A stretch of 64,000 nucleotides of DNA from a virus, in IMG/VR virus record IMGVR_UViG_3300028394_002801, positions 46,396 to 110,395 of that record. The stretch is one strand, 5' to 3'. The position numbers were made by a program, and so were the translations under genes. The notes under the pieces are model-generated. The model made no database searches. It was given only the letters and a program-made list of their open reading frames with translations, and was not told where the DNA came from. Each line of letters starts with the position of its first letter. The first letter of the stretch is position 1. Positions 1 to 64,000 of this stretch are shown here, one piece after another.

Positions 1-2938
1 ACTGTTGGCGGACTATCTGGTCATTTTGTTCAAAAAGTAGCCTCACAGCGACCGCGGAGATTAATTTACGTGCTTGCAATAACAACCTACGAACGTTAAT
101 TCTATTTAATGCTGATTCTCTAACTTGCAAAGTTTTATTTCCCCAAATTACAGTATTCACATCAGAGAATGTTGCAATTGGATTTATTCTTCCTTGATAT
201 AAAGTATCTCTATCATCTTGTGTTAATTTTAATCTTGCTTTAACTGAATTAACCAATCCTCTATTATAACCTGCTGATGCAAACCAAGGGAATGCTACGT
301 TATCAGTTAATGCCAAATTTCTACAAACTTCTGCTGTTGGTGGAATATATACTTGGGTATTATTCACTTGGTCTCTAACCAAAATCCAAGGATAATATGT
401 TGCAGTATAATTTGAATCAATATTTGTTTCCTCCAAAGAAACAATTGATTCTTGGGGATAAATAACATTATTCACATCAGTTGTTAATAAATTTGCATCA
501 GGTGTTGTAACAATATAAATTGAATCTGCTCTATCGCTTTCAATCATATCAATTGCATTTTCAACCAAGTTGCTATTATTAATATAATCAATACCTGGTG
601 TAACAAAAATATTTATATTTGTTGATTCTGGATTTTGATATGTTAAAATTCCCTTTAAATATGCATAATAATCTGTTGTTGCAAATTCAATTGAACCATC
701 ACCATCTGTAATTTGTTTAAATGTTCCTTGTCCTGTTGCCGCTACATATTTGCCAGATACAGATAATGCACCTCTCATATAATCAATACCTCCAATTTGG
801 TATGAATCACCATTTGTTCTTCTTTCAGAATAAACATCCCATCCATCAAAACCACCCTCAAATAATAAGGTGAATTTTCTTGAATATAAGTAATAATATG
901 GATTTGAATTTGTTTCTGGTTCTGAATTAAAACTTCCACTACCAACCTCAAATGCTGTTTGACCACTTGTTGTATAACTATTTGCTATTGTAACAATTGT
1001 TGCACCTGAATCCATATGGAAACCTTTTGTCACCACATTCCATTCTGAACCATCAGAAATAATGCTTGCTGGATTTTGTTTACCCTTATAGTTTAATAAA
1101 GAATTATCATATCCATAATTTGTTGAAAATCCAAGATATGTTCTTTTTACATTATCAGCGGCTACAGCATTTGATGCTGCAAATGGTTCATTATTAACAA
1201 CCTCATTATTATAATAATATTTTGTCTTATATAATAAATTTGGTGTTAATGCACTACCATACTTTCTATGGGGATAACCCATAAATCCACAAGGAATTGC
1301 ATCAAATGGAAATTCATCACCCATTTCAAGCATAATGTATTTTGAAACCAAATTATATTTGCCATCACTTGTTCCAATCTTCTTTCCAACAAAACTATTT
1401 TGTGTTTCATCTAATGTGCAATTTGTATATTTTTCCAACACAACTGGCGCTGAATCTGAATCATAATAACTTCTAACCAATACATCAAATGTTCTATTCT
1501 TAAATGACATATTAACAATTGAAGCCTTAACTTCAGTATTTGCTGAATTTCCATCAGATATTGAAATGAATTTGAATAAGTTATAAACTTTATTTCCTCT
1601 CAATTCAGAAACAACAAATGGTGTTTTTGGTGATTGATATTTTTCAAGATACCATCCAATTGATGTACCACTACCACTTCTTGCTGATGGCAAATAAGTT
1701 AAAGTTTGTTTTAATCCTCTAATATAACCAAGTCTATATGCTTGATTTAATAATGTTGGATAATGTTCTTCAACAAATATTGGGACATCATTCCTATCTT
1801 TCCCAAAATTATCAACACCCAATACATTTGCAATATAATTTGAATTGGTATTTTTTAATGATACATTAAATGTGTAATTAGTGTTTGATGTTGTTTTTCC
1901 ACTTAAAACAAAATTACCAAATGGTGTCTCACTTATAGTTGTACTATTAGCTGTATCAATAGTTAATGCACTTAAACTATAAAGTTGACCATGATCGGTT
2001 GATGAATAATTTGTGATACCTCTTGACCTAATTGTTGCAACAACCATATCATTATAATCTGTATATGCTGTTCCAGTAAATGTATAAGTGTTACCAGTTA
2101 CTGTTCCAGTGAATGCGCCACTTGATACATTAAAACTAGATGTGTTGTAATAAAATGAATAACCTGTATAATCATTCCCAGAATTAGCAAATGTTGCATA
2201 ATACCAAAAATCATTTTCATTTGCTGGCTTACCATTACTACCCAAAGATACAGTTGTTCCAAAATAATTATATTCAGTTAATCCTGACTTTGTTGATCCT
2301 GTGATTGAATTATACACAGATACTGGTAATGAACCATAAGTTGATGTTTGACCAGTTAATGAAGTTGATAAAGCCACATCATTTGCAAATGTCTTTAAAT
2401 CATCATAGAATGTTGATGTTGAACCATTGCTTGCTGTATAAGTATCACCAGAAAATAATGCTGCACTTATACCATTTGGATATGTAGCACTTGTTATTAC
2501 AAATGTTCCAGTTGTTCCAGTTGTTCCAGTAAATACTATTGAGATAGATGGACCAACACCAGTTCCACCGGTTAAACCAACAGTTGAATGATTAACATTT
2601 GCAATTGTTGTTATTGACCAAGATGGACCAGCATCATAACCAGATAGTCCCAATACCCTTGTAACATACATTTGATTTGATTGTTGCAAATATGACTTGG
2701 CAATATATGCAGATTCATATTTTGGTATCTGTGTGTTTATATATTTTTCAGGTGATGTTCCACCAAAATAAGTTTGAAATTCATCATAACTTGTAATGAA
2801 TATAGGCTCAAATGCGGGGCCTTTGATCGTCTCACCGACCATTCCCAGTGTGGTTACACCAATACTCTGTGAAACAAAACTTAAATCTGTTTCAGAGGTA
2901 TATACACCAGGAGATACGAATACTTTTTCATTTGCCAT
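1..2938 (-). CDS. Contractile tail sheath protein (3' end runs off the window; missing from the ORF track)
   Basis: Hand translation from ATG at 2938: MANEKVFVSPGVYTSETDLSFV...GETIKGPAFEP; near position 1 the same frame reads WFASAGYNRG...RDTLYQGRINPIATF...IWGNKTLQVRESALNRINVRRLL. These are classic sheath N- and C-terminal motifs. Confidence 0.93.
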   Translation of the reverse strand, partial: MANEKVFVSPGVYTSETDLSFVSQSIGVTTLGMVGETIKGPAFEPIFITSYDEFQTYFGGTSPEKYINTQIPKYESAYIAKSYLQQSNQMYVTRVLGLSGYDAGPSWSITTIANVNHSTVGLTGGTGVGPSISIVFTGTTGTTGTFVITSATYPNGISAALFSGDTYTASNGSTSTFYDDLKTFANDVALSTSLTGQTSTYGSLPVSVYNSITGSTKSGLTEYNYFGTTVSLGSNGKPANENDFWYYATFANSGNDYTGYSFYYNTSSFNVSSGAFTGTVTGNTYTFTGTAYTDYNDMVVATIRSRGITNYSSTDHGQLYSLSALTIDTANSTTISETPFGNFVLSGKTTSNTNYTFNVSLKNTNSNYIANVLGVDNFGKDRNDVPIFVEEHYPTLLNQAYRLGYIRGLKQTLTYLPSARSGSGTSIGWYLEKYQSPKTPFVVSELRGNKVYNLFKFISISDGNSANTEVKASIVNMSFKNRTFDVLVRSYYDSDSAPVVLEKYTNCTLDETQNSFVGKKIGTSDGKYNLVSKYIMLEMGDEFPFDAIPCGFMGYPHRKYGSALTPNLLYKTKYYYNNEVVNNEPFAASNAVAADNVKRTYLGFSTNYGYDNSLLNYKGKQNPASIISDGSEWNVVTKGFHMDSGATIVTIANSYTTSGQTAFEVGSGSFNSEPETNSNPYYYLYSRKFTLLFEGGFDGWDVYSERRTNGDSYQIGGIDYMRGALSVSGKYVAATGQGTFKQITDGDGSIEFATTDYYAYLKGILTYQNPESTNINIFVTPGIDYINNSNLVENAIDMIESDRADSIYIVTTPDANLLTTDVNNVIYPQESIVSLEETNIDSNYTATYYPWILVRDQVNNTQVYIPPTAEVCRNLALTDNVAFPWFASAGYNRGLVNSVKARLKLTQDDRDTLYQGRINPIATFSDVNTVIWGNKTLQVRESALNRINVRRLLLQARKLISAVAVRLLFEQNDQIVRQQ

Positions 2939-2958
2939 TATTATTTTTTATTTATTCA

Positions 2959-2968
2959 TATAAATATC
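2959..2968 (-). promoter_or_regulatory. Putative late promoter motif GATATTTATA upstream of the sheath gene
   Basis: The same motif recurs upstream of many structural genes in the window. Confidence 0.55.
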
Positions 2969-2998
2969 TAAAAAATAATCAAAAACCATTATTGAGTT

Positions 2999-3829
2999 TT
3001 AATCTTTAATACAACGTACTGAAAGTCCATATCTTTCATCAAATGTATCAGGATAAGTTATTGTACTAGGATTTGATGCAAATGCATCAATTTGAATTGC
3101 TGTACGATCAGATGTTGTCCAAAAATAATTTTGAAATTTGAGTCCAGAGGAATCCCCAGTTTTGGATCTATTATCAGAACCTAAAGAATTAAACCCACTT
3201 GTATTAGTCCCCAATGGGGCTGCAACATACCAATAAGTTGTTCCTGGATGTCTTGCAGCAAGAGTAGTGCCAATATTTGCTATAAAAGTGTTTGCTTCAC
3301 TTAATGTTGGAATATGCCAACCTGCTGGGCATAAAGTACTTCCTGAGGTGCTTCCAGTTACAGCATATTGGTTATATAATAAACCCTCAATTGCTTTACT
3401 ATTAGAATCATCATGAACATATGCCCAATATTTACTTGACGTATTATTTGCATTTGACCAAGCGGTATTATCAACTTGTGTTGTATTGTCTAATAGTGTA
3501 CCATCTCTAAATTTTGTTGTCCTTAAACTTTCTGACATCCAAACTTGATTACCAATCTTAATTGTTCTATATCTATTACCATCACCATCTGGTGGTGTTA
3601 ATTGTGAAGCTGTACATATCTTATTTGATAACCCAGGAAATTGACAAGAAAATGTACCATACTCATTACTTATAGTTGCTGATGAATATGTGAAAGGCAT
3701 TGTCTGTGTGCCTACATTTATAGTTGTGCCAGATGGATGATTATAAGGTATTGTATACCCTGTTGCCGCATATATTGAAACATTTGCTGTCTGACCGCTA
3801 TAATTTATTGAACTTACTTGAATTGCCAT
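2999..3829 (-). CDS. Virion-associated protein with C-terminal FISUMP (Fib_succ_major) domain
   Basis: DGDGNRYRTIKIGNQVWMSESL...GLLYN...LCPAGWHIPT...GLSVRCIKD matches the Fibrobacter succinogenes major paralogous domain pattern. Confidence 0.8.
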   Translation of the reverse strand: MAIQVSSINYSGQTANVSIYAATGYTIPYNHPSGTTINVGTQTMPFTYSSATISNEYGTFSCQFPGLSNKICTASQLTPPDGDGNRYRTIKIGNQVWMSESLRTTKFRDGTLLDNTTQVDNTAWSNANNTSSKYWAYVHDDSNSKAIEGLLYNQYAVTGSTSGSTLCPAGWHIPTLSEANTFIANIGTTLAARHPGTTYWYVAAPLGTNTSGFNSLGSDNRSKTGDSSGLKFQNYFWTTSDRTAIQIDAFASNPSTITYPDTFDERYGLSVRCIKD

Positions 3830-3856
3830 TTTTTATAAAATTTATTTTTAATTATA

Positions 3857-4363
3857 TTAACTTATTTTAAGATATGCCCAAGTTACTACTTGTGATGTAT
3901 TAGTATTATTGGTTATAGTAAATTTAAATACATTTGTATTAGTTGGAAATGGATTGTAGGTAATAATACTGCCTGGTGTTCCTATTATTTGAGCAGGTAT
4001 GTTCTCAAATCTTAATTTATTACCTGTACTATTATACCAAGCTCGTTGATCACCTATTACAGGCACATTTGTGTTTGATAAGGTTACAAATCCATTCCAT
4101 TTAATAATACCTTGACCATCTGAAGTAATTCCAATTACTGACATCATATATGATGCAGATGAATTAGTTGTAAAACTATATTCATTACTAGAATTTGAAG
4201 GTAAAGTCCAAGTTCCTGTCTCTGGTGCTAATAATACAGGACCAAGTAATGATTCTCTTGTAATTTTAAATGATTCTGCATTTGAACTATTATTCATAAC
4301 AAGATAAGTACCTGTAGGGCTACCTGTAAATGTTGGTAATTCACTTATTTTTCTATTTGCCAT
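3857..4363 (-). CDS. Putative virion/fibre-associated protein, paralog 3 of a tandem trio
   Basis: MANRKISELPT N-terminus; aligns end to end with the next two ORFs; lies in the structural operon. Confidence 0.6.
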   Translation of the reverse strand: MANRKISELPTFTGSPTGTYLVMNNSSNAESFKITRESLLGPVLLAPETGTWTLPSNSSNEYSFTTNSSASYMMSVIGITSDGQGIIKWNGFVTLSNTNVPVIGDQRAWYNSTGNKLRFENIPAQIIGTPGSIITYNPFPTNTNVFKFTITNNTNTSQVVTWAYLKIS

Positions 4364-4364
4364 A

Positions 4365-4868
4365 TTAATTTGTTTTAAAATACGTGTAATTCACAACTTG
4401 TGGTGAACCGCTACTATTGCCAAACTGAAATTGAAATACACGTGAATCAGAAACAGCTGGGGAAGTATCAATTCTAGTGCCTGCAATTCCAACTATCTGA
4501 CTAGGAATTGAAACAATATTTATAGGAGTTCCTCCTCCATTATAAACCCATGCATATTGCATACCTAATGCGGCTACATTTGTGTTTGATAGTGTTACTC
4601 GAGCAAACCAAACAATAATACCATTTGGAATACTTCCTACTACTGACATAACATATGATGATTGAGCTGAAGGAACTGTAAAACTATAAGTATTTACACC
4701 CGCACTTAAAGTCCAACTTCCTAAGGTTGCTGGTGATAATAACCCACTAAGGAATGTTTCTTTTGTAACTTTAAATGATTCAGTTAAGCTACTATTATCC
4801 ATAACAATATAAGCACCTGTAGTACTACCTGTATATGTTGGTAATTCACTTATTTTTATATTTGCCAT
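4365..4868 (-). CDS. Putative virion/fibre-associated protein, paralog 2 of a tandem trio
   Basis: MANIKISELPT...PNGII...LSNTNV...QYAW shared with its neighbours. Confidence 0.6.
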   Translation of the reverse strand: MANIKISELPTYTGSTTGAYIVMDNSSLTESFKVTKETFLSGLLSPATLGSWTLSAGVNTYSFTVPSAQSSYVMSVVGSIPNGIIVWFARVTLSNTNVAALGMQYAWVYNGGGTPINIVSIPSQIVGIAGTRIDTSPAVSDSRVFQFQFGNSSGSPQVVNYTYFKTN

Positions 4869-4869
4869 A

Positions 4870-5373
4870 TTAACTTATTTTAAGCCATGCATAATTCACA
4901 ACTTGTGATGAACCACTATTATTGGTTATACCAAAATCAAATCTATTTGTAGTAACAGAAGGTGAGACTGAGCTGGCTAAAATAGTACCTTCTGTCCCAA
5001 TAAACTGATTAGGAAGTGAAGTAAAAAATATAGGACTTCCTCCATTAGTATAATACCATGCATATTGCGTACCTACTACGGGTACATTTGGGTTTGATAT
5101 TACTGCTTCAGCAATATAACTCAAAATACCATTTGGAATATTTGCAAATACTGAAATAAAATATGATTCATTTGCATCAAGTGTGAGACTAACAGTATTT
5201 GCACCTGTATTTACAGTCCAACTTCCTCTTGTTGGTTCGGGTAGTAATGTACCAGTAAATATTTCTTTTGTAACTTTAAATGTTTCAGTTAACGCACTAT
5301 TATCCATAACAAGAAAAGCGCCTGTAGTATCACCTGTAAATGTTGATAATTGACTTACTTTTTTATTTGCCAT
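4870..5373 (-). CDS. Putative virion/fibre-associated protein, paralog 1 of a tandem trio
   Basis: MANKKVSQLST...PNGIL...SNPNVPVVGTQYAW shared with its neighbours. Confidence 0.6.
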   Translation of the reverse strand: MANKKVSQLSTFTGDTTGAFLVMDNSALTETFKVTKEIFTGTLLPEPTRGSWTVNTGANTVSLTLDANESYFISVFANIPNGILSYIAEAVISNPNVPVVGTQYAWYYTNGGSPIFFTSLPNQFIGTEGTILASSVSPSVTTNRFDFGITNNSGSSQVVNYAWLKIS

Positions 5374-5385
5374 TTTTATTTTATT

Positions 5386-8300
5386 TTATAATCCATATTT
5401 CTCTTTATCTGCGTTATAGTTTTGTAATACTTCAGCATCACTTAATGTTGTGTTGTATAAACGAGTAATGCCAATTCTTCCAGCATAATATTGATTAAGT
5501 TCTCCACCATTATAACTACCTATGTATAATGGATTAGTTGTATTTAATGTAGTTCCAAAAATATTTGCATTACTTCCCCAAAACGATCCATTTATATATG
5601 TTCTAATTGTATTAAGTGGGTTGCTAAATACATAAACTAATTGATACCATGTATTAAGTGTTCCATTAAAGTTAGTACCTATAGCAACTCCAGTACTCCC
5701 GGGGCTAAATTGGGCATTATTTCCAGTAGCAGTATTTACCTTAATAGCATAACTCACATCAATATTTGCTCCTCCAGTACGGAATTTTCCAAGTATAACT
5801 TTTTGAGTACCACTACTTGTCTGATAAACCCATGCTTCCATAGTCCAACTTCCACTTCCTGGTTCTAATACTGCATTATCAGCAACACTAATTTGTGATG
5901 AAGTTCCATTATATTCAAAATATGGGTATGTATATGTAATAGCCGACATTTGACCAACTAATCCATTTGGTGATAAATCATTTATTACTGTACTATGTCT
6001 ATTATAAGAATCTAAATTACTTGGGTCAAAGTGTAATACAAGATTGGCTGTTACAGCAGTAATAGCATTAAAAGTAATATTATCACCAGCTTCAGTATTT
6101 GCAAAATCTAAATCCTCCCAATATAAATAGTTACGATCAGGTACAGTAGGTGTAGGTGTTGGTGTTAGTGTTGGTGTTATTGTTTGAGTTGGTGTTATTG
6201 TTGGTGTTGGTGTTTCTGTTTGAGTTGGTGTTATAGTTTGAGTTGGTGTAATAGTGCTTGTAGGTGTTTCTGTTGGTGTTGGCGTTTCTGTTTGGGTTGG
6301 TGTAATAGTGCTTGTAGGCGTTTCTGTTTGAGTTGGTGTAATAGTATTAGTTGGTGTTGGTGTTAGTGTTGGTGTTATTGTTTGAGTTGGTGTTATTGTT
6401 GGTGTTGGTGTTTCTGTTTGAGTTGGTGTTTCTGTTTGAGTTGGAGTAATAGTGCTTGTAGGTGTTTCTGTTGGTGTTGGAGTTTCTGTTTGTGTTGGTG
6501 TTGGCGTTTCTGTTTGAGTTGGTGTTTCTGTTGGTGTTGGAGTTTCTGTTTGGGTTGGTGTTATAGTTTGAGTTGGTGTTATAGTTTGAGTTGGTGTTTC
6601 TGTTTGAGTTGGAGTTTCTGTTTGGGTTGGTGTTATAGTTTGAGTTGGTGTTATAGTTTGAGTTGGTGTTTCTGTTGGTGTTGGTGTTTCTGTTGGTGTT
6701 GGTGTTTCTGTTTGGGTTGGTGTTTCTGTTTGGGTTGGTGTTATAGTTTGAGTTGGCGTTTCTGTTGGTGTTGGAGTTTCTGTTTGAGTTGGTGTAATAG
6801 TATTAGTTGGAGTTTCTGTTTGAGTTGGTGTAATAGTATTAGTTGGAGTTTCTGTTGGTGTTGGAGTTTCTGTTTGAGTTGGAGTTTCTGTTGGTGTTGG
6901 CGTTTCTGTTTGAGTTGGTGTAATAGTATTAGTTGGAGTTTCTGTTGGTGTTGGAGTTTCTGTTTGAGTTGGAGTTTCTGTTGGTGTTGGCGTTTCTGTT
7001 TGAGTTGGTGTAATAGTTTGAGTTGGCGTTTCTGTTTGAGTTGGAGTTTCTGTTTGAGTTGGAGTTTCTGTTGGCGTTGGTGTTTCTGTTGGTGTAATAG
7101 TGCTGGTTGGTGTTTCTGTGTTAGTAGGAGTTATAGTTTGAGTTGGTGTTTCTGTTGGTGTTGGCGTTTCTGTTTGAGTTGGTGTAATAGTTTGAGTTGG
7201 TGTAATAGTTTGAGTTGGTGTTGGAGTTTCTGTTTGAGTTGGTGTAATAGTTTGAGTTGGAGTAATAGTGCTTGTAGGTGTTTCTGTTGGTGTTGGTGTT
7301 TCTGTTTGAGTTGGAGTTTCTGTTTGAGTTGGCGTAATAGTTTGAGTTGGTGTTTTGGTTGGTGTAATAGTGCTGGTTGGTGTAATAGTGCTGGTTGGTG
7401 TAATAGTTTGAGTTGGTGTTTCAGTTGGTGTTGGTGTTTCTGTTTGAGTTGGTGTTATTGTTGGTGTAATAGTGTTTGTAGGTGTTATTGTGTTAGTAGG
7501 TGTTATTGTGTTAGTAGGTGTTTCTGTTGGTGTTGGCGTTTCTGTTTGGGTTGGAGTTTCTGTTTGAGTTGGAGTAATAGTTTGAGTTGGTGTAATAGTG
7601 TTGGTTGGCGTTTCTGTTGGTGTTGGAGTTTCTGTTTGAGTTGGAGTTTCTGTTGGTGTAATAGTGTTGGTTGGTGTAATAGTGTTGGTTGGTGTAATAG
7701 TGTTGGTAGGAGTAACTGTATTGGTTGGTGTTTCTGTTACTGTTGGTGTAATAGTTTGAGTTGGTGTTTCTGTTTGAGTTGGTGTAATACTGTTAGTAGG
7801 AGTTATTGTTTGAGTTGGCGATACTGTTGGTGTAATAGTGTTGGTTGGTGTTATAGTGTTGGTTGGTGTGATTGTGTTGGTTGGTGTTTCTGTAACTGTT
7901 GGTGTGATTGTTTTTGTAGGTGTAATTGTCTTGGTAGGCGTAATTGTGTTAGTAGGTGTAATTGTATTGGTTGGTGTTTCTGTTACTGTTGGTGTAATAG
8001 TTGGTGTAATAGTTTTAGTTGGTGTAATAGTTGGTGTAATAGTTGGTGTAATTGACCTAGTTGGAGTAATAGTTGGTGTAATTGTTCTTGTTGGTGTAAT
8101 AGTGCTAGTAGGAGTCACAGTTTGAGTTGGCGTTGGTGTTGGTGTTGGATCAACTCCTTCTGGAATAATTAAATCATAAGTTGTAAGGTAACTTGGAATA
8201 TATAAACTATATATTCCACTTATCCTATCTGTTTCAGGTCTTGGCTCAACATCAAAAGGTATAGTCTTCTCACCAAGATTATATGTCACACCATTTTGCA

Positions 8301-9168
8301 ATAATGATACAAATGCTTGCTCTCCATTTAAATTTACACTTGATATTCTTATTCTTATTCTATAAGTCAAATCATTTACTGGAATTGGGTCATTTAATTG
8401 TATTTTTGGTACTGAATTTACCAATTCTGTTTCAAAAACTTGACTAATTCTATTTATTGCAGGTTTAACCTCAAATTCTTTTTCATCAATCAAAAACCCA
8501 AGCATTGTAAAATCATATGATTGAATATAAAATTTTCTGCTATCTGTGTTAATTTGAGATTCATCTTGAACATTTGTTAATAATATTGGTATATAATGTC
8601 CATTTATGGTTGTATATGATTGTCTTGATGAGAACTTTTGCAATACTTTTGTATTAAAATTATTCAAATCTCTAATCCTATTTGTGATTATCTTAACACT
8701 AAAATTAATGTCTATTGGTACTGGTTGTGGAATTGAGTAAATATCTGTGCCATTTCTTTGACCATCCCAAGTTGGCACACTTGCAAAATAAAATGGTTTT
8801 CTATCTGGTATATTATAAAGTGTTGCTGGATTTGATCCATATTTTGTATCATTCATCCTAACCAATGTAACAAATGGTGGGAGCGGATTATTATCTTCAT
8901 CAATAAATGTCCATGTTTCTGTATATTGCGACCAGTTCTGTGTGCTAACTATTCTATCTAATGTTTGTATTATTTTTCCTTCTGATGTGATTTCCAAATC
9001 ATTTTTAACAAAATCAAGCATCCCCCTATCCAAGTCATCATGTAATAATGATTTTGGCAAATAAGTCCCATCTTTAGTTATATTATCCAATAACTCCTGC
9101 CTTCTTTCAAAGAGGATTTTTTCATTAGCGATATCCAAATCTGTTTTTATATTTTTGGGTAATGGCAT
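5386..9168 (-). CDS. Neck/tail-completion-like protein fused to a Thr-Pro mucin-like stalk and a C-terminal LamG/concanavalin-A lectin-like domain
   Basis: The N-terminal ~250 aa globular domain sits between the gp14-like gene and the sheath, so gp15-like by context. It is followed by ~670 aa of TPTxTx repeats and a C-terminal WTMEAWV...WYQLVYV...TYING...LYIG...YNTTLS LamG pattern. Confidence 0.7.
6140..8148 (-). repeat. Coding tandem repeat, 18-bp/6-aa unit TPT(Q/P/N/S/K)T(E/I)
   Basis: Directly visible repeats such as tgtttgagttggtgtttc / ggtgtaatag. Confidence 0.95.
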
Positions 9169-9169
9169 A

Positions 9170-9343
9170 TTATTTCTTTAATTTAACTTCATTATTATGC
9201 CAACATTTATGGCATATATAAGGATCATCACCACCTTCTGATAATTTCCAAGACCAACCACAGTTATCACAAATAACTTTCTTTTTTGTTACAATTTCAA
9301 TAATTCTATTTAATTGTGTTTCTGTTATATGTAATTTTCTCAT
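9170..9343 (-). CDS. Small Zn-ribbon protein, 57 aa (below the ORF-track cutoff)
   Basis: Hand translation [57 protein letters not shown]. It has CxxC...CxxC and fills the gap exactly, overlapping the upstream stop. Confidence 0.75.
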
Positions 9344-9852
9344 AATCCTCTAAATTCATCTTTATTTACAAATGTTGCAACAACTGACCTATAAAATGGT
9401 TTATAACCTCCATAAGTGTGTTTATTATCCATATTTACAATTCCATCATCAATAACAGAATAATATCTAACCTTATTTTCTGTAACATAATATCCCAAAT
9501 AATCACCTTTCAATAGTTCAACATTAAGGTCATCAAGTTGTTTTTGGTAAAATGAGAATTTCATATTCCCAGGTTCTTTCTGTTCAACTTTGGAATTTCC
9601 AAGTTGCTTTAGTGTTGATTCGGTAATTTGAACAACACCTTTAACTTCAATGGGTGGCATAAAAACAATTCCATCTTTTGGTGCTTCACCATATATATCA
9701 TCTTTTATTGTTCTCTTTCTGTCTATTCTATACAATACAACGCTCATATTTAAGTCATCACCCAGATATTCCATTCCCATTTCAATATCCAGATTAAAAT
9801 CTTCTTCTCCAAAAAACTTACCAATCCTTGATATTGGAACTAATTTTCCCAT
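9340..9852 (-). CDS. Head-closure/neck protein (T4 gp14-like)
   Basis: VVLYRID...DDIYGEA...PPIEVKG pattern, size and structural context. Confidence 0.6.
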   Translation of the reverse strand: MGKLVPISRIGKFFGEEDFNLDIEMGMEYLGDDLNMSVVLYRIDRKRTIKDDIYGEAPKDGIVFMPPIEVKGVVQITESTLKQLGNSKVEQKEPGNMKFSFYQKQLDDLNVELLKGDYLGYYVTENKVRYYSVIDDGIVNMDNKHTYGGYKPFYRSVVATFVNKDEFRGL

Positions 9853-9944
9853 TGTTTTTATTTATAATATATATAAATATATAGGAAGTATTAAATTGAT
9901 AATTAGTTTGATTTTTATTATATTTAAAATAATGTAAATTACTT

Positions 9945-12815
9945 ATGGCAAAAAAGAAAATAACAAAAGATGAGGTTTTAGAAATATTGAAATTATATAA
10001 TGGAAGTAATAATTATTTGATTAATATTCGTTATCTATATTTAAACAATCCAAATTTTTCATTGACTGATAGTCAGATTGAGTATATTACATCATTTAGT
10101 GAAACAAAACCAAAGGTTGCAAGAAAATGGGTTGAATTGGATTCTTATTATGCAAAAATGATTGCTGATGATAAGTTATTGGTTAAAATTCCAGAGAAAA
10201 TGTGGGTTGAGAAATTATTGGCTGAAAAGGAGAAATCATATCATATTCTTGGTAGATTTTTTGAAAATGATAACTTAAATCTTTATTGGATTCCAAAGGA
10301 TGCAATTGTTGTGGATAAAACAAATAAGAATGTTGTTGTTGATTATGAAAAGTATTCACATAGAATGCCATTTGAACATCAAAAAGAGGCTATTCAAAAG
10401 TTGCTTGAAAATGATAAGTTTATTTTGGCTGATGACATGGGTTTAGGAAAAGGACTTATAAATTCAACACCTATTTATACCCCAACTGGGGTTAAAAAAA
10501 TATGTGATTTATCTGTTGGTGATAAAGTAATTGGGTCTAATGGTGAATCTTGTATTGTTACTGGAGTATTCCCCCAACCAAAACAAGAAATATATGAAAT
10601 TACTTTTAATGATCATGTTAAAATAAAAACTGATGCTTCACATTTATGGTCAGTATCTTCACCAAATTATAGTAAAAATAGAAAAAATAATAGAATAAAA
10701 AAATCTTTAATTTTATCTACAAAACAAATGTATGAGGGTGGGAAGATAAAAATAAAAGGGAATGGTTATAATAACCAAATGGATTATGAAGTTGAAACTT
10801 TTTATAAAAGTCCTAATGGTAATAACAAATGGCAAATACCTATTGTGAAACCAATTGAATTTTACAATAATGTAGAGTTACCAATAGACCCTTATTTATT
10901 GGGTCTTTGTTTGGGTGATGGGTATTTTAATAAAAATAATACTTGTGTTATTGGAACACACAAAGATGATTTTGACGAATTGCTTGGGTCTTTTGAACTC
11001 AAATCTATAGGTTTTAATAGAGAACTAAAAGAAGGTAGGATACCTTTTGGTAAAATATTAAATGAACTAGAATTACATAATACTCGCTCACACACCAAAT
11101 TCATTCCAGATATATACAAATATTCGTCCATTGAGAACCGCCTTGCTATATTGCAAGGTTTAATGGACACAGATGGTCATTGTATGTTATCCAAAAATGG
11201 GTCATTTCAGGGGACAGAATTTTCAACAGTTTCTGAAAAATTATGTGATGATGTTGCTGAAATTGTCCATACATTAGGTGGTATTTGTAGAAAACGTTCA
11301 AAGCGTGGTTCATATACTAAAAATGGAGTAAAAGTGGAATGTAGGATTGCATATAGGCTTAATATCAAATTATCTAATGATATGAACCCTTTTAGGTTAA
11401 ATAGAAAAGCAACTGCTTATAATCAACCTAAAAAATATTCAGTTGGTAGATATATTAAAAATATTGAGAAAGTGGGGGAAGATTATACAACTTGCATTTC
11501 AGTTGATGCTGATGATAAATTATATGTTACTGAACATTGCATTGTTACGCATAATACAAGTTCAGCAATTGTTGCTTCAATTGAAGCAAAACCAAGTAAA
11601 ACTTTAATTGTTTGCCCAGCAAGTTTAAAACAAAATTGGAAAAGAGAAATTGAAAATTATTCAAACAAAGAAATTTATATTTGTGAGGGAAAAAAATATG
11701 AAGATTCTGCTGATTATGTAATCATTAATTATGATATCATTAAAAACTTTCATTCATTAAAATCAAAAGAAGAAACAATAATCCAAAAGTCAAAATTTGA
11801 TTTGGTTATAATTGATGAATGCCATTATATTAAATCCCCCCAAGCATCGAGAACAAAATTGATAAATGATATTTGCAAAGATATTAATAAAATATGGTTA
11901 TTGACTGGAACGCCATTAACATCAAGACCAATTGATTATTTTAATTTATTATCTTTGGTTGACAGCCCTGTATCAAAAAACTGGATGGCCTATGTTAAAA
12001 GATATTGTGCAGGATATCAGTTTAATGTTGGAATGAATAAGGTATGGAATGTGAACGGTGCGTCAAATTTGGATGAGTTAAGGGAAAGAACATCCCCATT
12101 ATTATTAAGGCGACTAAAAGAGAATGTATTAGATTTACCAGAAAAAATAATAACACCAATTTATTTGAGATTAAAATCAAAAGAATATGAGGATGTTATG
12201 GGGGAGTATTTTGAATGGGTTAAAAATAATCCAAAAGAATCAAAATCATTGAGCGTTCAATTTACAAAGTTAATGAAGGTTAGACAAATAATTGCGGATG
12301 AGAAGATTAAGAGTACCATAGAATTTATTGAGAATACATTGGAGCAAGAGAAGAAGATTATTGTTTTCTCAAATTTTACAAACTCATTAAATAAAATATA
12401 TGAACATTTTAATAAAATTGCGGTTAAATTAGATGGTAGTTCAACAGCAAAACAAAGACATGAGAGTGTTGATGAATTTCAAACAAATGATAAGATAAAG
12501 GTTTTTGTTGGAAACATAAAAGCGGCTGGGGTTGGTATTACATTGACAAGTGCAAATGTTGTTATCTTTAATGATTTATCCTTTGTTCCAGCGGATCATA
12601 GTCAAGCGGAAGATAGGGCATATAGAATTGGACAAAAGAATTCAGTTTCTGTATTATATCCCATATTTGAAAACACCATTGAGGGAATTATATATGATAT
12701 GTTGGATAGAAAGAAAAAGATAATATCAACTATTCTTGGGGATAACTTATTTGAAACTGATACCACAGAAGATATTTTAACCCAGATATTAAATATGAAA
12801 ATAAAAACAAAATAA
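9945..12815 (+). CDS. SNF2/SMARCAL1-like helicase containing an intein
   Basis: LADDMGLGK|T Walker A split by an insertion; DECH, LLTGTP, QAEDRAYRIGQ motifs. Confidence 0.92.
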   Translation: MAKKKITKDEVLEILKLYNGSNNYLINIRYLYLNNPNFSLTDSQIEYITSFSETKPKVARKWVELDSYYAKMIADDKLLVKIPEKMWVEKLLAEKEKSYHILGRFFENDNLNLYWIPKDAIVVDKTNKNVVVDYEKYSHRMPFEHQKEAIQKLLENDKFILADDMGLGKGLINSTPIYTPTGVKKICDLSVGDKVIGSNGESCIVTGVFPQPKQEIYEITFNDHVKIKTDASHLWSVSSPNYSKNRKNNRIKKSLILSTKQMYEGGKIKIKGNGYNNQMDYEVETFYKSPNGNNKWQIPIVKPIEFYNNVELPIDPYLLGLCLGDGYFNKNNTCVIGTHKDDFDELLGSFELKSIGFNRELKEGRIPFGKILNELELHNTRSHTKFIPDIYKYSSIENRLAILQGLMDTDGHCMLSKNGSFQGTEFSTVSEKLCDDVAEIVHTLGGICRKRSKRGSYTKNGVKVECRIAYRLNIKLSNDMNPFRLNRKATAYNQPKKYSVGRYIKNIEKVGEDYTTCISVDADDKLYVTEHCIVTHNTSSAIVASIEAKPSKTLIVCPASLKQNWKREIENYSNKEIYICEGKKYEDSADYVIINYDIIKNFHSLKSKEETIIQKSKFDLVIIDECHYIKSPQASRTKLINDICKDINKIWLLTGTPLTSRPIDYFNLLSLVDSPVSKNWMAYVKRYCAGYQFNVGMNKVWNVNGASNLDELRERTSPLLLRRLKENVLDLPEKIITPIYLRLKSKEYEDVMGEYFEWVKNNPKESKSLSVQFTKLMKVRQIIADEKIKSTIEFIENTLEQEKKIIVFSNFTNSLNKIYEHFNKIAVKLDGSSTAKQRHESVDEFQTNDKIKVFVGNIKAAGVGITLTSANVVIFNDLSFVPADHSQAEDRAYRIGQKNSVSVLYPIFENTIEGIIYDMLDRKKKIISTILGDNLFETDTTEDILTQILNMKIKTK
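10452..11555 (+). mobile_element. Intein (368 aa) with LAGLIDADG homing endonuclease; Gly1, class-3 WCT signature
   Basis: Inserted in the P-loop GLGK/T and ends ...IVTHN/T. PYLLGLCLGDG and LQGLMDTDG are LAGLIDADG motifs. Class-3 positions: HLW, TTCISV, VTHN. Confidence 0.9.
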
Positions 12816-12817
12816 TA

Positions 12818-12848
12818 TTTGTTTTTTGGTTAAATTATTTTACCTTTG
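12818..12848 (+). promoter_or_regulatory. Bacteroidota-type primary-sigma promoter
   Basis: TTTG (12818-21), 19-bp spacer, TACCTTTG (12841-48) matches the -33 TTTG / -7 TAnnTTTG consensus. Confidence 0.7.
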
Positions 12849-12887
12849 CAGAATATTTATTACTTGAAACAAAAAAAAACAAATAAA

Positions 12888-13118
12888 ATGAAATTACACG
12901 TAATTAAAACCTCGGATTTGCAAAATTTTATTGTTGAGAAGCACAGAGAAATTCTCAATGATATGAATTCATTTGAAAAAAATGGTGCAATACTTGCACA
13001 GAAAATGGAAAACTTAAATTGTAAAATTGAATTGCTTGAAGATTTTACCAAGTTCATTGGTGAGAATGATGGTAGTTTTGTATTTGATAATGAATTTTTT
13101 GAAAATGAGTGCCATTAG
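12888..13118 (+). CDS. Hypothetical protein
   Basis: ATG at 12888 after an A-rich leader, downstream of the promoter; the ORF track starts it at 12846. Confidence 0.6.
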   Translation: MKLHVIKTSDLQNFIVEKHREILNDMNSFEKNGAILAQKMENLNCKIELLEDFTKFIGENDGSFVFDNEFFENECH

Positions 13119-13124
13119 CACTCA

Positions 13125-13595
13125 TTAAACCATTATGTTTTTATGAACTTTGCAATTTCTTTCCTCTAATTGTGCTTTTATTTCTTTTACTGTATAACGA
13201 CCTAATGGTGAGCCTTTCAACCAAATACTATTTTTAACTTCCATTCCAATAGGAAATTCTTTTATCCCAGTTCTTTGTATAGATAAGGCACCCCCAACAT
13301 ATAGGTTATCTGGTAAAGATTTTAAATCCCTACAATCATACAAAAGTAAATCATCACCAACTATAAGTTTTTCTGGTAATTCTGTTATTGTTGAAAAACT
13401 TAAATCTAAGTAGTCAGTGACTTCTAAAATTTTTGGTAATTTAGTTATCAATTCACCATACAACTCTAATGCTCCCTTGTGAAAATACTTTTCAGGTATT
13501 GACTCAATGTCATGCAATAATATCCATTTTAATGATAATTTGTCTTCCTCTGATTTTAGGAAATCCATTATTCTTTTTATTGTTGTTTTATCCAT
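13125..13595 (-). CDS. LRR-like repeat protein (array member 7, divergent)
   Basis: 4 repeats of xLxLxxxxIxxLPxxLxVxG with N- and C-caps. Confidence 0.85.
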   Translation of the reverse strand: MDKTTIKRIMDFLKSEEDKLSLKWILLHDIESIPEKYFHKGALELYGELITKLPKILEVTDYLDLSFSTITELPEKLIVGDDLLLYDCRDLKSLPDNLYVGGALSIQRTGIKEFPIGMEVKNSIWLKGSPLGRYTVKEIKAQLEERNCKVHKNIMV

Positions 13596-14253
13596 TATCT
13601 TCTCTTATTATATCCCCATTTATATAACCATCTGGTTCTATCATACTTAATATGGCTTCATCTGAAATTTTTGCTAATGGGTTATTTTCAATAGATAAAT
13701 CACCATCAACTTGTAAGCCTTTTGGTAATGTGTTTATCATTGTGTGATCTAAATACAAATTCTCCCCAACTTCCAATCCTTCTGGTAATGAGGTTATTTT
13801 TGTATTGTATAGACTTAAATAGCCACCAACTTTCAAATTGTTAGGTAGTGAAGTCAAGTCTGTACAATAACCCAAATCCAAACCACCATCAACATTTAAG
13901 TCTTTTGGTAATGATTTTATTTTTAAAGCGACTAATTTAAAATCACCACCAACATATAAACCTTTTGGGATTTGTTTTATACTTGTACCTTCCAAATCCA
14001 AATCACCACCAACATATAAGTTATCTGGTAAATATTTTAAATGTTTACAACTTGATAAATTCAAATTATCCTCCACCTTTAATCCTTCTGGTATGTAAGT
14101 TATATTTTCTTCAAATAAATCCAAATCACCTTTAATGTTTAATTCATCATCTGTAAATGTTTCATTATTCATTAATTTCCAAACAAATGGTTTATTTTTA
14201 TTCTCTTTTTCTTCAAGAAAATCAAATATGTTTTTCAATGTGGTATTATCCAT
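13588..14253 (-). CDS. LRR-like repeat protein (array member 6)
   Basis: 7 LPxGLxVGG repeats. Confidence 0.88.
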   Translation of the reverse strand: MDNTTLKNIFDFLEEKENKNKPFVWKLMNNETFTDDELNIKGDLDLFEENITYIPEGLKVEDNLNLSSCKHLKYLPDNLYVGGDLDLEGTSIKQIPKGLYVGGDFKLVALKIKSLPKDLNVDGGLDLGYCTDLTSLPNNLKVGGYLSLYNTKITSLPEGLEVGENLYLDHTMINTLPKGLQVDGDLSIENNPLAKISDEAILSMIEPDGYINGDIIREDNG

Positions 14254-14255
14254 TA

Positions 14256-14783
14256 TTATCTTATTATATTTCCTTTTATAAATCCTGGCTCAATCATTTT
14301 TCTTAATTGATCATTTGAATATATTATTAATTCTGTTCCTCTTATATTCAAATCACCACCAACTTTCAATCCTTTTGATAATGATTTTAAATTTTTGCAC
14401 ATTATTAAATATAAATTCCTGCCAACATATAATCCTTCTGGTAATGATGTTATTTTTGTATAATCTAAATGCAAATCCTCCCCAACTTTCAATCCTTCTG
14501 GTAATGAGGTTATTTTTGAAAATGATAAATCCAAACTCCCCCCAACTTTCAATTCTTCTGGTAATGAGGCTATTTTTGAATACTCTAAAATCAAATTACC
14601 CCAAACTTTTAAACCTTCTGGTAATGAAGTTATTTTTGAATTTCTTAAATATAAATTGCCTTCAAAATTCAAATCTTCTTTTGTTAATGGAATATTATTT
14701 GATGCTTTCCAAATAAAAGGTATTTTATGTTCTCCTTTTTCTTCAAGAAAATCTAATATGTTTTTCAATGTGGTATTATCCAT
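14256..14783 (-). CDS. LRR-like repeat protein (array member 5)
   Basis: 5 repeats. Confidence 0.88.
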   Translation of the reverse strand: MDNTTLKNILDFLEEKGEHKIPFIWKASNNIPLTKEDLNFEGNLYLRNSKITSLPEGLKVWGNLILEYSKIASLPEELKVGGSLDLSFSKITSLPEGLKVGEDLHLDYTKITSLPEGLYVGRNLYLIMCKNLKSLSKGLKVGGDLNIRGTELIIYSNDQLRKMIEPGFIKGNIIR

Positions 14784-14785
14784 TA

Positions 14786-15205
14786 TTATCTTATTATATC
14801 TCCTTTTATAAATCCTGGATCAATCATTTCTCTTAATTGTTCATCTGAATATTTTGTTAAGGCTGTACCTTCAATCTGTAAGTCATCCCCAACTTCTAAC
14901 CCTTTTGGTAATGAGGTCACACTTGAATGATTCAAACTCAAAATACCTCCAACTTTCAATCCTTCTGGTAAAGATGTTAAATGTTTACACATAAATAAAT
15001 ATAAAAACCCACCAACTTTCAATCCTTTTGGTAAGGATGTAATTTTTGTAAATGATAAATGCAAATTACCTTTTTGATTTAACTCTTCTTTTGTTAAGGG
15101 GTATCCAAATCTTAATTTCCAAACAAGATTATCTCTTTCTGAATGTTTTTTGTTTTCTTTTTCTTCAAGAAAATCTAATATTTTTTTTATTGTGTTATTA
15201 TCCAT
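14786..15205 (-). CDS. LRR-like repeat protein (array member 4)
   Basis: 3 repeats. Confidence 0.88.
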   Translation of the reverse strand: MDNNTIKKILDFLEEKENKKHSERDNLVWKLRFGYPLTKEELNQKGNLHLSFTKITSLPKGLKVGGFLYLFMCKHLTSLPEGLKVGGILSLNHSSVTSLPKGLEVGDDLQIEGTALTKYSDEQLREMIDPGFIKGDIIR

Positions 15206-15852
15206 TATAATCTTATTATACTACGTGTTATAAATCCTGGCTCAATCATTTTCATTAATTTCTCATCTGAATATCTTGTTAATCGAGTCTGACTTATTTG
15301 CAAAGTACCTCCAACTTTTAATCCTTTTGGTAATGTCTTTATGGTGCTGAAAGACAAATATATACTACCACCAACTTCCAATCCTTCTGGTAATGATTTT
15401 ATTTTTGTACCAAACAAACTCAACTGACCTTTAACTTGTAATCCATTTGGTAATGATGTTATTTTGGTATTACTCAAATCCAAACTACCTTTAACTTTCA
15501 ATCCTTCTGGTAATGCCTTTATGAGGCTGTCATTCAAAAATATACTACCACCAACTTCCAATCCTTTTGGTAATGATGTTATTTTGGTACCACTCAAATT
15601 CAAACTACCTTTAACTTTCAATCCTTCTGGTAATGAGGCTATTTCTGAATCCTCTAAAATCAAATCACCCCAAACTTTTAATCCTTCTGGTAATGAGGTT
15701 ATATTTGAATGCCTTAAATCCAAATTACCATTAACATTTAAGTCTTCTTCTGTTAATGGTATATTATTTGATACTTTCCACATAAAAGGCGTTCTATGTT
15801 CTCCTTTATCTTCAAGGAATTTAAATATGTTTTTTAGTGTTGTATTATCCAT
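15205..15852 (-). CDS. LRR-like repeat protein (array member 3)
   Basis: 7 repeats. Confidence 0.88.
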   Translation of the reverse strand: MDNTTLKNIFKFLEDKGEHRTPFMWKVSNNIPLTEEDLNVNGNLDLRHSNITSLPEGLKVWGDLILEDSEIASLPEGLKVKGSLNLSGTKITSLPKGLEVGGSIFLNDSLIKALPEGLKVKGSLDLSNTKITSLPNGLQVKGQLSLFGTKIKSLPEGLEVGGSIYLSFSTIKTLPKGLKVGGTLQISQTRLTRYSDEKLMKMIEPGFITRSIIRL

Positions 15853-15853
15853 A

Positions 15854-16636
15854 CTAATATTTTCTCATTATATCTCCGTTTATAAATCCTGGCTTAATCA
15901 TTTCTCTTATTTCATCATCTGAATAATCCTCAATAGAAGACATAGATATATATAAATCCCCACCAACTTTTAATCCTTTTGGTAATGATGTTAAACTTTC
16001 GCAATCCATTAAATTCAACCGACCCTTAACTTCCAATCCTTCTGGTAATGAGGTTATATTTGTTTTTGACAAAGTAAAATTAAGCCCAACCTTCAAACCT
16101 TGTGGTAATGATTGTATATTCTTACAATTGAGTAAAGATAAATGACCTCCAACTTTCAATCCTTCTGGTAATGAGGTTAATTTTTGACAAGCAGATAAAT
16201 CTAAATTGCCACCAATTTTTAATCCTTTTGGTAATGATTTTATTTGAGAAGCAAACAAATTCAAATCACCTGTAATACTAAATCCTTCTGGTAATGAGGT
16301 TATTTTTGAATTTGATAAATCCAATTCGCCACTAACTTTCAACCCTTTGGGTAATGAGGTTATTTCAGTTTTTCTTAAACTCAACCAACCCCTAACATTT
16401 AACCCTTCTGGTAGTGATTTTATTTTTGTATTAGACAAAGCCAAGTCGCCATTAATTTTCAATAATCCTTCTGGTAATGACATAATATTTGTATGTGATA
16501 AGTCAAAAGTACCTTTACCATTAAAATCATCAACTGTTAATGGTATATTATTTAATACTTTCCATTTAATTGGTATTTTATGTTCTCCTTTATCTTCAAT
16601 GAATTTAAATATGTTTTTTAGTGTGTTATTATCCAT
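15854..16636 (-). CDS. LRR-like repeat protein (array member 2)
   Basis: 9 repeats. Confidence 0.88.
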   Translation of the reverse strand: MDNNTLKNIFKFIEDKGEHKIPIKWKVLNNIPLTVDDFNGKGTFDLSHTNIMSLPEGLLKINGDLALSNTKIKSLPEGLNVRGWLSLRKTEITSLPKGLKVSGELDLSNSKITSLPEGFSITGDLNLFASQIKSLPKGLKIGGNLDLSACQKLTSLPEGLKVGGHLSLLNCKNIQSLPQGLKVGLNFTLSKTNITSLPEGLEVKGRLNLMDCESLTSLPKGLKVGGDLYISMSSIEDYSDDEIREMIKPGFINGDIMRKY

Positions 16637-17115
16637 TATCTATATATTTTTCCTTTTATAAATCCAGGTGCAATCATATTTCTAATTTCACTTATTTTAT
16701 ATTTTTGTAATGCCGCACTAGGACGTAATTCACCTCCAAGTTCCAAACCTTTTGGTAATAAGGATATTTCTGTATTTCTTAAATCCAAATTACCCCCAAC
16801 TTTCAATCCTTCTGGTAAAGAAGTTAATTTTTCAGCCCAATTTAAATCCAAATTACCACCAACTTCTAATCCTTTTGGGAGGGTGGATAAATGTTCAGTA
16901 TGACTTAAATTTAAATCACCTTTAACTTTTAAACCTTCTGGTAGTGATACTATATCTGAAAGTTTTAAATTAAAATCACCCTCAACTTCTAAATCTTCTT
17001 TTGTTAATTGGTAGCCAAGTCTATATTTCCAAATAAAGGTATCTTTATCTTTATGTTTTTTGTTTTCTTCCTTTTCAAGAAAATCAAGTATTTTTATTAG
17101 TGTTGATTTATCCAT
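16636..17115 (-). CDS. LRR-like repeat protein (array member 1)
   Basis: 4 repeats; shared C-cap PGFIKGKI. Confidence 0.88.
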   Translation of the reverse strand: MDKSTLIKILDFLEKEENKKHKDKDTFIWKYRLGYQLTKEDLEVEGDFNLKLSDIVSLPEGLKVKGDLNLSHTEHLSTLPKGLEVGGNLDLNWAEKLTSLPEGLKVGGNLDLRNTEISLLPKGLELGGELRPSAALQKYKISEIRNMIAPGFIKGKIYR

Positions 17116-17121
17116 TATCTA

Positions 17122-17142
17122 AATATTTATCTTATAAATATA
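17122..17142. promoter_or_regulatory. Back-to-back ATATTTAT motifs serving the divergent LRR array and SOD
   Basis: aatatttat on + (17122-30) and tatatttata on - (17133-42) in a 34-bp intergenic gap. Confidence 0.5.
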
Positions 17143-17149
17143 ATAACTA

Positions 17150-17851
17150 ATGAAAATACTTGAAACAATCAAAGAAGAAATAATATCAAGAATACACAAA
17201 AACAATGTTAATTTTTTAATCAATGAGATGAAAAAGGTTGGAATTGAAAAACTACCTTATTCATATGCCTCATTAAAACCTTTTATTGATGAAAAAACAA
17301 TGGATATTCATTACAACAAACATTATAAAGGTTATGTTGATAAATTGAATAAAGCATTAAAAAATAATAAATCAAATTATGATTTAAAACAGATAATAAC
17401 AAATATAAGCAAATTCAATAAAACAATTAGGAATAATGCTGGTGGAGCATTTAATCACGCTTTATTCTGGAATATGCTATCACCCACCAAAAAGAATATA
17501 CCAAAAGAATTAAAAGATAAGATAATAAAAAGTTTTGGCTCAATTAATTCATTTAAAACAAAATTTGAAGAAAAAGCAAAAAGTCATTTTGGATCAGGAT
17601 GGGTCTGGCTTATTCTAACAAAGAATAATACATTAAAAATTATCACCACCCCAAACCAAGATAATCCCCTTATGAATGTCATTAAAGGTGGGGGATTTCC
17701 AATATTGGGATTGGATTTATGGGAACATGCCTATTATCTCAAATACCAAAACAAAAGAGATGAGTATATACATAACTTCTGGAATTATATAAATTGGGAT
17801 TTTGTTCTTGAATTATATGATAATGCAAATAATAATGAGCCAAAAGAGTAA
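17150..17851 (+). CDS. sod: Fe/Mn superoxide dismutase with N-terminal extension
   Basis: LPYSYASLKP, HYNKHY, NNAGGAFNHALFW, FGSGWVWL, DLWEHAYY. Confidence 0.95.
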   Translation: MKILETIKEEIISRIHKNNVNFLINEMKKVGIEKLPYSYASLKPFIDEKTMDIHYNKHYKGYVDKLNKALKNNKSNYDLKQIITNISKFNKTIRNNAGGAFNHALFWNMLSPTKKNIPKELKDKIIKSFGSINSFKTKFEEKAKSHFGSGWVWLILTKNNTLKIITTPNQDNPLMNVIKGGGFPILGLDLWEHAYYLKYQNKRDEYIHNFWNYINWDFVLELYDNANNNEPKE

Positions 17852-17878
17852 TTTCTTATATTTATATATAAAAGAAAT

Positions 17879-18997
17879 ATGTCAGTAATAGCCGAGCCAG
17901 AAAGAACGCAAATTTACACAAGAATTCGTCATTTACTTGGTGCACCATTAAGGGGTGTTGAGATAACTGATGAAATGATGGATTCCTTAATGGAATTATC
18001 CGTTCAAGATTATGAACAATATATGCTTGATTGGCTAACCGAATCCCAATGGGTTAATTTGGTTAATCTTAATATGAGCGAAAAATCTGTTGCAAATGCT
18101 TTAATTACAAGAACAATGGATTTTGAAAAGCAATATGAATATGCTTATTCAAAAATTGTTGGATTGCAAACTGGGGGTCCTTGGGTTTTGCAAAAAGATT
18201 ACATCACATTGGAAGCCAACCAACAATTATATGAAATCCCAGCAGGAAGAGAGGTGAATGAATTATTATGGTATAGCAATCAAGCATTTAGTGCATTTGG
18301 TTTAGGTGGTGCTGGTGGATTTGGATTTGGTGGTATTGGATTGGGCGCATCAGATGCTGGTTTTGCCCAAATGGGGAATACAGGATCCTATTTTATGATG
18401 TCAGGTTTTGATTATTTACTTAGAATGCAAAGTGCAAATGTATTAACAAGGATATTAGGTGGAGCATTAACTTATAGAATTACAGGATTGCCAGATGGAA
18501 AAAAAGCAATCCATATATATAATACACCAGGTGGCAAATTTAACTGGGGAAATTACTCCTCATATGTTGGAAAACAAATTTGGTATTGGTATTATGATGT
18601 GGATGGTGATAGCCGTGGAAAGTGTTTGGAAGATAACCCAGATATTATTAAATTACCATCAGATGTTCCATTTACTGAATTAACTTGGGACAAGTTAAAC
18701 CAACCAGCAAAACATTGGGTGAGAAGGTGGTTTACGGCTTACGTAAAAGAGAGTTTGGGTAGAGTTAGGGGAAAGTATAGTGGAAATATAAAAGCACCTG
18801 ATGCAGAGTTAAAATTGGATTACGAATCACTAATAACTGAAGGTAAAGATGAAAAGTCAAAACTTATTGAAGAATTAATGACAAGATTAGAAAGGCTAAG
18901 ACCTGAAAAACAAATGGAAAAAGAAGCATTACTTGCAGAAAGTTTAAATAAGCAATTAAAGTTTAATGCAATGCCAAGGCAAATTTATGTGATTTAA
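17879..18997 (+). CDS. Neck protein (T4 gp13-like)
   Basis: IRHLLGAPLRGVEIT...WVRRWFTAYVKESLGRVRGKYS...EGKDEK pattern. Confidence 0.7.
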   Translation: MSVIAEPERTQIYTRIRHLLGAPLRGVEITDEMMDSLMELSVQDYEQYMLDWLTESQWVNLVNLNMSEKSVANALITRTMDFEKQYEYAYSKIVGLQTGGPWVLQKDYITLEANQQLYEIPAGREVNELLWYSNQAFSAFGLGGAGGFGFGGIGLGASDAGFAQMGNTGSYFMMSGFDYLLRMQSANVLTRILGGALTYRITGLPDGKKAIHIYNTPGGKFNWGNYSSYVGKQIWYWYYDVDGDSRGKCLEDNPDIIKLPSDVPFTELTWDKLNQPAKHWVRRWFTAYVKESLGRVRGKYSGNIKAPDAELKLDYESLITEGKDEKSKLIEELMTRLERLRPEKQMEKEALLAESLNKQLKFNAMPRQIYVI

Positions 18998-19041
18998 ATT
19001 TGATTATTAAAAATTTTAAATTATATTTTAAATAAAAAATT

Positions 19042-19374
19042 ATGGCAGTAATAAAAACAATACCAATTCAGAAGGTCATAAACGGTACATTTGTTAATAC
19101 ATCAGATATCTCCATTGTATCAGAAGCAGAATATTCTACATCTGGGGAAGGTTTTATTATTGTTAGAGCAATACCCCAGTGCAGGTTAATATTAAATTCT
19201 AAAAATACAGATAATGTAATTGTGAAAGCAATGACAAATGTTATTGTTGTTCCAGACAGCAATAAAATTGATGAAGAGTATGATGAAATTTCATTAGAGA
19301 AAGGTGCTTGTGTTGAATTTAAGCACTGTTCTGGGACTTGGTATATTATTAGTTCAGATGGGCTAAAAGGATAA
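19042..19374 (+). CDS. Hypothetical beta-rich protein
   Basis: Clean ORF followed by a terminator. Confidence 0.6.
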   Translation: MAVIKTIPIQKVINGTFVNTSDISIVSEAEYSTSGEGFIIVRAIPQCRLILNSKNTDNVIVKAMTNVIVVPDSNKIDEEYDEISLEKGACVEFKHCSGTWYIISSDGLKG

Positions 19375-19409
19375 AAAAACCCCCAATCTAATTAAGGTTG
19401 GGGGTTTTT
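19375..19409. terminator. Bidirectional intrinsic terminator
   Basis: aaaaacccccaatct-aatta-aggttgggggttttt between convergent genes. Confidence 0.85.
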
Positions 19410-19413
19410 AATT

Positions 19414-22092
19414 TTAAGCATTTTCATATATTAGATTGGGATTAACATTTATTTTTTCCCAGAATTTAATCTCATCTTCTGATATTGTCATTACATCATT
19501 TAAATCATCTTGATCCTTTGCCGCATAAGGAATACCATTTATTAATTTACATTCTTCTGTTGTGAAGAATTGTCTATCAGCAGGGTCTTTTATAAGAATC
19601 CTATCCCTAATCTCTGGACTAAAAGCAACCAATAATGGACTTATCCTTTTGTTAAAAGTAACAACTGCTCTTGGCACATTATATTCCCCGGTCAAGTCAG
19701 GTGTTTTTTCAAATACATTTTGGTCAATATAATAGCAATTTAATTTAATTCCATCTTTTGTTTTTGACACATCCCCGTGCGATTGTTTTGTTCCATTATT
19801 TACATAATATATAATATCTCCAAGATTAACATGTAATTTTTCCTTTATGATTAACTCCATGTGTGCCATCTTACTTGTGGTGCTTCCTGCTTTATTTAAT
19901 GTCTTTGACCTTTTTACATAGTCTTTAACATTCTGTCTAACCCTTGCCTTGTTTGCAATTTCAATTAGGGGGATTTGCTTATTATAAACCTTTTCAAAAT
20001 AATTATAATATTCTTCAATAAATTCTTTTCCTTTACCTTCAAGCAATAACTTAACAGCAACATCAATAAATCTTTCAATATATTGGGGAAGTTTCTTTGA
20101 TTTGATTGTATTTCCTGTCAACTTTATTTTACCATCATTTTTCATAATGGCATAGTTTTTTCTTGCAAAATTAACACAAGATAACCAATGACCATCCAAA
20201 TCTAATGCCATTTCTCCCTTCATAAAAGTATCATTGTATTCTGCAACATCAGCATATATACCTTTGTAAATCTTACCTTCTTTAACTTTCCAGTTTAATC
20301 CTTTTCCAATATATTCCCTACTGCTAAAATCATCTGTTGCTGAAAAGTTAACACCATCTGTATCACAAACTAAAGGAACATAACCTCTATCCATAAAGAA
20401 TTTAATCATATGTCTTAAATATAATCTACCAGTACAAGTTATCTGTTCACCTTTATCCATCTCAGCCCAAGGGAAAACTGCTGGTGCTGATAATGAACCA
20501 AACAAAGAGTTTATGAAAATCTTTATTGGTAATTGCTTATTATCATAAGTTGCCGCAATCTTAGGATCCTTATCCTTCCACTCCTCTGCCAAATTCTTAT
20601 AATTAATCCTTGCATTTCTAAAAAATTTTAACATGCCTTCCAAAACACCAGTTATATCACAAGATGGGAATACATCGTGAGCCAATTGTATGGATGGATA
20701 TAGGGACGAGAAGTCAAGTTTATATATATTCTTTGAATACCCTACCTTAACCAATCTGGATAAACCACCCACAAAGTTTCGTTTATCCTCACTTTGGGGG
20801 ACAGCCAACTGATTATTATATGACCAAGCCAACATCAATGTCTTCCATAATCCTGCTGTCCCCATTGTGTATATCCTTTCAAAAGGTAATGGCACCATTT
20901 TTGCCAATAAGAATGATGCTTGACTAAATTCTGAATCAACTCTCATTGTCTCTTCCAAGTCATCATCAAGATATGCTTCAACAAGTTTATCACCAGAAAT
21001 TCTCTTATATACGTTTGGAAATTTAATGTCAAGACCAGGATAATCTGATGCTAATTTATATTTCCCATTCTTTATATTAAGAAAATATTCTTCTTTCTCT
21101 TGATACATTTTACCAATCTTTGTGTGTTCAATATACACACGATCTTCATCTTCTGCATTTATATATTTTGTAATATATTTAAGACCAGCAGATTTGATAT
21201 CGCTATTGATTGCTTGTGCCCTTCTTACTGAATGAATAACATCAATAACATTATATCCCCAAATAGAGGTTTGAGTGTAATTCTCAACATCACCCCCTAA
21301 TTTTAACATAGAATCCCTTCTTGTAACAGATTTTGTTGGATTTAATGATTTGCAAGCAGTTTGAACATGTATCTTTAATATCTCACATCTTTTGAAAATC
21401 CATTCCCAGTCAAACGTTGCTGAATTATAACCTGAAATAATGGTTGGTTTAATTTCATCAATAACTTTAAAAAATTCAATAATACCATTTGCCTCATCCT
21501 CTGGGTTAATGCACTCTATGATTCTGGAATAACCTTTATTGGTTTTAATTCCAATCATAAATATTCTACCATCAGTTGGTTCTAATGCTGTGGTTTCTAA
21601 GTCAAATACAAGTCTTGTTATATCATCATAAGAATCAAACCCTTTAAATAATCTTTTACCTTTGGATATTAGATATTGGTCAACAGGGGGTAGCATAATA
21701 ATTTTGGTTCTACCAATTTCACTCTTTGGGTCTAACCCCCCTTCCTTAAAGAAAGCAGTTAAATTTCTATAACCCTTTAATGACTGAACGATAAATTTCA
21801 TTCCATGTTCCAATCTTGGATGGTCATCTGTTCTTAATTTTGTTATAATAATACTATGTTTGGTCATTGCTTCCTTTTGCAAGACCTTTGACTTATTGTA
21901 GAAATTTAATGAATTTAAATTACCCACCCAACAAAATGAGGTAAAAGTATCTTTGACAATTTGTTTTCCTTTATTGGGAATTTCTTTTATCTTATAGACA
22001 CAATTGGCCATATAATCATATTCAATAGCAACAATATGTTCTTCTGGATCAGAACCATTAAGAAAATCCTCAATCTCTTGACTACTTATCAT
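19414..22092 (-). CDS. polB: Family B DNA polymerase
   Basis: Exo motifs FDLETT and GYNSATFDW; polymerase motifs DFSSLYPS, KIFINSLFG, CDTDG. Confidence 0.95.
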   Translation of the reverse strand: MISSQEIEDFLNGSDPEEHIVAIEYDYMANCVYKIKEIPNKGKQIVKDTFTSFCWVGNLNSLNFYNKSKVLQKEAMTKHSIIITKLRTDDHPRLEHGMKFIVQSLKGYRNLTAFFKEGGLDPKSEIGRTKIIMLPPVDQYLISKGKRLFKGFDSYDDITRLVFDLETTALEPTDGRIFMIGIKTNKGYSRIIECINPEDEANGIIEFFKVIDEIKPTIISGYNSATFDWEWIFKRCEILKIHVQTACKSLNPTKSVTRRDSMLKLGGDVENYTQTSIWGYNVIDVIHSVRRAQAINSDIKSAGLKYITKYINAEDEDRVYIEHTKIGKMYQEKEEYFLNIKNGKYKLASDYPGLDIKFPNVYKRISGDKLVEAYLDDDLEETMRVDSEFSQASFLLAKMVPLPFERIYTMGTAGLWKTLMLAWSYNNQLAVPQSEDKRNFVGGLSRLVKVGYSKNIYKLDFSSLYPSIQLAHDVFPSCDITGVLEGMLKFFRNARINYKNLAEEWKDKDPKIAATYDNKQLPIKIFINSLFGSLSAPAVFPWAEMDKGEQITCTGRLYLRHMIKFFMDRGYVPLVCDTDGVNFSATDDFSSREYIGKGLNWKVKEGKIYKGIYADVAEYNDTFMKGEMALDLDGHWLSCVNFARKNYAIMKNDGKIKLTGNTIKSKKLPQYIERFIDVAVKLLLEGKGKEFIEEYYNYFEKVYNKQIPLIEIANKARVRQNVKDYVKRSKTLNKAGSTTSKMAHMELIIKEKLHVNLGDIIYYVNNGTKQSHGDVSKTKDGIKLNCYYIDQNVFEKTPDLTGEYNVPRAVVTFNKRISPLLVAFSPEIRDRILIKDPADRQFFTTEECKLINGIPYAAKDQDDLNDVMTISEDEIKFWEKINVNPNLIYENA

Positions 22093-22125
22093 ATTTATTA
22101 TTTTAGGGGTAAAAATCTAAAAGTT

Positions 22126-22500
22126 TTAATTAAACTTCTTAATAAACGAATCTAAAATAATAATAGTTAATTCTTCTCTTAAAGGCAAGATGAGATCGCC
22201 ATCTTCATTTCTAATTAAAAATTCACCTTTATATATGCCAGGTGCATTTGTTTCTCTTTTCTTAAATTGATAATATATATAATATTCCACAGTTGGGGTT
22301 GGCTCTGTTGTTTCTTTTGCAACTAAATATGCTTCAGCATTTGTTATTTTATACATTCCTGTTTTAGCATCTGCCATAGAAAAGTAAATGGATGATGTTT
22401 CCAAATCCTCCATAAATTTTTTGTAATCTGACCTACCATCTTTAATTGGTTCAACTTTTAATATAGGTAAATCTGCCCCTTTCTTTATATAAAAATTCAT
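22126..22500 (-). CDS. Putative structural protein (BppU N-terminal-like Ig fold)
   Basis: FYIKKG.LPIL...YYQF...T..PGIYKGEF pattern. Confidence 0.45.
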   Translation of the reverse strand: MNFYIKKGADLPILKVEPIKDGRSDYKKFMEDLETSSIYFSMADAKTGMYKITNAEAYLVAKETTEPTPTVEYYIYYQFKKRETNAPGIYKGEFLIRNEDGDLILPLREELTIIILDSFIKKFN

Positions 22501-22605
22501 ATTTTCTTTATTATTAAATATCCAAAAAATTAAAAACTAATTTTTTAAAAAAATGGTTTGCAATTTTAATTATTTTTTGATATATTTATATATCAAAATA
22601 AAGAA

Positions 22606-23214
22606 ATGTTCAAAGAGATTAGAGAACAAATTAACAAGGTGGTGAATTGGTATCAATCTTTGATTGACAGTAAGAATTTAACCAAAGAAATTAATCATAT
22701 TTTGGAAGAAAATGGATTTTTAATCCAAGATATATATGATGTTGAGAATGTTAGTGGAATTATTAGTGCACTAAAATTATCAGAAGTATTACCACTTTAT
22801 TTATATGAAGGAATTGATTTTGAACTTGACAACTCTGGTGGTGTTATTATATTTTCCACAGATTTAAATTCCACATTAGGCAAGGCTGAAACATTTAGTG
22901 ATAAGGTTAAATTTTTCTTTGATAGTAAATGGAAGACATTTTTAAACAGATTAAATGTTAGTGATAGGCTTAAAAAAATACTATTAGATAAATATGAACA
23001 ACCTGGATTTACTTTGGGTAAAAACTTTAGAGGCGCATATAAAAGTAAAAATGGATTAACATTTAATGAAAAATCTTTTACTATTGATATTGCAGGTATT
23101 GACTCTGATGCTTTGATTTTAATTGCATCTGAAATTTGTAGAGAATTTAAACAAGAGACTGTAATGGTTAGAGATTTCAATAGAAATAAAGTACTTTTTG
23201 TTAATGATTTGTAA
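22606..23214 (+). CDS. Putative SAM-lyase-like (PII/GlnB-fold) protein
   Basis: The C-terminal half has GxY-x9-E-xS ... LIASEICREFKQETVMV, resembling the phage SAM lyase/DUF3574-type pattern. Confidence 0.45.
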   Translation: MFKEIREQINKVVNWYQSLIDSKNLTKEINHILEENGFLIQDIYDVENVSGIISALKLSEVLPLYLYEGIDFELDNSGGVIIFSTDLNSTLGKAETFSDKVKFFFDSKWKTFLNRLNVSDRLKKILLDKYEQPGFTLGKNFRGAYKSKNGLTFNEKSFTIDIAGIDSDALILIASEICREFKQETVMVRDFNRNKVLFVNDL

Positions 23215-23226
23215 AAAAAAATTAAA

Positions 23227-23616
23227 ATGAAAGAGAATTTATTAAAGGCTTCAATTTTTATGTTAGCATTTCTATTTATTGTGTTTGGTGCTAATAAGTT
23301 TTTAAATTTTATGACACCCCCACCACCAACAGATACTGGAGCACAACTTCTTATGGTAGGAATGTTTAATTCATATCTTAAAACATTAGTTGGTATTGTA
23401 GAGGTATTTAGTAGTTGTTTGTTATTATTTAGAAGAACAAGATTCTTTGGTTTTCTAATTATTATACCTATTATTTTGAATATTATTTTATATCATTTAA
23501 CAACAAATGATTTTTCAAATCCAATTATACTAATTATTGGTGTCCTTTTTGGGGGACTTTGTTATAGTCAAAAAGATGGAGTTAGAGAATTATTTAAGAT
23601 ACAATCAAATATTTAA
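23227..23616 (+). CDS. DoxX-family membrane protein
   Basis: FIVFGANKFL...VGIVEV...ILNIILYH; four hydrophobic segments. Confidence 0.8.
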   Translation: MKENLLKASIFMLAFLFIVFGANKFLNFMTPPPPTDTGAQLLMVGMFNSYLKTLVGIVEVFSSCLLLFRRTRFFGFLIIIPIILNIILYHLTTNDFSNPIILIIGVLFGGLCYSQKDGVRELFKIQSNI

Positions 23617-23680
23617 ATTCTGCCAAATCAACAAAATAAATAGAGATTTGGCAACTTATAAAAAAATTTAAGAATTAGTG

Positions 23681-23710
23681 GAAAGGGGTTGAAATTGACC
23701 CCTTTTCTTT
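23681..23710 (+). terminator. Hairpin/terminator after DoxX, overlapping the metK promoter
   Basis: gaaaggggt-tgaaattg-accccttttc followed by a T run. Confidence 0.55.
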
Positions 23711-23719
23711 TTATATTTG
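23688..23719 (+). promoter_or_regulatory. Bacteroidota-type promoter for metK
   Basis: GTTG, 20-bp spacer, TATATTTG. Confidence 0.5.
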
Positions 23720-23754
23720 GAAAGTGAATTGTTTAACTCAAAAAAATATAAATT

Positions 23755-24894
23755 ATGAAACTAATTACAGCTGAAAGCGTTTCCATTGGGCATCCAGATA
23801 AGGTTGCTGACCAAATTTCAGATGCAATACTTGATGCTTATCTAACTCTTGACCCAGATGCAAAGGTTGCTGTTGAAACACTTGTTAAAGACAATTGTGT
23901 TGTATTGGGGGGTGAAATATCCAGCACACATAGAATCAATTATGAAGAGGTTATTAAAAATACCGTAAAAGAAATTGGTTATACTAACCCAGCACATGGA
24001 TTTTATTACAAAAATATTACAATCATAAATTTGATTGGTCAGCAAAGCAGAGAAATAAATAATGCTGTTTTAAAAAATAGTGAAGAGTCACTTGGTGCTG
24101 GCGACCAAGGTTTTATGACTGGCTATGCAACAAATGAAACAAATACCTATATGCCAATTGGTATGTATGTTTCAAAGAAGTTGGTTGATTATGTGTATAA
24201 TAACATAGGATTTGGACCTGATATTAAAACACAAACAACAATTGAGTATGATGACAATACCAAAAGAATTCATACCATATTGGTATCAACTATGCATAGT
24301 GAAGATTTAACCCTATCTAATGTAAGGCAAATTATTATGAAAGGCATTAAAAATAATGATATGAATTTGGATGCTGATATTTTTGCCTTGATTGATGATA
24401 GAACCTCAATTGTTATTAACCCTGCTGGTTCTTGGAATGTTGGAGGTCCAGTTGCAGATTGTGGAGTCACAGGCAGAAAGATTGTGGTGGATCAATATGG
24501 ACCATATAACCCTGTTGGTGGTGGTGCATTTAGTGGAAAAGACCCAAGCAAAGTGGATAGAACTGGCGCATATTTAGCAAGATATATTGCAAAAAATATT
24601 GTGGCAGCAGGATATACAGATAAGTGTGCTGTTGAAATTGCTTATATGATTGGGGTGGATAAGCCAGCCTCATTAAGCATAAACACATTTGGACAGTATT
24701 CTGATGATTGGTTGGAAGGAGTTGTTTGCAGAATATTCCCCTTAACACCATCACAAATTATCAATCATTTTAAATTGAAAAGACCAATTTATCTTGAATC
24801 ATCAAGAGGTCATTTTGGAAATGATATAATGCCTTGGGAAAAATTGGATAAAATAGAAGACTTAAAACGTTTAGCCGTTATTCATAAGGGTTAA
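23755..24894 (+). CDS. metK: S-adenosylmethionine synthetase
   Basis: ESVSIGHPDK, GAGDQG, GVTGRKIVVD, GGGAFSGKDPSKVDR. Confidence 0.97.
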   Translation: MKLITAESVSIGHPDKVADQISDAILDAYLTLDPDAKVAVETLVKDNCVVLGGEISSTHRINYEEVIKNTVKEIGYTNPAHGFYYKNITIINLIGQQSREINNAVLKNSEESLGAGDQGFMTGYATNETNTYMPIGMYVSKKLVDYVYNNIGFGPDIKTQTTIEYDDNTKRIHTILVSTMHSEDLTLSNVRQIIMKGIKNNDMNLDADIFALIDDRTSIVINPAGSWNVGGPVADCGVTGRKIVVDQYGPYNPVGGGAFSGKDPSKVDRTGAYLARYIAKNIVAAGYTDKCAVEIAYMIGVDKPASLSINTFGQYSDDWLEGVVCRIFPLTPSQIINHFKLKRPIYLESSRGHFGNDIMPWEKLDKIEDLKRLAVIHKG

Positions 24895-25590
24895 ATAATT
24901 ATCAATAAAATCTGGGGGGTAGTTGGAATGAATCATTTTCTTAACTACCTCCTGTATTTTTTCCTCACGTGATAATCTTGGATTGGTGCTTAATCCATTT
25001 TCTATTGTATAACCAATCATATCACTTGTTGGCAATTTGTATTCTTTCTTTTCTTCTTTTGATTTAAGTCCCCCAATCTTTTCCCACACAACTACAAGCA
25101 AAGAACCATCATGCCATTTATACATCATTCCTTTGTATCCCATTTTTTCAAGCATACTTGACATATAAATGACCTGCATCTGATATGGTACATTATCACT
25201 ACCATATTTTTTTGCTGCGATATCATAGAGATTTAGGGGGTCAGCGTTGAATGGATATAAGTCACTTAATTTAACATCTACTTCATATAATGTGCCAGAA
25301 ACAATTCTTTCCTTCTGGTTTAAATTTGTATAAAAGAATATTCTTTTCTTACCCCACCATTGTTCTGAACTGGTATAACTATTCTCACCAAATTTAAGGG
25401 GATCCAAATATTCTAAATTGGATGGGCCAAAATGATATAACTTAACATATTCACCATCTGTTTCCAATTGAGAAAGCCACCTATCATTAAATAAGTGGCT
25501 ATCTGGTTTTTCTGGTAAATCATTTGCCTCATCTTCTTCGGAAATGACCATTATTTTTTTAATTCTAAAAATCTCTTCTTGTAAATTCAT
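24871..25590 (-). CDS. Putative ADP-ribosyltransferase-fold (ART-PolyVal-like) protein
   Basis: LYHFG...IFFYT...LYEVDV...LEKMGYKG; N-terminal MNLQEEIFRIKKIM leader. Confidence 0.45.
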   Translation of the reverse strand: MNLQEEIFRIKKIMVISEEDEANDLPEKPDSHLFNDRWLSQLETDGEYVKLYHFGPSNLEYLDPLKFGENSYTSSEQWWGKKRIFFYTNLNQKERIVSGTLYEVDVKLSDLYPFNADPLNLYDIAAKKYGSDNVPYQMQVIYMSSMLEKMGYKGMMYKWHDGSLLVVVWEKIGGLKSKEEKKEYKLPTSDMIGYTIENGLSTNPRLSREEKIQEVVKKMIHSNYPPDFIDNYLTLMNNG

Positions 25591-25629
25591 ATATAATAAA
25601 TATCATATAAATATCATATATTATGAATT

Positions 25630-26886
25630 TTAACCAATATTTAATTGACCTGTAATCCTATCACACCAACCTTTTGATTTTGAATAAGGCCAAACAACCC
25701 AATACTTTGGTTGCTTTGTTGTTTGAAAATCCCTCCATATTTTGCAATATTTATCTGGGTCTCTCATCATAGTATTAATTTCATTTATATCAGCATCTTT
25801 CCTATATAAAGTTTCATCATTATCACCATGGAATGCCACCACCCAATATTCATAATCTGGTTCTGGAACTGAAACATATTGGATATCAATACAATGTCTA
25901 AATATAATTGAAAAACTATTCTCCCATTCTTCCTCTGTCTTATACTCCTCCTTAACTGGGGGGTTTTTCTTATCTATTGTCCATTGTTGAACTGCACGTT
26001 TGGCATAATGAATGCCAGCATATTTTTCATAATCTCTTAATGTTCTAACTGGGCCAAAACCATATAATCCATCATGCCCCTCTTGTTGAACACCATCCAC
26101 ACCAAACAATCGCTTGTTTAAATAATGTGCCCTCTCATTCTTTTTAACCCAATCTCTATCATCATCCCATTGTTTAACCTTTCCCTTTCTTGTATATTCA
26201 TGATATATAATTGGAAAATGTGGATGGAATAAATCATATCCCCAAGTATATGCCCTAACTGCAATTGAAATTTCCTCACCATGAAAATAATATTCTGGAT
26301 TATGTTGAACTTCATTTGCAAATTGTCCTAGGGTAAAGCAATAATGTGCTGAATAAAATCTTGCTGGAATTGGTTTATCTAAACTCCGCCAATCTGGAAT
26401 TGTTTCAGGCATAAAGAATACATTTCCCTCTGGGGAAAACCTATCAAAAACCATCCTCCAAGGTTCTTGCACCCTCCCTGCTGGGTCATTTGTTGGTTCA
26501 TAAGAACAAGCATAGGAAGTCAATAAAGGTTTCTTATACCCATCTTTCTGCAAGCCCTTAATTATTTTTATTAATGTATCATCCCAATCTTGATTAAAAC
26601 GCATATGTGAATCAATTTGAAGGGTATATTGCTCATTATTATATAATTGCTGAATTAAATTTCTTGCCCAACAAGCCCCATTGGATTCATTATATGGTAT
26701 ATCTAATATTTTAAATCTTTTATCTTTTCTCCATTTATCAAGATTATCAAAACCATCCTCATCAGCATATTGCCTTGCAATAGCAAAAACAAGGTTCTTT
26801 GGCTTCTTTGCCTTATCCAAAATGTCCTCAATGGTTTTAACTAATTCAGGATCGCGATAACTTGCAATCTGTACAAATATTTTCAT
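25630..26886 (-). CDS. GT60-like (Skp1/polypeptide GlcNAc-transferase family) glycosyltransferase
   Basis: KIFVQIASYRDPEL, GACWAR, LQIDSHMRF, FHGEEISIAVRAYTWGYDLF, YHEY. Confidence 0.85.
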   Translation of the reverse strand: MKIFVQIASYRDPELVKTIEDILDKAKKPKNLVFAIARQYADEDGFDNLDKWRKDKRFKILDIPYNESNGACWARNLIQQLYNNEQYTLQIDSHMRFNQDWDDTLIKIIKGLQKDGYKKPLLTSYACSYEPTNDPAGRVQEPWRMVFDRFSPEGNVFFMPETIPDWRSLDKPIPARFYSAHYCFTLGQFANEVQHNPEYYFHGEEISIAVRAYTWGYDLFHPHFPIIYHEYTRKGKVKQWDDDRDWVKKNERAHYLNKRLFGVDGVQQEGHDGLYGFGPVRTLRDYEKYAGIHYAKRAVQQWTIDKKNPPVKEEYKTEEEWENSFSIIFRHCIDIQYVSVPEPDYEYWVVAFHGDNDETLYRKDADINEINTMMRDPDKYCKIWRDFQTTKQPKYWVVWPYSKSKGWCDRITGQLNIG

Positions 26887-26932
26887 TGTCTTTTTTTTAT
26901 GAAAAATAAGATATTTAATTTAAATATAAAGG

Positions 26933-29269
26933 CTAATTCTCCCTTCTTTCATCTGGAGCATAGTGCATAATTCTATCATGCCATATTGGTGCGGCTAATA
27001 ATATTGCAGGTTTTAAATCACCCTCTAATGTCATTTGATACATATGTGACATCCATGTTTGCTCATAAGGGTGTGCCCATTTTGTGTCAATAAACATTTT
27101 TTTATTACCAGCCTTACTAACAATCATTGGCCAATTTGCATAATAAACCTCACCATCTATGTATGAAACCCCATCCATAACTCTTATATTTTTAAAGTTT
27201 GTTAATGGTGCATTTGGATCTAATCCGGTCACAGGTAGTTTATCATAATTTGGCCAATATTTTGAGCGAATAACTTGTGGTACATTATACCAAGAGCATT
27301 GTTTATCATTATCAAAATAAACTTCAGTAAATGTTAATTTGACAAAATCAAAACCATCTTTTAACATAATCTTATGCAAGATGTTATACAAATTAGGAAC
27401 ATATTTCCTAAACCCATTTCTACATACTTGCCCAACCATTTCTGGGGAATTTACAGTCATATCATCCTCAAAGAAAAACATAAAGTCAGCATCTGAATTA
27501 TGAAAATGTTCAGCAGCAGCTTGTCTCCCACCACAAATACCTGTATTACTACCTAAATCAATATATTCAAAATTATACTTTTCTGCAATTTTTTTGTTTT
27601 CAATTTTAGCATCCTCCTTTGTTGAATTATCTAATAACACCAAACTTGGTCTTGTTAACCACTCTGGTGTTTTTTCCATTGATTTTATGGTGTGCAAAAT
27701 TTGTTCTGGAAAATTAAAAGTTAACATATATAAATTTGTTTTATATGACAAAACATCTTTATCTGTTACTTTTATGGGATTTATAATTTTAGGTTTAACA
27801 ACTTCTGTTAATTTTACATTATTATCAACTAATGCTTGGGTGAATTTACCAATTAAACCATTTCCATCTAACTCATACCTTTTATATAAATCTGGTTCAT
27901 TGTATGACATTATGGCAAATAAACTTTCTTCTGTCCCCATATAACCAGAGTTTAAAGTTTTTTGCAGTAATGAATAATATGTTGAATTTGCTTCTCTTAT
28001 TTGATCCTTGTGCCCCCCAAACAAACCACCTCTACAAACATATTTAACATCTTGTTCTGCATACATATTCATAGCCTTTATATGAAACCCATGAATTTCA
28101 TTATTTGCCTCATATGGATAACTTAAAAATAAAAAAGGATTCCCATATTCTGTTATTGAATTTAAAACATCATCATGAACTAAATGATGGTAGGATACAG
28201 TATTGGTAATACCTGCATCAATCCAAAAGAAGTATTCAGTACCAAATGGATTCCATATTGAAGCATCATTAACCATAAACATTTTAGATTGCACAATTGG
28301 ATTATACCATTCTAATGATGCTTGGGGCGAATCTTTTAACCAAGATGCTAAATTAAACCAATTAGGGTCTGTTCTAATTTCTTGGGTCTTATCCCAAAAA
28401 GGTGCATACAATTTTTTTACATCATCTAATTCATATATTTTTACAATTGTATTCTGTTTCTTTCTTTTTTCCCAAACCAGATATTCATATTCTTTAGGTA
28501 TGTAAATAAATAAATTTTGAGGTATATCTAGTAATCTTTTAAAATTCTCAATATAATGGTCAAAAGGTCTTCCATTTCTATTTATATTCCAAAGACCTGT
28601 TACAATTGTTAAATTTTCATTACCTGGTAATTTATGTTCCACATAACCAGTAAATTCCTCAATACTATGTATCTGACCTTTTTTAGAGTTATTCTTTTTA
28701 ACACATAAAAAATTACCTCCATAAAAATATTCATGGTTGTCAATAATTTCTCTTAACTCAGCATTATAATCTCCAAATACATTTTTACCATCACCACCAC
28801 CACCAATGTCTTCAATAATATAATAACCACCAAATTTAACTCTATCAAATAGATTTCTAAATGTTGTCAATTGGGCAATAGCAGTATGTAAACCATCATC
28901 TAATATGATGTTAAAACTTAAATTATCTAAGTTTTTATTACAAGCATCTAAATCAGTAGAACTCATTAAGAATGTTTTAATCCTATCCTCCTCAATCATA
29001 CAATCAGGAGCAACATCAACACCATAAATGTTGCCATTCTCAAAATATTCTTTCCAAACTCTTAAACAACTTGAAGGTGTAAAATTTGGAAAATATTGTT
29101 TTATACCAATAAATGTAGATGGAATTTCAGGTTGTAGTGTGCCTAACCCAATTTCCAAATAATCTATTTTATCAAATCTTATTTTTTCAAATATTTTTGA
29201 ATAAAAGTAATCATACCCTGATACTTTTTTATCACTGCCATATTTATCTATAAGTTCTCCTAATTCCAT
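26933..29269 (-). CDS. Fusion: SAM-dependent methyltransferase + HtrL/YibB-like glycosyltransferase + GT-A domain
   Basis: YLEIG...IYGVD...IILDDGLH...GGYYIIED (methyltransferase); TIVTGLWNI...FFWIDAG...GGLFGG...GTEE (HtrL-like); FFFEDD (GT-A). The ORF track starts it at 29302. Confidence 0.75.
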   Translation of the reverse strand: MELGELIDKYGSDKKVSGYDYFYSKIFEKIRFDKIDYLEIGLGTLQPEIPSTFIGIKQYFPNFTPSSCLRVWKEYFENGNIYGVDVAPDCMIEEDRIKTFLMSSTDLDACNKNLDNLSFNIILDDGLHTAIAQLTTFRNLFDRVKFGGYYIIEDIGGGGDGKNVFGDYNAELREIIDNHEYFYGGNFLCVKKNNSKKGQIHSIEEFTGYVEHKLPGNENLTIVTGLWNINRNGRPFDHYIENFKRLLDIPQNLFIYIPKEYEYLVWEKRKKQNTIVKIYELDDVKKLYAPFWDKTQEIRTDPNWFNLASWLKDSPQASLEWYNPIVQSKMFMVNDASIWNPFGTEYFFWIDAGITNTVSYHHLVHDDVLNSITEYGNPFLFLSYPYEANNEIHGFHIKAMNMYAEQDVKYVCRGGLFGGHKDQIREANSTYYSLLQKTLNSGYMGTEESLFAIMSYNEPDLYKRYELDGNGLIGKFTQALVDNNVKLTEVVKPKIINPIKVTDKDVLSYKTNLYMLTFNFPEQILHTIKSMEKTPEWLTRPSLVLLDNSTKEDAKIENKKIAEKYNFEYIDLGSNTGICGGRQAAAEHFHNSDADFMFFFEDDMTVNSPEMVGQVCRNGFRKYVPNLYNILHKIMLKDGFDFVKLTFTEVYFDNDKQCSWYNVPQVIRSKYWPNYDKLPVTGLDPNAPLTNFKNIRVMDGVSYIDGEVYYANWPMIVSKAGNKKMFIDTKWAHPYEQTWMSHMYQMTLEGDLKPAILLAAPIWHDRIMHYAPDERREN

Positions 29270-29279
29270 ATATTTTTTT

Positions 29280-30128
29280 TTATTTAATGTAGCTTGATTC
29301 AATTATATTATTTAATTGACTTCTTAGATTAAGATCTGTATTATCATTTTTATCAACATTGTATCTAAAAAGATTACAACCTTCTTCACTTAAATGGCTG
29401 GTATGACCCAATATTGGAAATGATTTACCTACTATCTTTAAAAAATCTTCATATGATTCACATTTTTCATCATCTGGATGAAATGTGACAATTCTATTAC
29501 GTTTTTTAGTAGCAAAATAACCTGAAACTGCAAGATCGTCATCCCACAAATAATATTGCCTAATAAAGTCAAAAAAATCTTTTTCAAAAAATCTCCTTTT
29601 ATAGGAGATACTTTTATAATGTTGCAATATATCAACAATAGAATCTCTATTATTCCCTGAATAGAAATGGTCTCTTAAATCATTAAAAAATAATGATACT
29701 GAACCATCCTCATTTCTTGATTTTATACCATCATAACCAACAGGATTTTCAGGCCACTTTACTCGATTTTTTATATGTTCAGTTATTAAATTCTCATTAT
29801 AAATCATATCATCATCAACAACAATTATTATTTGTTCAGGATCAATAACTCTTTCTAATGTTGGTAGTAATTTTGTTATTGGACCAGTATCCTCTACTCT
29901 AAAAATTTTTAATTTATCATTATTACTATCCATTTCATTTAACCATTCAGGGAAAATGTATTCTTCATTTGTTCTCTTACAAACAAATGGGATATTTAAA
30001 TGAATTTCAAAGTTGTTGTATTTTTGATTTAATAAAGACTCTAACGCATACCTCATATCATACCCATATTGGCTATTTAATCTTGTTGGTATTGTTGTTA
30101 ATGTAAGTATAATTTTTTGCTCTTCCAT
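29280..30128 (-). CDS. GT-A-fold glycosyltransferase-like protein
   Basis: LTTIPTRL...DTGPITKLLP...IIVVDDDMIY. Confidence 0.7.
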   Translation of the reverse strand: MEEQKIILTLTTIPTRLNSQYGYDMRYALESLLNQKYNNFEIHLNIPFVCKRTNEEYIFPEWLNEMDSNNDKLKIFRVEDTGPITKLLPTLERVIDPEQIIIVVDDDMIYNENLITEHIKNRVKWPENPVGYDGIKSRNEDGSVSLFFNDLRDHFYSGNNRDSIVDILQHYKSISYKRRFFEKDFFDFIRQYYLWDDDLAVSGYFATKKRNRIVTFHPDDEKCESYEDFLKIVGKSFPILGHTSHLSEEGCNLFRYNVDKNDNTDLNLRSQLNNIIESSYIK

Positions 30129-30178
30129 AATATGTATAGTTAAATTTTAATAATTTTATATTTATTGTAAATGATATC

Positions 30179-31129
30179 TTATGTTAATTTAGTGAAATCT
30201 AATATTTTTATAGCTATATTAGCATTTGCCTTTATTGTCCCATTCTCAAGATACCATTTTCTACCATTTTCAGCAACAAAGTTAATATATTCATGGTCGT
30301 TTTTAACCTCATCATATCTTTTAATTACTCTATCTGAGAACTCTTCCCAAAAACCAGGGAATGGGTGACCACTATATTCTATTGGTATTTCATAATCATC
30401 AAAATCTACTGATATGTAGTGATAATCTGGGATTAGTTCATTATGAAATTTAGTAGTTAACTTTGTTCTAAATAATGCAGTACCTAACCCTAAAATTTCC
30501 ATATCCCTATAACATATTTCACCAGCGCCATTAATACTAAAATTTAAATTAAAACCATTTAACTCTCTTATATAATCACTTGGTGAAAGATAACTATTTT
30601 GTGTATTATACATATTAAAGCGATTATCACTTTCTAAAAATTTCCTAAAAAGATAAAGGTAGCCTCTAAATGTTAATTTTTCAGGGTATATGCGATTTGT
30701 TTTATTACTATATAAGGTTTCAATTAGCAATTCATTCTCTATGGTTGGACATGTGTATGAAAATGGCGTATATGTGCAATTTAGTGGTTTATAATAAATG
30801 TCATTTTTATGAACACCTGAACTTGTAATAATCTCAACACAATTTTCAATATCCCATAACGTCACATTAAATTTATTTATTACATCATCTAATTTATCCC
30901 AATATGAAATTAAGATATATTTTTTAGTCTCGGGATTTTCAATTATCATAAAATGTGGACCGTATTTTTGAGCATTACCCAAATCTACTTTATTCCTTAA
31001 TGGTGTGCTATTTATATGGTTAAATTCTATCTCTGGGTATTTTTCTAATAGATTATCATATATTTGTTTAAATGAACAAATATATGACCAATTGCAGAAA
31101 CCATCTTCAAAGTAAACATTTAATTTCAT
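30179..31129 (-). CDS. Glycosyltransferase-like protein (GT-B/exostosin-like C-terminus)
   Basis: FRG...YIREL...SINGAGEICYRDMEILGLG...LIPDYHY...AENGRKWY. Confidence 0.55.
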   Translation of the reverse strand: MKLNVYFEDGFCNWSYICSFKQIYDNLLEKYPEIEFNHINSTPLRNKVDLGNAQKYGPHFMIIENPETKKYILISYWDKLDDVINKFNVTLWDIENCVEIITSSGVHKNDIYYKPLNCTYTPFSYTCPTIENELLIETLYSNKTNRIYPEKLTFRGYLYLFRKFLESDNRFNMYNTQNSYLSPSDYIRELNGFNLNFSINGAGEICYRDMEILGLGTALFRTKLTTKFHNELIPDYHYISVDFDDYEIPIEYSGHPFPGFWEEFSDRVIKRYDEVKNDHEYINFVAENGRKWYLENGTIKANANIAIKILDFTKLT

Positions 31130-32013
31130 TATTTTAAGTGTTCAGGCATATTATATAAATTAGTACCCATATGTTTATCATAGTACCAAAATAGTTTATG
31201 TTTAAAGTCATCATTGTTAATTAAATTCTCTTCCTCAATTAATTTATAAATAAATTGAACTAATGGAGATAATGGACTTATTGACTGCCCATTTTCTGGC
31301 AACCAAAAACAACCATGCCTTATTATTTCATAATATGCAATTAAAAAATAATCCTGTCCATTAAATTCACTATGATTGAAGCATGATTTTAAATTACTTG
31401 ATGCACACTTAAAAGTATTATTTTCTTTTATTATTTGCAATGTGTTATCTAATTCATGTAAAGATATATTATTGTAAGTGTTTAATAAATTAAGTAATGA
31501 TTCTTTTTTCCAAATACATGGCTGTGTGCTAAATAAATATTGATGAGTATTTTTTCTTAAATACAAATTATCTTTAAATTTAGTATTAAAATTTGGAGTG
31601 TACTTATCAAGTACATTTATCCACCAAGATGTTACTTCACATAAATCATCTGGGCAAAAATAATCAATATTATCATTTTTTAATATATTGATTACTTCTG
31701 TTAAATCATCATATTTTGTTTCTGCAATAAAAAAATAATCATCACAGAAAAAGAAAATATATTCCTCTTTAATCTGGGGTAGAACATTTAGTAATGTTTC
31801 TGCAAAGTGTCCACCATTATTTTTAAAATTAACATTACCACTTAGATATGATACCTTATCTTCCAGTTGGAAATTATTGTCTTTAAATTTATTGCTAACT
31901 AAACTAACATTTAAACCTTCTTTTTTATTATGTTTAAAGAAGTTTTTAACTGCTAATTCACCTAATGAAACACTATTTTCATTTGTAAAAAATAAAAATC
32001 TTATATTATCCAT
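31129..32013 (-). CDS. GT-A-like glycosyltransferase
   Basis: EEYIFFFCDDYF, QPCIWKKE; likely start MDNIRF at 32013. Confidence 0.55.
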   Translation of the reverse strand: MDNIRFLFFTNENSVSLGELAVKNFFKHNKKEGLNVSLVSNKFKDNNFQLEDKVSYLSGNVNFKNNGGHFAETLLNVLPQIKEEYIFFFCDDYFFIAETKYDDLTEVINILKNDNIDYFCPDDLCEVTSWWINVLDKYTPNFNTKFKDNLYLRKNTHQYLFSTQPCIWKKESLLNLLNTYNNISLHELDNTLQIIKENNTFKCASSNLKSCFNHSEFNGQDYFLIAYYEIIRHGCFWLPENGQSISPLSPLVQFIYKLIEEENLINNDDFKHKLFWYYDKHMGTNLYNMPEHLK

Positions 32014-32017
32014 AACC

Positions 32018-32722
32018 CTATCTTTTATTATTGTGTTCATCCAACAAATAATAATGTAAATCAAATGATTCCATTGTAATATTATTACTTACCATATGTC
32101 TATATAAAATAGATTCAGGAGCCACAGAAGTCCCATAATTTAACCATGTATTAGGCAATTTATTATATAAATCAGAGTAAATATGCATCACATCTTTATT
32201 CCCATAAGCTATTTGGTCATTCATTGAACTATTCCAAGAACCTCGTAAAGGGCTATATATTGTATTTTCTTTTGGTTGTTGTAAAATTAAATCACTATTA
32301 AATAATATATCACCCCTTAACCTTATGATTAAATCATAATTTATACCACTATCTTCAACCATTTTCCCACATTTTTCTACTTTATACCACATACTTAACA
32401 TATTTTTACAATAAGGTGGAGGGGTTTCTCTATTATGGGTATATTTATTACTTTCTTCTTCAAAGAAATTATTTAATTTACTATATGACTCAAATTCAAA
32501 ATTTTTAGGTTTCAATTTATTCAAGACATCTTCTTTTATATCTTCAAGAATTTCATCATTATTTTTAATATCAAATTTAGTTCGGAATGTGCTAAAACCA
32601 TATATATCCCAAAAACTTAAATAAACATCAGAATCATATTTTGAAATTAAATGCTTAATGTTATTATCAACATTTTCTTTAAAATTTCTAAACATACCAG
32701 AGTAGCAAATAGCAATTTTCAT
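32018..32722 (-). CDS. Putative glycosyltransferase
   Basis: MKIAICYSGMFR...SMWYK...YDLIIRLRGD...NDQIAYG...PE, a family typical of viral glycan islands. Confidence 0.55.
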   Translation of the reverse strand: MKIAICYSGMFRNFKENVDNNIKHLISKYDSDVYLSFWDIYGFSTFRTKFDIKNNDEILEDIKEDVLNKLKPKNFEFESYSKLNNFFEEESNKYTHNRETPPPYCKNMLSMWYKVEKCGKMVEDSGINYDLIIRLRGDILFNSDLILQQPKENTIYSPLRGSWNSSMNDQIAYGNKDVMHIYSDLYNKLPNTWLNYGTSVAPESILYRHMVSNNITMESFDLHYYLLDEHNNKR

Positions 32723-32724
32723 AA

Positions 32725-33996
32725 TTATTTTAAATTAATTTCAACCTTTTCAGCCCAACCACGGGTTTCACTTAATCCCCAAAACACAACTTTGGTTGGA
32801 TTTTTATCTGTCATAAACATCTCCTCATAATGAATAGGTTTTCCATTTTGTAGGAAGTTTTTTAATCTATCATCATCAATAAATTTACTATTAATACCAA
32901 TACCATTCTCATCATCAAATGCTACTAATATGCTTTTATAATCATTTGCAGGTAATTGGTTTCTATCAATATTAACCAAATGATAAAATGAATACATAAA
33001 TGAATCCTCCCACTCTTTCTCATCTTCAATAACTGGATTTGGGGGAAATCTATTTTCTTTTGTGTATTTTTGAAATGATTTTTTCTTAAAATGTATTCCA
33101 GCATATTTCTCATAATCTCTAAGAGTTCTTACTGTACCTAAATCATATCCTGTTAAATCAAAACCATTATCTTCTGTTTGCAATAATTGCCTTATCTTTG
33201 ACCTCCCAATATCTTGTTGTTTCCACCACATATTATCACCACGTTTGCTTTGGTCATCCCAAACAAGTTTGCCATTCCTCTCTTCTCTCATTGTTGCGTG
33301 CCAAATAACAACTCTATGTGGGTGAAATAAATCATATCCATGTGTGAAACTACGCACACTCAAATTTATTTCTTCACCACTAAAATATATGTCTGGGTCA
33401 TGTTTTACATCTTTTGCCCATTTGTTTGGCCCAAATGCAAAATGACCGCTAAGAAATCTTGCGGGATAAGGCTTTGTTAAATTTTTCCAATTTGGGACAC
33501 CTGTTGGTCTAATGAATATTGTTCCATGTGGGTAAAAACTTGCAGCCTCAGATAACCAAGGCTCCATAACCCTCTTTTCTGGGTCATTGAATGGATCATA
33601 ATATGGTAAATATCCACAAATTATGGGGTTATAACCTTCCTTAACCAAATCTGCATACCAAGTTAATAATGTTGTGTCCCATCCTTTTGTGAATCTATGG
33701 TGAGCATCTAATTGTAATACAAAATCTTCATCTGTTAAAAGTTTTTCATTTATGATTGCTCTAGCATAAGGTAAACCTTTTGCCTCTGTATATAGCATAT
33801 CATATATTTTAAATCTTTTATCTTTTCTAAATTCATCCAAATTATCAAATTCATCATCAGGATGATATTGCCTACAAATACCAAAAACTAAATTTTTTGG
33901 ATTGTCTGCATTCTCTAATGCGTTTTTTATTGTTGGGATTAATTCAGGTTCTCTATATGCTGGTAAGTGAATTAAAATCTTTTTTGCCTTTGTCAT
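32725..33996 (-). CDS. GT60-like glycosyltransferase (second paralog)
   Basis: LPAYREPEL, GLPYAR, LQLDAHHRF, FSGEEINLSVRSFTHGYDLF; colinear with 25630-26886. Confidence 0.82.
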   Translation of the reverse strand: MTKAKKILIHLPAYREPELIPTIKNALENADNPKNLVFGICRQYHPDDEFDNLDEFRKDKRFKIYDMLYTEAKGLPYARAIINEKLLTDEDFVLQLDAHHRFTKGWDTTLLTWYADLVKEGYNPIICGYLPYYDPFNDPEKRVMEPWLSEAASFYPHGTIFIRPTGVPNWKNLTKPYPARFLSGHFAFGPNKWAKDVKHDPDIYFSGEEINLSVRSFTHGYDLFHPHRVVIWHATMREERNGKLVWDDQSKRGDNMWWKQQDIGRSKIRQLLQTEDNGFDLTGYDLGTVRTLRDYEKYAGIHFKKKSFQKYTKENRFPPNPVIEDEKEWEDSFMYSFYHLVNIDRNQLPANDYKSILVAFDDENGIGINSKFIDDDRLKNFLQNGKPIHYEEMFMTDKNPTKVVFWGLSETRGWAEKVEINLK

Positions 33997-34074
33997 ATGA
34001 TTTACATTATATAGAATATATAATTCATAATCATATAAAATAAATAATTGTCAATTTAATTTATAAATATATAA

Positions 34075-34114
34075 CAAAGAAAAAACCACCAATAGATAGG
34101 GGGTTCTTTCTTGT
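34075..34114 (-). terminator. Probable terminator after the fibre gene
   Basis: Minus strand: aagaaagaaccccc-tatctatt-ggtggttttttctttg, an imperfect stem plus a U tract. Confidence 0.45.
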
Positions 34115-34140
34115 TATTTTATTTGTGATAATTTAATCAT

Positions 34141-37100
34141 CTATACTTGTCTTGGAATAGTAGGTGGTAGTTCATTTATAATGAAATGATTTCTCCCTGT
34201 AATAGTATTATAAGCGGTATCATTTCGTAGGTTTTGATATATTGAAGGACGAATAGTATCACCTACATTTAATGATAATACAATTCTTGTTGTTGTTGTT
34301 GGAATTTTAACAGTTGAAGTAGTGTATGGCCAAAAGTTTGCAACAAAAATAGCCGTACTATTATTATAATTGATAATAGTTGCAAACTCTCTATCTAGTG
34401 CTAAAGGAGTAACATTATCAAGCATCATAGCAAATGAAATATCATAAATACCTGCACGAGGACAAGTAAATATTCCTGTTGTATTATTCCATGCACTAGG
34501 TGTATTATTAACAAGTGTGCTCCAATTAACTATCGTTGTTTCTGAATTATAGGGGATTGATTGTGCTGTGGCTTTATTTAATGATAAATAAACTGGTGTA
34601 ATCATAGTAGAGCCTGTAATAACTCTGCCAGCACTTGAAATACCCAAATTGGTTATAGATGTCCCTGAACCTATTGTGGTTATGTTTAATGTTGTTGCAG
34701 TTATAGCGTTAATATTTGTGCTACCTGTTGCAGTTAAGTTATTTATGTTAATTGAACTAGTCCAAGAAGTATCATAATCTGTGCTTGAATTTTTAACTAA
34801 TAGTTGGTTAATTGTTCCTCCTGTTTTTTGAAAAGAAGTCCCAGAAGTCCCGCTTGTGCCAGAAGTTCCGGTTGTGCCAGAAGTCCCGCTTGTACCAGAA
34901 GTTCCGGTTGTGCCAGAAGTCCCACTTGTGCCAGAAGTTCCGGTTGTGCCAGAAGTCCCTCTTGTGCCAGAAGTTCCGGTTGTGCCAGAAGTTCCGGTTG
35001 TGCCAGAAGTTCCGGTTGTGCCAGAAGTCCCACTTGTGCCAGAAGTCCCACTTGTGCCAGAAGTTCCGGTTGTGCCAGAAGTACCGGTTGTGCCAGAAGT
35101 ACCGGTTGTGCCAGAAGTCCCTCTTGTGCCAGAAGTTCCGGTTGTGCCAGAAGTTCCGGTTGTGCCAGAAGTTCCGGTTGTGCCAGAAGTTCCGGTTGTG
35201 CCAGAAGTCCCACTTGTGCCTGATGTACCACTTGTACCAGAAGTTCCGGTTGCGCCAGAAGTCCCGCTTGTGCCTGAAGTGCTACTTGTCCCACTTGTAC
35301 CAGAAGACCCTCCTGTACCAGAAGAACCGCTTGTACCCCCTGTGCCTGATGTACCACTTGACCCATTAAGCCCAGGTGCTCCTTGTATTTCACCCATATT
35401 AACCCACCCATCAACATTTGCAGCAGATGAAGTTGGGTCATATATATATAACTCTGATGTATCTTGTAATATGTATGTATCTAAGGGGTCTGGTGTTGGA
35501 TGGTTGGCTATCATATCTGCATAACTAGCCTCAACACCCTTTGGTGATAATGTCTGTCCATTATTACCTGAAACAACCATTAAAGACCATTTAGAGTTAA
35601 TGTCAGGTGTGGTCTCATTTATTGAAACATTTTCAGTAGCAATATAAACTCTATAAGGACTTCCAAATGTTACAACATTATTTTTAACATATGCACTAAT
35701 ATTTGACCATCCCCCAAGGAAAATAAGCCCTGATCCACTTGTACCACTTGATCCTGATGTTCCAGATGAACCACTTGTCCCATTTATCCCTGATGTACCA
35801 GATGAACCACTTGTGCCTGCTGTCCCACTTGTGCCTGATGTCCCACTTGTACCAGAAGTTCCGGTTGTGCCTGATGTGCCAGATGAGCCACTTGTCCCAT
35901 CTATACCTGATGTACCAGATGAACCACTTGTACCTTCTGTTCCACTTGTCCCTGAACTACCAGATGAGCCACTTGTTCCTTCTGTGCCTGATGTTCCAGA
36001 TGAACCACTTGTCCCATCTATCCCCGATGTCCCAGATGAACCGCTTGACCCTGATGTTCCATTTGTTCCGCTACTACCAGATGAACCACTTGTTCCATCT
36101 ATTCCTGATGTTCCATTTGCACCACTTGTTCCTGATGAACCAGATACTCCTATTTCACCACTTGTTCCTGATGAACCAGATACTCCTATTTCACCACTTG
36201 TTCCTGAACTACCACTTGCTCCAATAGAACCACTTGTGCCTGATGAACCACTAGAACCGCTTGCACCAGAACTTCCAGTTCCACCACTTGTTCCTGATGT
36301 TCCAGTTGTACCACTTGTTCCTGATGTGCTTGATGTTCCACTACTTCCAGATGTGCCACTTGTTCCATCTATTCCTGATGTCCCTGATGAACCACTTGTG
36401 CCTGATGTTCCTGATGTTCCAGATGTTCCAGATGTTCCAGATGTGCCAGAACTACCTGATGTGCCAGAACTACCTGATGTGCCACTTGTCCCATTTATTC
36501 CTGATGTTCCCCTTGTACCTGATGTCCCTGATGTTCCACTACTTCCAGATGAACCACTTGTCCCTGATGTTCCACTACTCCCAGATGAACCACTTGTTCC
36601 ACTACTCCCAGATGAACCACTTGTCCCACTACTTCCAGATGAACCACTTGTTCCTTCTGTGCCTGATGTTCCACTACTCCCAGATGAACCACTTGTTCCC
36701 AATGTTCCTAATGTTCCACTTGTGCCACTTGAACCATTTGTGAATCCAGTTATAGAGATGATTCCGCCATAATTTGTATATAATTCAATTGTTGTTGACC
36801 CTGAAAGGTATTCACCAGATATTATTTTGGTGTCAGTTCCCAAAAACTTAACCCAAGTTGCATTATCTCTTGTTGCGCCATCAACACCTTCAATGGTGGA
36901 TCCACTCCAAGCCGCAATGAAATTTCTTCCTGCTTCTGACCGTGTGTTTATTGTTGTTGTGAATGTTGTGAATGTGGCTGCTGATAATCCTGTTAAACCA
37001 CTTAATGCAAACCATAATTCCTCATAATTTGATATTGTGTGTTGATATACTGTTTTTGTTTCTTGAACATAAACTAACATACCCAATCTTCTTCTTCCTG

Positions 37101-37359
37101 ATGATATATTATCAGAATTTAATGTAAGTGTATTTGCCCTATAACCAACAGTATAATTTATTGGTATTGTATTACCTGTGTTAATTATTAAACCAGTTTG
37201 GTCATATGTTGAATAATTTAAGTCGCTTAGACTAAAAACCTCCATATAACCACCAATTAAACTGGCTGAAAACGTTGTCCCAAATACAGATGTATTTGAT
37301 ACAGTTTGTGGCCCACCTAATTGGGTATTTGAAATTGGATTTTTATATGGAAATGACAT
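34141..37359 (-). CDS. Collagen-like (Gly-Thr/Ser-Ser/Thr) fibre protein with C-terminal C1q-like domain
   Basis: Two Gly-X-Y tracts. [20 protein letters not shown] is a fibre motif; [15 protein letters not shown]...LSLNVGDTI is a C1q pattern. Confidence 0.78.
34835..35383 (-). repeat. Gly-X-Y coding repeat tract 2 (GTS/GTT)
   Basis: 9/18-bp units such as gtgccagaagttccggtt. Confidence 0.92.
35728..36735 (-). repeat. Gly-X-Y coding repeat tract 1 (GTS/GSS)
   Basis: 9-bp periodic units such as ccagatgaa / ccacttgtt / cctgatgtt. Confidence 0.92.
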
Positions 37360-37361
37360 AA

Positions 37362-39773
37362 TTAAATTTTTATATTACCTTTTATATAAATATCATTTAA
37401 TAGTTTATTTGTGTTTGGTAAATTCAATAATGATAAGAATAATACTCTATATGTTCCTGATGGTATTGCTGCACCTGATGTTACTGTGACATTCTGTGAT
37501 GCAATTGAATCTGGAATTCCTTGGTCTGAATAATCTGTTCCACAAGGTGTAGAACCTGCATTTATAAACATATTGGTCATTGTATTACCAACCCCATCAA
37601 TAGGTATCCATATTGAGTAAAAGTATTTTATATCTGTGTTTATTTGGCTTGCACCCACTCTAATTGTTTCAAATGTATATTGATTTTGTGGGCATCCAAA
37701 TGAATCTTCTGAATAACTACTTGTTTGCTTTATTGCCCCACTCAAGAATATTGGTGGATATTTATAATTCCCTATATTGCTTGTAAATGCTGGATAATGG
37801 GCATATGCATTCATATTGTTTGAATAATTATCTTCATCTGGAACGCCATAGAATTGGTAGCCACCCCAAGTTGCAAGACTTTCATTTAACATATAATTCT
37901 CCAAAGTAACACCATCATCAAATGTTTGAGGTTCAGCAAATATATAAGCATAATATGCTCTTGCAGATGGGGTTGGGGTTATGTTTGGTGGTATTGGTTG
38001 GGCATCAGGGTTGAATGGATCAATTAATGAATATCTTGTTTTTAATAGATTAAAATTATGTCTTATTTGCCCAGCATTTAAAGGTTCAATATACATCCTA
38101 AATGCACTTAAATCACCCACCAAACTGCCACCAAATTCTTTTTCAAGAATAATATTTGTTGTTAATCCTAAATATGGTGTGTTATTTAATATATCTGTTG
38201 TTGATAGTTCTGGGTCTTGTATTAACTCATTGCTTGTGCAAGATGATAATGTTAAAGAATCCTTTAACCCTTGTGTTCCCCCACCTATGGAAATATTGAA
38301 AGGAACACCAATTTGCCTTTCTTTTAGAGTATTTAATGGTCTTGGGATAATTTCCTCAAAATTATCAATAATGAAGAATATTTTACCATTTATGTATATT
38401 CTTAAATTTCCATTTCTATAATTTTTTGTATTAATCCATGATTGGTCAAAGTTAACCACTTCAATTGAAGTATTTGTTTCTCCGCTTGTTTTTGGTAGTA
38501 TTAATTCAACACTTCTATCAGTTGTTGTTGCGGTATATTGACTAGATATTAATAAACCTAACCCTCCAAGTTCGTTTAAATCACAATTTTCAATTAATCT
38601 ATCTCTAACAAATACTGCATCAATCTGAACCCAATTTTCATTTTGAATATAAGTTGTATTTTTGAATTGGTCAAATATTCCTTTTGTTGAACACCATTGA
38701 TTTATTGTTGCTCCTGATGTTTCACAAGTTCCAGTTAGTGTATATGTTTTTACACAAACTATTGGATTTCCTGAATCACCGCTTAATTGGATTGATAGGG
38801 CATTTGAAACAGAATCATATAAGGGATTTGGTTCTGTGAATATGACATCTTTATCATAATTTGTCACCCCAGTTATGGGATAAACCTTATTGCAAGTTGA
38901 TGCTGAATAGGTGGATGCTGAATAAGTTGGATTACAATTGCAAGTATCCAAACAAGTAAGTCCTGATGTTGGTCTTGTATAATCACTATATGATATTGGA
39001 TGACCATCAGCAAAATGATAAAACTTATTTTCAGCCCTTGCTCCAAGATAGAAGAATGTTCCTTTATTTTTTGGATATCTAACATTCAAACCATTTGTGT
39101 CACCTGTCCATCTATATTTAATTAAAAACTCTGCTGTCCAACCAAGTTCAACTCTTTCTGGGAATATTTCATAATTATATCCAAATATTTTATAAAATCC
39201 TTGGTAAAACCCACCATTCAATTCTGCATATCTTCCAATATTTTGTTGTGTTTTACCTGTTAAATTATATGTATAACTATTGTCATTATAAATCCTATTT
39301 GTTGATGTGGTGATACCTGATATTGGATGTAACTTTAATCTTCTATCATACTTTAATCTATTATATTTATCTACTGAATTTGTGTATAATCCAGTATTAA
39401 TTTGAATGGTTTCACCTGAAAAATTTAAAGTTAATCCATTGTCAATTCCTGTTAGTCCAACATCACATATTGAAAATCTATTTTGATATGTATTTGCTGT
39501 TAAATTATAATTTTCTGGATTATAATAATTTTTTGAAATAATAATATCATTACTAAAAACTCCACAATTTATACAAATTGATGTTTCTGAATTATTTAAA
39601 TCAAAATTGAATGGCATTCTATTGCCATCATCTTCAGCAATTAACTTGGATGAGAATACAGTTTCTGTATCATAATTCAACTCATCTGATGTCAAACTTA
39701 TATCAATAATCTCATTCACAGGTCTAAACCCAATCTTATTGAAATTATACTGACTAATATTTTGATAACTCAT
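37362..39773 (-). CDS. Large virion structural protein, LamG-like elements
   Basis: GWTAEF...LRIYING...ISIGGG...FRMYIEPL; co-oriented with the fibre gene. Confidence 0.6.
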   Translation of the reverse strand: MSYQNISQYNFNKIGFRPVNEIIDISLTSDELNYDTETVFSSKLIAEDDGNRMPFNFDLNNSETSICINCGVFSNDIIISKNYYNPENYNLTANTYQNRFSICDVGLTGIDNGLTLNFSGETIQINTGLYTNSVDKYNRLKYDRRLKLHPISGITTSTNRIYNDNSYTYNLTGKTQQNIGRYAELNGGFYQGFYKIFGYNYEIFPERVELGWTAEFLIKYRWTGDTNGLNVRYPKNKGTFFYLGARAENKFYHFADGHPISYSDYTRPTSGLTCLDTCNCNPTYSASTYSASTCNKVYPITGVTNYDKDVIFTEPNPLYDSVSNALSIQLSGDSGNPIVCVKTYTLTGTCETSGATINQWCSTKGIFDQFKNTTYIQNENWVQIDAVFVRDRLIENCDLNELGGLGLLISSQYTATTTDRSVELILPKTSGETNTSIEVVNFDQSWINTKNYRNGNLRIYINGKIFFIIDNFEEIIPRPLNTLKERQIGVPFNISIGGGTQGLKDSLTLSSCTSNELIQDPELSTTDILNNTPYLGLTTNIILEKEFGGSLVGDLSAFRMYIEPLNAGQIRHNFNLLKTRYSLIDPFNPDAQPIPPNITPTPSARAYYAYIFAEPQTFDDGVTLENYMLNESLATWGGYQFYGVPDEDNYSNNMNAYAHYPAFTSNIGNYKYPPIFLSGAIKQTSSYSEDSFGCPQNQYTFETIRVGASQINTDIKYFYSIWIPIDGVGNTMTNMFINAGSTPCGTDYSDQGIPDSIASQNVTVTSGAAIPSGTYRVLFLSLLNLPNTNKLLNDIYIKGNIKI

Positions 39774-39828
39774 TTATAATTATATTACGATAAATAGTAT
39801 TTAATTGATATTTATGATAAAAAGTAAA

Positions 39829-40623
39829 ATGATAAATATTAACGAAGAATATTTTAATTCACCATATTATTTTTTAATTAGAGAAAAGATTGATAAATAT
39901 TCATTATATTTCTCAATAAGCAATACATTATCAGAAGCAAGAGATAATGATGAAGTAATTCACTTTGATAAAAAAAATATTAAAAAAGTAAAAAACCATT
40001 TAAACAAAATGGTTAAGGGGAAGAAACCCACAACAAAAAAGAAGTTGAAGAAAGAACTTGAAGAATTGGTTGGGGATGATGGGTCAATGCTAACATCAAA
40101 AGTTCCAATTCTAAATAATACCCAGCATACACATAGAACAATGGACCAGATTGTTCCAGCAACAAGGCAAACAAATGACCCTGTTACTCGTGGATACAGA
40201 ACTTATTATGGTGAAAGTATTGAGGATGAGATATCTGAAGTTGATTTATCTGGGGCATTTGGCTATGAGGAAACAAAGAATATGGATGGCAAGAAGACCT
40301 ATAAACACCTTGTGGATAAACTTGGTATTGAACCTGATGAGGCAAAGCAAAGAACAAAAGAATTTGGCAAGGATCCATATGGAAAAATCACAAAAAAGAA
40401 AAAGAAGGGGTCAATTGATAAGATGACCTTATCTGAATTTAAAAAAGGAAGCATCTTAAAGATGGTGGAGGATTTACTTGTAAATAAGGGAAATGATAAT
40501 GATATTCAAATATCAAAGGATGTTAATCCAATTGTCAAAAAAAACATTAAAATGTTAAAAACCCAAGCAGAAAAGAATGGATTATCCTTAAATGATTTAA
40601 TAAAAATGTTAAAAAGTGAATAG
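39829..40623 (+). CDS. Hypothetical protein (possible head-associated)
   Basis: Likely start MININE at 39829 after the GATATTTAT motif; the ORF track starts it at 39805. Confidence 0.6.
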   Translation: MININEEYFNSPYYFLIREKIDKYSLYFSISNTLSEARDNDEVIHFDKKNIKKVKNHLNKMVKGKKPTTKKKLKKELEELVGDDGSMLTSKVPILNNTQHTHRTMDQIVPATRQTNDPVTRGYRTYYGESIEDEISEVDLSGAFGYEETKNMDGKKTYKHLVDKLGIEPDEAKQRTKEFGKDPYGKITKKKKKGSIDKMTLSEFKKGSILKMVEDLLVNKGNDNDIQISKDVNPIVKKNIKMLKTQAEKNGLSLNDLIKMLKSE

Positions 40624-41086
40624 TGAACTATATGGCAAACCCATTCCATTTCCAGATGATATGAAACAACACTTGACAATGTGCATGAGTTCAGTTGGTT
40701 CAATCCCCCAAGATAGTGAGGGGTATAAGAGGAATAAGGAATTGCAAATGAAAAATACCATAACCTATACACAGATGAAAAGAATTAAGAATTATTTTGA
40801 TAATTATAAAGGTGATTATAAAGATTCAGAATTTATTTTAAATGGGGGGCTTAAAATGAAATATTGGGTTGACCAAACATTAAACCAAATGCGGGCAAAT
40901 ATAAAGATGACCAAAACAAATAGAGCAAATGCAGGGGAAACAAACCAATTCATTGGTGATCATGAAAAAGATGATACAAATGTTAGACCATCACAAACGC
41001 ATAAGAAAACATCAGAAAGACATGCCACATCCATTCCAAAAATAACTGAGGAAATAAACAAAATAAAAATGTTAATAAAATATTAA
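40616..41086 (+). CDS. Hypothetical protein
   Basis: ORF in an operon; C-terminal ITEEINKIK motif. Confidence 0.6.
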   Translation: MNSELYGKPIPFPDDMKQHLTMCMSSVGSIPQDSEGYKRNKELQMKNTITYTQMKRIKNYFDNYKGDYKDSEFILNGGLKMKYWVDQTLNQMRANIKMTKTNRANAGETNQFIGDHEKDDTNVRPSQTHKKTSERHATSIPKITEEINKIKMLIKY

Positions 41087-41090
41087 AACT

Positions 41091-41387
41091 ATGGGAGTTG
41101 AAACATCAATTGATTTAAGTCAAAATATTGAGAATAATTTGACCAAATATGCTGAAGAGCAAAGGGCAAAATTATTGCCAAAAAATGAATATAAGGATAC
41201 AACATTTGAATATTCACAAATAAATCCAAATGCGCTTGGTGATGGAGATGCCAAGGGTAGGGGGAATGGAGTTTTTCTTGATACCTTTACTCCAACAATT
41301 GGAACGCAACAAGATATTGTTGAACGAAAAAATGAATTGAAAATAAACAAATGGAAAAATACCAATCAATATCCAGATTTTAAATAG
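41091..41387 (+). CDS. Hypothetical protein
   Basis: ORF in an operon. Confidence 0.6.
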   Translation: MGVETSIDLSQNIENNLTKYAEEQRAKLLPKNEYKDTTFEYSQINPNALGDGDAKGRGNGVFLDTFTPTIGTQQDIVERKNELKINKWKNTNQYPDFK

Positions 41388-41389
41388 AC

Positions 41390-41791
41390 ATGAAATTAAC
41401 AACAACGTTAAAATCTTTATTAACAGAAATTGCATCAATTGAATCTATTGCATCTGCAATAAGGGGCAAACAAGTCTGCGTTATTTACTATGAAGGGGAT
41501 GAACCTGGGGGTAAAGGATTAAGACTAATTGAACCTGTTTGTCTTGGCACAACCAAGGGTGGGAATAGAGCAGTTAGGGCTTATGATATTGAGGGTGCAT
41601 CGCATACAGGATATTTGGGGAAACAAATTCTGCCTGGTTGGAGGATATTTAGATTGGATAAAATATTGTCATTAAATCCATCAGGTGAAGTATTTACAAA
41701 TCCAAGAGAAGGATTTAATGTTAATGGGGATAAAACTTTCAGAGGTGGTGTATGCCTAGTGAAAGCAGAATTTAATACAGAAACAACATAA
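41390..41791 (+). CDS. Stand-alone WYL-domain protein
   Basis: IYYEG...RLIEPVCLG...RAYD...GWRIFRLDKI. Confidence 0.75.
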   Translation: MKLTTTLKSLLTEIASIESIASAIRGKQVCVIYYEGDEPGGKGLRLIEPVCLGTTKGGNRAVRAYDIEGASHTGYLGKQILPGWRIFRLDKILSLNPSGEVFTNPREGFNVNGDKTFRGGVCLVKAEFNTETT

Positions 41792-41794
41792 TAT

Positions 41795-42370
41795 ATGGAA
41801 AGCAATTTAATGCAAAAACTAGTAAAATCCAAAGCAATAATGGATAAGCACAATACAATGGGTAGGGGAAATGCATCACCTATGCCACCAATGGAGGGTC
41901 AAAATTTTGACATCCCAAATGCAAGGTATAATATTCCTGATGATATTTTGGCTGAAAATGAAATGACAGCGCCTGTTATGCCAATGAGAGTGCCAGAAAC
42001 ACCATCAACAGAAGCCATTAAGAAATCAAAACTTCCAGATGAGATTAAAAGGATTATGATTGAACACCCAATTGCACAATCAGCACCACAAAGTTCAATA
42101 AATATTTTATCTGATAGCATGATTGCAAAGGCAACTCAATTGATGGGCAATAAACCAAAGCAAACTATGGTTGAACAAAAGCAAATAATAAATGCTCCAA
42201 TAGATGCAGAATACATTAAAAAAATTGTAAAAGAAACAGTTAAATCCACAATTAAAGAAATGGGTCTAATAACTGAAAGCACAGAGAAATCAGATGAGTT
42301 CTTCCAGTTTAGAGTTGGTTCACATATTTTTGAAGGGAAAATACAAAAGATTAAAAAAATTAAGAGTTAA
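41795..42370 (+). CDS. Hypothetical protein
   Basis: ORF ending the operon before a terminator. Confidence 0.6.
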   Translation: MESNLMQKLVKSKAIMDKHNTMGRGNASPMPPMEGQNFDIPNARYNIPDDILAENEMTAPVMPMRVPETPSTEAIKKSKLPDEIKRIMIEHPIAQSAPQSSINILSDSMIAKATQLMGNKPKQTMVEQKQIINAPIDAEYIKKIVKETVKSTIKEMGLITESTEKSDEFFQFRVGSHIFEGKIQKIKKIKS

Positions 42371-42392
42371 TTAACTAATTTTTTTTATTCTT

Positions 42393-42432
42393 AAAAAGCA
42401 ATATGCAATTTCTGCATATTGCTTTTTTTTTT
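42393..42432 (+). terminator. Intrinsic terminator
   Basis: aaaaagcaatatgca-atttc-tgcatattgcttttttttt. Confidence 0.85.
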
Positions 42433-42468
42433 AATTTTATATACTATAATTAAATATAAAATATAAAA

Positions 42469-43689
42469 ATGAGTAAAAAGATAAAAGTATTAGTTATACC
42501 ATCTGATAGGTCAGGTGTTTCTAAATTCCGGTCTATTGACCCCCACCTTTTCCTACAATCAGAATACCCTGTTGATTTTCATGTGGATATTAATTACGAG
42601 CCACCAATGGATGATATGAATTTCTGGAAGGATTATGAAATTGTTGCATTCCATAGAAGTATTGGGCATGATTTTGATAAGGCAAAGAATCTTATACTTA
42701 CATTAAATAAAATGGGTATTATCACAGTTTGTGATATTGATGACTATTGGATGCCAACAAAAGACCATCCAATACATGAGATTATAAAAATCCATAAGAT
42801 AAATGAAAAGATTATTGAAAATTTAAAGGCGGCAACTTATGTAACTACAACAACAAGGATATATGCAGATTTGATAAGAAAGTATAATAAGAATGTTTTT
42901 GTTTTTCCAAATGCAATCAATCCAAAGGAAGCACAATTTAATGAACCAACATTGGAATCTGATAGGGTTAGAGTTGGTTGGTTAGGTGGATCAAGTCATT
43001 TGGCGGATCTTAATTTATTGGACAAATCATTTAGTTCATTAACAAAATATTCAAATAAATTACAATTTGTATTATGTGGATTTGATACTAGGGGTTCTGT
43101 TACTGAAATAAATGCTGATACAAAAGAACAAAAAAAGAGAAACATAAAACCAGAAGAAACTGTATGGGCAAGGTATGAGGAAATATTTACCCAAAAATAT
43201 TCCATAATAAGTGAGGATTATAAGAAATATTTGCTTAAATTTGTGCAAGAACCTTATGATAATGAAAATAATGAGGCTTATGTTAGAGCATGGACAAAAC
43301 CCGTTACAACATATGCAAAGAATTATTCAAAATTTGACATATCTTTGGCACCAATAAAGAATCATATTTTTAATGAAATGAAGTCCCAATTAAAAGTAAT
43401 TGAGGCTGGCTTTTATAAAAAAGCAATAATTGCTTCAAACTTTGGCCCTTATACTATTGATTTGAAACATGGATTAGATAAAGGCACTTTTGTAAAGGGA
43501 GGAAATGCTTTGCTTGTTGATTCTGATAGGAATGGGGTTGATTGGGCAAAGTATATTGAAAAGTTAATGAAAAATCCCAACCTGGTAAAAGACCTTGGAG
43601 AAAACTTATATGAAACAGTAAAGGATACATATTCATTAATTACTGTAACAAAAAATAGAGCAGCATTTTATAAGTCACTAATTAAATAA
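42469..43689 (+). CDS. GT-B (GT4-like) glycosyltransferase
   Basis: DIDDYW, FPNAI, VGWLGGSSHLADL, DISLAP..FNEMKSQLKVIEAG. Confidence 0.82.
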   Translation: MSKKIKVLVIPSDRSGVSKFRSIDPHLFLQSEYPVDFHVDINYEPPMDDMNFWKDYEIVAFHRSIGHDFDKAKNLILTLNKMGIITVCDIDDYWMPTKDHPIHEIIKIHKINEKIIENLKAATYVTTTTRIYADLIRKYNKNVFVFPNAINPKEAQFNEPTLESDRVRVGWLGGSSHLADLNLLDKSFSSLTKYSNKLQFVLCGFDTRGSVTEINADTKEQKKRNIKPEETVWARYEEIFTQKYSIISEDYKKYLLKFVQEPYDNENNEAYVRAWTKPVTTYAKNYSKFDISLAPIKNHIFNEMKSQLKVIEAGFYKKAIIASNFGPYTIDLKHGLDKGTFVKGGNALLVDSDRNGVDWAKYIEKLMKNPNLVKDLGENLYETVKDTYSLITVTKNRAAFYKSLIK

Positions 43690-43696
43690 CTACAAC

Positions 43697-44398
43697 ATGA
43701 TAAATGTACCTTTAAACAAAATTTTATTCCTTGACATCGAAACTGTTGGTTGTGAAGCCAGTTTTGATGCTTTAAAAACAAACAAACCTGAATTAGCCTT
43801 TCAGTTTGAAAATTATTATGATTGGTTTGAAAAAAGATTTCCAGAGGATGGTGCAGATGGTTTTGATTCTATGTTTCATAATCGTTCAGCCCTTGTTCCT
43901 GAATTCCTAAAAATTGCTTGTGTTTCTCTGGCATTTGTTAATGATGATGGGACAATTAAAATGCAATCATTTTCTGGAAAGGACGAATTGGACATTCTTA
44001 AAAAAACCCAAAAAGTTTTGCAAAAAGTAGGTTCTCTAAATTATTTCCTTTGTGGGCATAATGTTAAGGGATTTGATATCCCAGTATTGGCAAAAAGAAT
44101 GATGATTAATGGATTGCTACCACCAAAGATTCTACCAAGTTTTGATACAAAGCCTTGGGAAGTTAAAGCAATTGATACAAAAGATATTTGGCAGTATGGG
44201 CAATTTGGTTCAATTGCATCGTTGGAATTGATGTGCGTTAGTCTTGGTATAGAATCATCAAAGAATATGGATGTTACCGGTAATAAGGTGCATGATGCAT
44301 ATTGGAATGATGATAATATTGATGGGATTACCAAGTATTGTGAGAGAGATGTTGAAGTATTAATTGATGTCATTAAAAAATTAATTGAATTAAAATGA
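43697..44398 (+). CDS. Stand-alone PolB-like 3'-5' exonuclease (DEDDy)
   Basis: FLDIETV, GHNVKGFDIP, YCERDV. Confidence 0.85.
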   Translation: MINVPLNKILFLDIETVGCEASFDALKTNKPELAFQFENYYDWFEKRFPEDGADGFDSMFHNRSALVPEFLKIACVSLAFVNDDGTIKMQSFSGKDELDILKKTQKVLQKVGSLNYFLCGHNVKGFDIPVLAKRMMINGLLPPKILPSFDTKPWEVKAIDTKDIWQYGQFGSIASLELMCVSLGIESSKNMDVTGNKVHDAYWNDDNIDGITKYCERDVEVLIDVIKKLIELK

Positions 44399-44784
44399 GA
44401 ATTTGGGTAAATGGTTGCTTTGACGTATTGCATATTGGGCATATATCATTACTTGAATATGCCAAAACACTTGGACATGTACTTGTTGGTATTGACTCTG
44501 ATGAAAGGGTTAAACAATTAAAAGGTGATGATAGGCCAATAAATTCTGTTGATGATAGGATTAAGATGTTAAAATCTTTGAAATTTGTGGATGATGTTTG
44601 TGTGTTTGACACAGATACAGAGTTAAACGACATTTTATACCTATACCAACCAGATGTTATTGTGATTGGTGATGAATATAAGTCAAAGACTATAATTGGT
44701 TCAGAACATGCAAAAAGAATTGATTTTTTTGAAAAAAAGTATGATATTAGTACAACTAAAATTTTAAATAATAAAAACAAATAA
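44395..44784 (+). CDS. Cytidylyl/adenylyltransferase (RfaE domain II/TagD-like)
   Basis: NGCFDVLHIGH, VGIDSD, KGDDRPIN, ISTTKI. Confidence 0.88.
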   Translation: MRIWVNGCFDVLHIGHISLLEYAKTLGHVLVGIDSDERVKQLKGDDRPINSVDDRIKMLKSLKFVDDVCVFDTDTELNDILYLYQPDVIVIGDEYKSKTIIGSEHAKRIDFFEKKYDISTTKILNNKNK

Positions 44785-44785
44785 A

Positions 44786-45400
44786 ATGGAAATTAGAGAA
44801 GATTATAGCCAAGAAGAGCTAGAAAACCTAAAGCAATATCTTGATAATACAGATGATGATCAAGATATTGATGATGCAGATATGCAAACATTCATTCAAA
44901 ATATGTTTGGAATGTCAATGGAAGAGTATTCTGGTGCTATTGAGGATGCAATGAAATCCAAAACACTTGGTTATAAGAAAGTTTCACCTGATGCAGTTGA
45001 TCCTAAATATAACTATGAGAAAGATTCAGGATTTGATTTGCACTCCATTGAAGACCTTACCTTACCTGGCTTGTCAAGGGCTATGGTTGGCACAGGATTG
45101 TCTTTTGACATCCCTGATGGATATGAGATACAAATTAGGCCAAAGAGTGGTTTAGCAATCAATTATGGGATTACAGTTTTAAACACACCCTCCACAATTG
45201 ATGGTGGATATACTGGGGAAGTTAAGGTAATTCTTGTTAATACATCAAGAGAAACTTACAAGGTTAAAAAAGGTATGAAGATTGCACAAGCTGTATTATG
45301 TCCAGTACAGCAAGGCAAATATGTTAATTTTGAAAATTTGGATGAATTACCCCAAACAGATAGGGGGGATAATGGTTTTGGTTCAACAGGACTTATTTAA
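44786..45400 (+). CDS. dut: Trimeric dUTPase with acidic N-terminal extension
   Basis: SGFDL, RPKSGLA, TIDGGYTGE, KIAQAV, RGDNGFGSTG. Confidence 0.93.
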   Translation: MEIREDYSQEELENLKQYLDNTDDDQDIDDADMQTFIQNMFGMSMEEYSGAIEDAMKSKTLGYKKVSPDAVDPKYNYEKDSGFDLHSIEDLTLPGLSRAMVGTGLSFDIPDGYEIQIRPKSGLAINYGITVLNTPSTIDGGYTGEVKVILVNTSRETYKVKKGMKIAQAVLCPVQQGKYVNFENLDELPQTDRGDNGFGSTGLI

Positions 45401-45411
45401 TACAAAAAAAT

Positions 45412-47046
45412 ATGATAACAATAGGATTTTCAACAAGAAAGAGCAATCCAGCATTTATTGAGCAAATTAAGAAAACAGTTGGCCCAAAAACTGTAGAGAT
45501 AATTGAGGTTATTAATAATGGTGAAAAATCACTATCAAAAGTTTATAATGAGATATTAGGTCAAGCAAAGAACAACATTGTTGTTTTTTGCCATGATGAT
45601 ATCATATTTGAAGATAAAGGTTGGGGTAATAAATTAATTAAGCACTTTGATAAAACTAATTTTGGTATATTGGGTGTTGCTGGCACAACTAGTATGCCAT
45701 CATCTGGTATGTGGTGGGAGGAAAGAAATAAGATGCTTGGTATTGTTAATCATAAGCATGAGGGTAAACAATGGGAATCCAAGTATTCTACCTCATTAGG
45801 TAATGAAGCAGAACAGGTTGTAATTGTTGATGGTTTGTTTATGGCAATTCATAAAGATAGGATTAAGAGCAATTTTATTGAAGATTTTGATGGATTCCAT
45901 TTCTATGATATTGCATTTTGTTTTGAAAATTATATTAAAGGGGTTGATATTGGTGTTATATATAACATAAAAATAACTCATTTGTCAATTGGACAAACAA
46001 ATGAAAAATGGGAAGAAAATAAAATTAAATTTGCTGAAAAATATGCAGATAACTTACCCGTTAAATTACCCCATAATGGAAAAAGGAAATTAAATGTTTT
46101 AATATCTTGCTTATTTTTTAAAAACTTCACAGGATCCGAATTATATGTGTATGAGTTAGCAAGAAATTTATTAAATGAAAACTGTAATGTTACTGTTGTT
46201 TCAGATATAAATGGGCCATTAGCCAATATGGCAACAAACTTGGGTATTAATGTTTGTTCCATAAATGAACCACCTGGTTTTAAATTGGGTGATGGTAAGT
46301 GGGGGTTTGATACAGATAAAGGTTTTGAAACTTCAAAAGAAAATATGTTGTATAAAGTAAATGAAGTCAATTATGATGTAATCCACACACAACATAAACC
46401 AATAACTGAAGCAATTTGCAACTTATATCCAGATGTCCCTAAATTATATACAATTCATTCTGAAGTAATTTCAGAAGAACAACCTATTCTTCATCCATCA
46501 ATAAAGAAATATGTGGCAATCAGACCTAGCATAGCAGATTATATTGAGAATGATTTTAGAGTTCCATCTGAAGATATTGTTGTGGTTAGAAATCCAATTG
46601 ATGAAAAAAGATTTAATAAAATCAAAACAAAGAATGAGAACTATGTCTTATTTGTTGGCACAATTGATTATTTAAGGAAAAATGCTATAATGGATTTGTC
46701 AACGTATGCAAAAGAAAACAATTTGGAATTGTGGTTGGTTGGAGCAAATTCATCAACATATTTGGGAGAATTATTAAAAGAAAATCATATAAAACACTTT
46801 AACGCAACTTGGAATGTTGAAAAGTTTGTAAAAAATTGCAAAGAAACTGCTGGTATTATGTTGGGAAGAACAACAATTGAAGGCTGGATGTGTGGTAAAG
46901 GTGGTTGGATATATGAGGTTGATAGTAATGGGAATATTGTTAAAAAAGAATTTCATAACCCCCCAACTGATAATGAGTTGCAAGATTCTTATTTTGCGTC
47001 AACTGTTGCTAAAAAAATAAAAACTGAATATATTAATATTCTATAA
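45412..47046 (+). CDS. Bifunctional glycosyltransferase (GT2-like + GT-B)
   Basis: VFCHDDI...VDGLFMA..FHFYD (GT-A); TGSELYVYELA...HSE...GRTTIEG (GT-B). Confidence 0.78.
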   Translation: MITIGFSTRKSNPAFIEQIKKTVGPKTVEIIEVINNGEKSLSKVYNEILGQAKNNIVVFCHDDIIFEDKGWGNKLIKHFDKTNFGILGVAGTTSMPSSGMWWEERNKMLGIVNHKHEGKQWESKYSTSLGNEAEQVVIVDGLFMAIHKDRIKSNFIEDFDGFHFYDIAFCFENYIKGVDIGVIYNIKITHLSIGQTNEKWEENKIKFAEKYADNLPVKLPHNGKRKLNVLISCLFFKNFTGSELYVYELARNLLNENCNVTVVSDINGPLANMATNLGINVCSINEPPGFKLGDGKWGFDTDKGFETSKENMLYKVNEVNYDVIHTQHKPITEAICNLYPDVPKLYTIHSEVISEEQPILHPSIKKYVAIRPSIADYIENDFRVPSEDIVVVRNPIDEKRFNKIKTKNENYVLFVGTIDYLRKNAIMDLSTYAKENNLELWLVGANSSTYLGELLKENHIKHFNATWNVEKFVKNCKETAGIMLGRTTIEGWMCGKGGWIYEVDSNGNIVKKEFHNPPTDNELQDSYFASTVAKKIKTEYINIL

Positions 47047-47069
47047 TATAAATTACTAAAGATTTTAAA

Positions 47070-47693
47070 ATGAAATTATTTGATAGATTTGATAAAGTGT
47101 ATTGTATTAATTTAGAGCATAGAGAAGATAGGAAGAATCATATTTTATCTGAATGTAATAAATATGATTTAGGTGAAGTTTCTTTTTTTAACGCATTTAA
47201 TGGTAATAATCTTTCAAACCCATATAAAATATCTAATGGTAATTTTGGATTGATATTAACAAATATTGAAATTATTAAGGAGGCAAAAAATAATAATTAC
47301 AAAAATATTCTAATACTTGAAGATGATTGTTATTTTACTAGTGAAGTGTTAAATATAAATACATACTTTGATGCTTTACCAGATGATTGGGATATGCTTT
47401 ATTTAGGGGGTAATCATAATACACATATTGGGAATTCACCCCCTATAGTAATAAATGAAAAAATTGTAAAATTACATAGCACACTCACAACTCACTTTGT
47501 TGCTATAAATAATCACATGTATGATGTTATATTAGCAAGGTTATCAAAATTTGATAATCCAATTGATGTTGTGTATACTGGAATACAAAAACTATACAAT
47601 GTATATTCTACATCTAATACAATAGCTAAACAACTTAATGGGTATAGTGATATTGAAAATAGAGTTGTTGATTATAGTCAACTCATAAAATAA
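47070..47693 (+). CDS. GT25-family glycosyltransferase
   Basis: YCINLEHREDR, ILILEDD, DWDMLYLG. Confidence 0.85.
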   Translation: MKLFDRFDKVYCINLEHREDRKNHILSECNKYDLGEVSFFNAFNGNNLSNPYKISNGNFGLILTNIEIIKEAKNNNYKNILILEDDCYFTSEVLNINTYFDALPDDWDMLYLGGNHNTHIGNSPPIVINEKIVKLHSTLTTHFVAINNHMYDVILARLSKFDNPIDVVYTGIQKLYNVYSTSNTIAKQLNGYSDIENRVVDYSQLIK

Positions 47694-47696
47694 TTT

Positions 47697-48485
47697 ATGA
47701 ATTACATTACAACAAATCATAGAGGGGGGATTGGGAATGTTATGTTTAAACTTGCGGCATCAGTAAGTTTAGCTATGGATAATAAGGTTGAGCATATTTT
47801 TTCAAAGGAGTTTATTAGACCTATTGACCCTAACTACCCAACATATTATAGTAATATTTTAAGAGGGTTTAAGTTTATTGAAAACCTGCCACCAAAATAT
47901 CATATATATAATGAACCTAAATTTTCATATACAGACATACCTTATATTGAAGGAACCAACTTACTATTAGATGGATACTTTCAAAGTGAAAATTATTTTA
48001 TTAGAAATAAAGAAACAATCATTAACTTATTTAAACCAACTAATGAAATAAAAGAAAGTATAATAAAGGACATTCTAGGTATTCAAAATTATATATCAAT
48101 ACATGTTAGAAGGGGAGATTTTCTAAACTACCCAAATCATCACCCCCAACAATCATTAGAATATTATAAAAAAGCAATAGATAACTTTGGTGTTGATAGA
48201 ACTTATATAATATTTAGTGATGATTTAGAGGGTGTTAAGGATATGTTTAATTTTCTACCAAACAAAATATTCTACACTTCTAGTCAAGATTGGTTAGATT
48301 TATACATAATGAGTTTGTGTGAGCATAATATTATATGTAATAGCACTTTTAGTTGGTGGGGTGCTTACTTAAATGAAAACCCAAACAAAGTGGTTATTGC
48401 ACCAAAAAAATGGTTTGGATTAGCATATACACACTATGATACATCAACTTTAATACCAAAAGACTGGTTAATATTAAATGAGTAA
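47697..48485 (+). CDS. GT11 alpha-1,2-fucosyltransferase-like
   Basis: GGIGNVMF, GYFQSE, SIHVRRGD, IFSDD, NSTFSWWGAYL. Confidence 0.9.
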   Translation: MNYITTNHRGGIGNVMFKLAASVSLAMDNKVEHIFSKEFIRPIDPNYPTYYSNILRGFKFIENLPPKYHIYNEPKFSYTDIPYIEGTNLLLDGYFQSENYFIRNKETIINLFKPTNEIKESIIKDILGIQNYISIHVRRGDFLNYPNHHPQQSLEYYKKAIDNFGVDRTYIIFSDDLEGVKDMFNFLPNKIFYTSSQDWLDLYIMSLCEHNIICNSTFSWWGAYLNENPNKVVIAPKKWFGLAYTHYDTSTLIPKDWLILNE

Positions 48486-48487
48486 AT

Positions 48488-48898
48488 ATGAATAAAATTT
48501 TTTCAAAAGTAGAAGAAGGTAAATTGTTGCATATCATCAATAGATTTGATGAAATAAGTGGTAGGAATGAAATTGTGCCAGAAGATAATTTCATCCAATG
48601 TGCAACCCTAAAAATGCCAAAAGGTAAAACATTTCCACCACATAAACATATAACAAAAGAAAGGCATTACCTTGAACAAATTGCACAAGAATCTTGGGTT
48701 GTAATAAAAGGTAGTGTTAAGTGTTTCTTTTATGATATTGATGATACAATTATAGCAACAGAAGTATTAAATTTTGGTGATGCTAGTTTTACATTATATG
48801 GAGGACATACTTATGAAATATTGGAAGATGATACAATTGTGTATGAATATAAAACTGGACCTTATGAGGGGCAAAAACTTGATAAAACATTCATATAA
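48488..48898 (+). CDS. Cupin-fold protein (WbuC-like)
   Basis: PHKH...ESWVV..G...GGHTY...EYKTGPY. Confidence 0.65.
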   Translation: MNKIFSKVEEGKLLHIINRFDEISGRNEIVPEDNFIQCATLKMPKGKTFPPHKHITKERHYLEQIAQESWVVIKGSVKCFFYDIDDTIIATEVLNFGDASFTLYGGHTYEILEDDTIVYEYKTGPYEGQKLDKTFI

Positions 48899-49431
48899 TG
48901 AATCAAAAATATAAATCAATAGGTGAGGATGTTTTTATACATAAAGATGCCATAATAAAGCATCCAAATTTATGTAGTATAGGTAATCATGTTGCAATTG
49001 ATAATGGGGCTTTTTCAACTCAATTAGAAATAGGGGATTATGTTCATATTTCACCATATGTTTGCACAATTGGTGGTAAAACAACAAAAGTCACATTTGA
49101 AGATTTTTCATTTGTTGCTGCTGGAACTAAAATAGTAACAGGTAGTGAAGATTACACTGGTGGAGGGTTAGTTGGTCCAACTATACCAATAGAATATAGA
49201 AAACTAATATTTAATAATGTTATTTTCAAAAGATTTTCTGGATGTGGTGTTAATTGTTCTATTATGCCTGGTGTAACTTTTGGTGAGGGTGCTATTTTGG
49301 GTGCTAATTCATTGGCAACAAAAGATTTAGAACCTTGGACAATTTATGTTGGTTCGCCAGCAAAGCCAGTAAAAATGAGAGATAAAGATATTGTTTTGAA
49401 ATATGCAAAAGAACTTGGGTATGAATGGTGA
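48898..49431 (+). CDS. Hexapeptide-repeat sugar O/N-acyltransferase
   Basis: IGDYVHI...PGVTFGEGAILGANS...IYVGSPAKP. Confidence 0.85.
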   Translation: MNQKYKSIGEDVFIHKDAIIKHPNLCSIGNHVAIDNGAFSTQLEIGDYVHISPYVCTIGGKTTKVTFEDFSFVAAGTKIVTGSEDYTGGGLVGPTIPIEYRKLIFNNVIFKRFSGCGVNCSIMPGVTFGEGAILGANSLATKDLEPWTIYVGSPAKPVKMRDKDIVLKYAKELGYEW

Positions 49432-50230
49432 TAAGATAAAAATAAATATGATTGGTGGGGGTTTTCAGCATTCAATATCATCAGGTGATTTAGAACCAAA
49501 ATATGTTGAATGGGTTAAACACACTCAAGCGGCACCAATTTCTTTTCATATTGATTATGCTATATTAGCTGATGTAAACCCAGCAAAAAAAAACTATGGG
49601 TGGCTTTCTGAATCAAAAACAATTATTGGAGATGTATATGATTGGGCAAAAAAAAATACAGACAATTTAAAATCCAAATTCATAAAAGTATTCACACATG
49701 ATGTTGAATTAGCTAACACATCTAGTATATTCCAGCTAACCCAAACAGGAGGTAGGTCTCGTATGGAATTTGGGGATATATATCCAAAAACAAAATTGGT
49801 TTCAATGATTGCATCCAATAAGGTATTGTGTGAAGAACACGTATTTAGACAAAATGTTATAAAAAAATATAAAGGAAAATGTGATCATTTTGGTAGAGGG
49901 TTTAATGAAATTGCAGATAAGAAAGATGGTTTAAAAGATTATTGCTTTTCATTTGCACTAGAAAATGGAACATATCCAAATATGTATAGTGAAAAAATAA
50001 CAGATTGTTTTATGACCGGAACAATACCAATATATTATGGTATTGATAATATTGGTGATTATTTTAATACTGATGGTATAATTAGATTAACAGATGACTT
50101 TAAAGTTGAAGATTTGTCTTTTGATTTATATCATAGTAAACTAGACGCAATTAAAGATAATTTTGAAAGGGGTTTAAATATTTTACTATCTGAAGATTTT
50201 ATCTATATTAATTTTATTAAAAATAAATAA
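49421..50230 (+). CDS. GT10-like (alpha-1,3-fucosyltransferase-type) glycosyltransferase
   Basis: SMIASNK...YCFSFALEN..YSEKITDCF.TGTIPIYYG. Confidence 0.78.
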   Translation: MNGDKIKINMIGGGFQHSISSGDLEPKYVEWVKHTQAAPISFHIDYAILADVNPAKKNYGWLSESKTIIGDVYDWAKKNTDNLKSKFIKVFTHDVELANTSSIFQLTQTGGRSRMEFGDIYPKTKLVSMIASNKVLCEEHVFRQNVIKKYKGKCDHFGRGFNEIADKKDGLKDYCFSFALENGTYPNMYSEKITDCFMTGTIPIYYGIDNIGDYFNTDGIIRLTDDFKVEDLSFDLYHSKLDAIKDNFERGLNILLSEDFIYINFIKNK

Positions 50231-50232
50231 AT

Positions 50233-50835
50233 ATGTCATTTGAATTAATAACAACATTTGAAAAAAGACTATCCAATTTTTTTGGCTCAAAGCACGCAAT
50301 ATGTGTTGACTCTTGTACACATGGTCTTGAATTAGTTTTAAGGTATAGAAATGAAAAAAAAATAATAGTCCCAAAAAGAACTTATTTGTCTGTACCATTT
50401 TTGGCTAATAAATTAAATATTGAGAGGGAGTGGAAAGATGAAAATTGGGAAGATTTTTATGCACTTAATGATGGAGATAGAAAAATAATAGATGCTGCTG
50501 TTTTATGGGAAGAAAATAGTTATATACCTAATACATTTATGTGTATAAGTTTCCAATACCAAAAACATTTATCATTAGGAAGGGGCGGTGTCATTTTATT
50601 AGACAATGATGATGATGCTTTAATTTTAAAAAAAATGTCTTATGATGGAAGACTTCCAAATTTGCCTTGGAGAGAACAAAATATAGATTGTGTTGGGTAT
50701 CATTATTATATGACCCCAGAGACAGCTAAATTAGGTTTGGATAAAATAGATGATGCAATAAAAAATAAACCAAAAAAATGGAAGGTCAGTGATTGGCCTG
50801 ATTTAACAGAAATGAAAATATTTAAAAATGAATAA
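50233..50835 (+). CDS. Short DegT/DnrJ-type PLP-dependent sugar aminotransferase
   Basis: FEKRLSNFFG...SCTHGL...DAA...SFQYQKHLSLGRGG...GYHYYM; only 200 aa. Confidence 0.75.
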   Translation: MSFELITTFEKRLSNFFGSKHAICVDSCTHGLELVLRYRNEKKIIVPKRTYLSVPFLANKLNIEREWKDENWEDFYALNDGDRKIIDAAVLWEENSYIPNTFMCISFQYQKHLSLGRGGVILLDNDDDALILKKMSYDGRLPNLPWREQNIDCVGYHYYMTPETAKLGLDKIDDAIKNKPKKWKVSDWPDLTEMKIFKNE

Positions 50836-51823
50836 AAAAGCGTTTATAACAGGAATTGGAGGGCAAGATGGCTCTTACTTAGCTGAATACTTACTTGAAT
50901 TAGGTTATGAAGTATACGGTATAATTAGAAGAAATTCTATTGCTGAAAATCAACAAAGTAGAATTGAAGACATTAGGGATGGTATAAATGTGTTCTATGG
51001 GGATTTGTTAGATCAAGGGTCTTTAGATAGATTACTTAGTGATATTAAACCAGATGAGATATATAATTTAGCAGCACAAAGCCATGTTAGAGTTAGTTAT
51101 GATATTCCACAATTTACTGTACAAACAAATGCACTTGGTGTGCTAAATATTTTAGAATCATATAGAAGAGTATGCCCAGAGGCTAAATTCTATCAAGCAA
51201 GTTCTTCTGAAATGTTTGGTAGTTCAGTTGATAGTGATGGCTTTCAAAGAGAAACAACAATAATGAATCCAGTATCACCTTATGGTTGCTCTAAAGTTTT
51301 TGGTTATAATATTGTAAGGAATTATAGAAATGCCTATAAATTACATGCAACAAATGGTATATTGTTTAACCATGAATCACCAAGAAGAGGTACAAATTTT
51401 GTTACAAATAAAGTAGTAAAAACAGCTGTTGAAATTAAATTAGGTTTGGCTGATAAATTAGTTTTAGGTAATTTAGATTCTTATAGAGATTGGGGACATT
51501 CAAAAGATTATGTTAGAGCTATGCATAAGATAATTAACCATACAAAGCCAGATGATTTTGTTGTATCCACTATGGTTACACATTCTGTTAGAGAAATGGT
51601 TGAGTATGTTTTTGATAAGTTGGATTTAGATTTAAATAAGTATGTTAGCCAAGATAAAAAATTTTTAAGGTCTGAAGAATTAGAATACTTAAAAGGGGAT
51701 TCAACTAAAATAAGGGAAACATTAGGTTGGACGCCAACATATACCTTTGAAACAATGTTAGATGAAATGATTGAATATTGGCTACATAAATTTAACAATG
51801 AAAACTTAACGGTTAAAGTCTAA
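50828..51823 (+). CDS. gmd: GDP-mannose 4,6-dehydratase
   Basis: ITGIGGQDGSYLAE, YNLAAQSHV, YQASSSEMFG, ILFNHESPRRG, RDWGH. Confidence 0.96.
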   Translation: MNKKAFITGIGGQDGSYLAEYLLELGYEVYGIIRRNSIAENQQSRIEDIRDGINVFYGDLLDQGSLDRLLSDIKPDEIYNLAAQSHVRVSYDIPQFTVQTNALGVLNILESYRRVCPEAKFYQASSSEMFGSSVDSDGFQRETTIMNPVSPYGCSKVFGYNIVRNYRNAYKLHATNGILFNHESPRRGTNFVTNKVVKTAVEIKLGLADKLVLGNLDSYRDWGHSKDYVRAMHKIINHTKPDDFVVSTMVTHSVREMVEYVFDKLDLDLNKYVSQDKKFLRSEELEYLKGDSTKIRETLGWTPTYTFETMLDEMIEYWLHKFNNENLTVKV

Positions 51824-51827
51824 TATA

Positions 51828-53180
51828 GTGATAAAATTAATTATATTTGATTTAGATGGGGTTTTAGTTGATGCAAAAAACATTCATTATTTAACTTTAA
51901 ATGAAGCATTAGGGAGTAAGTATGAAATATCCTGGGAGGAACATTTAAATAAATATGATGGCTTAAAAACAAATGAAAAATTAAAACTACTAACAACTAG
52001 TAAGGGTTTGCCCCCATCATCATACAATGAAATATGGTTAAAAAAACAAGAATTAACTATCAATGAATTAAAGAAAATAACACCAAATGATGTTTTAAAG
52101 AACACAATTAAAGAATTATCCCACCAGAAATATAAAATAGCGGTATGCTCAAATAGTATTAGGAAAACCATTCTAACTGTATTATCTAAATTAGACATTA
52201 TTGAATATTTTGATTATATTGTATCTAATGAGGATGTGAATAATTCAAAACCACACCCTGAAATGTATTGGAAGACAATTTCATATTTTGGGGTTTTGCC
52301 AGAAGAAACATTAATTATTGAAGATTCGCCTTTTGGTTTATTAGCGGCTAATAGGTCAAAATCAAATGTTATGAGAGTTGAAACTCCTAATAGTGTAACG
52401 ATTGATAACATAAATAAACACATTAATAATTTAATAATGGAAGAAACTCCAAGATGGAAAAATGAAAAACTAAATGTGTTAATCCCAATGGCTGGTGCGG
52501 GGAGTCGGTTTGAAAAAGCAGGATACACGTTTCCCAAACCGCTTATTGATGTTAATGGGAAACCTATGATTCAAGTTGTGGTTGATAACTTAAATTTGGA
52601 TGCCAACTTTATCTATGTTGTGCAAAAATCTCATAGACAAAAATACAATTTAGATACATTATTAAATTTAATAACACCAAATTGCACTATAATTGAAGTT
52701 GATGGACTTACTGAGGGGGCTGCTTGTACTGCTTTAATGGCTAAAGATTTGATAAATAATGATAACCCATTGTTTTTTGCAAATTCTGACCAATATGTTG
52801 AATGGAACTCAAATGAGTTTATGTATAAAATGCAAGAAACAAATTTTGATGGGGGCATTGTAACATTTAAATCAACTCACCCTAAATGGTCTTTTGTTAA
52901 ATTGGATGAAAATAATTTTGCATCAATGGTTGCTGAAAAAAATCCAATATCTGATTTGGCAACAGTTGGTTATTATTTTTGGAAAAATGGTTCAGATTTT
53001 GTCAAATATGCTGAACAAATGATAAATAATAACATAAGAGTGAATAATGAATTTTATGTTTGCCCTGTTTTTAATGAAGCCATAAATGATGGTAAGAAAA
53101 TAATAACATTTAATGCATCCAAAATGTGGGGCATAGGAACACCGGAAGATTTGGATTTATTTTTGAGAAAAAAGTCTTAA
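51828..53180 (+). CDS. HAD phosphatase fused to a sugar nucleotidyltransferase-like domain
   Basis: FDLDGVL...SKPHPE...IEDS (HAD); IPMAGAGSRF...PKPLI...EKNPIS...NNEFYV...GTPEDL. Confidence 0.85.
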   Translation: MIKLIIFDLDGVLVDAKNIHYLTLNEALGSKYEISWEEHLNKYDGLKTNEKLKLLTTSKGLPPSSYNEIWLKKQELTINELKKITPNDVLKNTIKELSHQKYKIAVCSNSIRKTILTVLSKLDIIEYFDYIVSNEDVNNSKPHPEMYWKTISYFGVLPEETLIIEDSPFGLLAANRSKSNVMRVETPNSVTIDNINKHINNLIMEETPRWKNEKLNVLIPMAGAGSRFEKAGYTFPKPLIDVNGKPMIQVVVDNLNLDANFIYVVQKSHRQKYNLDTLLNLITPNCTIIEVDGLTEGAACTALMAKDLINNDNPLFFANSDQYVEWNSNEFMYKMQETNFDGGIVTFKSTHPKWSFVKLDENNFASMVAEKNPISDLATVGYYFWKNGSDFVKYAEQMINNNIRVNNEFYVCPVFNEAINDGKKIITFNASKMWGIGTPEDLDLFLRKKS

Positions 53181-53249
53181 TATTAATTTAATACCCAAAA
53201 ATAACACATAAAATGTTTAGATGTGTTATTTATGTAATAAAACAACTTA

Positions 53250-53981
53250 ATGACAAGAAGAAGATTTGTGAAAAAAGAAGATGAGGTTGAGTTAGCTCCC
53301 CAATCTAGGAAAAGTCAAATTTGCAGTTTGCTTAAAAAGAAAACAAAAGAAAAATTCCTAAATGACAACCAAGCAATTTATTACGATAAATTGTTAAACC
53401 ACCAAATTACAATATGTGTTGGTCCAGCAGGAACTGGTAAGAGTTATATGTCAATGAAGGCAGCAGTGGATTTACTTGCAGACCCCAACAATACATATGA
53501 CAAATTGGTAATTGTTAAACCAGCGGTTGAAGCAGAAGAGAAATTAGGAGCTTTACCTGGAACAGTTAATGAGAAAATGGATCCATATATTTATCCATCT
53601 TTTTATCTTTTAAACAAAATAATTGGAAAAAATATCCGTGAGAAATTAATGGATATGGAGGTTATTGAGGTTATGGCTCTTGCTTATATGAGGGGGTTAA
53701 ATATTGATAATACCATCTTGGTTTTGGAGGAGGCGCAGAATACAACGCCAAATCAAATGAAATTAGTATTGACAAGGATTGGATTTAACACTAAATTTTT
53801 TATATCTGGTGATTTGGAACAAACTGACAGATATAAAGACAAAAGGGGAACTGGACTATATGATGCTATGTCAAGGTTGCAAGATGTTGATGATATTGCA
53901 CACCATGAATTTGGCACTCAAGATATTGTGAGAAATCCCCTTATATCAAAAATATTAAAAAAATATGAGGATTGGAATTGA
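53250..53981 (+). CDS. phoH: PhoH-family ATPase
   Basis: GPAGTGKS, LAYMRG, EEAQN, LTRIG, GDLEQ, IVRNPL. Confidence 0.93.
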   Translation: MTRRRFVKKEDEVELAPQSRKSQICSLLKKKTKEKFLNDNQAIYYDKLLNHQITICVGPAGTGKSYMSMKAAVDLLADPNNTYDKLVIVKPAVEAEEKLGALPGTVNEKMDPYIYPSFYLLNKIIGKNIREKLMDMEVIEVMALAYMRGLNIDNTILVLEEAQNTTPNQMKLVLTRIGFNTKFFISGDLEQTDRYKDKRGTGLYDAMSRLQDVDDIAHHEFGTQDIVRNPLISKILKKYEDWN

Positions 53982-54552
53982 TTTAAATGGAGTTTTAAGG
54001 GATACTCTTGGTAAAATAGAACAAGTTTATGATAAATTTTATGTTTCAAATGAAGGTGAAGAATCTGATTTTAAATATGAGATAACATATCCAATTAATT
54101 CCTTAAATCTTATGAATCATTTCAAATTTGTGTCAGGTGATGATTTGTATAATTTCTTATATGTTGAACATCCTATGGAGATATTTGGTCATGCGGGATC
54201 TGTTGAATATACAGGTATGAATGATTTGAATGATTTATATATGGATATGAGAGACAAGCATGAGATTATAATTGTTTCAGATGAAATTGGCAAATCAAAA
54301 CCTGCCACATTATTTTTCTTATCAAAATTTTCTTGTTTGGTTGAAAACATTATGTTTTATAGCGAACAAACAAAAAATAATATGATTGGGACAATAGATG
54401 TTTTACTTACAGCTAATCCTGACTTATTATTAAAGGAATTTGATGGTTTAAAGGTTATCAAATATGAACAAGAATACAATAAAGACAGTAAAGCTAAACA
54501 TAGCATAAACAAACTGAAAGAGTTAAAAGATAAAATTTTAGAAATATGTTAA
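53965..54552 (+). CDS. HAD-superfamily 5'(3')-nucleotidase-like protein
   Basis: MRIGIDLNGVLRD (DxN variant of DxD). Confidence 0.6.
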   Translation: MRIGIDLNGVLRDTLGKIEQVYDKFYVSNEGEESDFKYEITYPINSLNLMNHFKFVSGDDLYNFLYVEHPMEIFGHAGSVEYTGMNDLNDLYMDMRDKHEIIIVSDEIGKSKPATLFFLSKFSCLVENIMFYSEQTKNNMIGTIDVLLTANPDLLLKEFDGLKVIKYEQEYNKDSKAKHSINKLKELKDKILEIC

Positions 54553-54824
54553 AAATTTTAGGAGAACATTATTATGTTGATTTAGATGTTGTTGAAAAGT
54601 ATGTTGATATGACAGAAGTTGCACCAATAGAAACAACAGGGGCAACAGACACAAAAATAAATATCATCAAATATGAACTTGTAAAACTAATGTTAGATGT
54701 TATTCTAACAGAAAATGATGATGTTGATGAAAAACTTGGATTAAGTTCAGGCAACAACTTGAGCCTACCATTTAAATTGGCTTTTAATACATTATTAAAC
54801 AAAAAGATAATAAACAAATATTAA
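54546..54824 (+). CDS. Hypothetical protein
   Basis: ORF in an operon. Confidence 0.6.
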   Translation: MLKILGEHYYVDLDVVEKYVDMTEVAPIETTGATDTKINIIKYELVKLMLDVILTENDDVDEKLGLSSGNNLSLPFKLAFNTLLNKKIINKY

Positions 54825-54825
54825 C

Positions 54826-55872
54826 ATGAATGATATTAAAACAAAAATTGAAGATTCTTTAAACCAGTTAAAAGACAAGAAATCAAGAATTTATTTTGTT
54901 GCCCAAGACACAAAAGGAAATGCTAGGGCATCCATAAAATACATATATGATGTTGCTATGGCTTTGAAAGATAGTGGATTTAATCCCATTATTTTACATG
55001 AAAAGAAGGATTATACCGGAGTTGCTTCTTGGCTTGATGAAAGTTATATGGCAAATCTTCCCCACCGTTCAATAGAGGGGGAAAACTTGGAAATTAGCCC
55101 AGAGGATTTTATTGTGCTTCCTGAAATCTATGGCTTTATTATGGAACAAATTAAGGATTTGCCTTGTGGAAAAATTGTATTAACCCAATCTTATTCATAT
55201 GTATTGGATACCTTACAACCCGGTCAAAGTTGGCCTTCCCTTGGTTTCTTAAAATGCATCACAACATCTGAAAAACAAAAAGAACGGGTTGAATCTTATA
55301 TGAAGAAAATGTCATATGATGTCATTACGCCTTATATATCAGAAATTTTTGATAAACCAAAATTACCCCCAATGCCAATTGTGGCAGTTCATACAAGAGA
55401 CCAGACAGATACAATTAATATTGTTAAGGAATTCTATTTAAAATATCCCCAATTCAGGTGGTTCACATTTAGGGATATGAGGGGACTTACCCAATTGGAG
55501 TTTGCCAACTCATTAAAGAATTGTTTTTTAAGTGTTTGGATTGATGATATTAGTGGTTTTGGAACATATCCATTAGAATCAATGTCTTGTGGAATTCCAG
55601 TTATTGGAAAAATCCCAGATTTAATCCCTGAGTGGATGAATGAGAATAATGGGATATGGGTACAAGACAAGTTAAAGATTGTTGATTATATTGCTGAATT
55701 TATACAAAATTGGCTTGAGGATAGTATAGTGCCTGAATTATATGAAGAAGTTGAAAAAACAGGAAATCAATACAAGGACAAGGAAAAATTCACAACAACT
55801 GTTATCAATTGTTTTACAGGTTATTTTGATAATAGAATAAATGCATTTCAAGAACAATTAAACAAAATATAA
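54826..55872 (+). CDS. GT-B-like glycosyltransferase
   Basis: DFIVLPE...GFGTYPLESMSCGIPVIG. Confidence 0.72.
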   Translation: MNDIKTKIEDSLNQLKDKKSRIYFVAQDTKGNARASIKYIYDVAMALKDSGFNPIILHEKKDYTGVASWLDESYMANLPHRSIEGENLEISPEDFIVLPEIYGFIMEQIKDLPCGKIVLTQSYSYVLDTLQPGQSWPSLGFLKCITTSEKQKERVESYMKKMSYDVITPYISEIFDKPKLPPMPIVAVHTRDQTDTINIVKEFYLKYPQFRWFTFRDMRGLTQLEFANSLKNCFLSVWIDDISGFGTYPLESMSCGIPVIGKIPDLIPEWMNENNGIWVQDKLKIVDYIAEFIQNWLEDSIVPELYEEVEKTGNQYKDKEKFTTTVINCFTGYFDNRINAFQEQLNKI

Positions 55873-55873
55873 A

Positions 55874-56680
55874 ATGAGTAAAAAATTATCATTATCTATT
55901 ATATTGCCAATCAAGTCATCAAAAAGTAAGGACTTTGATATATTTTTTGATAAGGCAATTGCATCACTAGAGAAACAAGAAGCTGATTTTGATGAGTTGG
56001 TTATTGTTCATACAAAGGAAGATACGCTTGTTAAATTCTTAAATGACTATGATTTTAAGAATTTAAATGTAAAGAAGTTTGAATGGGATTCTGAACCAAA
56101 TTATTGCTCACAGATTAATTATGGTGTTGATAAAGCATCATCAGAATGGGTTTCATTATTTGAATTTGATGATGAGTATTCCAATATTTGGTTTAAGAAT
56201 TTTAGAAAATATGCTGAAGTATATCCAGATTATGCGGCATTTTTACCAGTTGTAGTTGATGTGGATGCAAAGGAAGTATTTGCTGGTTTTACAAATGAAG
56301 CAACTTTTGCCGCAAATTTCACACAAGAAATGGGTATATTAACAAATGATATCTTACACGAGTATCAAAATTTTCAAACATCTGGAATTATTTTGAAAAA
56401 GGATATATTTATGGAGATAGGAGGATTCAAACCATCTGTTAAATTAACTTTTGGTTATGAGTTCTTACTAAGGCTTACCTATAATTCAACACCAGTAATG
56501 ACAATACCTAGATTGGGGTATAAGCATACAAATCTTAGAGAAGGATCTATATTCTGGAATTATAAATTTGCCAAAGATAAAATTACTGAAGATGAAGTTA
56601 AGTTTTGGCTTCAAACTGCTAAAAAAGAATATTTCTTTACAACAGATAGAGAAATAAAATATGAAACTGAAAAATCTTAA
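55874..56680 (+). CDS. GT-A (GT2-like) glycosyltransferase
   Basis: SIILPI...NYGV...FEFDDEY...GGFK...EFLLR. Confidence 0.72.
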   Translation: MSKKLSLSIILPIKSSKSKDFDIFFDKAIASLEKQEADFDELVIVHTKEDTLVKFLNDYDFKNLNVKKFEWDSEPNYCSQINYGVDKASSEWVSLFEFDDEYSNIWFKNFRKYAEVYPDYAAFLPVVVDVDAKEVFAGFTNEATFAANFTQEMGILTNDILHEYQNFQTSGIILKKDIFMEIGGFKPSVKLTFGYEFLLRLTYNSTPVMTIPRLGYKHTNLREGSIFWNYKFAKDKITEDEVKFWLQTAKKEYFFTTDREIKYETEKS

Positions 56681-57414
56681 TGACAAATCAAATTGTTGAC
56701 GTAATTGATGATGCTAAGAAAACAAAGAAAAAATCAAAAGAAAATTATTTTGATGTAAGAGAAGAAACTGCTGTTATTGATTTTTTAACAGCAAATTCTT
56801 TTTACGAGAAAAATAAGATATATAATGAATTTCTTAGAAACCCCCTAGACAAGATGATATCGTCAATAATTAGGCGATATAGATTATATAGAAAAGATAT
56901 GGATTTCAATGAACTTCATACAGATGTCCATTCTTTTCTTATGACCAAGGTGGATAAATTCAAGCCATCTAAAAACAAAAAGGCATATTCTTACTTTGGC
57001 ACAATTTGTAAGAATTACTTAATGGGACAGATATTAAAAGACCAAAAAGAAACAAATAGAAAAGTTTCCTATGAGGATATATCTTCAACCATAGAACAAC
57101 GCCCAGATATGCTATATCATATTGATGAAGATGTTTTGGATTTGGATTCAGTCATAATAGAATATACAATAAAACTTAAAGATTTTGTTGAAACCCAATC
57201 ATTAAATGATAATGAAAAAAAATTAGGATTGGCTTTAATAGATGTGTTTGAGAAATATGAAACAATATTCACATCAACAGATAATTCAAAGTTTAATAAA
57301 AATTTGATATTGTTGTCATTACGTGAAATGACAAACTTAACAACAAAAGAGATTAGAGTTTCATTAAAGAAATTCAAATCTCTTTATATTTTTATTATAA
57401 ATAAAATTACATAA
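56680..57414 (+). CDS. Phage late-transcription sigma factor (T4 gp55-like)
   Basis: ENYFD...DKFKPSKNKKAYSYFGTICKNYL region-2-like motif. Confidence 0.65.
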   Translation: MTNQIVDVIDDAKKTKKKSKENYFDVREETAVIDFLTANSFYEKNKIYNEFLRNPLDKMISSIIRRYRLYRKDMDFNELHTDVHSFLMTKVDKFKPSKNKKAYSYFGTICKNYLMGQILKDQKETNRKVSYEDISSTIEQRPDMLYHIDEDVLDLDSVIIEYTIKLKDFVETQSLNDNEKKLGLALIDVFEKYETIFTSTDNSKFNKNLILLSLREMTNLTTKEIRVSLKKFKSLYIFIINKIT

Positions 57415-57416
57415 TT

Positions 57417-57785
57417 ATGGCTAGACCGCTTAAAAAAGAAATTTCCTTTAATAAGGAATCAATTTTAAACTTGATGCAAGAAATCTATAACGAACTTGTT
57501 GAACAAAGAACCACAGCAATTCGTATACAAAATAAGATGTTGACGATGCTGAAAGAACCTGAAGATATGACTATGATTGGACCTGTTATTGAAAAACAGC
57601 AAAAAATCATTAATGATTGTGTTGAGAAGAAGTTAAGTTTATCTAAACTACAATCAAGTATCTGGGAGAAAATGAGCAAAGATGAAACATCATATTCATT
57701 TGCTGATTTGGATGAAAATGTTTTGCAGAATTTATTGGACAAAGATATAAATAATGAAATGACAAATAATTATACAGTAAAGTAA
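57417..57785 (+). CDS. Hypothetical coiled-coil protein
   Basis: ORF in an operon. Confidence 0.6.
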   Translation: MARPLKKEISFNKESILNLMQEIYNELVEQRTTAIRIQNKMLTMLKEPEDMTMIGPVIEKQQKIINDCVEKKLSLSKLQSSIWEKMSKDETSYSFADLDENVLQNLLDKDINNEMTNNYTVK

Positions 57786-57789
57786 TTAT

Positions 57790-59832
57790 ATGCCAAATTT
57801 ACTGAATGAATATAAGAATATTAGTAAGCAAATTGATGCTTACACAACTTATTTAAATAGTGTTCAAGCGTCTGATACAGCAAGGGCTCAAGCCCAAATA
57901 TTCTTTGATAAGAAGGTATCTGATGTTAAAAATGCAATTAATGTTTCTGATTCAGTAAAAAATTTAAAAAAAAACAGAACCCCCTCCTTATTTGACCAGT
58001 TAATTGGGTTCATTAAAAAATTGGATGGTGAGGGTGCTGATACCAATAATAAGTTATTAAAGACTTTTTCAGATATTGTTGTTAAGAACTTGCCTGAAAT
58101 TAAGAAAATCCTTTCAGAGGAAGCCATCAAATTATTGGGTTGTAGAGATGAGCAGACATTTCCAGCACTAAAATTGGTTGATTTTGAGTCTGCCAATTTT
58201 ATTGTGCCTATTGAGAGCCAAATATATATTCCATTAAAGAATTTGGATTTATGGAAAAATCTAAAGAAGGATCCTGATTCAACTTCTGGTATTTTCTTTT
58301 ATGAAAATTTGGGGGGTGTTGACATATTGGATGGTATCAATAATAATAAATATAAAAATTTTGGTGGGAGTTTAAGATTTCCTTTTAACCGAGAATTATA
58401 TGATAGGGTTATAAATCCTAATCAAAGTTTTTATGAAAAATATGATGAAACTTATCAAGGGGGGTCAAAAGCCCCTTTGTTTGATTTCAAGTATGTTACA
58501 GAGAATAATTTGGGGGAAACAGGTGATTTTATTGCTGTTACTTTATTGAGTAAAGATGATGAGTTTAATCTTTATAGCAAATTTATTTTTGATTATTATG
58601 ATAGCATTAACATTTTTGATTTCAACAATTTAATAAAAAACATCTTTAATTATTTGCTTGATGGGGCTGACATAACACAGAGTAGTTCACCAAAGGAGAT
58701 AGGGGATAAGACAAAGTTTATGTTATTGATTGAAAGGCTTTGTGGTAAGTGCTTTGATAATAGTGATGAGATTGATGTTAGTGGTACAGCAAAGATTGCT
58801 GAATTGGATGATGATAGTGATGATTTCTTTACATTTTCAGAAATTGATTTGAGACTGATTGAAGAGAATGTAAATAACTATAAGAACAAGATTGTTAGTT
58901 ATGATAGTTGTGGAGTTGTTAACCAGCCAATTGATTATGATGGAATTGTTGATTATGCCAAGGAGGTTGTTGGGGGATTTGATGCATTAAGCCCCACAGC
59001 CCAGAGTGATGCGTTAACCAACGCTATTTTAAACATATTAAAAAACAATAATTTAACAAACAATAATGCAACATTATTTTCATTTGTTAAATCAATTATT
59101 GAATCTATTTTGACACCAAAAGTTTTATTCCCCATTATGGCTTTGGGTCAAGTTATTGAAAAAACAGCAAGTGCTCAATATGAATTGGTTAGGGGACGTG
59201 CTGATGAGTTCATAACACAGAATAAGAAAGCAATTAAAAATTTTACAGATGAAGGAATTGATTCGGCTGAATTTTTTGCAAAAAAATATAAGGCATATCT
59301 GCAAAATGTAACAAGAAGAGTTTTGGAGTTATTTCTGAAAGAATTGTTTAACGCACTTAAAGGTAAATTAAAAAAACTGGTATCAAGGGTTGTTGGGGGT
59401 GTTTTCAAGAATTATTCAAAAAAACAAGTCCAAGTTATATTGGCATTAAGCACCGGTTTACTGGGTATCATAGCAACAATAACAAATTTTAGAAAATGTA
59501 AAAGTGTTATTGAAAGTATTGGCAAAATTTTAAATTCCATAAACATATTAACCAAAGCCGCAATAATTCCAATACCCCCACCATTATTGATTGGGGCGCA
59601 GTTTTTGCCAGGGTTCTCAAATGAAAGGGCAAAGATTAATGTGATTGGGGAAATGCAAAGTTTGGGATTACCAACAGAAGATTTATTGGATGGTACGCCA
59701 AATAGGGTTCTATTATTTGCTGAAGCTGTCATAAATGGCACAGATAATGAGGAAATAACAAATGGCGCTGTTGATGGGTTTATTGATCCCCTATTAACAG
59801 GAAGGGTATTTGCCAAAAAAAGACATGGATAA
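57790..59832 (+). CDS. Large hypothetical protein, possibly baseplate-associated
   Basis: 680-aa ORF upstream of the gp5-like gene. Confidence 0.55.
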   Translation: MPNLLNEYKNISKQIDAYTTYLNSVQASDTARAQAQIFFDKKVSDVKNAINVSDSVKNLKKNRTPSLFDQLIGFIKKLDGEGADTNNKLLKTFSDIVVKNLPEIKKILSEEAIKLLGCRDEQTFPALKLVDFESANFIVPIESQIYIPLKNLDLWKNLKKDPDSTSGIFFYENLGGVDILDGINNNKYKNFGGSLRFPFNRELYDRVINPNQSFYEKYDETYQGGSKAPLFDFKYVTENNLGETGDFIAVTLLSKDDEFNLYSKFIFDYYDSINIFDFNNLIKNIFNYLLDGADITQSSSPKEIGDKTKFMLLIERLCGKCFDNSDEIDVSGTAKIAELDDDSDDFFTFSEIDLRLIEENVNNYKNKIVSYDSCGVVNQPIDYDGIVDYAKEVVGGFDALSPTAQSDALTNAILNILKNNNLTNNNATLFSFVKSIIESILTPKVLFPIMALGQVIEKTASAQYELVRGRADEFITQNKKAIKNFTDEGIDSAEFFAKKYKAYLQNVTRRVLELFLKELFNALKGKLKKLVSRVVGGVFKNYSKKQVQVILALSTGLLGIIATITNFRKCKSVIESIGKILNSINILTKAAIIPIPPPLLIGAQFLPGFSNERAKINVIGEMQSLGLPTEDLLDGTPNRVLLFAEAVINGTDNEEITNGAVDGFIDPLLTGRVFAKKRHG

Positions 59833-59833
59833 T

Positions 59834-60037
59834 ATGGAAAAGATTGAGAATATAATTGAGTTTTCAAAGGATTTGAAAAACAAAAGCAATGCAGAAATTA
59901 TACAAACTCTTGACACTTTAAATGAGGAGTTTAATTTTACAAAGAATGTTGTGATTAACTTGACCCATAATTTGGATAAGATTGAGGAGTTATATACAAT
60001 AATCCTAAAAGAGTATAATACAAGGCAAAATGGATAA
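59834..60037 (+). CDS. Hypothetical protein
   Basis: Short ORF coupled to its neighbours; the ORF track starts it at 59810. Confidence 0.55.
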   Translation: MEKIENIIEFSKDLKNKSNAEIIQTLDTLNEEFNFTKNVVINLTHNLDKIEELYTIILKEYNTRQNG

Positions 60038-61532
60038 TAAAATATTATTTCCTGCAATTATTACAAGCATTGAAGACCCCCTTATGATTGGACGTGTAAG
60101 GGCTGAGATTGAATCTGACAGGAATGATGATATTTTGAAATCAATAACTGACCCCCCATTTAATATTAAGAAAGATATCTGGGGAGATAGGGATCCATTT
60201 ATATTTAAGCCATTACTACCCTATTATTATAACACACCTTTGGCAGTTGGAGAAATGGTGTTGGTTATCTTTGCAAATAAAGATTTTAAATTTGATAATC
60301 AATATTTCATTCAATCTGATTTCACATCCCCAATGCGTGCCAATTTCAATAGTAATGTTGAGGCAAGAATAACCACAGGTTCTGGTAGGAGATTTAAATC
60401 AAATTTGAGTTTAAAAAACTTGGATGGAACATATAGAAAGAACAAAACAAAAGGGATATTTGTTGAACCACAAGATAATGGGATTATTGGTAGGGGTTCA
60501 TCAGATGTTATTGTCAAGGATAATGATGTATTGATAAGGTCTGGGAAATATAAGGGGCAACTTGACCCAAGAGAATTTCCAAATCCAAATATAAATAGGT
60601 CATTTGTTCAAGTATCACAATTCAACACACGTAAGATTGCTTTACCCCCAGTTGAATTGGAGTTTGATAGAGAGAAGTTTTTAGCCACAAAGTTTTTGAT
60701 TGAATGGGTAATTCAAAATCCTGATTCAACATCAACATTTAATGGTGTTGTTAATCTATATACATTAAAACAAAACGAACGTGTTGCAATCAACAAACTT
60801 GATATTAATAGTTCAGTTGATGATTTAAAAGTGATTAGAGCAAGATCGTCATTTAATGGATTAAGCAAGGATAACACCATTGCATTCATAAATAATTTTA
60901 TTTTAAATTGTGATAATCTTCTTAAATTGGATGATGGCACACAACTATTCTTACCAAATGAGGTGAAATACCCAATATTTTTTAGACCAGGATTTGCCAC
61001 AGTTGTTAGATTAAATGGTTCTTTTGGCAAGGTAATTCCACAAAATCTGGTGGATATATACAATAATATTAAATTTGATAAATTTGCCAAAACAAGTGGT
61101 TATGGTTTTATTTATTCAAAAGGTAGCACAAAGATACCCACATTAACAGAAACAACTGAAATAATCCAAACACAAATTGTTAATGAAGATAATTCAGCAA
61201 CATTGATTGGGGCTGATGAGATATATCTATTATCCCACAAATCAGATGTTGTGCCAAATAAGAATAAGATTGATTTGACTGGTTCATTATATGGCATTGA
61301 ACAAGATAAAATAATTGATAATATCTTGCCAAATACATCATCATTGGTTAGGGGGGAGGAACTTTTGGAACTAATAAATTTGATTGTTAGATTTCTAATA
61401 ACCCATGCCCACCCATTCCCAGGATTGCCCCCGGTTTCAGTTACAGAAGATGGTTCAACAATAAATAACTTGTTAAGTGAATTATCCTTGGCCACAAAGA
61501 AGATATTAAACAAAAAAATTAGAATGAATTGA
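60030..61532 (+). CDS. Baseplate central spike (gp5/VgrG-like)
   Basis: EDPLMIGRVRA OB-fold start; GRGSSDV; LVRGEEL...THAHP apex HxH motif. Confidence 0.68.
   Translation: MDNKILFPAIITSIEDPLMIGRVRAEIESDRNDDILKSITDPPFNIKKDIWGDRDPFIFKPLLPYYYNTPLAVGEMVLVIFANKDFKFDNQYFIQSDFTSPMRANFNSNVEARITTGSGRRFKSNLSLKNLDGTYRKNKTKGIFVEPQDNGIIGRGSSDVIVKDNDVLIRSGKYKGQLDPREFPNPNINRSFVQVSQFNTRKIALPPVELEFDREKFLATKFLIEWVIQNPDSTSTFNGVVNLYTLKQNERVAINKLDINSSVDDLKVIRARSSFNGLSKDNTIAFINNFILNCDNLLKLDDGTQLFLPNEVKYPIFFRPGFATVVRLNGSFGKVIPQNLVDIYNNIKFDKFAKTSGYGFIYSKGSTKIPTLTETTEIIQTQIVNEDNSATLIGADEIYLLSHKSDVVPNKNKIDLTGSLYGIEQDKIIDNILPNTSSLVRGEELLELINLIVRFLITHAHPFPGLPPVSVTEDGSTINNLLSELSLATKKILNKKIRMN

Positions 61533-64000: not shown

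What the first reader, a model, noticed from the sequence alone, without database searches (positions are those of the whole stretch)
22581..24894. SAM-lyase-like gene beside a phage MetK: possible destroy-then-resupply control of SAM
Seen: ORF 22606 ends in FRGAYKSKNGLTFNEKSF...LIASEICREFKQETVMV. It is preceded by the late-type motif (22581-90) and starts with a helical leader. metK lies two genes downstream with its own host-type promoter. Established: phage SAM lyases (T3 SAMase, Svi3-3) are PII-like trimers with conserved Tyr, Glu and Gln-(Glu/Asp) residues; they counter SAM-dependent defences (type I R-M, BREX), and the T3 enzyme binds host MetK. Inference: a late-made, possibly packaged lyase depletes SAM at entry, and a phage MetK then restores SAM for phage methyltransferases such as ORF 26933. 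Alternatively, the protein is a SAM-binding regulator of MetK.
Basis: inference. Interest (0 to 1): 0.8.

Follow-up and report, generated by a model that had tools for sequence, protein, structure and literature searches.

The report
Phage SAM lyase beside phage MetK
A large freshwater phage carries a gene that almost certainly makes an enzyme destroying the methyl donor SAM, a known phage trick against host DNA defences. It sits near the phage's own SAM-making gene, but the closest relatives do without it, so the two do not form a fixed module.

Summary
ORF 22606-23214 (202 aa) exists, and metK (23755-24894) is the second gene downstream.

**SAM lyase reading: supported.**
- The predicted fold matches Svi3-3 SAM lyase far above generic PII/CutA proteins (Z 12.3 against about 7.5).
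- A family profile aligns to Svi3-3 with every ligand residue kept: G143, Y145, E155, S157, Q183, E184.
- A trimer model passes its controls.
- Pfam PF23780 matches only below its cut-off, so this is a divergent branch (478 clusters) with an extra helical N-terminus of about 65 aa.

**Fixed "destroy-then-resupply" module: not supported.**
- The gene lies in a variable cargo slot. Relatives with 91-97% identical PolB keep metK without it, and one keeps it three genes away.
- A 270-kb, 90%-complete relative lacks this family.
- One lake metagenome holds a clean deletion of the ORF.
- None of 80 other phage metK loci has this family nearby. One other lineage does place a DUF3293 (lyase-related) gene directly after metK.

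**Regulation.**
- The upstream 11-mer TATATTTATAT is a real gene-start element shared with sheath and baseplate genes. "Late" timing and virion packaging remain untested.

This scan has already noted SAM lyase with MetK in several other phage genomes.

The parts
22581..22591 (+). Promoter-like gene-start element TATATTTATAT, 14 nt before the lyase ATG. A TTTGCA box lies 18 nt upstream, at 22557.
   Evidence: The same 11-mer (at most 1 mismatch) lies 8-21 nt before about 20 gene starts in the contig. These include the tail sheath, the gp25-like baseplate gene, a virion structural operon, the RNR small subunit and a homing endonuclease. It is conserved before the lyase in relative L001.
22606..23214 (+). 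SAM-lyase-family gene, 202 aa
22606..22803 (+). N-terminal extension, residues 1-66. Predicted helical, and absent from Svi3-3 and T3 SAMase.
   Evidence: H2-21, H23-35, H52-69; pLDDT low at residues 40-66. It is variable or missing in relatives. No similar leader occurs on other ORFs of the contig.
22804..23211 (+). PII-like SAM lyase core, residues 67-202
   Evidence: VIA-align against 6zm9: Z 12.3, rmsd 3.0 over 113 residues, model 67-202. Foldseek against 6zm9: E 1e-5 with both models.
23032..23040 (+). Gly143-Ala-Tyr145, equivalent to Svi3-3 Gly56 and Tyr58
   Evidence: Profile alignment to 6zm9_A. Conservation is G 77/78 and Y 72/78 in alignment A2. Residues 140-146 lie in the predicted subunit interface.
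23068..23076 (+). Glu155-Lys-Ser157, equivalent to Svi3-3 Glu69 and Ser71
   Evidence: Conservation is E 68/78 and S 77/78. E69Q and E69A cut Svi3-3 activity 1500- to 4500-fold (PMC7877911).
23152..23157 (+). Gln183-Glu184, equivalent to Svi3-3 Gln104 and Glu105
   Evidence: Conservation is Q 77/78 and E 58/78. T3 SAMase aligns Q-D at this position.
23227..23616 (+). 129-aa membrane protein with sub-threshold MauE/DoxX matches. It is co-transcribed with the lyase by position.
   Evidence: It is kept next to metK in L021, L022 and L029 (80% identity) and partly in L001.
23621..23707 (+). Two hairpins that end the lyase-DoxX unit. The arms of the first are at 23621-23629 and 23645-23653. The second is a G+C-rich stem at 23680-23707 followed by a T run.
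   Evidence: Both are conserved in L001, L021 and L023. No Rfam riboswitch was found.
23712..23719 (+). TATATTTG box about 35 nt before the metK ATG. It fits the TAnnTTTG pattern that I recall as the Bacteroidota -7 element.
   Evidence: It is conserved in L001, L021 and L023.
23755..24894 (+). Phage S-adenosylmethionine synthetase (MetK), 379 aa
   Evidence: PF00438, PF02772, PF02773. It is 59-89% identical to MetK on other IMG/VR phage contigs and at most 47% identical to any bacterial hit.

Best explanation
ORF 22606-23214 encodes a catalytically competent, homotrimeric SAM lyase of the Svi3-3 type, with an extra helical N-terminal extension of about 65 aa. It most likely cleaves S-adenosylmethionine to 5'-methylthioadenosine and homoserine lactone, at sites formed between subunits by G143/Y145, E155/S157 and Q183/E184. 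This would deprive SAM-dependent host defences (type I R-M, BREX) of their cofactor. It is an accessory counter-defence cargo gene. It sits in a hypervariable slot between the PolB module and the conserved (DoxX-)metK genes. It is read from the phage's own TATATTTATAT gene-start element and ends at a double hairpin, while metK has a separate promoter. Its nearness to metK comes from where the cargo slot lies, not from an obligate two-gene circuit. Shown here: fold, motif conservation, a trimer model, gene order in relatives, and presence/absence polymorphism. Inferred: the substrate, the products, the defence targets and the timing.
For: Fold:
- AF2 model (pLDDT 82) against PDB: 6zm9 Svi3-3 scores Z 12.3 (rmsd 3.0, 113 aa) and 6znb Z 11.3. 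SAM-AMP lyase 9gad scores 8.6, SAM lyase 9lqd 8.3 and generic PII/CutA about 7.5.
- By Foldseek the top four hits are Svi3-3 and T3 SAMase.

Sequence:
- The profile of 78 family representatives hits Svi3-3 (E 0.0077) and T3 SAMase (E 0.071) as the two best PDB sequences. The alignment places G143, Y145, E155, S157, Q183 and E184 on Svi3-3 G56, Y58, E69, S71, Q104 and E105.
- These are the residues that PMC7877911 names as conserved and ligand-binding.
- They are 74-99% conserved across the 78 representatives.
- hhalign against T3 SAMase gives E 1e-4 with the same motifs aligned.
- PF23780 hits 24 of 29 close relatives, best E 1.7e-6.

Trimer:
- Three copies of residues 60-202 score ipSAE 0.66 against 0.00 for the best of 3 controls.
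- That mark was reached by 20 of 30 proteins solved as pairs of one chain and by 1 of 23 solved as single chains.
- The runs agree in at least 74% of contacts, and the partner's pLDDT is at least 69.
- Trimers of this family are solved, so the pass may reflect likeness. My own alignment and three copies also differ from the calibration.
- The interface includes 140-146, 157, 159 and 185-189.

Accessory status:
- Gene orders in close relatives.
- No family member in a 90%-complete 270-kb relative (positive control).
- A clean deletion joining 22655 to 23214 in a contig of run X7 that is otherwise about 99% identical.
- 0 of 80 IMG/VR metK loci carry the family within 10 kb.
Against: - The Pfam score of this copy is 18 bits, below the 28-bit cut-off. 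No assay exists for any member of this branch.
- About half of the 114 close homologues carry Lys in place of the key Glu, so catalysis is not universally kept in the branch. This copy has Glu.
- A phage that makes SAM and also destroys it looks wasteful.
- A promoter type shared with virion genes is odd for a counter-defence that T3 expresses first (PMC8406200 abstract).
- A DUF3293 (lyase-related) gene lies directly after metK in another phage lineage. Earlier notes of this scan also report such pairs. Both argue that lyase-MetK pairing may be more than positional.
Confidence: 0.6

Rival explanations
1. Coupled SAM circuit. The lyase is made late, is perhaps packaged and injected, and strips SAM at entry. 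The phage MetK, read from a host-type promoter, then restores SAM for phage methyltransferases.
For: - The two genes are 540 nt apart here. They have different promoter-like elements, and a terminator lies between them.
- The lyase motif is shared with sheath, baseplate and virion genes.
- L001 keeps both genes in one slot.
- In L025-L028 a DUF3293/PF23780-like gene directly follows metK. This is a possible non-orthologous version of the pair.
- Earlier notes of this scan report lyase-MetK pairs in other phages. These are unchecked leads.
- The phage encodes at least one methyltransferase-like domain (ORF 26933).
Against: - Five close relatives keep metK without the lyase, and a 90%-complete relative lacks the family.
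- A natural deletion strain exists.
- No other family locus with usable flanks has metK nearby.
- The motif also precedes the RNR small subunit and a homing endonuclease, so 'late' is not established.
- The N-terminus is not shared with any other ORF, and its I-R-E is not conserved in relatives.
- No prohead protease is present on the contig, which is 36% complete.
Confidence: 0.2
2. The enzyme is a lyase for a SAM conjugate, not for SAM itself. The candidate is SAM-AMP, the second messenger of CorA-type type III CRISPR systems. It would then be an anti-CRISPR that leaves the SAM pool, and the phage MetK, untouched.
For: - SAM-AMP lyases share this fold (9gad Z 8.6).
[quoted passage not shown] It does not cleave SAM (PMC12255297).
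- This reading would remove the paradox of making and destroying SAM.
Against: - Svi3-3 fits much better than the SAM-AMP lyase in structure (Z 12.3 against 8.6). The SAM-AMP lyase is not among the PDB sequence hits.
- The Tyr58 and Glu105 equivalents are kept here. According to PMC12255297, only Glu and Gln are structurally conserved between the two enzyme types.
[quoted passage not shown] Svi3-3 has Gly64 and Ile108 at these positions. This rests on offsets.
Confidence: 0.1
3. The protein is a non-catalytic or weakly catalytic PII-like SAM binder. It would sense SAM or bind and regulate MetK, host or phage, as T3 SAMase binds E. coli MetK.
For: - PII-like proteins are ligand-sensing regulators.
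- T3 SAMase forms complexes with MetK (PDB 7ock and 8bb1 titles; PMC8406200 abstract).
- Half of the close homologues have lost the key Glu yet remain conserved and full-length.
- The extra N-terminal region could be a partner-binding part.
Against: This copy keeps the complete catalytic and ligand set, GYESQE. Linkage to metK is not conserved.
Confidence: 0.07

Closest known systems
Svi3-3 SAM lyase from an environmental phage (PDB 6ZM9, 6ZMG, 6ZNB; PMC7877911)
   Same: The fold matches (Z 12.3). A trimer is predicted, with conserved residues at the subunit interface. G-x-Y, E-x-S and Q-E align residue for residue, and the loop between Tyr and Glu is of similar length (10 against 11 residues).
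   Different: Identity is only 17-18% over the core. This protein has an extra N-terminal extension of about 65 aa and an extra helix at 118-129. No activity has been measured.
Phage T3 SAMase, gene 0.3 (PDB 7OCK, 8BB1)
   Same: It belongs to the same superfamily (Foldseek E 2e-3; hhalign E 1e-4). G-x-Y, E-E-K and Q-D align with the motifs here. It is a phage-encoded counter to SAM-dependent defences.
   Different: T3 expresses it first, from host promoters, and it also inactivates host MetK by binding. Here the gene has the promoter type of virion genes and lies next to a phage MetK. MetK binding was not tested.
Clostridium botulinum SAM-AMP lyase and phage AcrIIIB4 (PDB 9GAB, 9GAD; PMC12255297)
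   Same: It has the same PII-like fold and the same Glu and Gln. [quoted passage not shown]
   Different: The structural match is weaker (Z 8.6). The positions of the Cys and Thr typical of SAM-AMP lyases hold Gly and Met here, as in Svi3-3. Tyr and Glu of the SAM lyase site are kept.
Pfam DUF3293 (PF11697)
   Same: DUF3293 proteins of related phages also match PF23780 below its cut-off, over the same region, and show G-x-F/Y, E-K-S and Q-x-S motifs. One lies directly after metK (L025-L028) and one in tandem with a lyase homologue (L004).
   Different: hhalign between the two families is weak (probability 18%, E 0.0014). The window protein does not match DUF3293.
PII and CutA1 trimeric proteins
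   Same: They share the ferredoxin-like core and the trimeric assembly.
   Different: They score only Z of about 7.5 and share no sequence motifs. They are ligand sensors, not lyases.

Membership tests
Phage SAM lyase (Svi3-3 / T3 SAMase; Pfam PF23780) | PII-like ferredoxin fold closest to solved SAM lyases | tested here: met
   6zm9 Z 12.3 and 6znb Z 11.3, against about 7.5 for PII/CutA. Foldseek top hits are 6zm9, 6znb and 7ock.
Phage SAM lyase (Svi3-3 / T3 SAMase; Pfam PF23780) | Conserved ligand residues: Gly56, Tyr58, Glu69, Gln104 and Glu/Asp105 (Svi3-3 numbering) | tested here: met
   G143, Y145, E155, Q183 and E184 by profile alignment to 6zm9_A. They are conserved in 58-77 of 78 representatives.
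Phage SAM lyase (Svi3-3 / T3 SAMase; Pfam PF23780) | Homotrimer with active sites between subunits | tested here: met
   This is a model only. ipSAE is 0.66 against 0.00 for the best of 3 controls. The mark was reached by 20 of 30 solved homo-pairs and by 1 of 23 single chains. The runs agree in at least 74% of contacts, and the pLDDT is at least 69. The pass may reflect likeness to solved trimers. The motif residues lie in the interface.
Phage SAM lyase (Svi3-3 / T3 SAMase; Pfam PF23780) | Score above Pfam's gathering cut-off (28 bits) | tested here: not met
   18.1 bits, E 0.0028. 24 of 29 relatives match, best E 1.7e-6. Five relatives carry a precomputed PF23780 hit. This is a divergent branch at the edge of the model.
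Phage SAM lyase (Svi3-3 / T3 SAMase; Pfam PF23780) | Converts SAM to MTA and homoserine lactone | not testable with these tools
   A biochemical assay is needed.
T3-type SAMase specifically | Binds and inactivates MetK | not tested
SAM-AMP lyase (CorA-associated type III CRISPR; AcrIIIB4) | Strictly conserved Cys five residues before the catalytic Glu, and Thr four residues after the Gln that contacts adenine | tested here: not met
   Gly150 and Met187 occupy these offsets, as Gly64 and Ile108 do in Svi3-3 (alignment; definitions). The offsets assume no gaps, so this is a sequence inference.
S-adenosylmethionine synthetase (MetK), for ORF 23755-24894 | Three MetK domains | tested here: met
   PF00438 5e-36, PF02772 4.5e-26, PF02773 8e-52. 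The GHPDK, GAGDQG and GGGAFSGKDPSKVDR motifs are visible in the translation.
Conserved lyase-MetK gene module | Adjacency kept across relatives | tested here: not met
   Adjacency occurs only in the window and in L001. It is absent in L021-L024 and L029 and in 80 phage metK loci. One strain has the lyase deleted.

The most novel reading that the evidence does not exclude
The lyase and the phage MetK are two arms of a timed SAM-control circuit. A Svi3-3-type lyase, made with the virion genes and possibly carried into the next cell, collapses host SAM to disarm SAM-dependent defences. An old, phage-lineage MetK then rebuilds SAM for phage use. Different phage lineages would reach the same pairing with different lyase-superfamily genes: this family here, and DUF3293 in L025-L028.
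Probability: 0.2. Interest if true: 0.7.

Novelty: new member of a known kind. Interest (0 to 1): 0.45.

Why it matters
SAM lyases are a proven phage counter to type I restriction and BREX, but only a handful have been characterised.

- **A large unannotated branch.** This work places 478 clusters at 50% identity, almost all metagenomic "hypothetical proteins", in the Svi3-3 family, with the residue map needed to test them.
- **A natural experiment.** Nearly identical lake phages exist with and without the gene.
- **An unusual setting.** The gene has a virion-type promoter and lies next to a phage MetK. This bears on whether phages manage SAM in time rather than simply destroying it.
- **A possible change of function.** A sub-branch with Lys in place of the catalytic Glu points to a change of substrate or role.

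Tried and rejected
Gene context came from the search for related loci instead.
- The IMG/VR scan with the family pattern found no relative.
- tblastn against 50,697 phage records gave only one hit, at E 0.7.
- The profile of close relatives (A1) did not hit SAM lyases in PDB. It hit a methionine adenosyltransferase at E 0.013, over residues 53-111. The broader profile (A2) did not reproduce this, so I treat it as chance or a shared beta-alpha unit.
- Rfam at E up to 1 over 22000-25600 found no riboswitch before metK. The only match was a sub-threshold 6A RNA at the promoter motif.
- No T4-type prohead protease (PF03420) was found on the contig. The family rang in no control genome and the contig is 36% complete, so this shows nothing.
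- No ORF of the contig shares the lyase's N-terminal sequence.
- phmmer with T3 SAMase against ORFs of the 80 metK loci found nothing. This search is insensitive.
- The profile of the DUF3293-type genes (A3) found nothing in PDB.
- The metatranscriptome run X20 holds two perfect 151-nt contigs inside metK and none listed on the lyase. Contigs of an RNA library cannot show transcription or its absence.
- The bacterial genome scan with MetK gave at most 47% identity across many phyla, so it gave no host clue.
- The window has no tRNA genes.
Full report
**What is there.**
- The window is the right-hand 64 kb of a 110,395-bp IMG/VR virus contig with 30.6% G+C. CheckV estimates it as 36% complete.
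- It is a large contractile-tailed phage. It encodes a tail sheath, gp25-like and gp6-like baseplate proteins, a gp19-like tube protein, PolB, a DnaB-like helicase and both RNR subunits.
- Downstream lie a 129-aa membrane protein with sub-threshold MauE/DoxX matches (23227-23616) and then metK (23755-24894), which has all three MetK domains.

**The protein is a SAM lyase relative.**
- On its own it matches Pfam PF23780 (S-AdoMet_lyase) only weakly: 18 bits against a cut-off of 28, E 0.0028, residues 139-199.
- 24 of 29 close relatives match the same model, best E 1.7e-6. Five relatives carry a precomputed PF23780 hit.
- An exhaustive profile search found 478 clusters at 50% identity with E of 1e-3 or better. 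The shared core covers about residues 56-197.
- A profile of 78 diverse representatives (A2) finds Svi3-3 (E 0.0077) and T3 SAMase (E 0.071) as the two best sequences in the PDB.
- The printed alignment puts G143, Y145, E155, S157, Q183 and E184 on Svi3-3 Gly56, Tyr58, Glu69, Ser71, Gln104 and Glu105.
- The Svi3-3 paper names exactly these as the conserved, ligand-contacting residues. Gly56, Glu69 and Gln104 are strictly conserved, and E69Q/A lowers activity 1500- to 4500-fold (PMC7877911).
- Across the 78 representatives the counts are G 77, Y 72, E 68, S 77, Q 77 and E 58.
- hhalign of A2 against T3 SAMase, taken from the T3 record, gives E 1e-4 with G-C-Y, E-E-K and Q-D aligned to the same columns.

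**Fold and assembly.**
- With the shallow alignment the AF2 model had pLDDT 70. With A2 it had 82, and above 90 over most of the core.
- Both models gave Svi3-3 (6zm9) as the top Foldseek hit at E of about 1e-5, followed by 6znb and T3 SAMase 7ock.
- VIA-align gave 6zm9 Z 12.3 (rmsd 3.0 over 113 of 129 residues; model 67-202) and 6znb Z 11.3.
- The next hits were the SAM-AMP lyase 9gad at 8.6 and a further SAM lyase 9lqd at 8.3. The mass of PII, SbtB and CutA1 proteins scored about 7.5. The match to Svi3-3 therefore stands clear of the generic fold.
- Three copies of residues 60-202 were modelled as a complex. The score was 0.66 against 0.00 for the best of 3 controls.
- That mark was reached by 20 of 30 proteins solved as pairs of one chain and by 1 of 23 solved as single chains.
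- The runs agree in at least 74% of contacts, and the partner's pLDDT is at least 69.
- Trimers of this family are solved, so the pass may reflect likeness. The job also differs from the calibration (own alignment, three copies).
- The confident interface contains 140-146, 157, 159 and 185-189. These are the motif residues, as expected for sites between subunits.
- Residues 1-66 are an extra helical part of low to middling confidence. Svi3-3 and T3 SAMase lack it, and it varies among relatives.

**SAM or SAM-AMP?**
- SAM-AMP lyases of CorA-type type III CRISPR systems share the fold.
- A phage example (AcrIIIB4) has an N-terminal domain and its Glu at position 158, and it does not cleave SAM (PMC12255297).
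- That paper states that only Glu71 and Gln108 are structurally conserved with Svi3-3. [quoted passage not shown]
- Counting from the aligned Glu and Gln, this protein has Gly150 and Met187 at those offsets, like Svi3-3 (Gly64, Ile108). It also keeps the Tyr and the second Glu.
- Together with Z 12.3 against 8.6, this favours SAM as the substrate. It is an inference from sequence, not a test.

**The upstream motif.**
- TATATTTATA is at 22581-22590.
- In the whole contig, 45 sites match TATATTTATAT with at most one mismatch. About half lie in the 2.9% of the DNA that is intergenic.
- Those intergenic sites point at a gene, mostly 8-21 nt before its ATG.
- Genes behind it include the tail sheath, the gp25-like baseplate gene, the operon with a virion structural protein, an adaptor-like gene, and several large unknown proteins.
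- It also precedes the RNR small subunit (one mismatch) and a homing endonuclease.
- PolB, the helicase, the RNR large subunit, metK and the long right-hand operon lack it.
- The element is therefore real, and its link with virion genes fits a late class. Timing is not shown.
- It is kept before the lyase in the relative L001.
- Two hairpins follow the DoxX-like gene, the second terminator-like. Then comes TATATTTG, about 35 nt before the metK ATG. All three features are conserved in L001, L021 and L023.
- No riboswitch was found.

**Linkage to metK.**
- A metagenome scan gave 17 loci with family members. Only L001 (81% identical lyase, PolB 93%) also has metK.
- Its gene order is orf22126 | 1107-aa outer-membrane beta-barrel | lyase | HMA-domain protein | 270 aa | DoxX-like | metK.
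- The other loci with usable flanks have no metK. Five share a 116-120-aa unknown gene just downstream instead.
- In the reverse direction, 80 IMG/VR metK loci with 10-kb flanks contain no member of this family. The HMM control was positive.
- Among these, the nearest relatives of this phage show:
  - orf22126 | 1114-aa beta-barrel | DoxX | metK in L021, L022 and L029 (PolB 96.5% identical);
  - orf22126 | 1107-aa beta-barrel | metK in L023 and L024 (PolB 91.5% identical).
- The record behind L024 is 270 kb and 90% complete. It has no member of the family (positive control on the own genome).
- The phage occurs in freshwater metagenomes of more than a dozen studies.
- In run X7 a 4.3-kb contig, otherwise about 99% identical, joins 22655 to 23214. 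This removes the lyase ORF and keeps the DoxX-like gene and metK. Runs X2 and X3 hold the intact gene.
- The lyase is therefore facultative cargo in a variable slot, while metK is the constant neighbour.
- MetK itself is 59-89% identical among phage contigs but at most 47% identical to any bacterial hit in the genome-collection scan. It is an old resident of this phage group.

**A point in favour of coupling.**
- The 270-kb relative has, far from metK, a 200-aa DUF3293 protein that also matches PF23780 below its cut-off.
- Homologues of it lie directly after metK in L025-L028, whose MetK is 72-74% identical to this one.
- DUF3293 proteins show G-x-F/Y, E-K-S and Q-x-S in the aligned places. 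hhalign to this family is weak, however (E 0.0014, probability 18%).
- L004 has a lyase homologue and a DUF3293-type gene in tandem.
- Earlier notes of this scan, which are unchecked, describe lyase-MetK pairs in several other phage genomes, some with a riboswitch or a capsid-targeting leader. I looked for both here and found neither.
- I therefore give a real functional link about one chance in five, and an obligate module much less.

**Verdict.**
- The protein is best filed as a divergent member of the known phage SAM lyase family with an added N-terminal part. It most likely acts as an accessory counter-defence enzyme.
- The destroy-then-resupply circuit and virion packaging remain speculation.
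- About half of the 114 close homologues have Lys, not Glu, at the catalytic position. This copy has the full GYESQE set.

Noticed in passing
Homologues P0024-P0109; loci L002, L006, L010-L014: Of 114 close homologues, 57 carry the full signature G-Y-E-S-Q-E. 31 have Lys in place of the catalytic Glu (GYKSQ[EK]). About 20 short (about 147-aa) forms have Ser, His and Lys (SHKSQ[EA]). The Lys forms are full-length and conserved, which suggests a changed substrate or role rather than decay.
   Followed up: partly
L025:8835-9500, L026:11179-11835, L027:7329-8000, L028:3034-3705; L103:1237-1839 (-): A DUF3293 (PF11697) protein that also matches PF23780 below its cut-off lies directly after metK in four IMG/VR contigs. 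In the 270-kb relative it lies far from metK. DUF3293 may be a branch of the SAM lyase superfamily.
   Followed up: partly
L001:4573-7896, L021:6074-9418, L023:6464-9787: Close relatives of this phage encode a 1107-1114-aa outer-membrane beta-barrel protein (CarboxypepD_reg + OMP_b-brl_4, TonB-dependent-receptor-like) in the slot where the window has the lyase. L001 adds an HMA-domain protein. This is an unusual phage cargo.
   Followed up: no
window 22655-23214, in run X7: A lake metagenome contig holds a clean deletion of the lyase ORF. It leaves the promoter motif and a short stub in a strain about 99% identical elsewhere.
   Followed up: partly
Whole contig; for example window 2958-2968, 9871-9881, 17132-17142, 17857-17867, 25605-25615: TATATTTATAT lies 8-21 nt before about 20 start codons, which implies very short leaders. 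The right-hand operon (39814-63592) lacks it, apart from a one-mismatch copy at 39775.
   Followed up: partly
L016:389-2686 with 2834-3385; L017:377-1867 with 2015-2565: Distant lyase homologues (38-39% identity) sit directly after an N6 DNA methylase gene (PF02384). In L017 the lyase frame is split.
   Followed up: no
P0124 (1069 aa), P0115 (462 aa), P0139 (1566 aa), P0231 (771 aa): Fused forms of the family exist. P0124 has a sub-threshold PF23780 match at 177-231 and the family-profile match at 504-651, with weak nucleotidyltransferase matches between them at about 292-349. P0115 carries a WG_beta_rep repeat. In P0139 the domain is at the C-terminal end of a 1566-aa protein.
   Followed up: no
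window 22762-22938 (residues 53-111): The close-relative profile matched the C-terminal domain of a methionine adenosyltransferase (6rjs, residues 277-339) at E 0.013. The broader profile did not reproduce this.
   Followed up: partly
window 23755-24894: The phage MetK is at most 47% identical to any bacterial hit in the genome-collection scan, yet 59-89% identical on many IMG/VR contigs. It is a long-standing phage lineage of MetK, not a recent host capture.
   Followed up: partly
It is more likely a glycan-modifying enzyme than a DNA methyltransferase.
   Followed up: no

Follow-up and report, generated by a model that had tools for sequence, protein, structure and literature searches.

The 64,000-nt stretch of DNA analysed here (the window), part of a 110-kb fragment of an uncultured freshwater myophage with a genome of roughly 300 kb, carries two genes for PF11397/GT60-type glycosyltransferases in a block with a gene for a Ser/Thr-repeat protein. 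We consider it fairly probable that the phage uses this block to O-glycosylate its own structural proteins with Ser/Thr repeats, by enzymes that it encodes itself and that work in the cytoplasm. The window was compared with 74 related IMG/VR loci, near-complete phage genomes, 80 bacterial loci and cultured phage records.

The initial annotation of this DNA had placed two GT60-like paralogs at 25630 and 32725, and profile searches confirmed both. GT60a (418 aa; 25630..26886, minus strand) matches PF11397 with an E-value of 1.6e-64 (219 bits against a Pfam cut-off of 21) and GT60b (423 aa; 32725..33996, minus strand) with 6.9e-47 (161 bits); the two proteins share 41% identity along their whole length. 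An AF2 model of GT60a (pLDDT 95.7) shows a GT-A catalytic domain (aa 1-327) followed by a beta-rich C-terminal domain of ~90 aa. Compared with the PDB, this model ranked polypeptide GalNAc-transferases as all of the top 29 entries (Z 19.1-22.2 over ~270 residues), other GT-A enzymes reaching Z 18.0 at most, in line with the relationship of GT60 to ppGalNAc transferases that the annotation had cited. D92-S93-H94 (DxH), H229 (the C-His) and E204/E205 are conserved in 44 homologues; DxH is a hallmark common to GT27 and GT60 (PMC7185993). Both GT60a and GT60b keep DxH and are genuine GT-A proteins of the PF11397/GT60 type. Every GT60 enzyme that has been characterised modifies polypeptides, on Thr/Ser or on Hyp and usually within mucin-like repeats (PMC8724618; PMC3769586). 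At 35 IMG/VR loci there are orthologues of GT60b (61-93% identity), most often placed in tandem after a GT60a-like gene.

The phage enzymes share the GT-A fold with the protist GT60 enzymes (Dictyostelium Gnt1/Gnt2 and Trypanosoma cruzi pp-alphaGlcNAcT) and the GT27 ppGalNAc-transferases. As in the protist GT60, PF11397 is present, DxH replaces DxD and there is no ricin-type lectin domain; likewise, the nearest solved folds are GT27 catalytic domains and the candidate acceptors are Thr-rich mucin-like repeats. Unlike the protist enzymes, those of the phage are soluble bacterial-virus proteins without a membrane anchor, and have the additional beta-rich C-terminal domain and an HtrL-GT2 partner. 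PF11397-like folds occur also in Megaviridae and Pandoravirus.

Five ORFs coding for soluble proteins are bracketed by GT60a and GT60b (26933-32722, all on the minus strand). p789 (26933..29302) is a probable fusion of a methyltransferase-like N-terminal part (PHROG 1e-6, Pfam 0.004) with HtrL_YibB (E 3e-12) and a weakly matching GT2 domain. Its HtrL-GT2 part recurs with 38-76% identity in every phage relative and in ORF330 of phage XacN1, adjoins GT60 in 28 of the 80 bacterial loci and is the conserved partner of GT60. The predicted GT-A enzyme p282 (29280..30128) has an invariant DDD and resembles GT45 alpha-GlcNAc transferases: a profile of 17 sequences matched the GlcNAc-transferase domain of heparosan synthase PmHS2 (E 5e-7) and KfiA (0.064). 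p316 (30179..31129) is probably a glycosyltransferase of Glyco_trans_1_2 / GT90-like type, a lead given by ESM Atlas feature matches of 0.95-0.96 to PF13524 and PF05686 clusters, with no Pfam or PDB match. p311 (31129..32064) is likewise a lead, a probable GT-A glycosyltransferase with conserved CDDYF and QPCIWK motifs, a TIGR04440 glycosyltransferase match under the cut-off (E 5e-4) and no PDB match. p234 (32018..32722) is DUF7796-like (E 2.9e-5, under the cut-off; phrog_13607, 1e-20), found in phage clusters of the ESM Atlas and represented one to three times in other cassettes, with no match in a PDB sequence search. The five had been announced as glycosyltransferase or methyltransferase genes; since p311 and p316 are leads only and p234 shows no such match, this description is verified only in part. 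The gene set of the cassette is modular and differs between strains, and that of one relative carries sugar O-methyltransferases. No transmembrane segment was found in any cassette protein, and no flippase, polymerase or lipid-carrier enzyme in its gene content. Adjoining the cassette, MetK (S-adenosylmethionine synthetase; 23755..24894, plus strand; each of the three Pfam domains of MetK matched, E 1e-26 to 1e-52) may supply the methyl donor.

Directly upstream of GT60b and on the same strand lies the gene of a collagen-like fibre (34141..37359, minus strand; Pfam Collagen E 5.5e-66), a candidate acceptor whose Gly-Thr/Ser-Ser/Thr repeats had been recognised initially. Its (G-T/S-S/T)n blocks lie between an N-terminal domain and a C1q-like head at the C-terminus (26.8 bits, cut-off 23.7; C1q and cerebellin entries of the PDB were also matched weakly). 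Strict G-X-Y repeats cover 462 residues (blocks 209-343, 362-541 and 696-842), with Thr at X in 69%, Ser at Y in 77% and no proline. BclA is described with a C1q-like head; from its sequence, the fibre is a BclA-like collagen. In other freshwater metagenomes the gene shows in-frame indels of 9, 18 or 27 nt. The terminator suspected between the fibre gene and the glycosyltransferase block is supported by a strong, intrinsic-terminator-like hairpin and U run (34071..34117, minus strand) directly after the fibre stop codon (-20.3 kcal/mol, z -4.83; none of 200 shuffles as stable). It parts the fibre from the cassette, GT60b following the fibre by 144 bp. A promoter-like motif, ATATTTAT (34063..34070, minus strand), lies 74 nt upstream of GT60b. 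This motif is enriched 17-fold in upstream regions and precedes, by 20-34 nt, the starts of several genes, among them those of the sheath, the fibre and the adaptor; because it is found before non-structural genes too, it carries no timing information.

The second candidate acceptor, previously noted as a Thr-rich TPT stalk, is read from the translation of an ORF (5386..9168, minus strand) four genes away from the tail sheath. This TPT protein has an N-terminal domain of ~340 aa, ~670 aa of TPTxTx repeats, one-third Pro, and a LamG/ConA-like C-terminal domain (Laminin_G_3, E 4e-19) that matches phrog_8510, 'virion structural protein'. PHROG searches with the non-repeat domains of the fibre and the TPT protein gave no informative matches. 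Both proteins are presumably located in the virion. They are the only 2 of the 66 long ORFs of the window to pass a Ser/Thr-rich or collagen criterion, and correspond exactly to both substrates named initially.

Pfam matches also bore out a second glycan island (42469..56680, plus strand) with sugar-nucleotide, glycosyltransferase and acyltransferase genes. Sugar-nucleotide supply is represented by GMD (GDP-mannose 4,6-dehydratase; 50828-51823) and a HAD+nucleotidyltransferase (51828-53180). The remaining genes code for GT2_5+GT4 (45412-47046), GT25 (47070-47693), GT11 (47697-48485), a hexapeptide acyltransferase (48898-49431), GT10-like (49403-50230), GT1 (54826-55872) and GT2 (55874-56680) proteins, interspersed with unrelated genes for an exonuclease, a dUTPase (dUTPase/dCTP-deaminase-like) and PhoH.

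GT60 goes together with TPT or collagen-like Ser/Thr repeat genes: in one large phage clade the link is positional, and in three phage lineages it is seen across the genome. At the 74 related IMG/VR loci, 116 Ser/Thr-rich or collagen ORFs were found in 429 kb upstream and none in 695 kb downstream; 44 of 55 loci have one of them on the same strand with its end no more than 1.5 kb upstream of GT60. The upstream Ser/Thr-rich ORFs of these loci encode TPTPT-linker proteins or (GTS)n collagens. A TPTxTxTPT coding pattern is present in 8 of 10 GT60-bearing phage records (reversed-pattern controls, 0), with 34 matches each in the cultured phages XacN1 and Xoo-sp13, and in none of 5 jumbo phages without GT60, which together make up 1.9 Mb; contigs picked for TPT arrays alone carry PF11397 in 17 of 39 cases, and in 12 of the 19 that reach at least 90 kb, all these co-occurrence counts being drawn from about three phage lineages that are not phylogenetically independent. 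Only 4 of 50,697 cultured phage records contain a GT60 homologue. The co-occurrence predicted for large phages was thus found at the genome level, but adjacency is specific to one lineage: in the tandem-GT60 lineage, a Ser/Thr-rich ORF lies within ~9 kb upstream in only 2 of 35 loci. In the closest relatives, L007 and L012 (91-96% identity in PolB), there are two GT60 genes, and this place holds no collagen fibre. Any Ser/Thr-rich ORF is nearby in only 15 of the 80 bacterial GT60 loci, whose neighbours are heterogeneous. PT-rich linkers also exist without glycosylation.

In the system that we propose, GT60a and GT60b, as soluble enzymes with a retaining-type GT-A fold, would transfer the first sugar, by analogy probably an N-acetylhexosamine from a UDP-sugar, onto Thr/Ser hydroxyls of the (Gly-Thr-Ser)n collagen-like fibre and the TPTxTx mucin-like stalks, before or during virion assembly. 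The chains would be extended by the HtrL-GT2 partner and the strain-variable soluble glycosyltransferases p282, p311 and p316, and methylated by the methyltransferase-like domain, fed by the phage MetK. The second island would contribute GDP-6-deoxyhexose-type donors and fucosyltransferase-like enzymes. Initiation of O-glycans on the virion, as the initial annotation had it, is favoured by the enzyme family, its solubility, the link with repeat genes and phage XacN1, whereas the terminator and the fibre-less closest relatives speak against it. Extension and methylation are plausible in view of the further glycosyltransferases, the methyltransferase-like domain, MetK and the sugar O-methyltransferases in the cassette of a relative; the only pointer to acylation is the hexapeptide transferase of the second island. 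If the proposal is true, the sugars would likely stabilise the proline-free collagen triple helix and stiffen and shield the extended stalks, and the variable cassette would produce strain-specific glycan coats.

Virions of the Xanthomonas jumbo phage XacN1 contain at least two Schiff-positive proteins, whose attribution to ORF328/ORF334 is the authors' own (PMC5852040). ORF334 is a GT60 homologue (43% identity) and ORF330 an HtrL-GT2 homologue (38% identity). As in the window, variable genes lie between GT60 and HtrL-GT2, and baseplate and giant-protein genes adjoin; TPT arrays occur in several giant ORFs. XacN1 differs in having one GT60 copy, a carbamoyltransferase in the cassette and no adjacent collagen fibre. 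In C. difficile, SgtA, encoded beside bclA3, puts O-GlcNAc onto Thr/Ser of collagen-like GPT repeats (PMC7157674), and this first step, an O-linked HexNAc on repeat Thr/Ser, is the one proposed for the phage. SgtA-BclA3 and Bacillus BclA resemble the window in their Thr-rich collagen-like G-X-Y protein with a glycosyltransferase gene alongside, and the phage fibre has a C1q-like head, as BclA does. In contrast to the GPT repeats of the spore protein BclA3, the repeat of the phage fibre is a proline-free G-T-S with Thr at X, set in a virion, and a terminator parts fibre and glycosyltransferase genes.

Mycobacteriophages, as far as their capsid and tail-tube glycosylation is described in the citing article (Freeman et al. 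2023, as cited in PMC12619734), use phage-encoded glycosyltransferases to add O-glycans to structural proteins of their own inside the cytoplasm of the host, as we propose here. According to that source, their glycans are carried by short tails at the C-termini of capsid and tail-tube subunits, whereas the candidates here are hundreds of fibre and stalk repeat residues; unlike the systems described there, the window phage has GT60-type candidate initiators and its own sugar-nucleotide genes. Giant viruses (Mimivirus fibrils, chlorovirus Vp54) likewise combine virus-encoded sugar-nucleotide synthesis with glycosyltransferases acting on virion surface proteins, but have eukaryotic hosts, other acceptors (N-linked in chloroviruses) and other enzyme sets.

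Alternatively, the cassette could serve during infection to remodel a glycan of the host envelope, be it LPS core/O-antigen, capsule or wall polysaccharide, and in this way block superinfection or aid release, for instance; the fibre genes would then lie beside it by coincidence, as parts of a structural module. The HtrL_YibB family owes its name to a gene in the LPS-core cluster of E. coli, many members of GT25, GT11 and GT10 are LPS/LOS enzymes, many bacteria have pairs of GT60 and HtrL-GT2 with no Ser/Thr-rich ORF beside them, and the modular, strain-variable cassette is O-antigen-locus-like. We nevertheless find envelope remodelling unlikely, since the proteins are all soluble, the cassette holds no polyprenyl-phosphate transferase, flippase, polymerase or ligase, a tally of 81 proteins neighbouring bacterial GT60 genes contained no polysaccharide-export genes, and the GT60 fold is nearest to the polypeptide-modifying GT27; the link with TPT and collagen genes would also be left unexplained. 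Modification of non-virion proteins, host or phage cytoplasmic, in the course of host takeover has precedents in Skp1 modified by Gnt1 and in host factors modified by bacterial glycosylating effectors. Gnt1, the founding GT60 enzyme, is cytoplasmic and modifies Hyp in one regulatory protein, Skp1; the phage enzymes are soluble too, and GT60 is kept in the closest relatives that lack the collagen fibre. Such targets appear quite improbable, as a single-target enzyme needs neither five or more extension and methylation enzymes nor a second sugar-nucleotide island and strain-variable cassettes, and as structural targets are favoured both by the virion glycoproteins of XacN1 and by the link with repeat proteins, in gene position and across genomes.

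That hydroxyproline rather than Thr/Ser is the acceptor in the TPT stalks, as in Skp1-Gnt1 or plant Hyp-rich glycoproteins, would agree with the action of Gnt1 on Hyp and with repeats that are one-third Pro. It would require a prolyl hydroxylase: 2OG-Fe(II) oxygenase genes occur in two relatives (G006 and G007), but no PF13640 gene was found in the contig of the window, G008 (90% complete), G001 or XacN1, and the collagen repeats are wholly proline-free, which makes this acceptor very unlikely. Equally slight is the chance that the glycosyltransferases hypermodify phage DNA bases and thereby evade restriction, a frequent role of phage glycosyltransferases according to the article citing it (Pyle et al. 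2024, as cited in PMC12619734). Thymidylate-synthase-family genes in 3 of 4 near-complete relatives and the dUTPase/dCTP-deaminase-like gene of the second island would fit. However, the thymidylate-synthase match cannot tell ThyA from a hydroxymethylase and is absent in G008, the closest of the relatives compared; fold and Pfam searches matched no known DNA glycosyltransferase fold, the best matches being polypeptide transferases, and the link with Ser/Thr-repeat genes is not accounted for.

The fibre/glycosylation block is headed by p803 (37362..39773, minus strand), which has no Pfam or PHROG match and an AF2 model too low in confidence for use (pLDDT 38.6). Its N-terminal ~590 aa are conserved and its C-terminus is variable: 22 homologues have residues 1-590 in common (54-83% identity), range from 584 to 1843 aa in total length, and in many cases end in a Ser/Thr-rich C-terminus. 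Just downstream of GT60a, on the same strand, lies p239 (24871..25590, minus strand), an ORF without a family match in Pfam, PHROG and further family searches, whose membership of the glycosylation system is uncertain. It is preceded by ATATTTAT motifs of its own at 25603 and 25614, and a homologue with 71% identity occupies the same place in L007 and L012.

Both ORFs put forward as GT60-like in the initial annotation, GT60a (25630-26886, minus strand, 418 aa) and GT60b (32725-33996, minus strand, 423 aa), match the Pfam profile PF11397, 'Glycosyltransferase (GlcNAc)', with E-values of 1.6e-64 and 6.9e-47 and scores of 219 and 161 bits for a cut-off of 21. The matches span positions 2-43 and 95-351 of the 352 profile positions, and the two proteins are 41% identical end to end. 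In an alignment of 44 GT60a homologues (35-82% identity), D92-S93-H94 is kept in at least 90% of the sequences, E204-E205 is likewise conserved and H229 is invariant. The DxH motif, found instead of DxD, is a trait common to GT27 and GT60 only, and these families are grouped in the GT-A phylogeny because both O-glycosylate Ser/Thr residues of polypeptides (PMC7185993). Judged by this DxH metal motif and by the C-terminal histidine, GT60a and GT60b appear to be GT60-type enzymes.

The AF2 model of GT60a has a pLDDT of 95.7 and a pTM of 0.91. A Foldseek search with this model returned only polypeptide GalNAc-transferases (ppGalNAc-transferases) at ranks 1 to 42. In VIA-align, the first 29 entries were all ppGalNAc-transferases (Z 19.1-22.2, rmsd 3.3-3.7, 261-284 residues), followed by generic GT-A enzymes with Z values of at most 18.0, and the entire ppGalNAc-transferase catalytic domain aligned to residues 1-327 of the model. 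The predicted GT60a catalytic domain is nearest in structure to the GT27 ppGalNAc-transferases. Only the fold search was informative in this respect; with phmmer, GT60a had no match among PDB sequences. The GT60-like assignment thus withstood both the profile and the fold comparison. Residues ~325-415 of GT60a (25642-25914) form an extra, conserved β-rich C-terminal domain with a nearly invariant W407, which the matched ppGalNAc-transferase catalytic domains do not have and which is missing from shorter phage homologues (~300-330 aa, BFVD); it could be an acceptor-binding module. Other uncultured phages, Megaviridae and Pandoravirus also have proteins similar in fold to GT60a, and two to four tandem GT60-like domains are present in metagenomic proteins as long as 2,461 aa. 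The GT60 enzymes of Dictyostelium and T. cruzi start mucin-type O-glycans by adding α-GlcNAc to Thr-rich repeats (PMC8724618; PMC3769586). Characterised phage or bacterial members were not found in the searchable literature.

The window covers bases 46396-110395 of an IMG/VR virus record that comprises 110,395 bases and has a CheckV completeness of 36%, which corresponds to a genome of about 300 kb. The tail sheath (2-2938, minus strand) and family-B DNA polymerase (PolB; 19414-22092, minus strand) recognised by Pfam and PHROG, together with the phage-like PHROG profile, indicate a jumbo myophage. The G+C content of the window is about 30%. Sequences near-identical to the stretch were found in freshwater and lake metagenomes from at least 10 studies (2017-2025); no RNA dataset is listed among the runs carrying it.

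The five ORFs lying between GT60a and GT60b, named by their length in residues, share the strand of these two genes. The initial annotation had counted all five as glycosyltransferase or methyltransferase genes; profiles bear this out for p789 and p282, while p311 and p316 are at most glycosyltransferase leads and p234 is left without assignment. In p789 (26933-29302, minus strand), an HtrL_YibB domain (E 3e-12) is accompanied by a weak GT2 match and, at the N-terminus, by a methyltransferase-like segment (PHROG 21658, 1e-6; Pfam Methyltransf_31, 0.004). P282 (29280-30128, minus strand) has an invariant DDD, and its 17-sequence profile matches KfiA and the GlcNAc-transferase domain of Pasteurella heparosan synthase (E 5e-7). 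Profile searches of p316, p311 and p234 against PDB sequences gave no significant match.

The collagen-like fibre gene (34141-37359, minus strand; Pfam Collagen E 5.5e-66) lies next to GT60b, on its upstream side. Where about 500 residues of Gly-Thr/Ser-Ser/Thr repeats had been described, we counted 462 residues of uninterrupted G-X-Y, with Thr at X in 69% and Ser at Y in 77% of the triplets; the repeats contain no proline. The C-terminal head is C1q-like, scoring 26.8 bits against a gathering threshold of 23.7, and gave weak C1q and cerebellin matches in the PDB (E 0.002-0.03). The fibre sequence combines the features of BclA-type proteins, namely Thr-rich G-X-Y repeats and a C1q/TNF-like C-terminal domain. 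Its matches to tail-fibre PHROGs were discarded as family evidence because they are driven by the collagen repeats. The second Thr-rich protein, the TPT stalk (5386-9168, minus strand), is translated as initially described, and these two are the only Ser/Thr-repeat proteins among the 66 long ORFs of the window. Outside the repeats, the domains of the fibre, of the TPT protein and of the 'MACSKY' proteins from related phages matched no informative PHROG family, and the 'MACSKY' N-terminal domain was not found in the 110-kb contig of the window. Domain architecture and gene neighbourhood suggest that the fibre and the TPT protein are located on the virion.

In other freshwater populations, the collagen region (34195-36700) varies by in-frame indels that are 9, 18 and 27 nt long. 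In one sequencing run (X3), substitutions cluster in the C-terminal head (34195-34533), the most divergent part, and GT60b is nearly unchanged; the head is partly uncovered in two runs, a gap from which nothing was concluded. The indels and the divergent head fit an exposed, evolving fibre. The block is headed by p803 (37362-39773, minus strand), whose family keeps ~590 N-terminal residues over a total length of 584-1843 aa. The AF2 model of its residues 1-600, built from 23 sequences, has a pLDDT of 38.6 and was set aside as unusable for assigning a role.

The probable terminator that had been noted between the fibre and the cassette is borne out by folding of the 144-bp fibre-GT60b intergenic region, which contains a hairpin of -20.3 kcal/mol (z -4.8) with a U run at its end; a simple terminator scan had missed it. 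Co-transcription of the fibre and the cassette is thus not required. Over the whole contig, upstream regions are enriched 17-fold in the motif (T)ATATTTAT(A), which lies 20-34 nt before many start codons, including those of the sheath, the fibre, the adaptor, the ends of the LRR array and p239, an ORF just downstream of GT60a (sites at, for example, 2967, 9880, 17123/17141, 17858, 22582, 25603/25614, 37393 and 61532). It is probably a phage promoter element, and one copy following the fibre terminator precedes GT60b. As ATATTTAT also precedes non-structural genes, it does not reveal the timing of cassette expression.

The GT60a family is large: at least 7,539 matching clusters were counted at 90% identity (E ≤1e-5; best 68-93% identity), and 4,366 at 50% identity (E ≤1e-3). 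In related phages, the order of genes is a p803 homologue, variable Ser/Thr-rich or collagen ORFs, GT60, variable genes, HtrL-GT2, the ORF p124 and PolB. Elsewhere, GT60b-type genes stand in tandem behind a GT60a-like gene, followed by varying numbers of p282, p316, p311 and p234 members and lastly by HtrL-GT2. In the closest relative (L007), whose PolB is 91% identical, the second GT60 differs and is 69% identical to GT60a, and p234-p282 are replaced (L007:2766-7593) by an FkbM methyltransferase, a PLOD-type glycosyltransferase domain, GT10 and an RMNT/CmcI (rhamnosyl-O-methyltransferase-like) sugar O-methyltransferase. The PLOD type is the glycosyltransferase domain associated with collagen lysyl hydroxylases. 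Cassette content, as read from these genes, is swapped between phages with 91% identical PolB, and the variable genes seem to behave like a serotype cassette. GT60 and HtrL-GT2 are also adjacent in Xanthomonas phages XacN1 and Xoo-sp13 and in 28 of 80 bacterial loci (L087-L166) from Gemmatimonadota, Acidobacteriota, Bacteroidota and Proteobacteria. The 81 neighbour proteins of the bacterial loci showed no consistent theme and no polysaccharide-export context; the occasional fimbrial or type VI secretion gene near the Burkholderiaceae copies is a lead only.

Around GT60 in 74 IMG/VR relatives of GT60a, we counted 116 Ser/Thr-rich or collagen ORFs in 429 kb of upstream sequence and none in 695 kb of downstream sequence. 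Such an ORF ends at most 1.5 kb upstream, on the same strand, in 44 of the 55 loci with enough flank. Two kinds of ORF are involved: proteins in which a small conserved N-domain precedes TPTPT-type linkers, and (GTS)n collagens similar to that of the window. All 74 loci belong to one clade, so that their position amounts to roughly one evolutionary event; the repeat genes, however, differ greatly between loci. Genome-wide, a codon-degenerate TPTxTxTPT pattern, for which reversed-pattern controls gave zero, was found in 8 of 10 GT60-bearing records but in none of five GT60-lacking jumbo phages (Atu_ph07, SCTP-2, G, phiKZ and RSL1; 1.9 Mb together). The eight include a second lineage (PolB only ~25% identical), whose TPT array exceeds 5 kb and lies ~150 kb from the cassette. 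The cultured phages XacN1 and Xoo-sp13 have 34 matches each, which in XacN1 lie within giant ORFs, among them ORF325, ORF350 and ORF384. Conversely, when IMG/VR contigs (minimum 40 kb) were selected by their TPT array alone, 17 of 39 contained PF11397, as did 12 of the 19 that reach 90 kb. Only 4 of 50,697 cultured phage records have a GT60 homologue. The genome-wide counts are suggestive; they rest on about three lineages and, like the positional counts, lack phylogenetic independence.

The co-occurrence of GT60 with repeat genes expected from the initial annotation therefore holds for adjacency and for the TPT pattern, but the closest relatives of the window phage lack this collagen fibre, and Ser/Thr-rich ORFs are rare near the genes of the tandem-GT60 lineage. 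Near bacterial homologues, they occur in only 15 of 80 loci, with heterogeneous neighbours. Overall, Ser/Thr-rich candidate acceptor segments co-occur with the glycosyltransferases, in proteins that are presumably structural. XacN1 virions contain at least two Schiff-positive proteins, attributed by the authors to the glycosyltransferases of this phage (PMC5852040). As XacN1 has the homologous cassette, these bands are indirect evidence for glycans on virion proteins. In C. difficile, SgtA, encoded beside bclA3, transfers O-GlcNAc onto Thr and Ser of collagen-like repeats (PMC7157674).

The second glycan island announced for the window (42469-56680, plus strand) was recovered by Pfam, with sugar-nucleotide enzymes (GDP-mannose 4,6-dehydratase, a HAD-nucleotidyltransferase fusion), a hexapeptide acyltransferase and transferases of the GT11, GT10-like, GT25, GT2/GT4, GT1 and GT2 families. 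Within it, a DegT/aminotransferase-like ORF (50233-50835, plus strand) has a length of only 200 aa, and its match is confined to the N-terminal portion of the profile. It neighbours a GT10-like ORF (49403-50230) and may be a truncated or split sugar aminotransferase.

We favour, as reasonably probable, a system in which the fibre and the TPT stalks are O-glycosylated and the chains then extended and methylated, with donors from the second island. In the cytoplasm, GT60a and GT60b would start O-glycans on Thr or Ser residues of both the TPT stalks and the (GTS)n fibre, and the chains would then be lengthened by HtrL-GT2 together with the variable glycosyltransferases. The methyltransferase-like domain would methylate them using the donor supplied by the adjacent MetK (23755-24894, plus strand), and the second island would provide GDP-6-deoxyhexose donors and fucosyltransferase-like enzymes. 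Glycosylated Thr is known to stabilise some invertebrate and spore collagens. A (GTS)n helix lacks both imino acids and charge pairs, which makes such stabilisation a plausible function here.

Alternatively, the cassette could remodel host glycans. The seven cassette ORFs have no membrane segments, and hydrophobic segments are absent from the whole block, in which the Kyte-Doolittle mean over 19 residues peaks at 1.03, as expected of phage-encoded glycosyltransferases fit to act in the cytoplasm. Pfam detected no polyprenyl-phosphate transferase, flippase/ABC exporter or polymerase family in either island. The genes thus do not resemble a lipid-carrier-dependent polysaccharide (O-antigen/capsule) locus, although host enzymes could supply these functions. 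With neither a membrane nor a lipid-carrier step, and with the fold of polypeptide transferases, host-glycan remodelling is unlikely. Non-virion proteins as targets would not need such a large and variable extension machinery, and we consider them quite improbable. The fold offers no support for glycosylation of DNA, to which we give very little weight; thymidylate-synthase-family genes, present in 3 of 4 near-complete relatives, weigh neither way. Hydroxyproline as the acceptor seems just as implausible: a 2OG-oxygenase was found neither in the window's own contig nor in the closest relative, and this residue cannot apply to a proline-free collagen.

Phage-encoded virion glycosylation is already known, and a GT60-type route to fibres and stalks would be a new variation of it. 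To our knowledge, virion glycosylation has been shown experimentally in very few phages, and GT60 has been studied so far only in protists. The searchable literature yielded no account of phages with GT60-type enzymes or PF11397, with mucin-like TPT stalks or with glycosylated collagen fibres. If the fibre and the TPT stalks are indeed O-glycosylated by GT60a and GT60b, both the route (GT60-like, mucin-type initiation) and the target class (collagen-like and Thr-Pro stalks with hundreds of repeat residues) would differ, and prokaryotic and viral GT60 members would gain a first activity. Such glycosylation would also account for the possible stability of a proline-free collagen triple helix, and strain-variable glycan coats would matter for the stability and adhesion of the phage, for host recognition and for evasion of antibodies. 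The lineage is abundant, given the size of the GT60a family and the recurrence of the stretch in freshwater metagenomes. Cultured phages with a homologous cassette (XacN1, Xoo-sp13 and the Stenotrophomonas phages CM1 and RAS14) are ready test systems.

More tentatively, a portable core made of a GT60 initiator and an HtrL-GT2 extender, with hypervariable glycosyltransferases and methyltransferases enclosed between them, might constitute an unrecognised, widespread bacterial-type pathway of mucin O-glycosylation. Thousands of freshwater jumbo phages might then coat their collagen-like and TPT 'mucin' virion fibres in a strain-specific manner, as a serotype system, and the same core might serve general cytoplasmic protein O-glycosylation in Gemmatimonadota, Acidobacteriota, Bacteroidota, Verrucomicrobiota and Burkholderiaceae; without glycosylation, the proline-free (Gly-Thr-Ser)n collagen might not fold.

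Other genes of the window deserve mention. Two neighbouring 500-aa ORFs (60030-63056, plus strand) have no Pfam or PHROG match. Between the TPT protein and the tail sheath (2999-5373, minus strand) lie a Fib_succ_major-domain protein (2999-3829, minus strand) and three tandem ORFs of 167-168 aa (3857-5373). An SNF2-family helicase (9945-12815, plus strand), which also receives 'terminase' PHROG matches, contains LAGLIDADG_3 and Hom_end matches at aa 389-476, inside its SNF2 domain (aa 145-783); this insert is probably an intein with a homing endonuclease.
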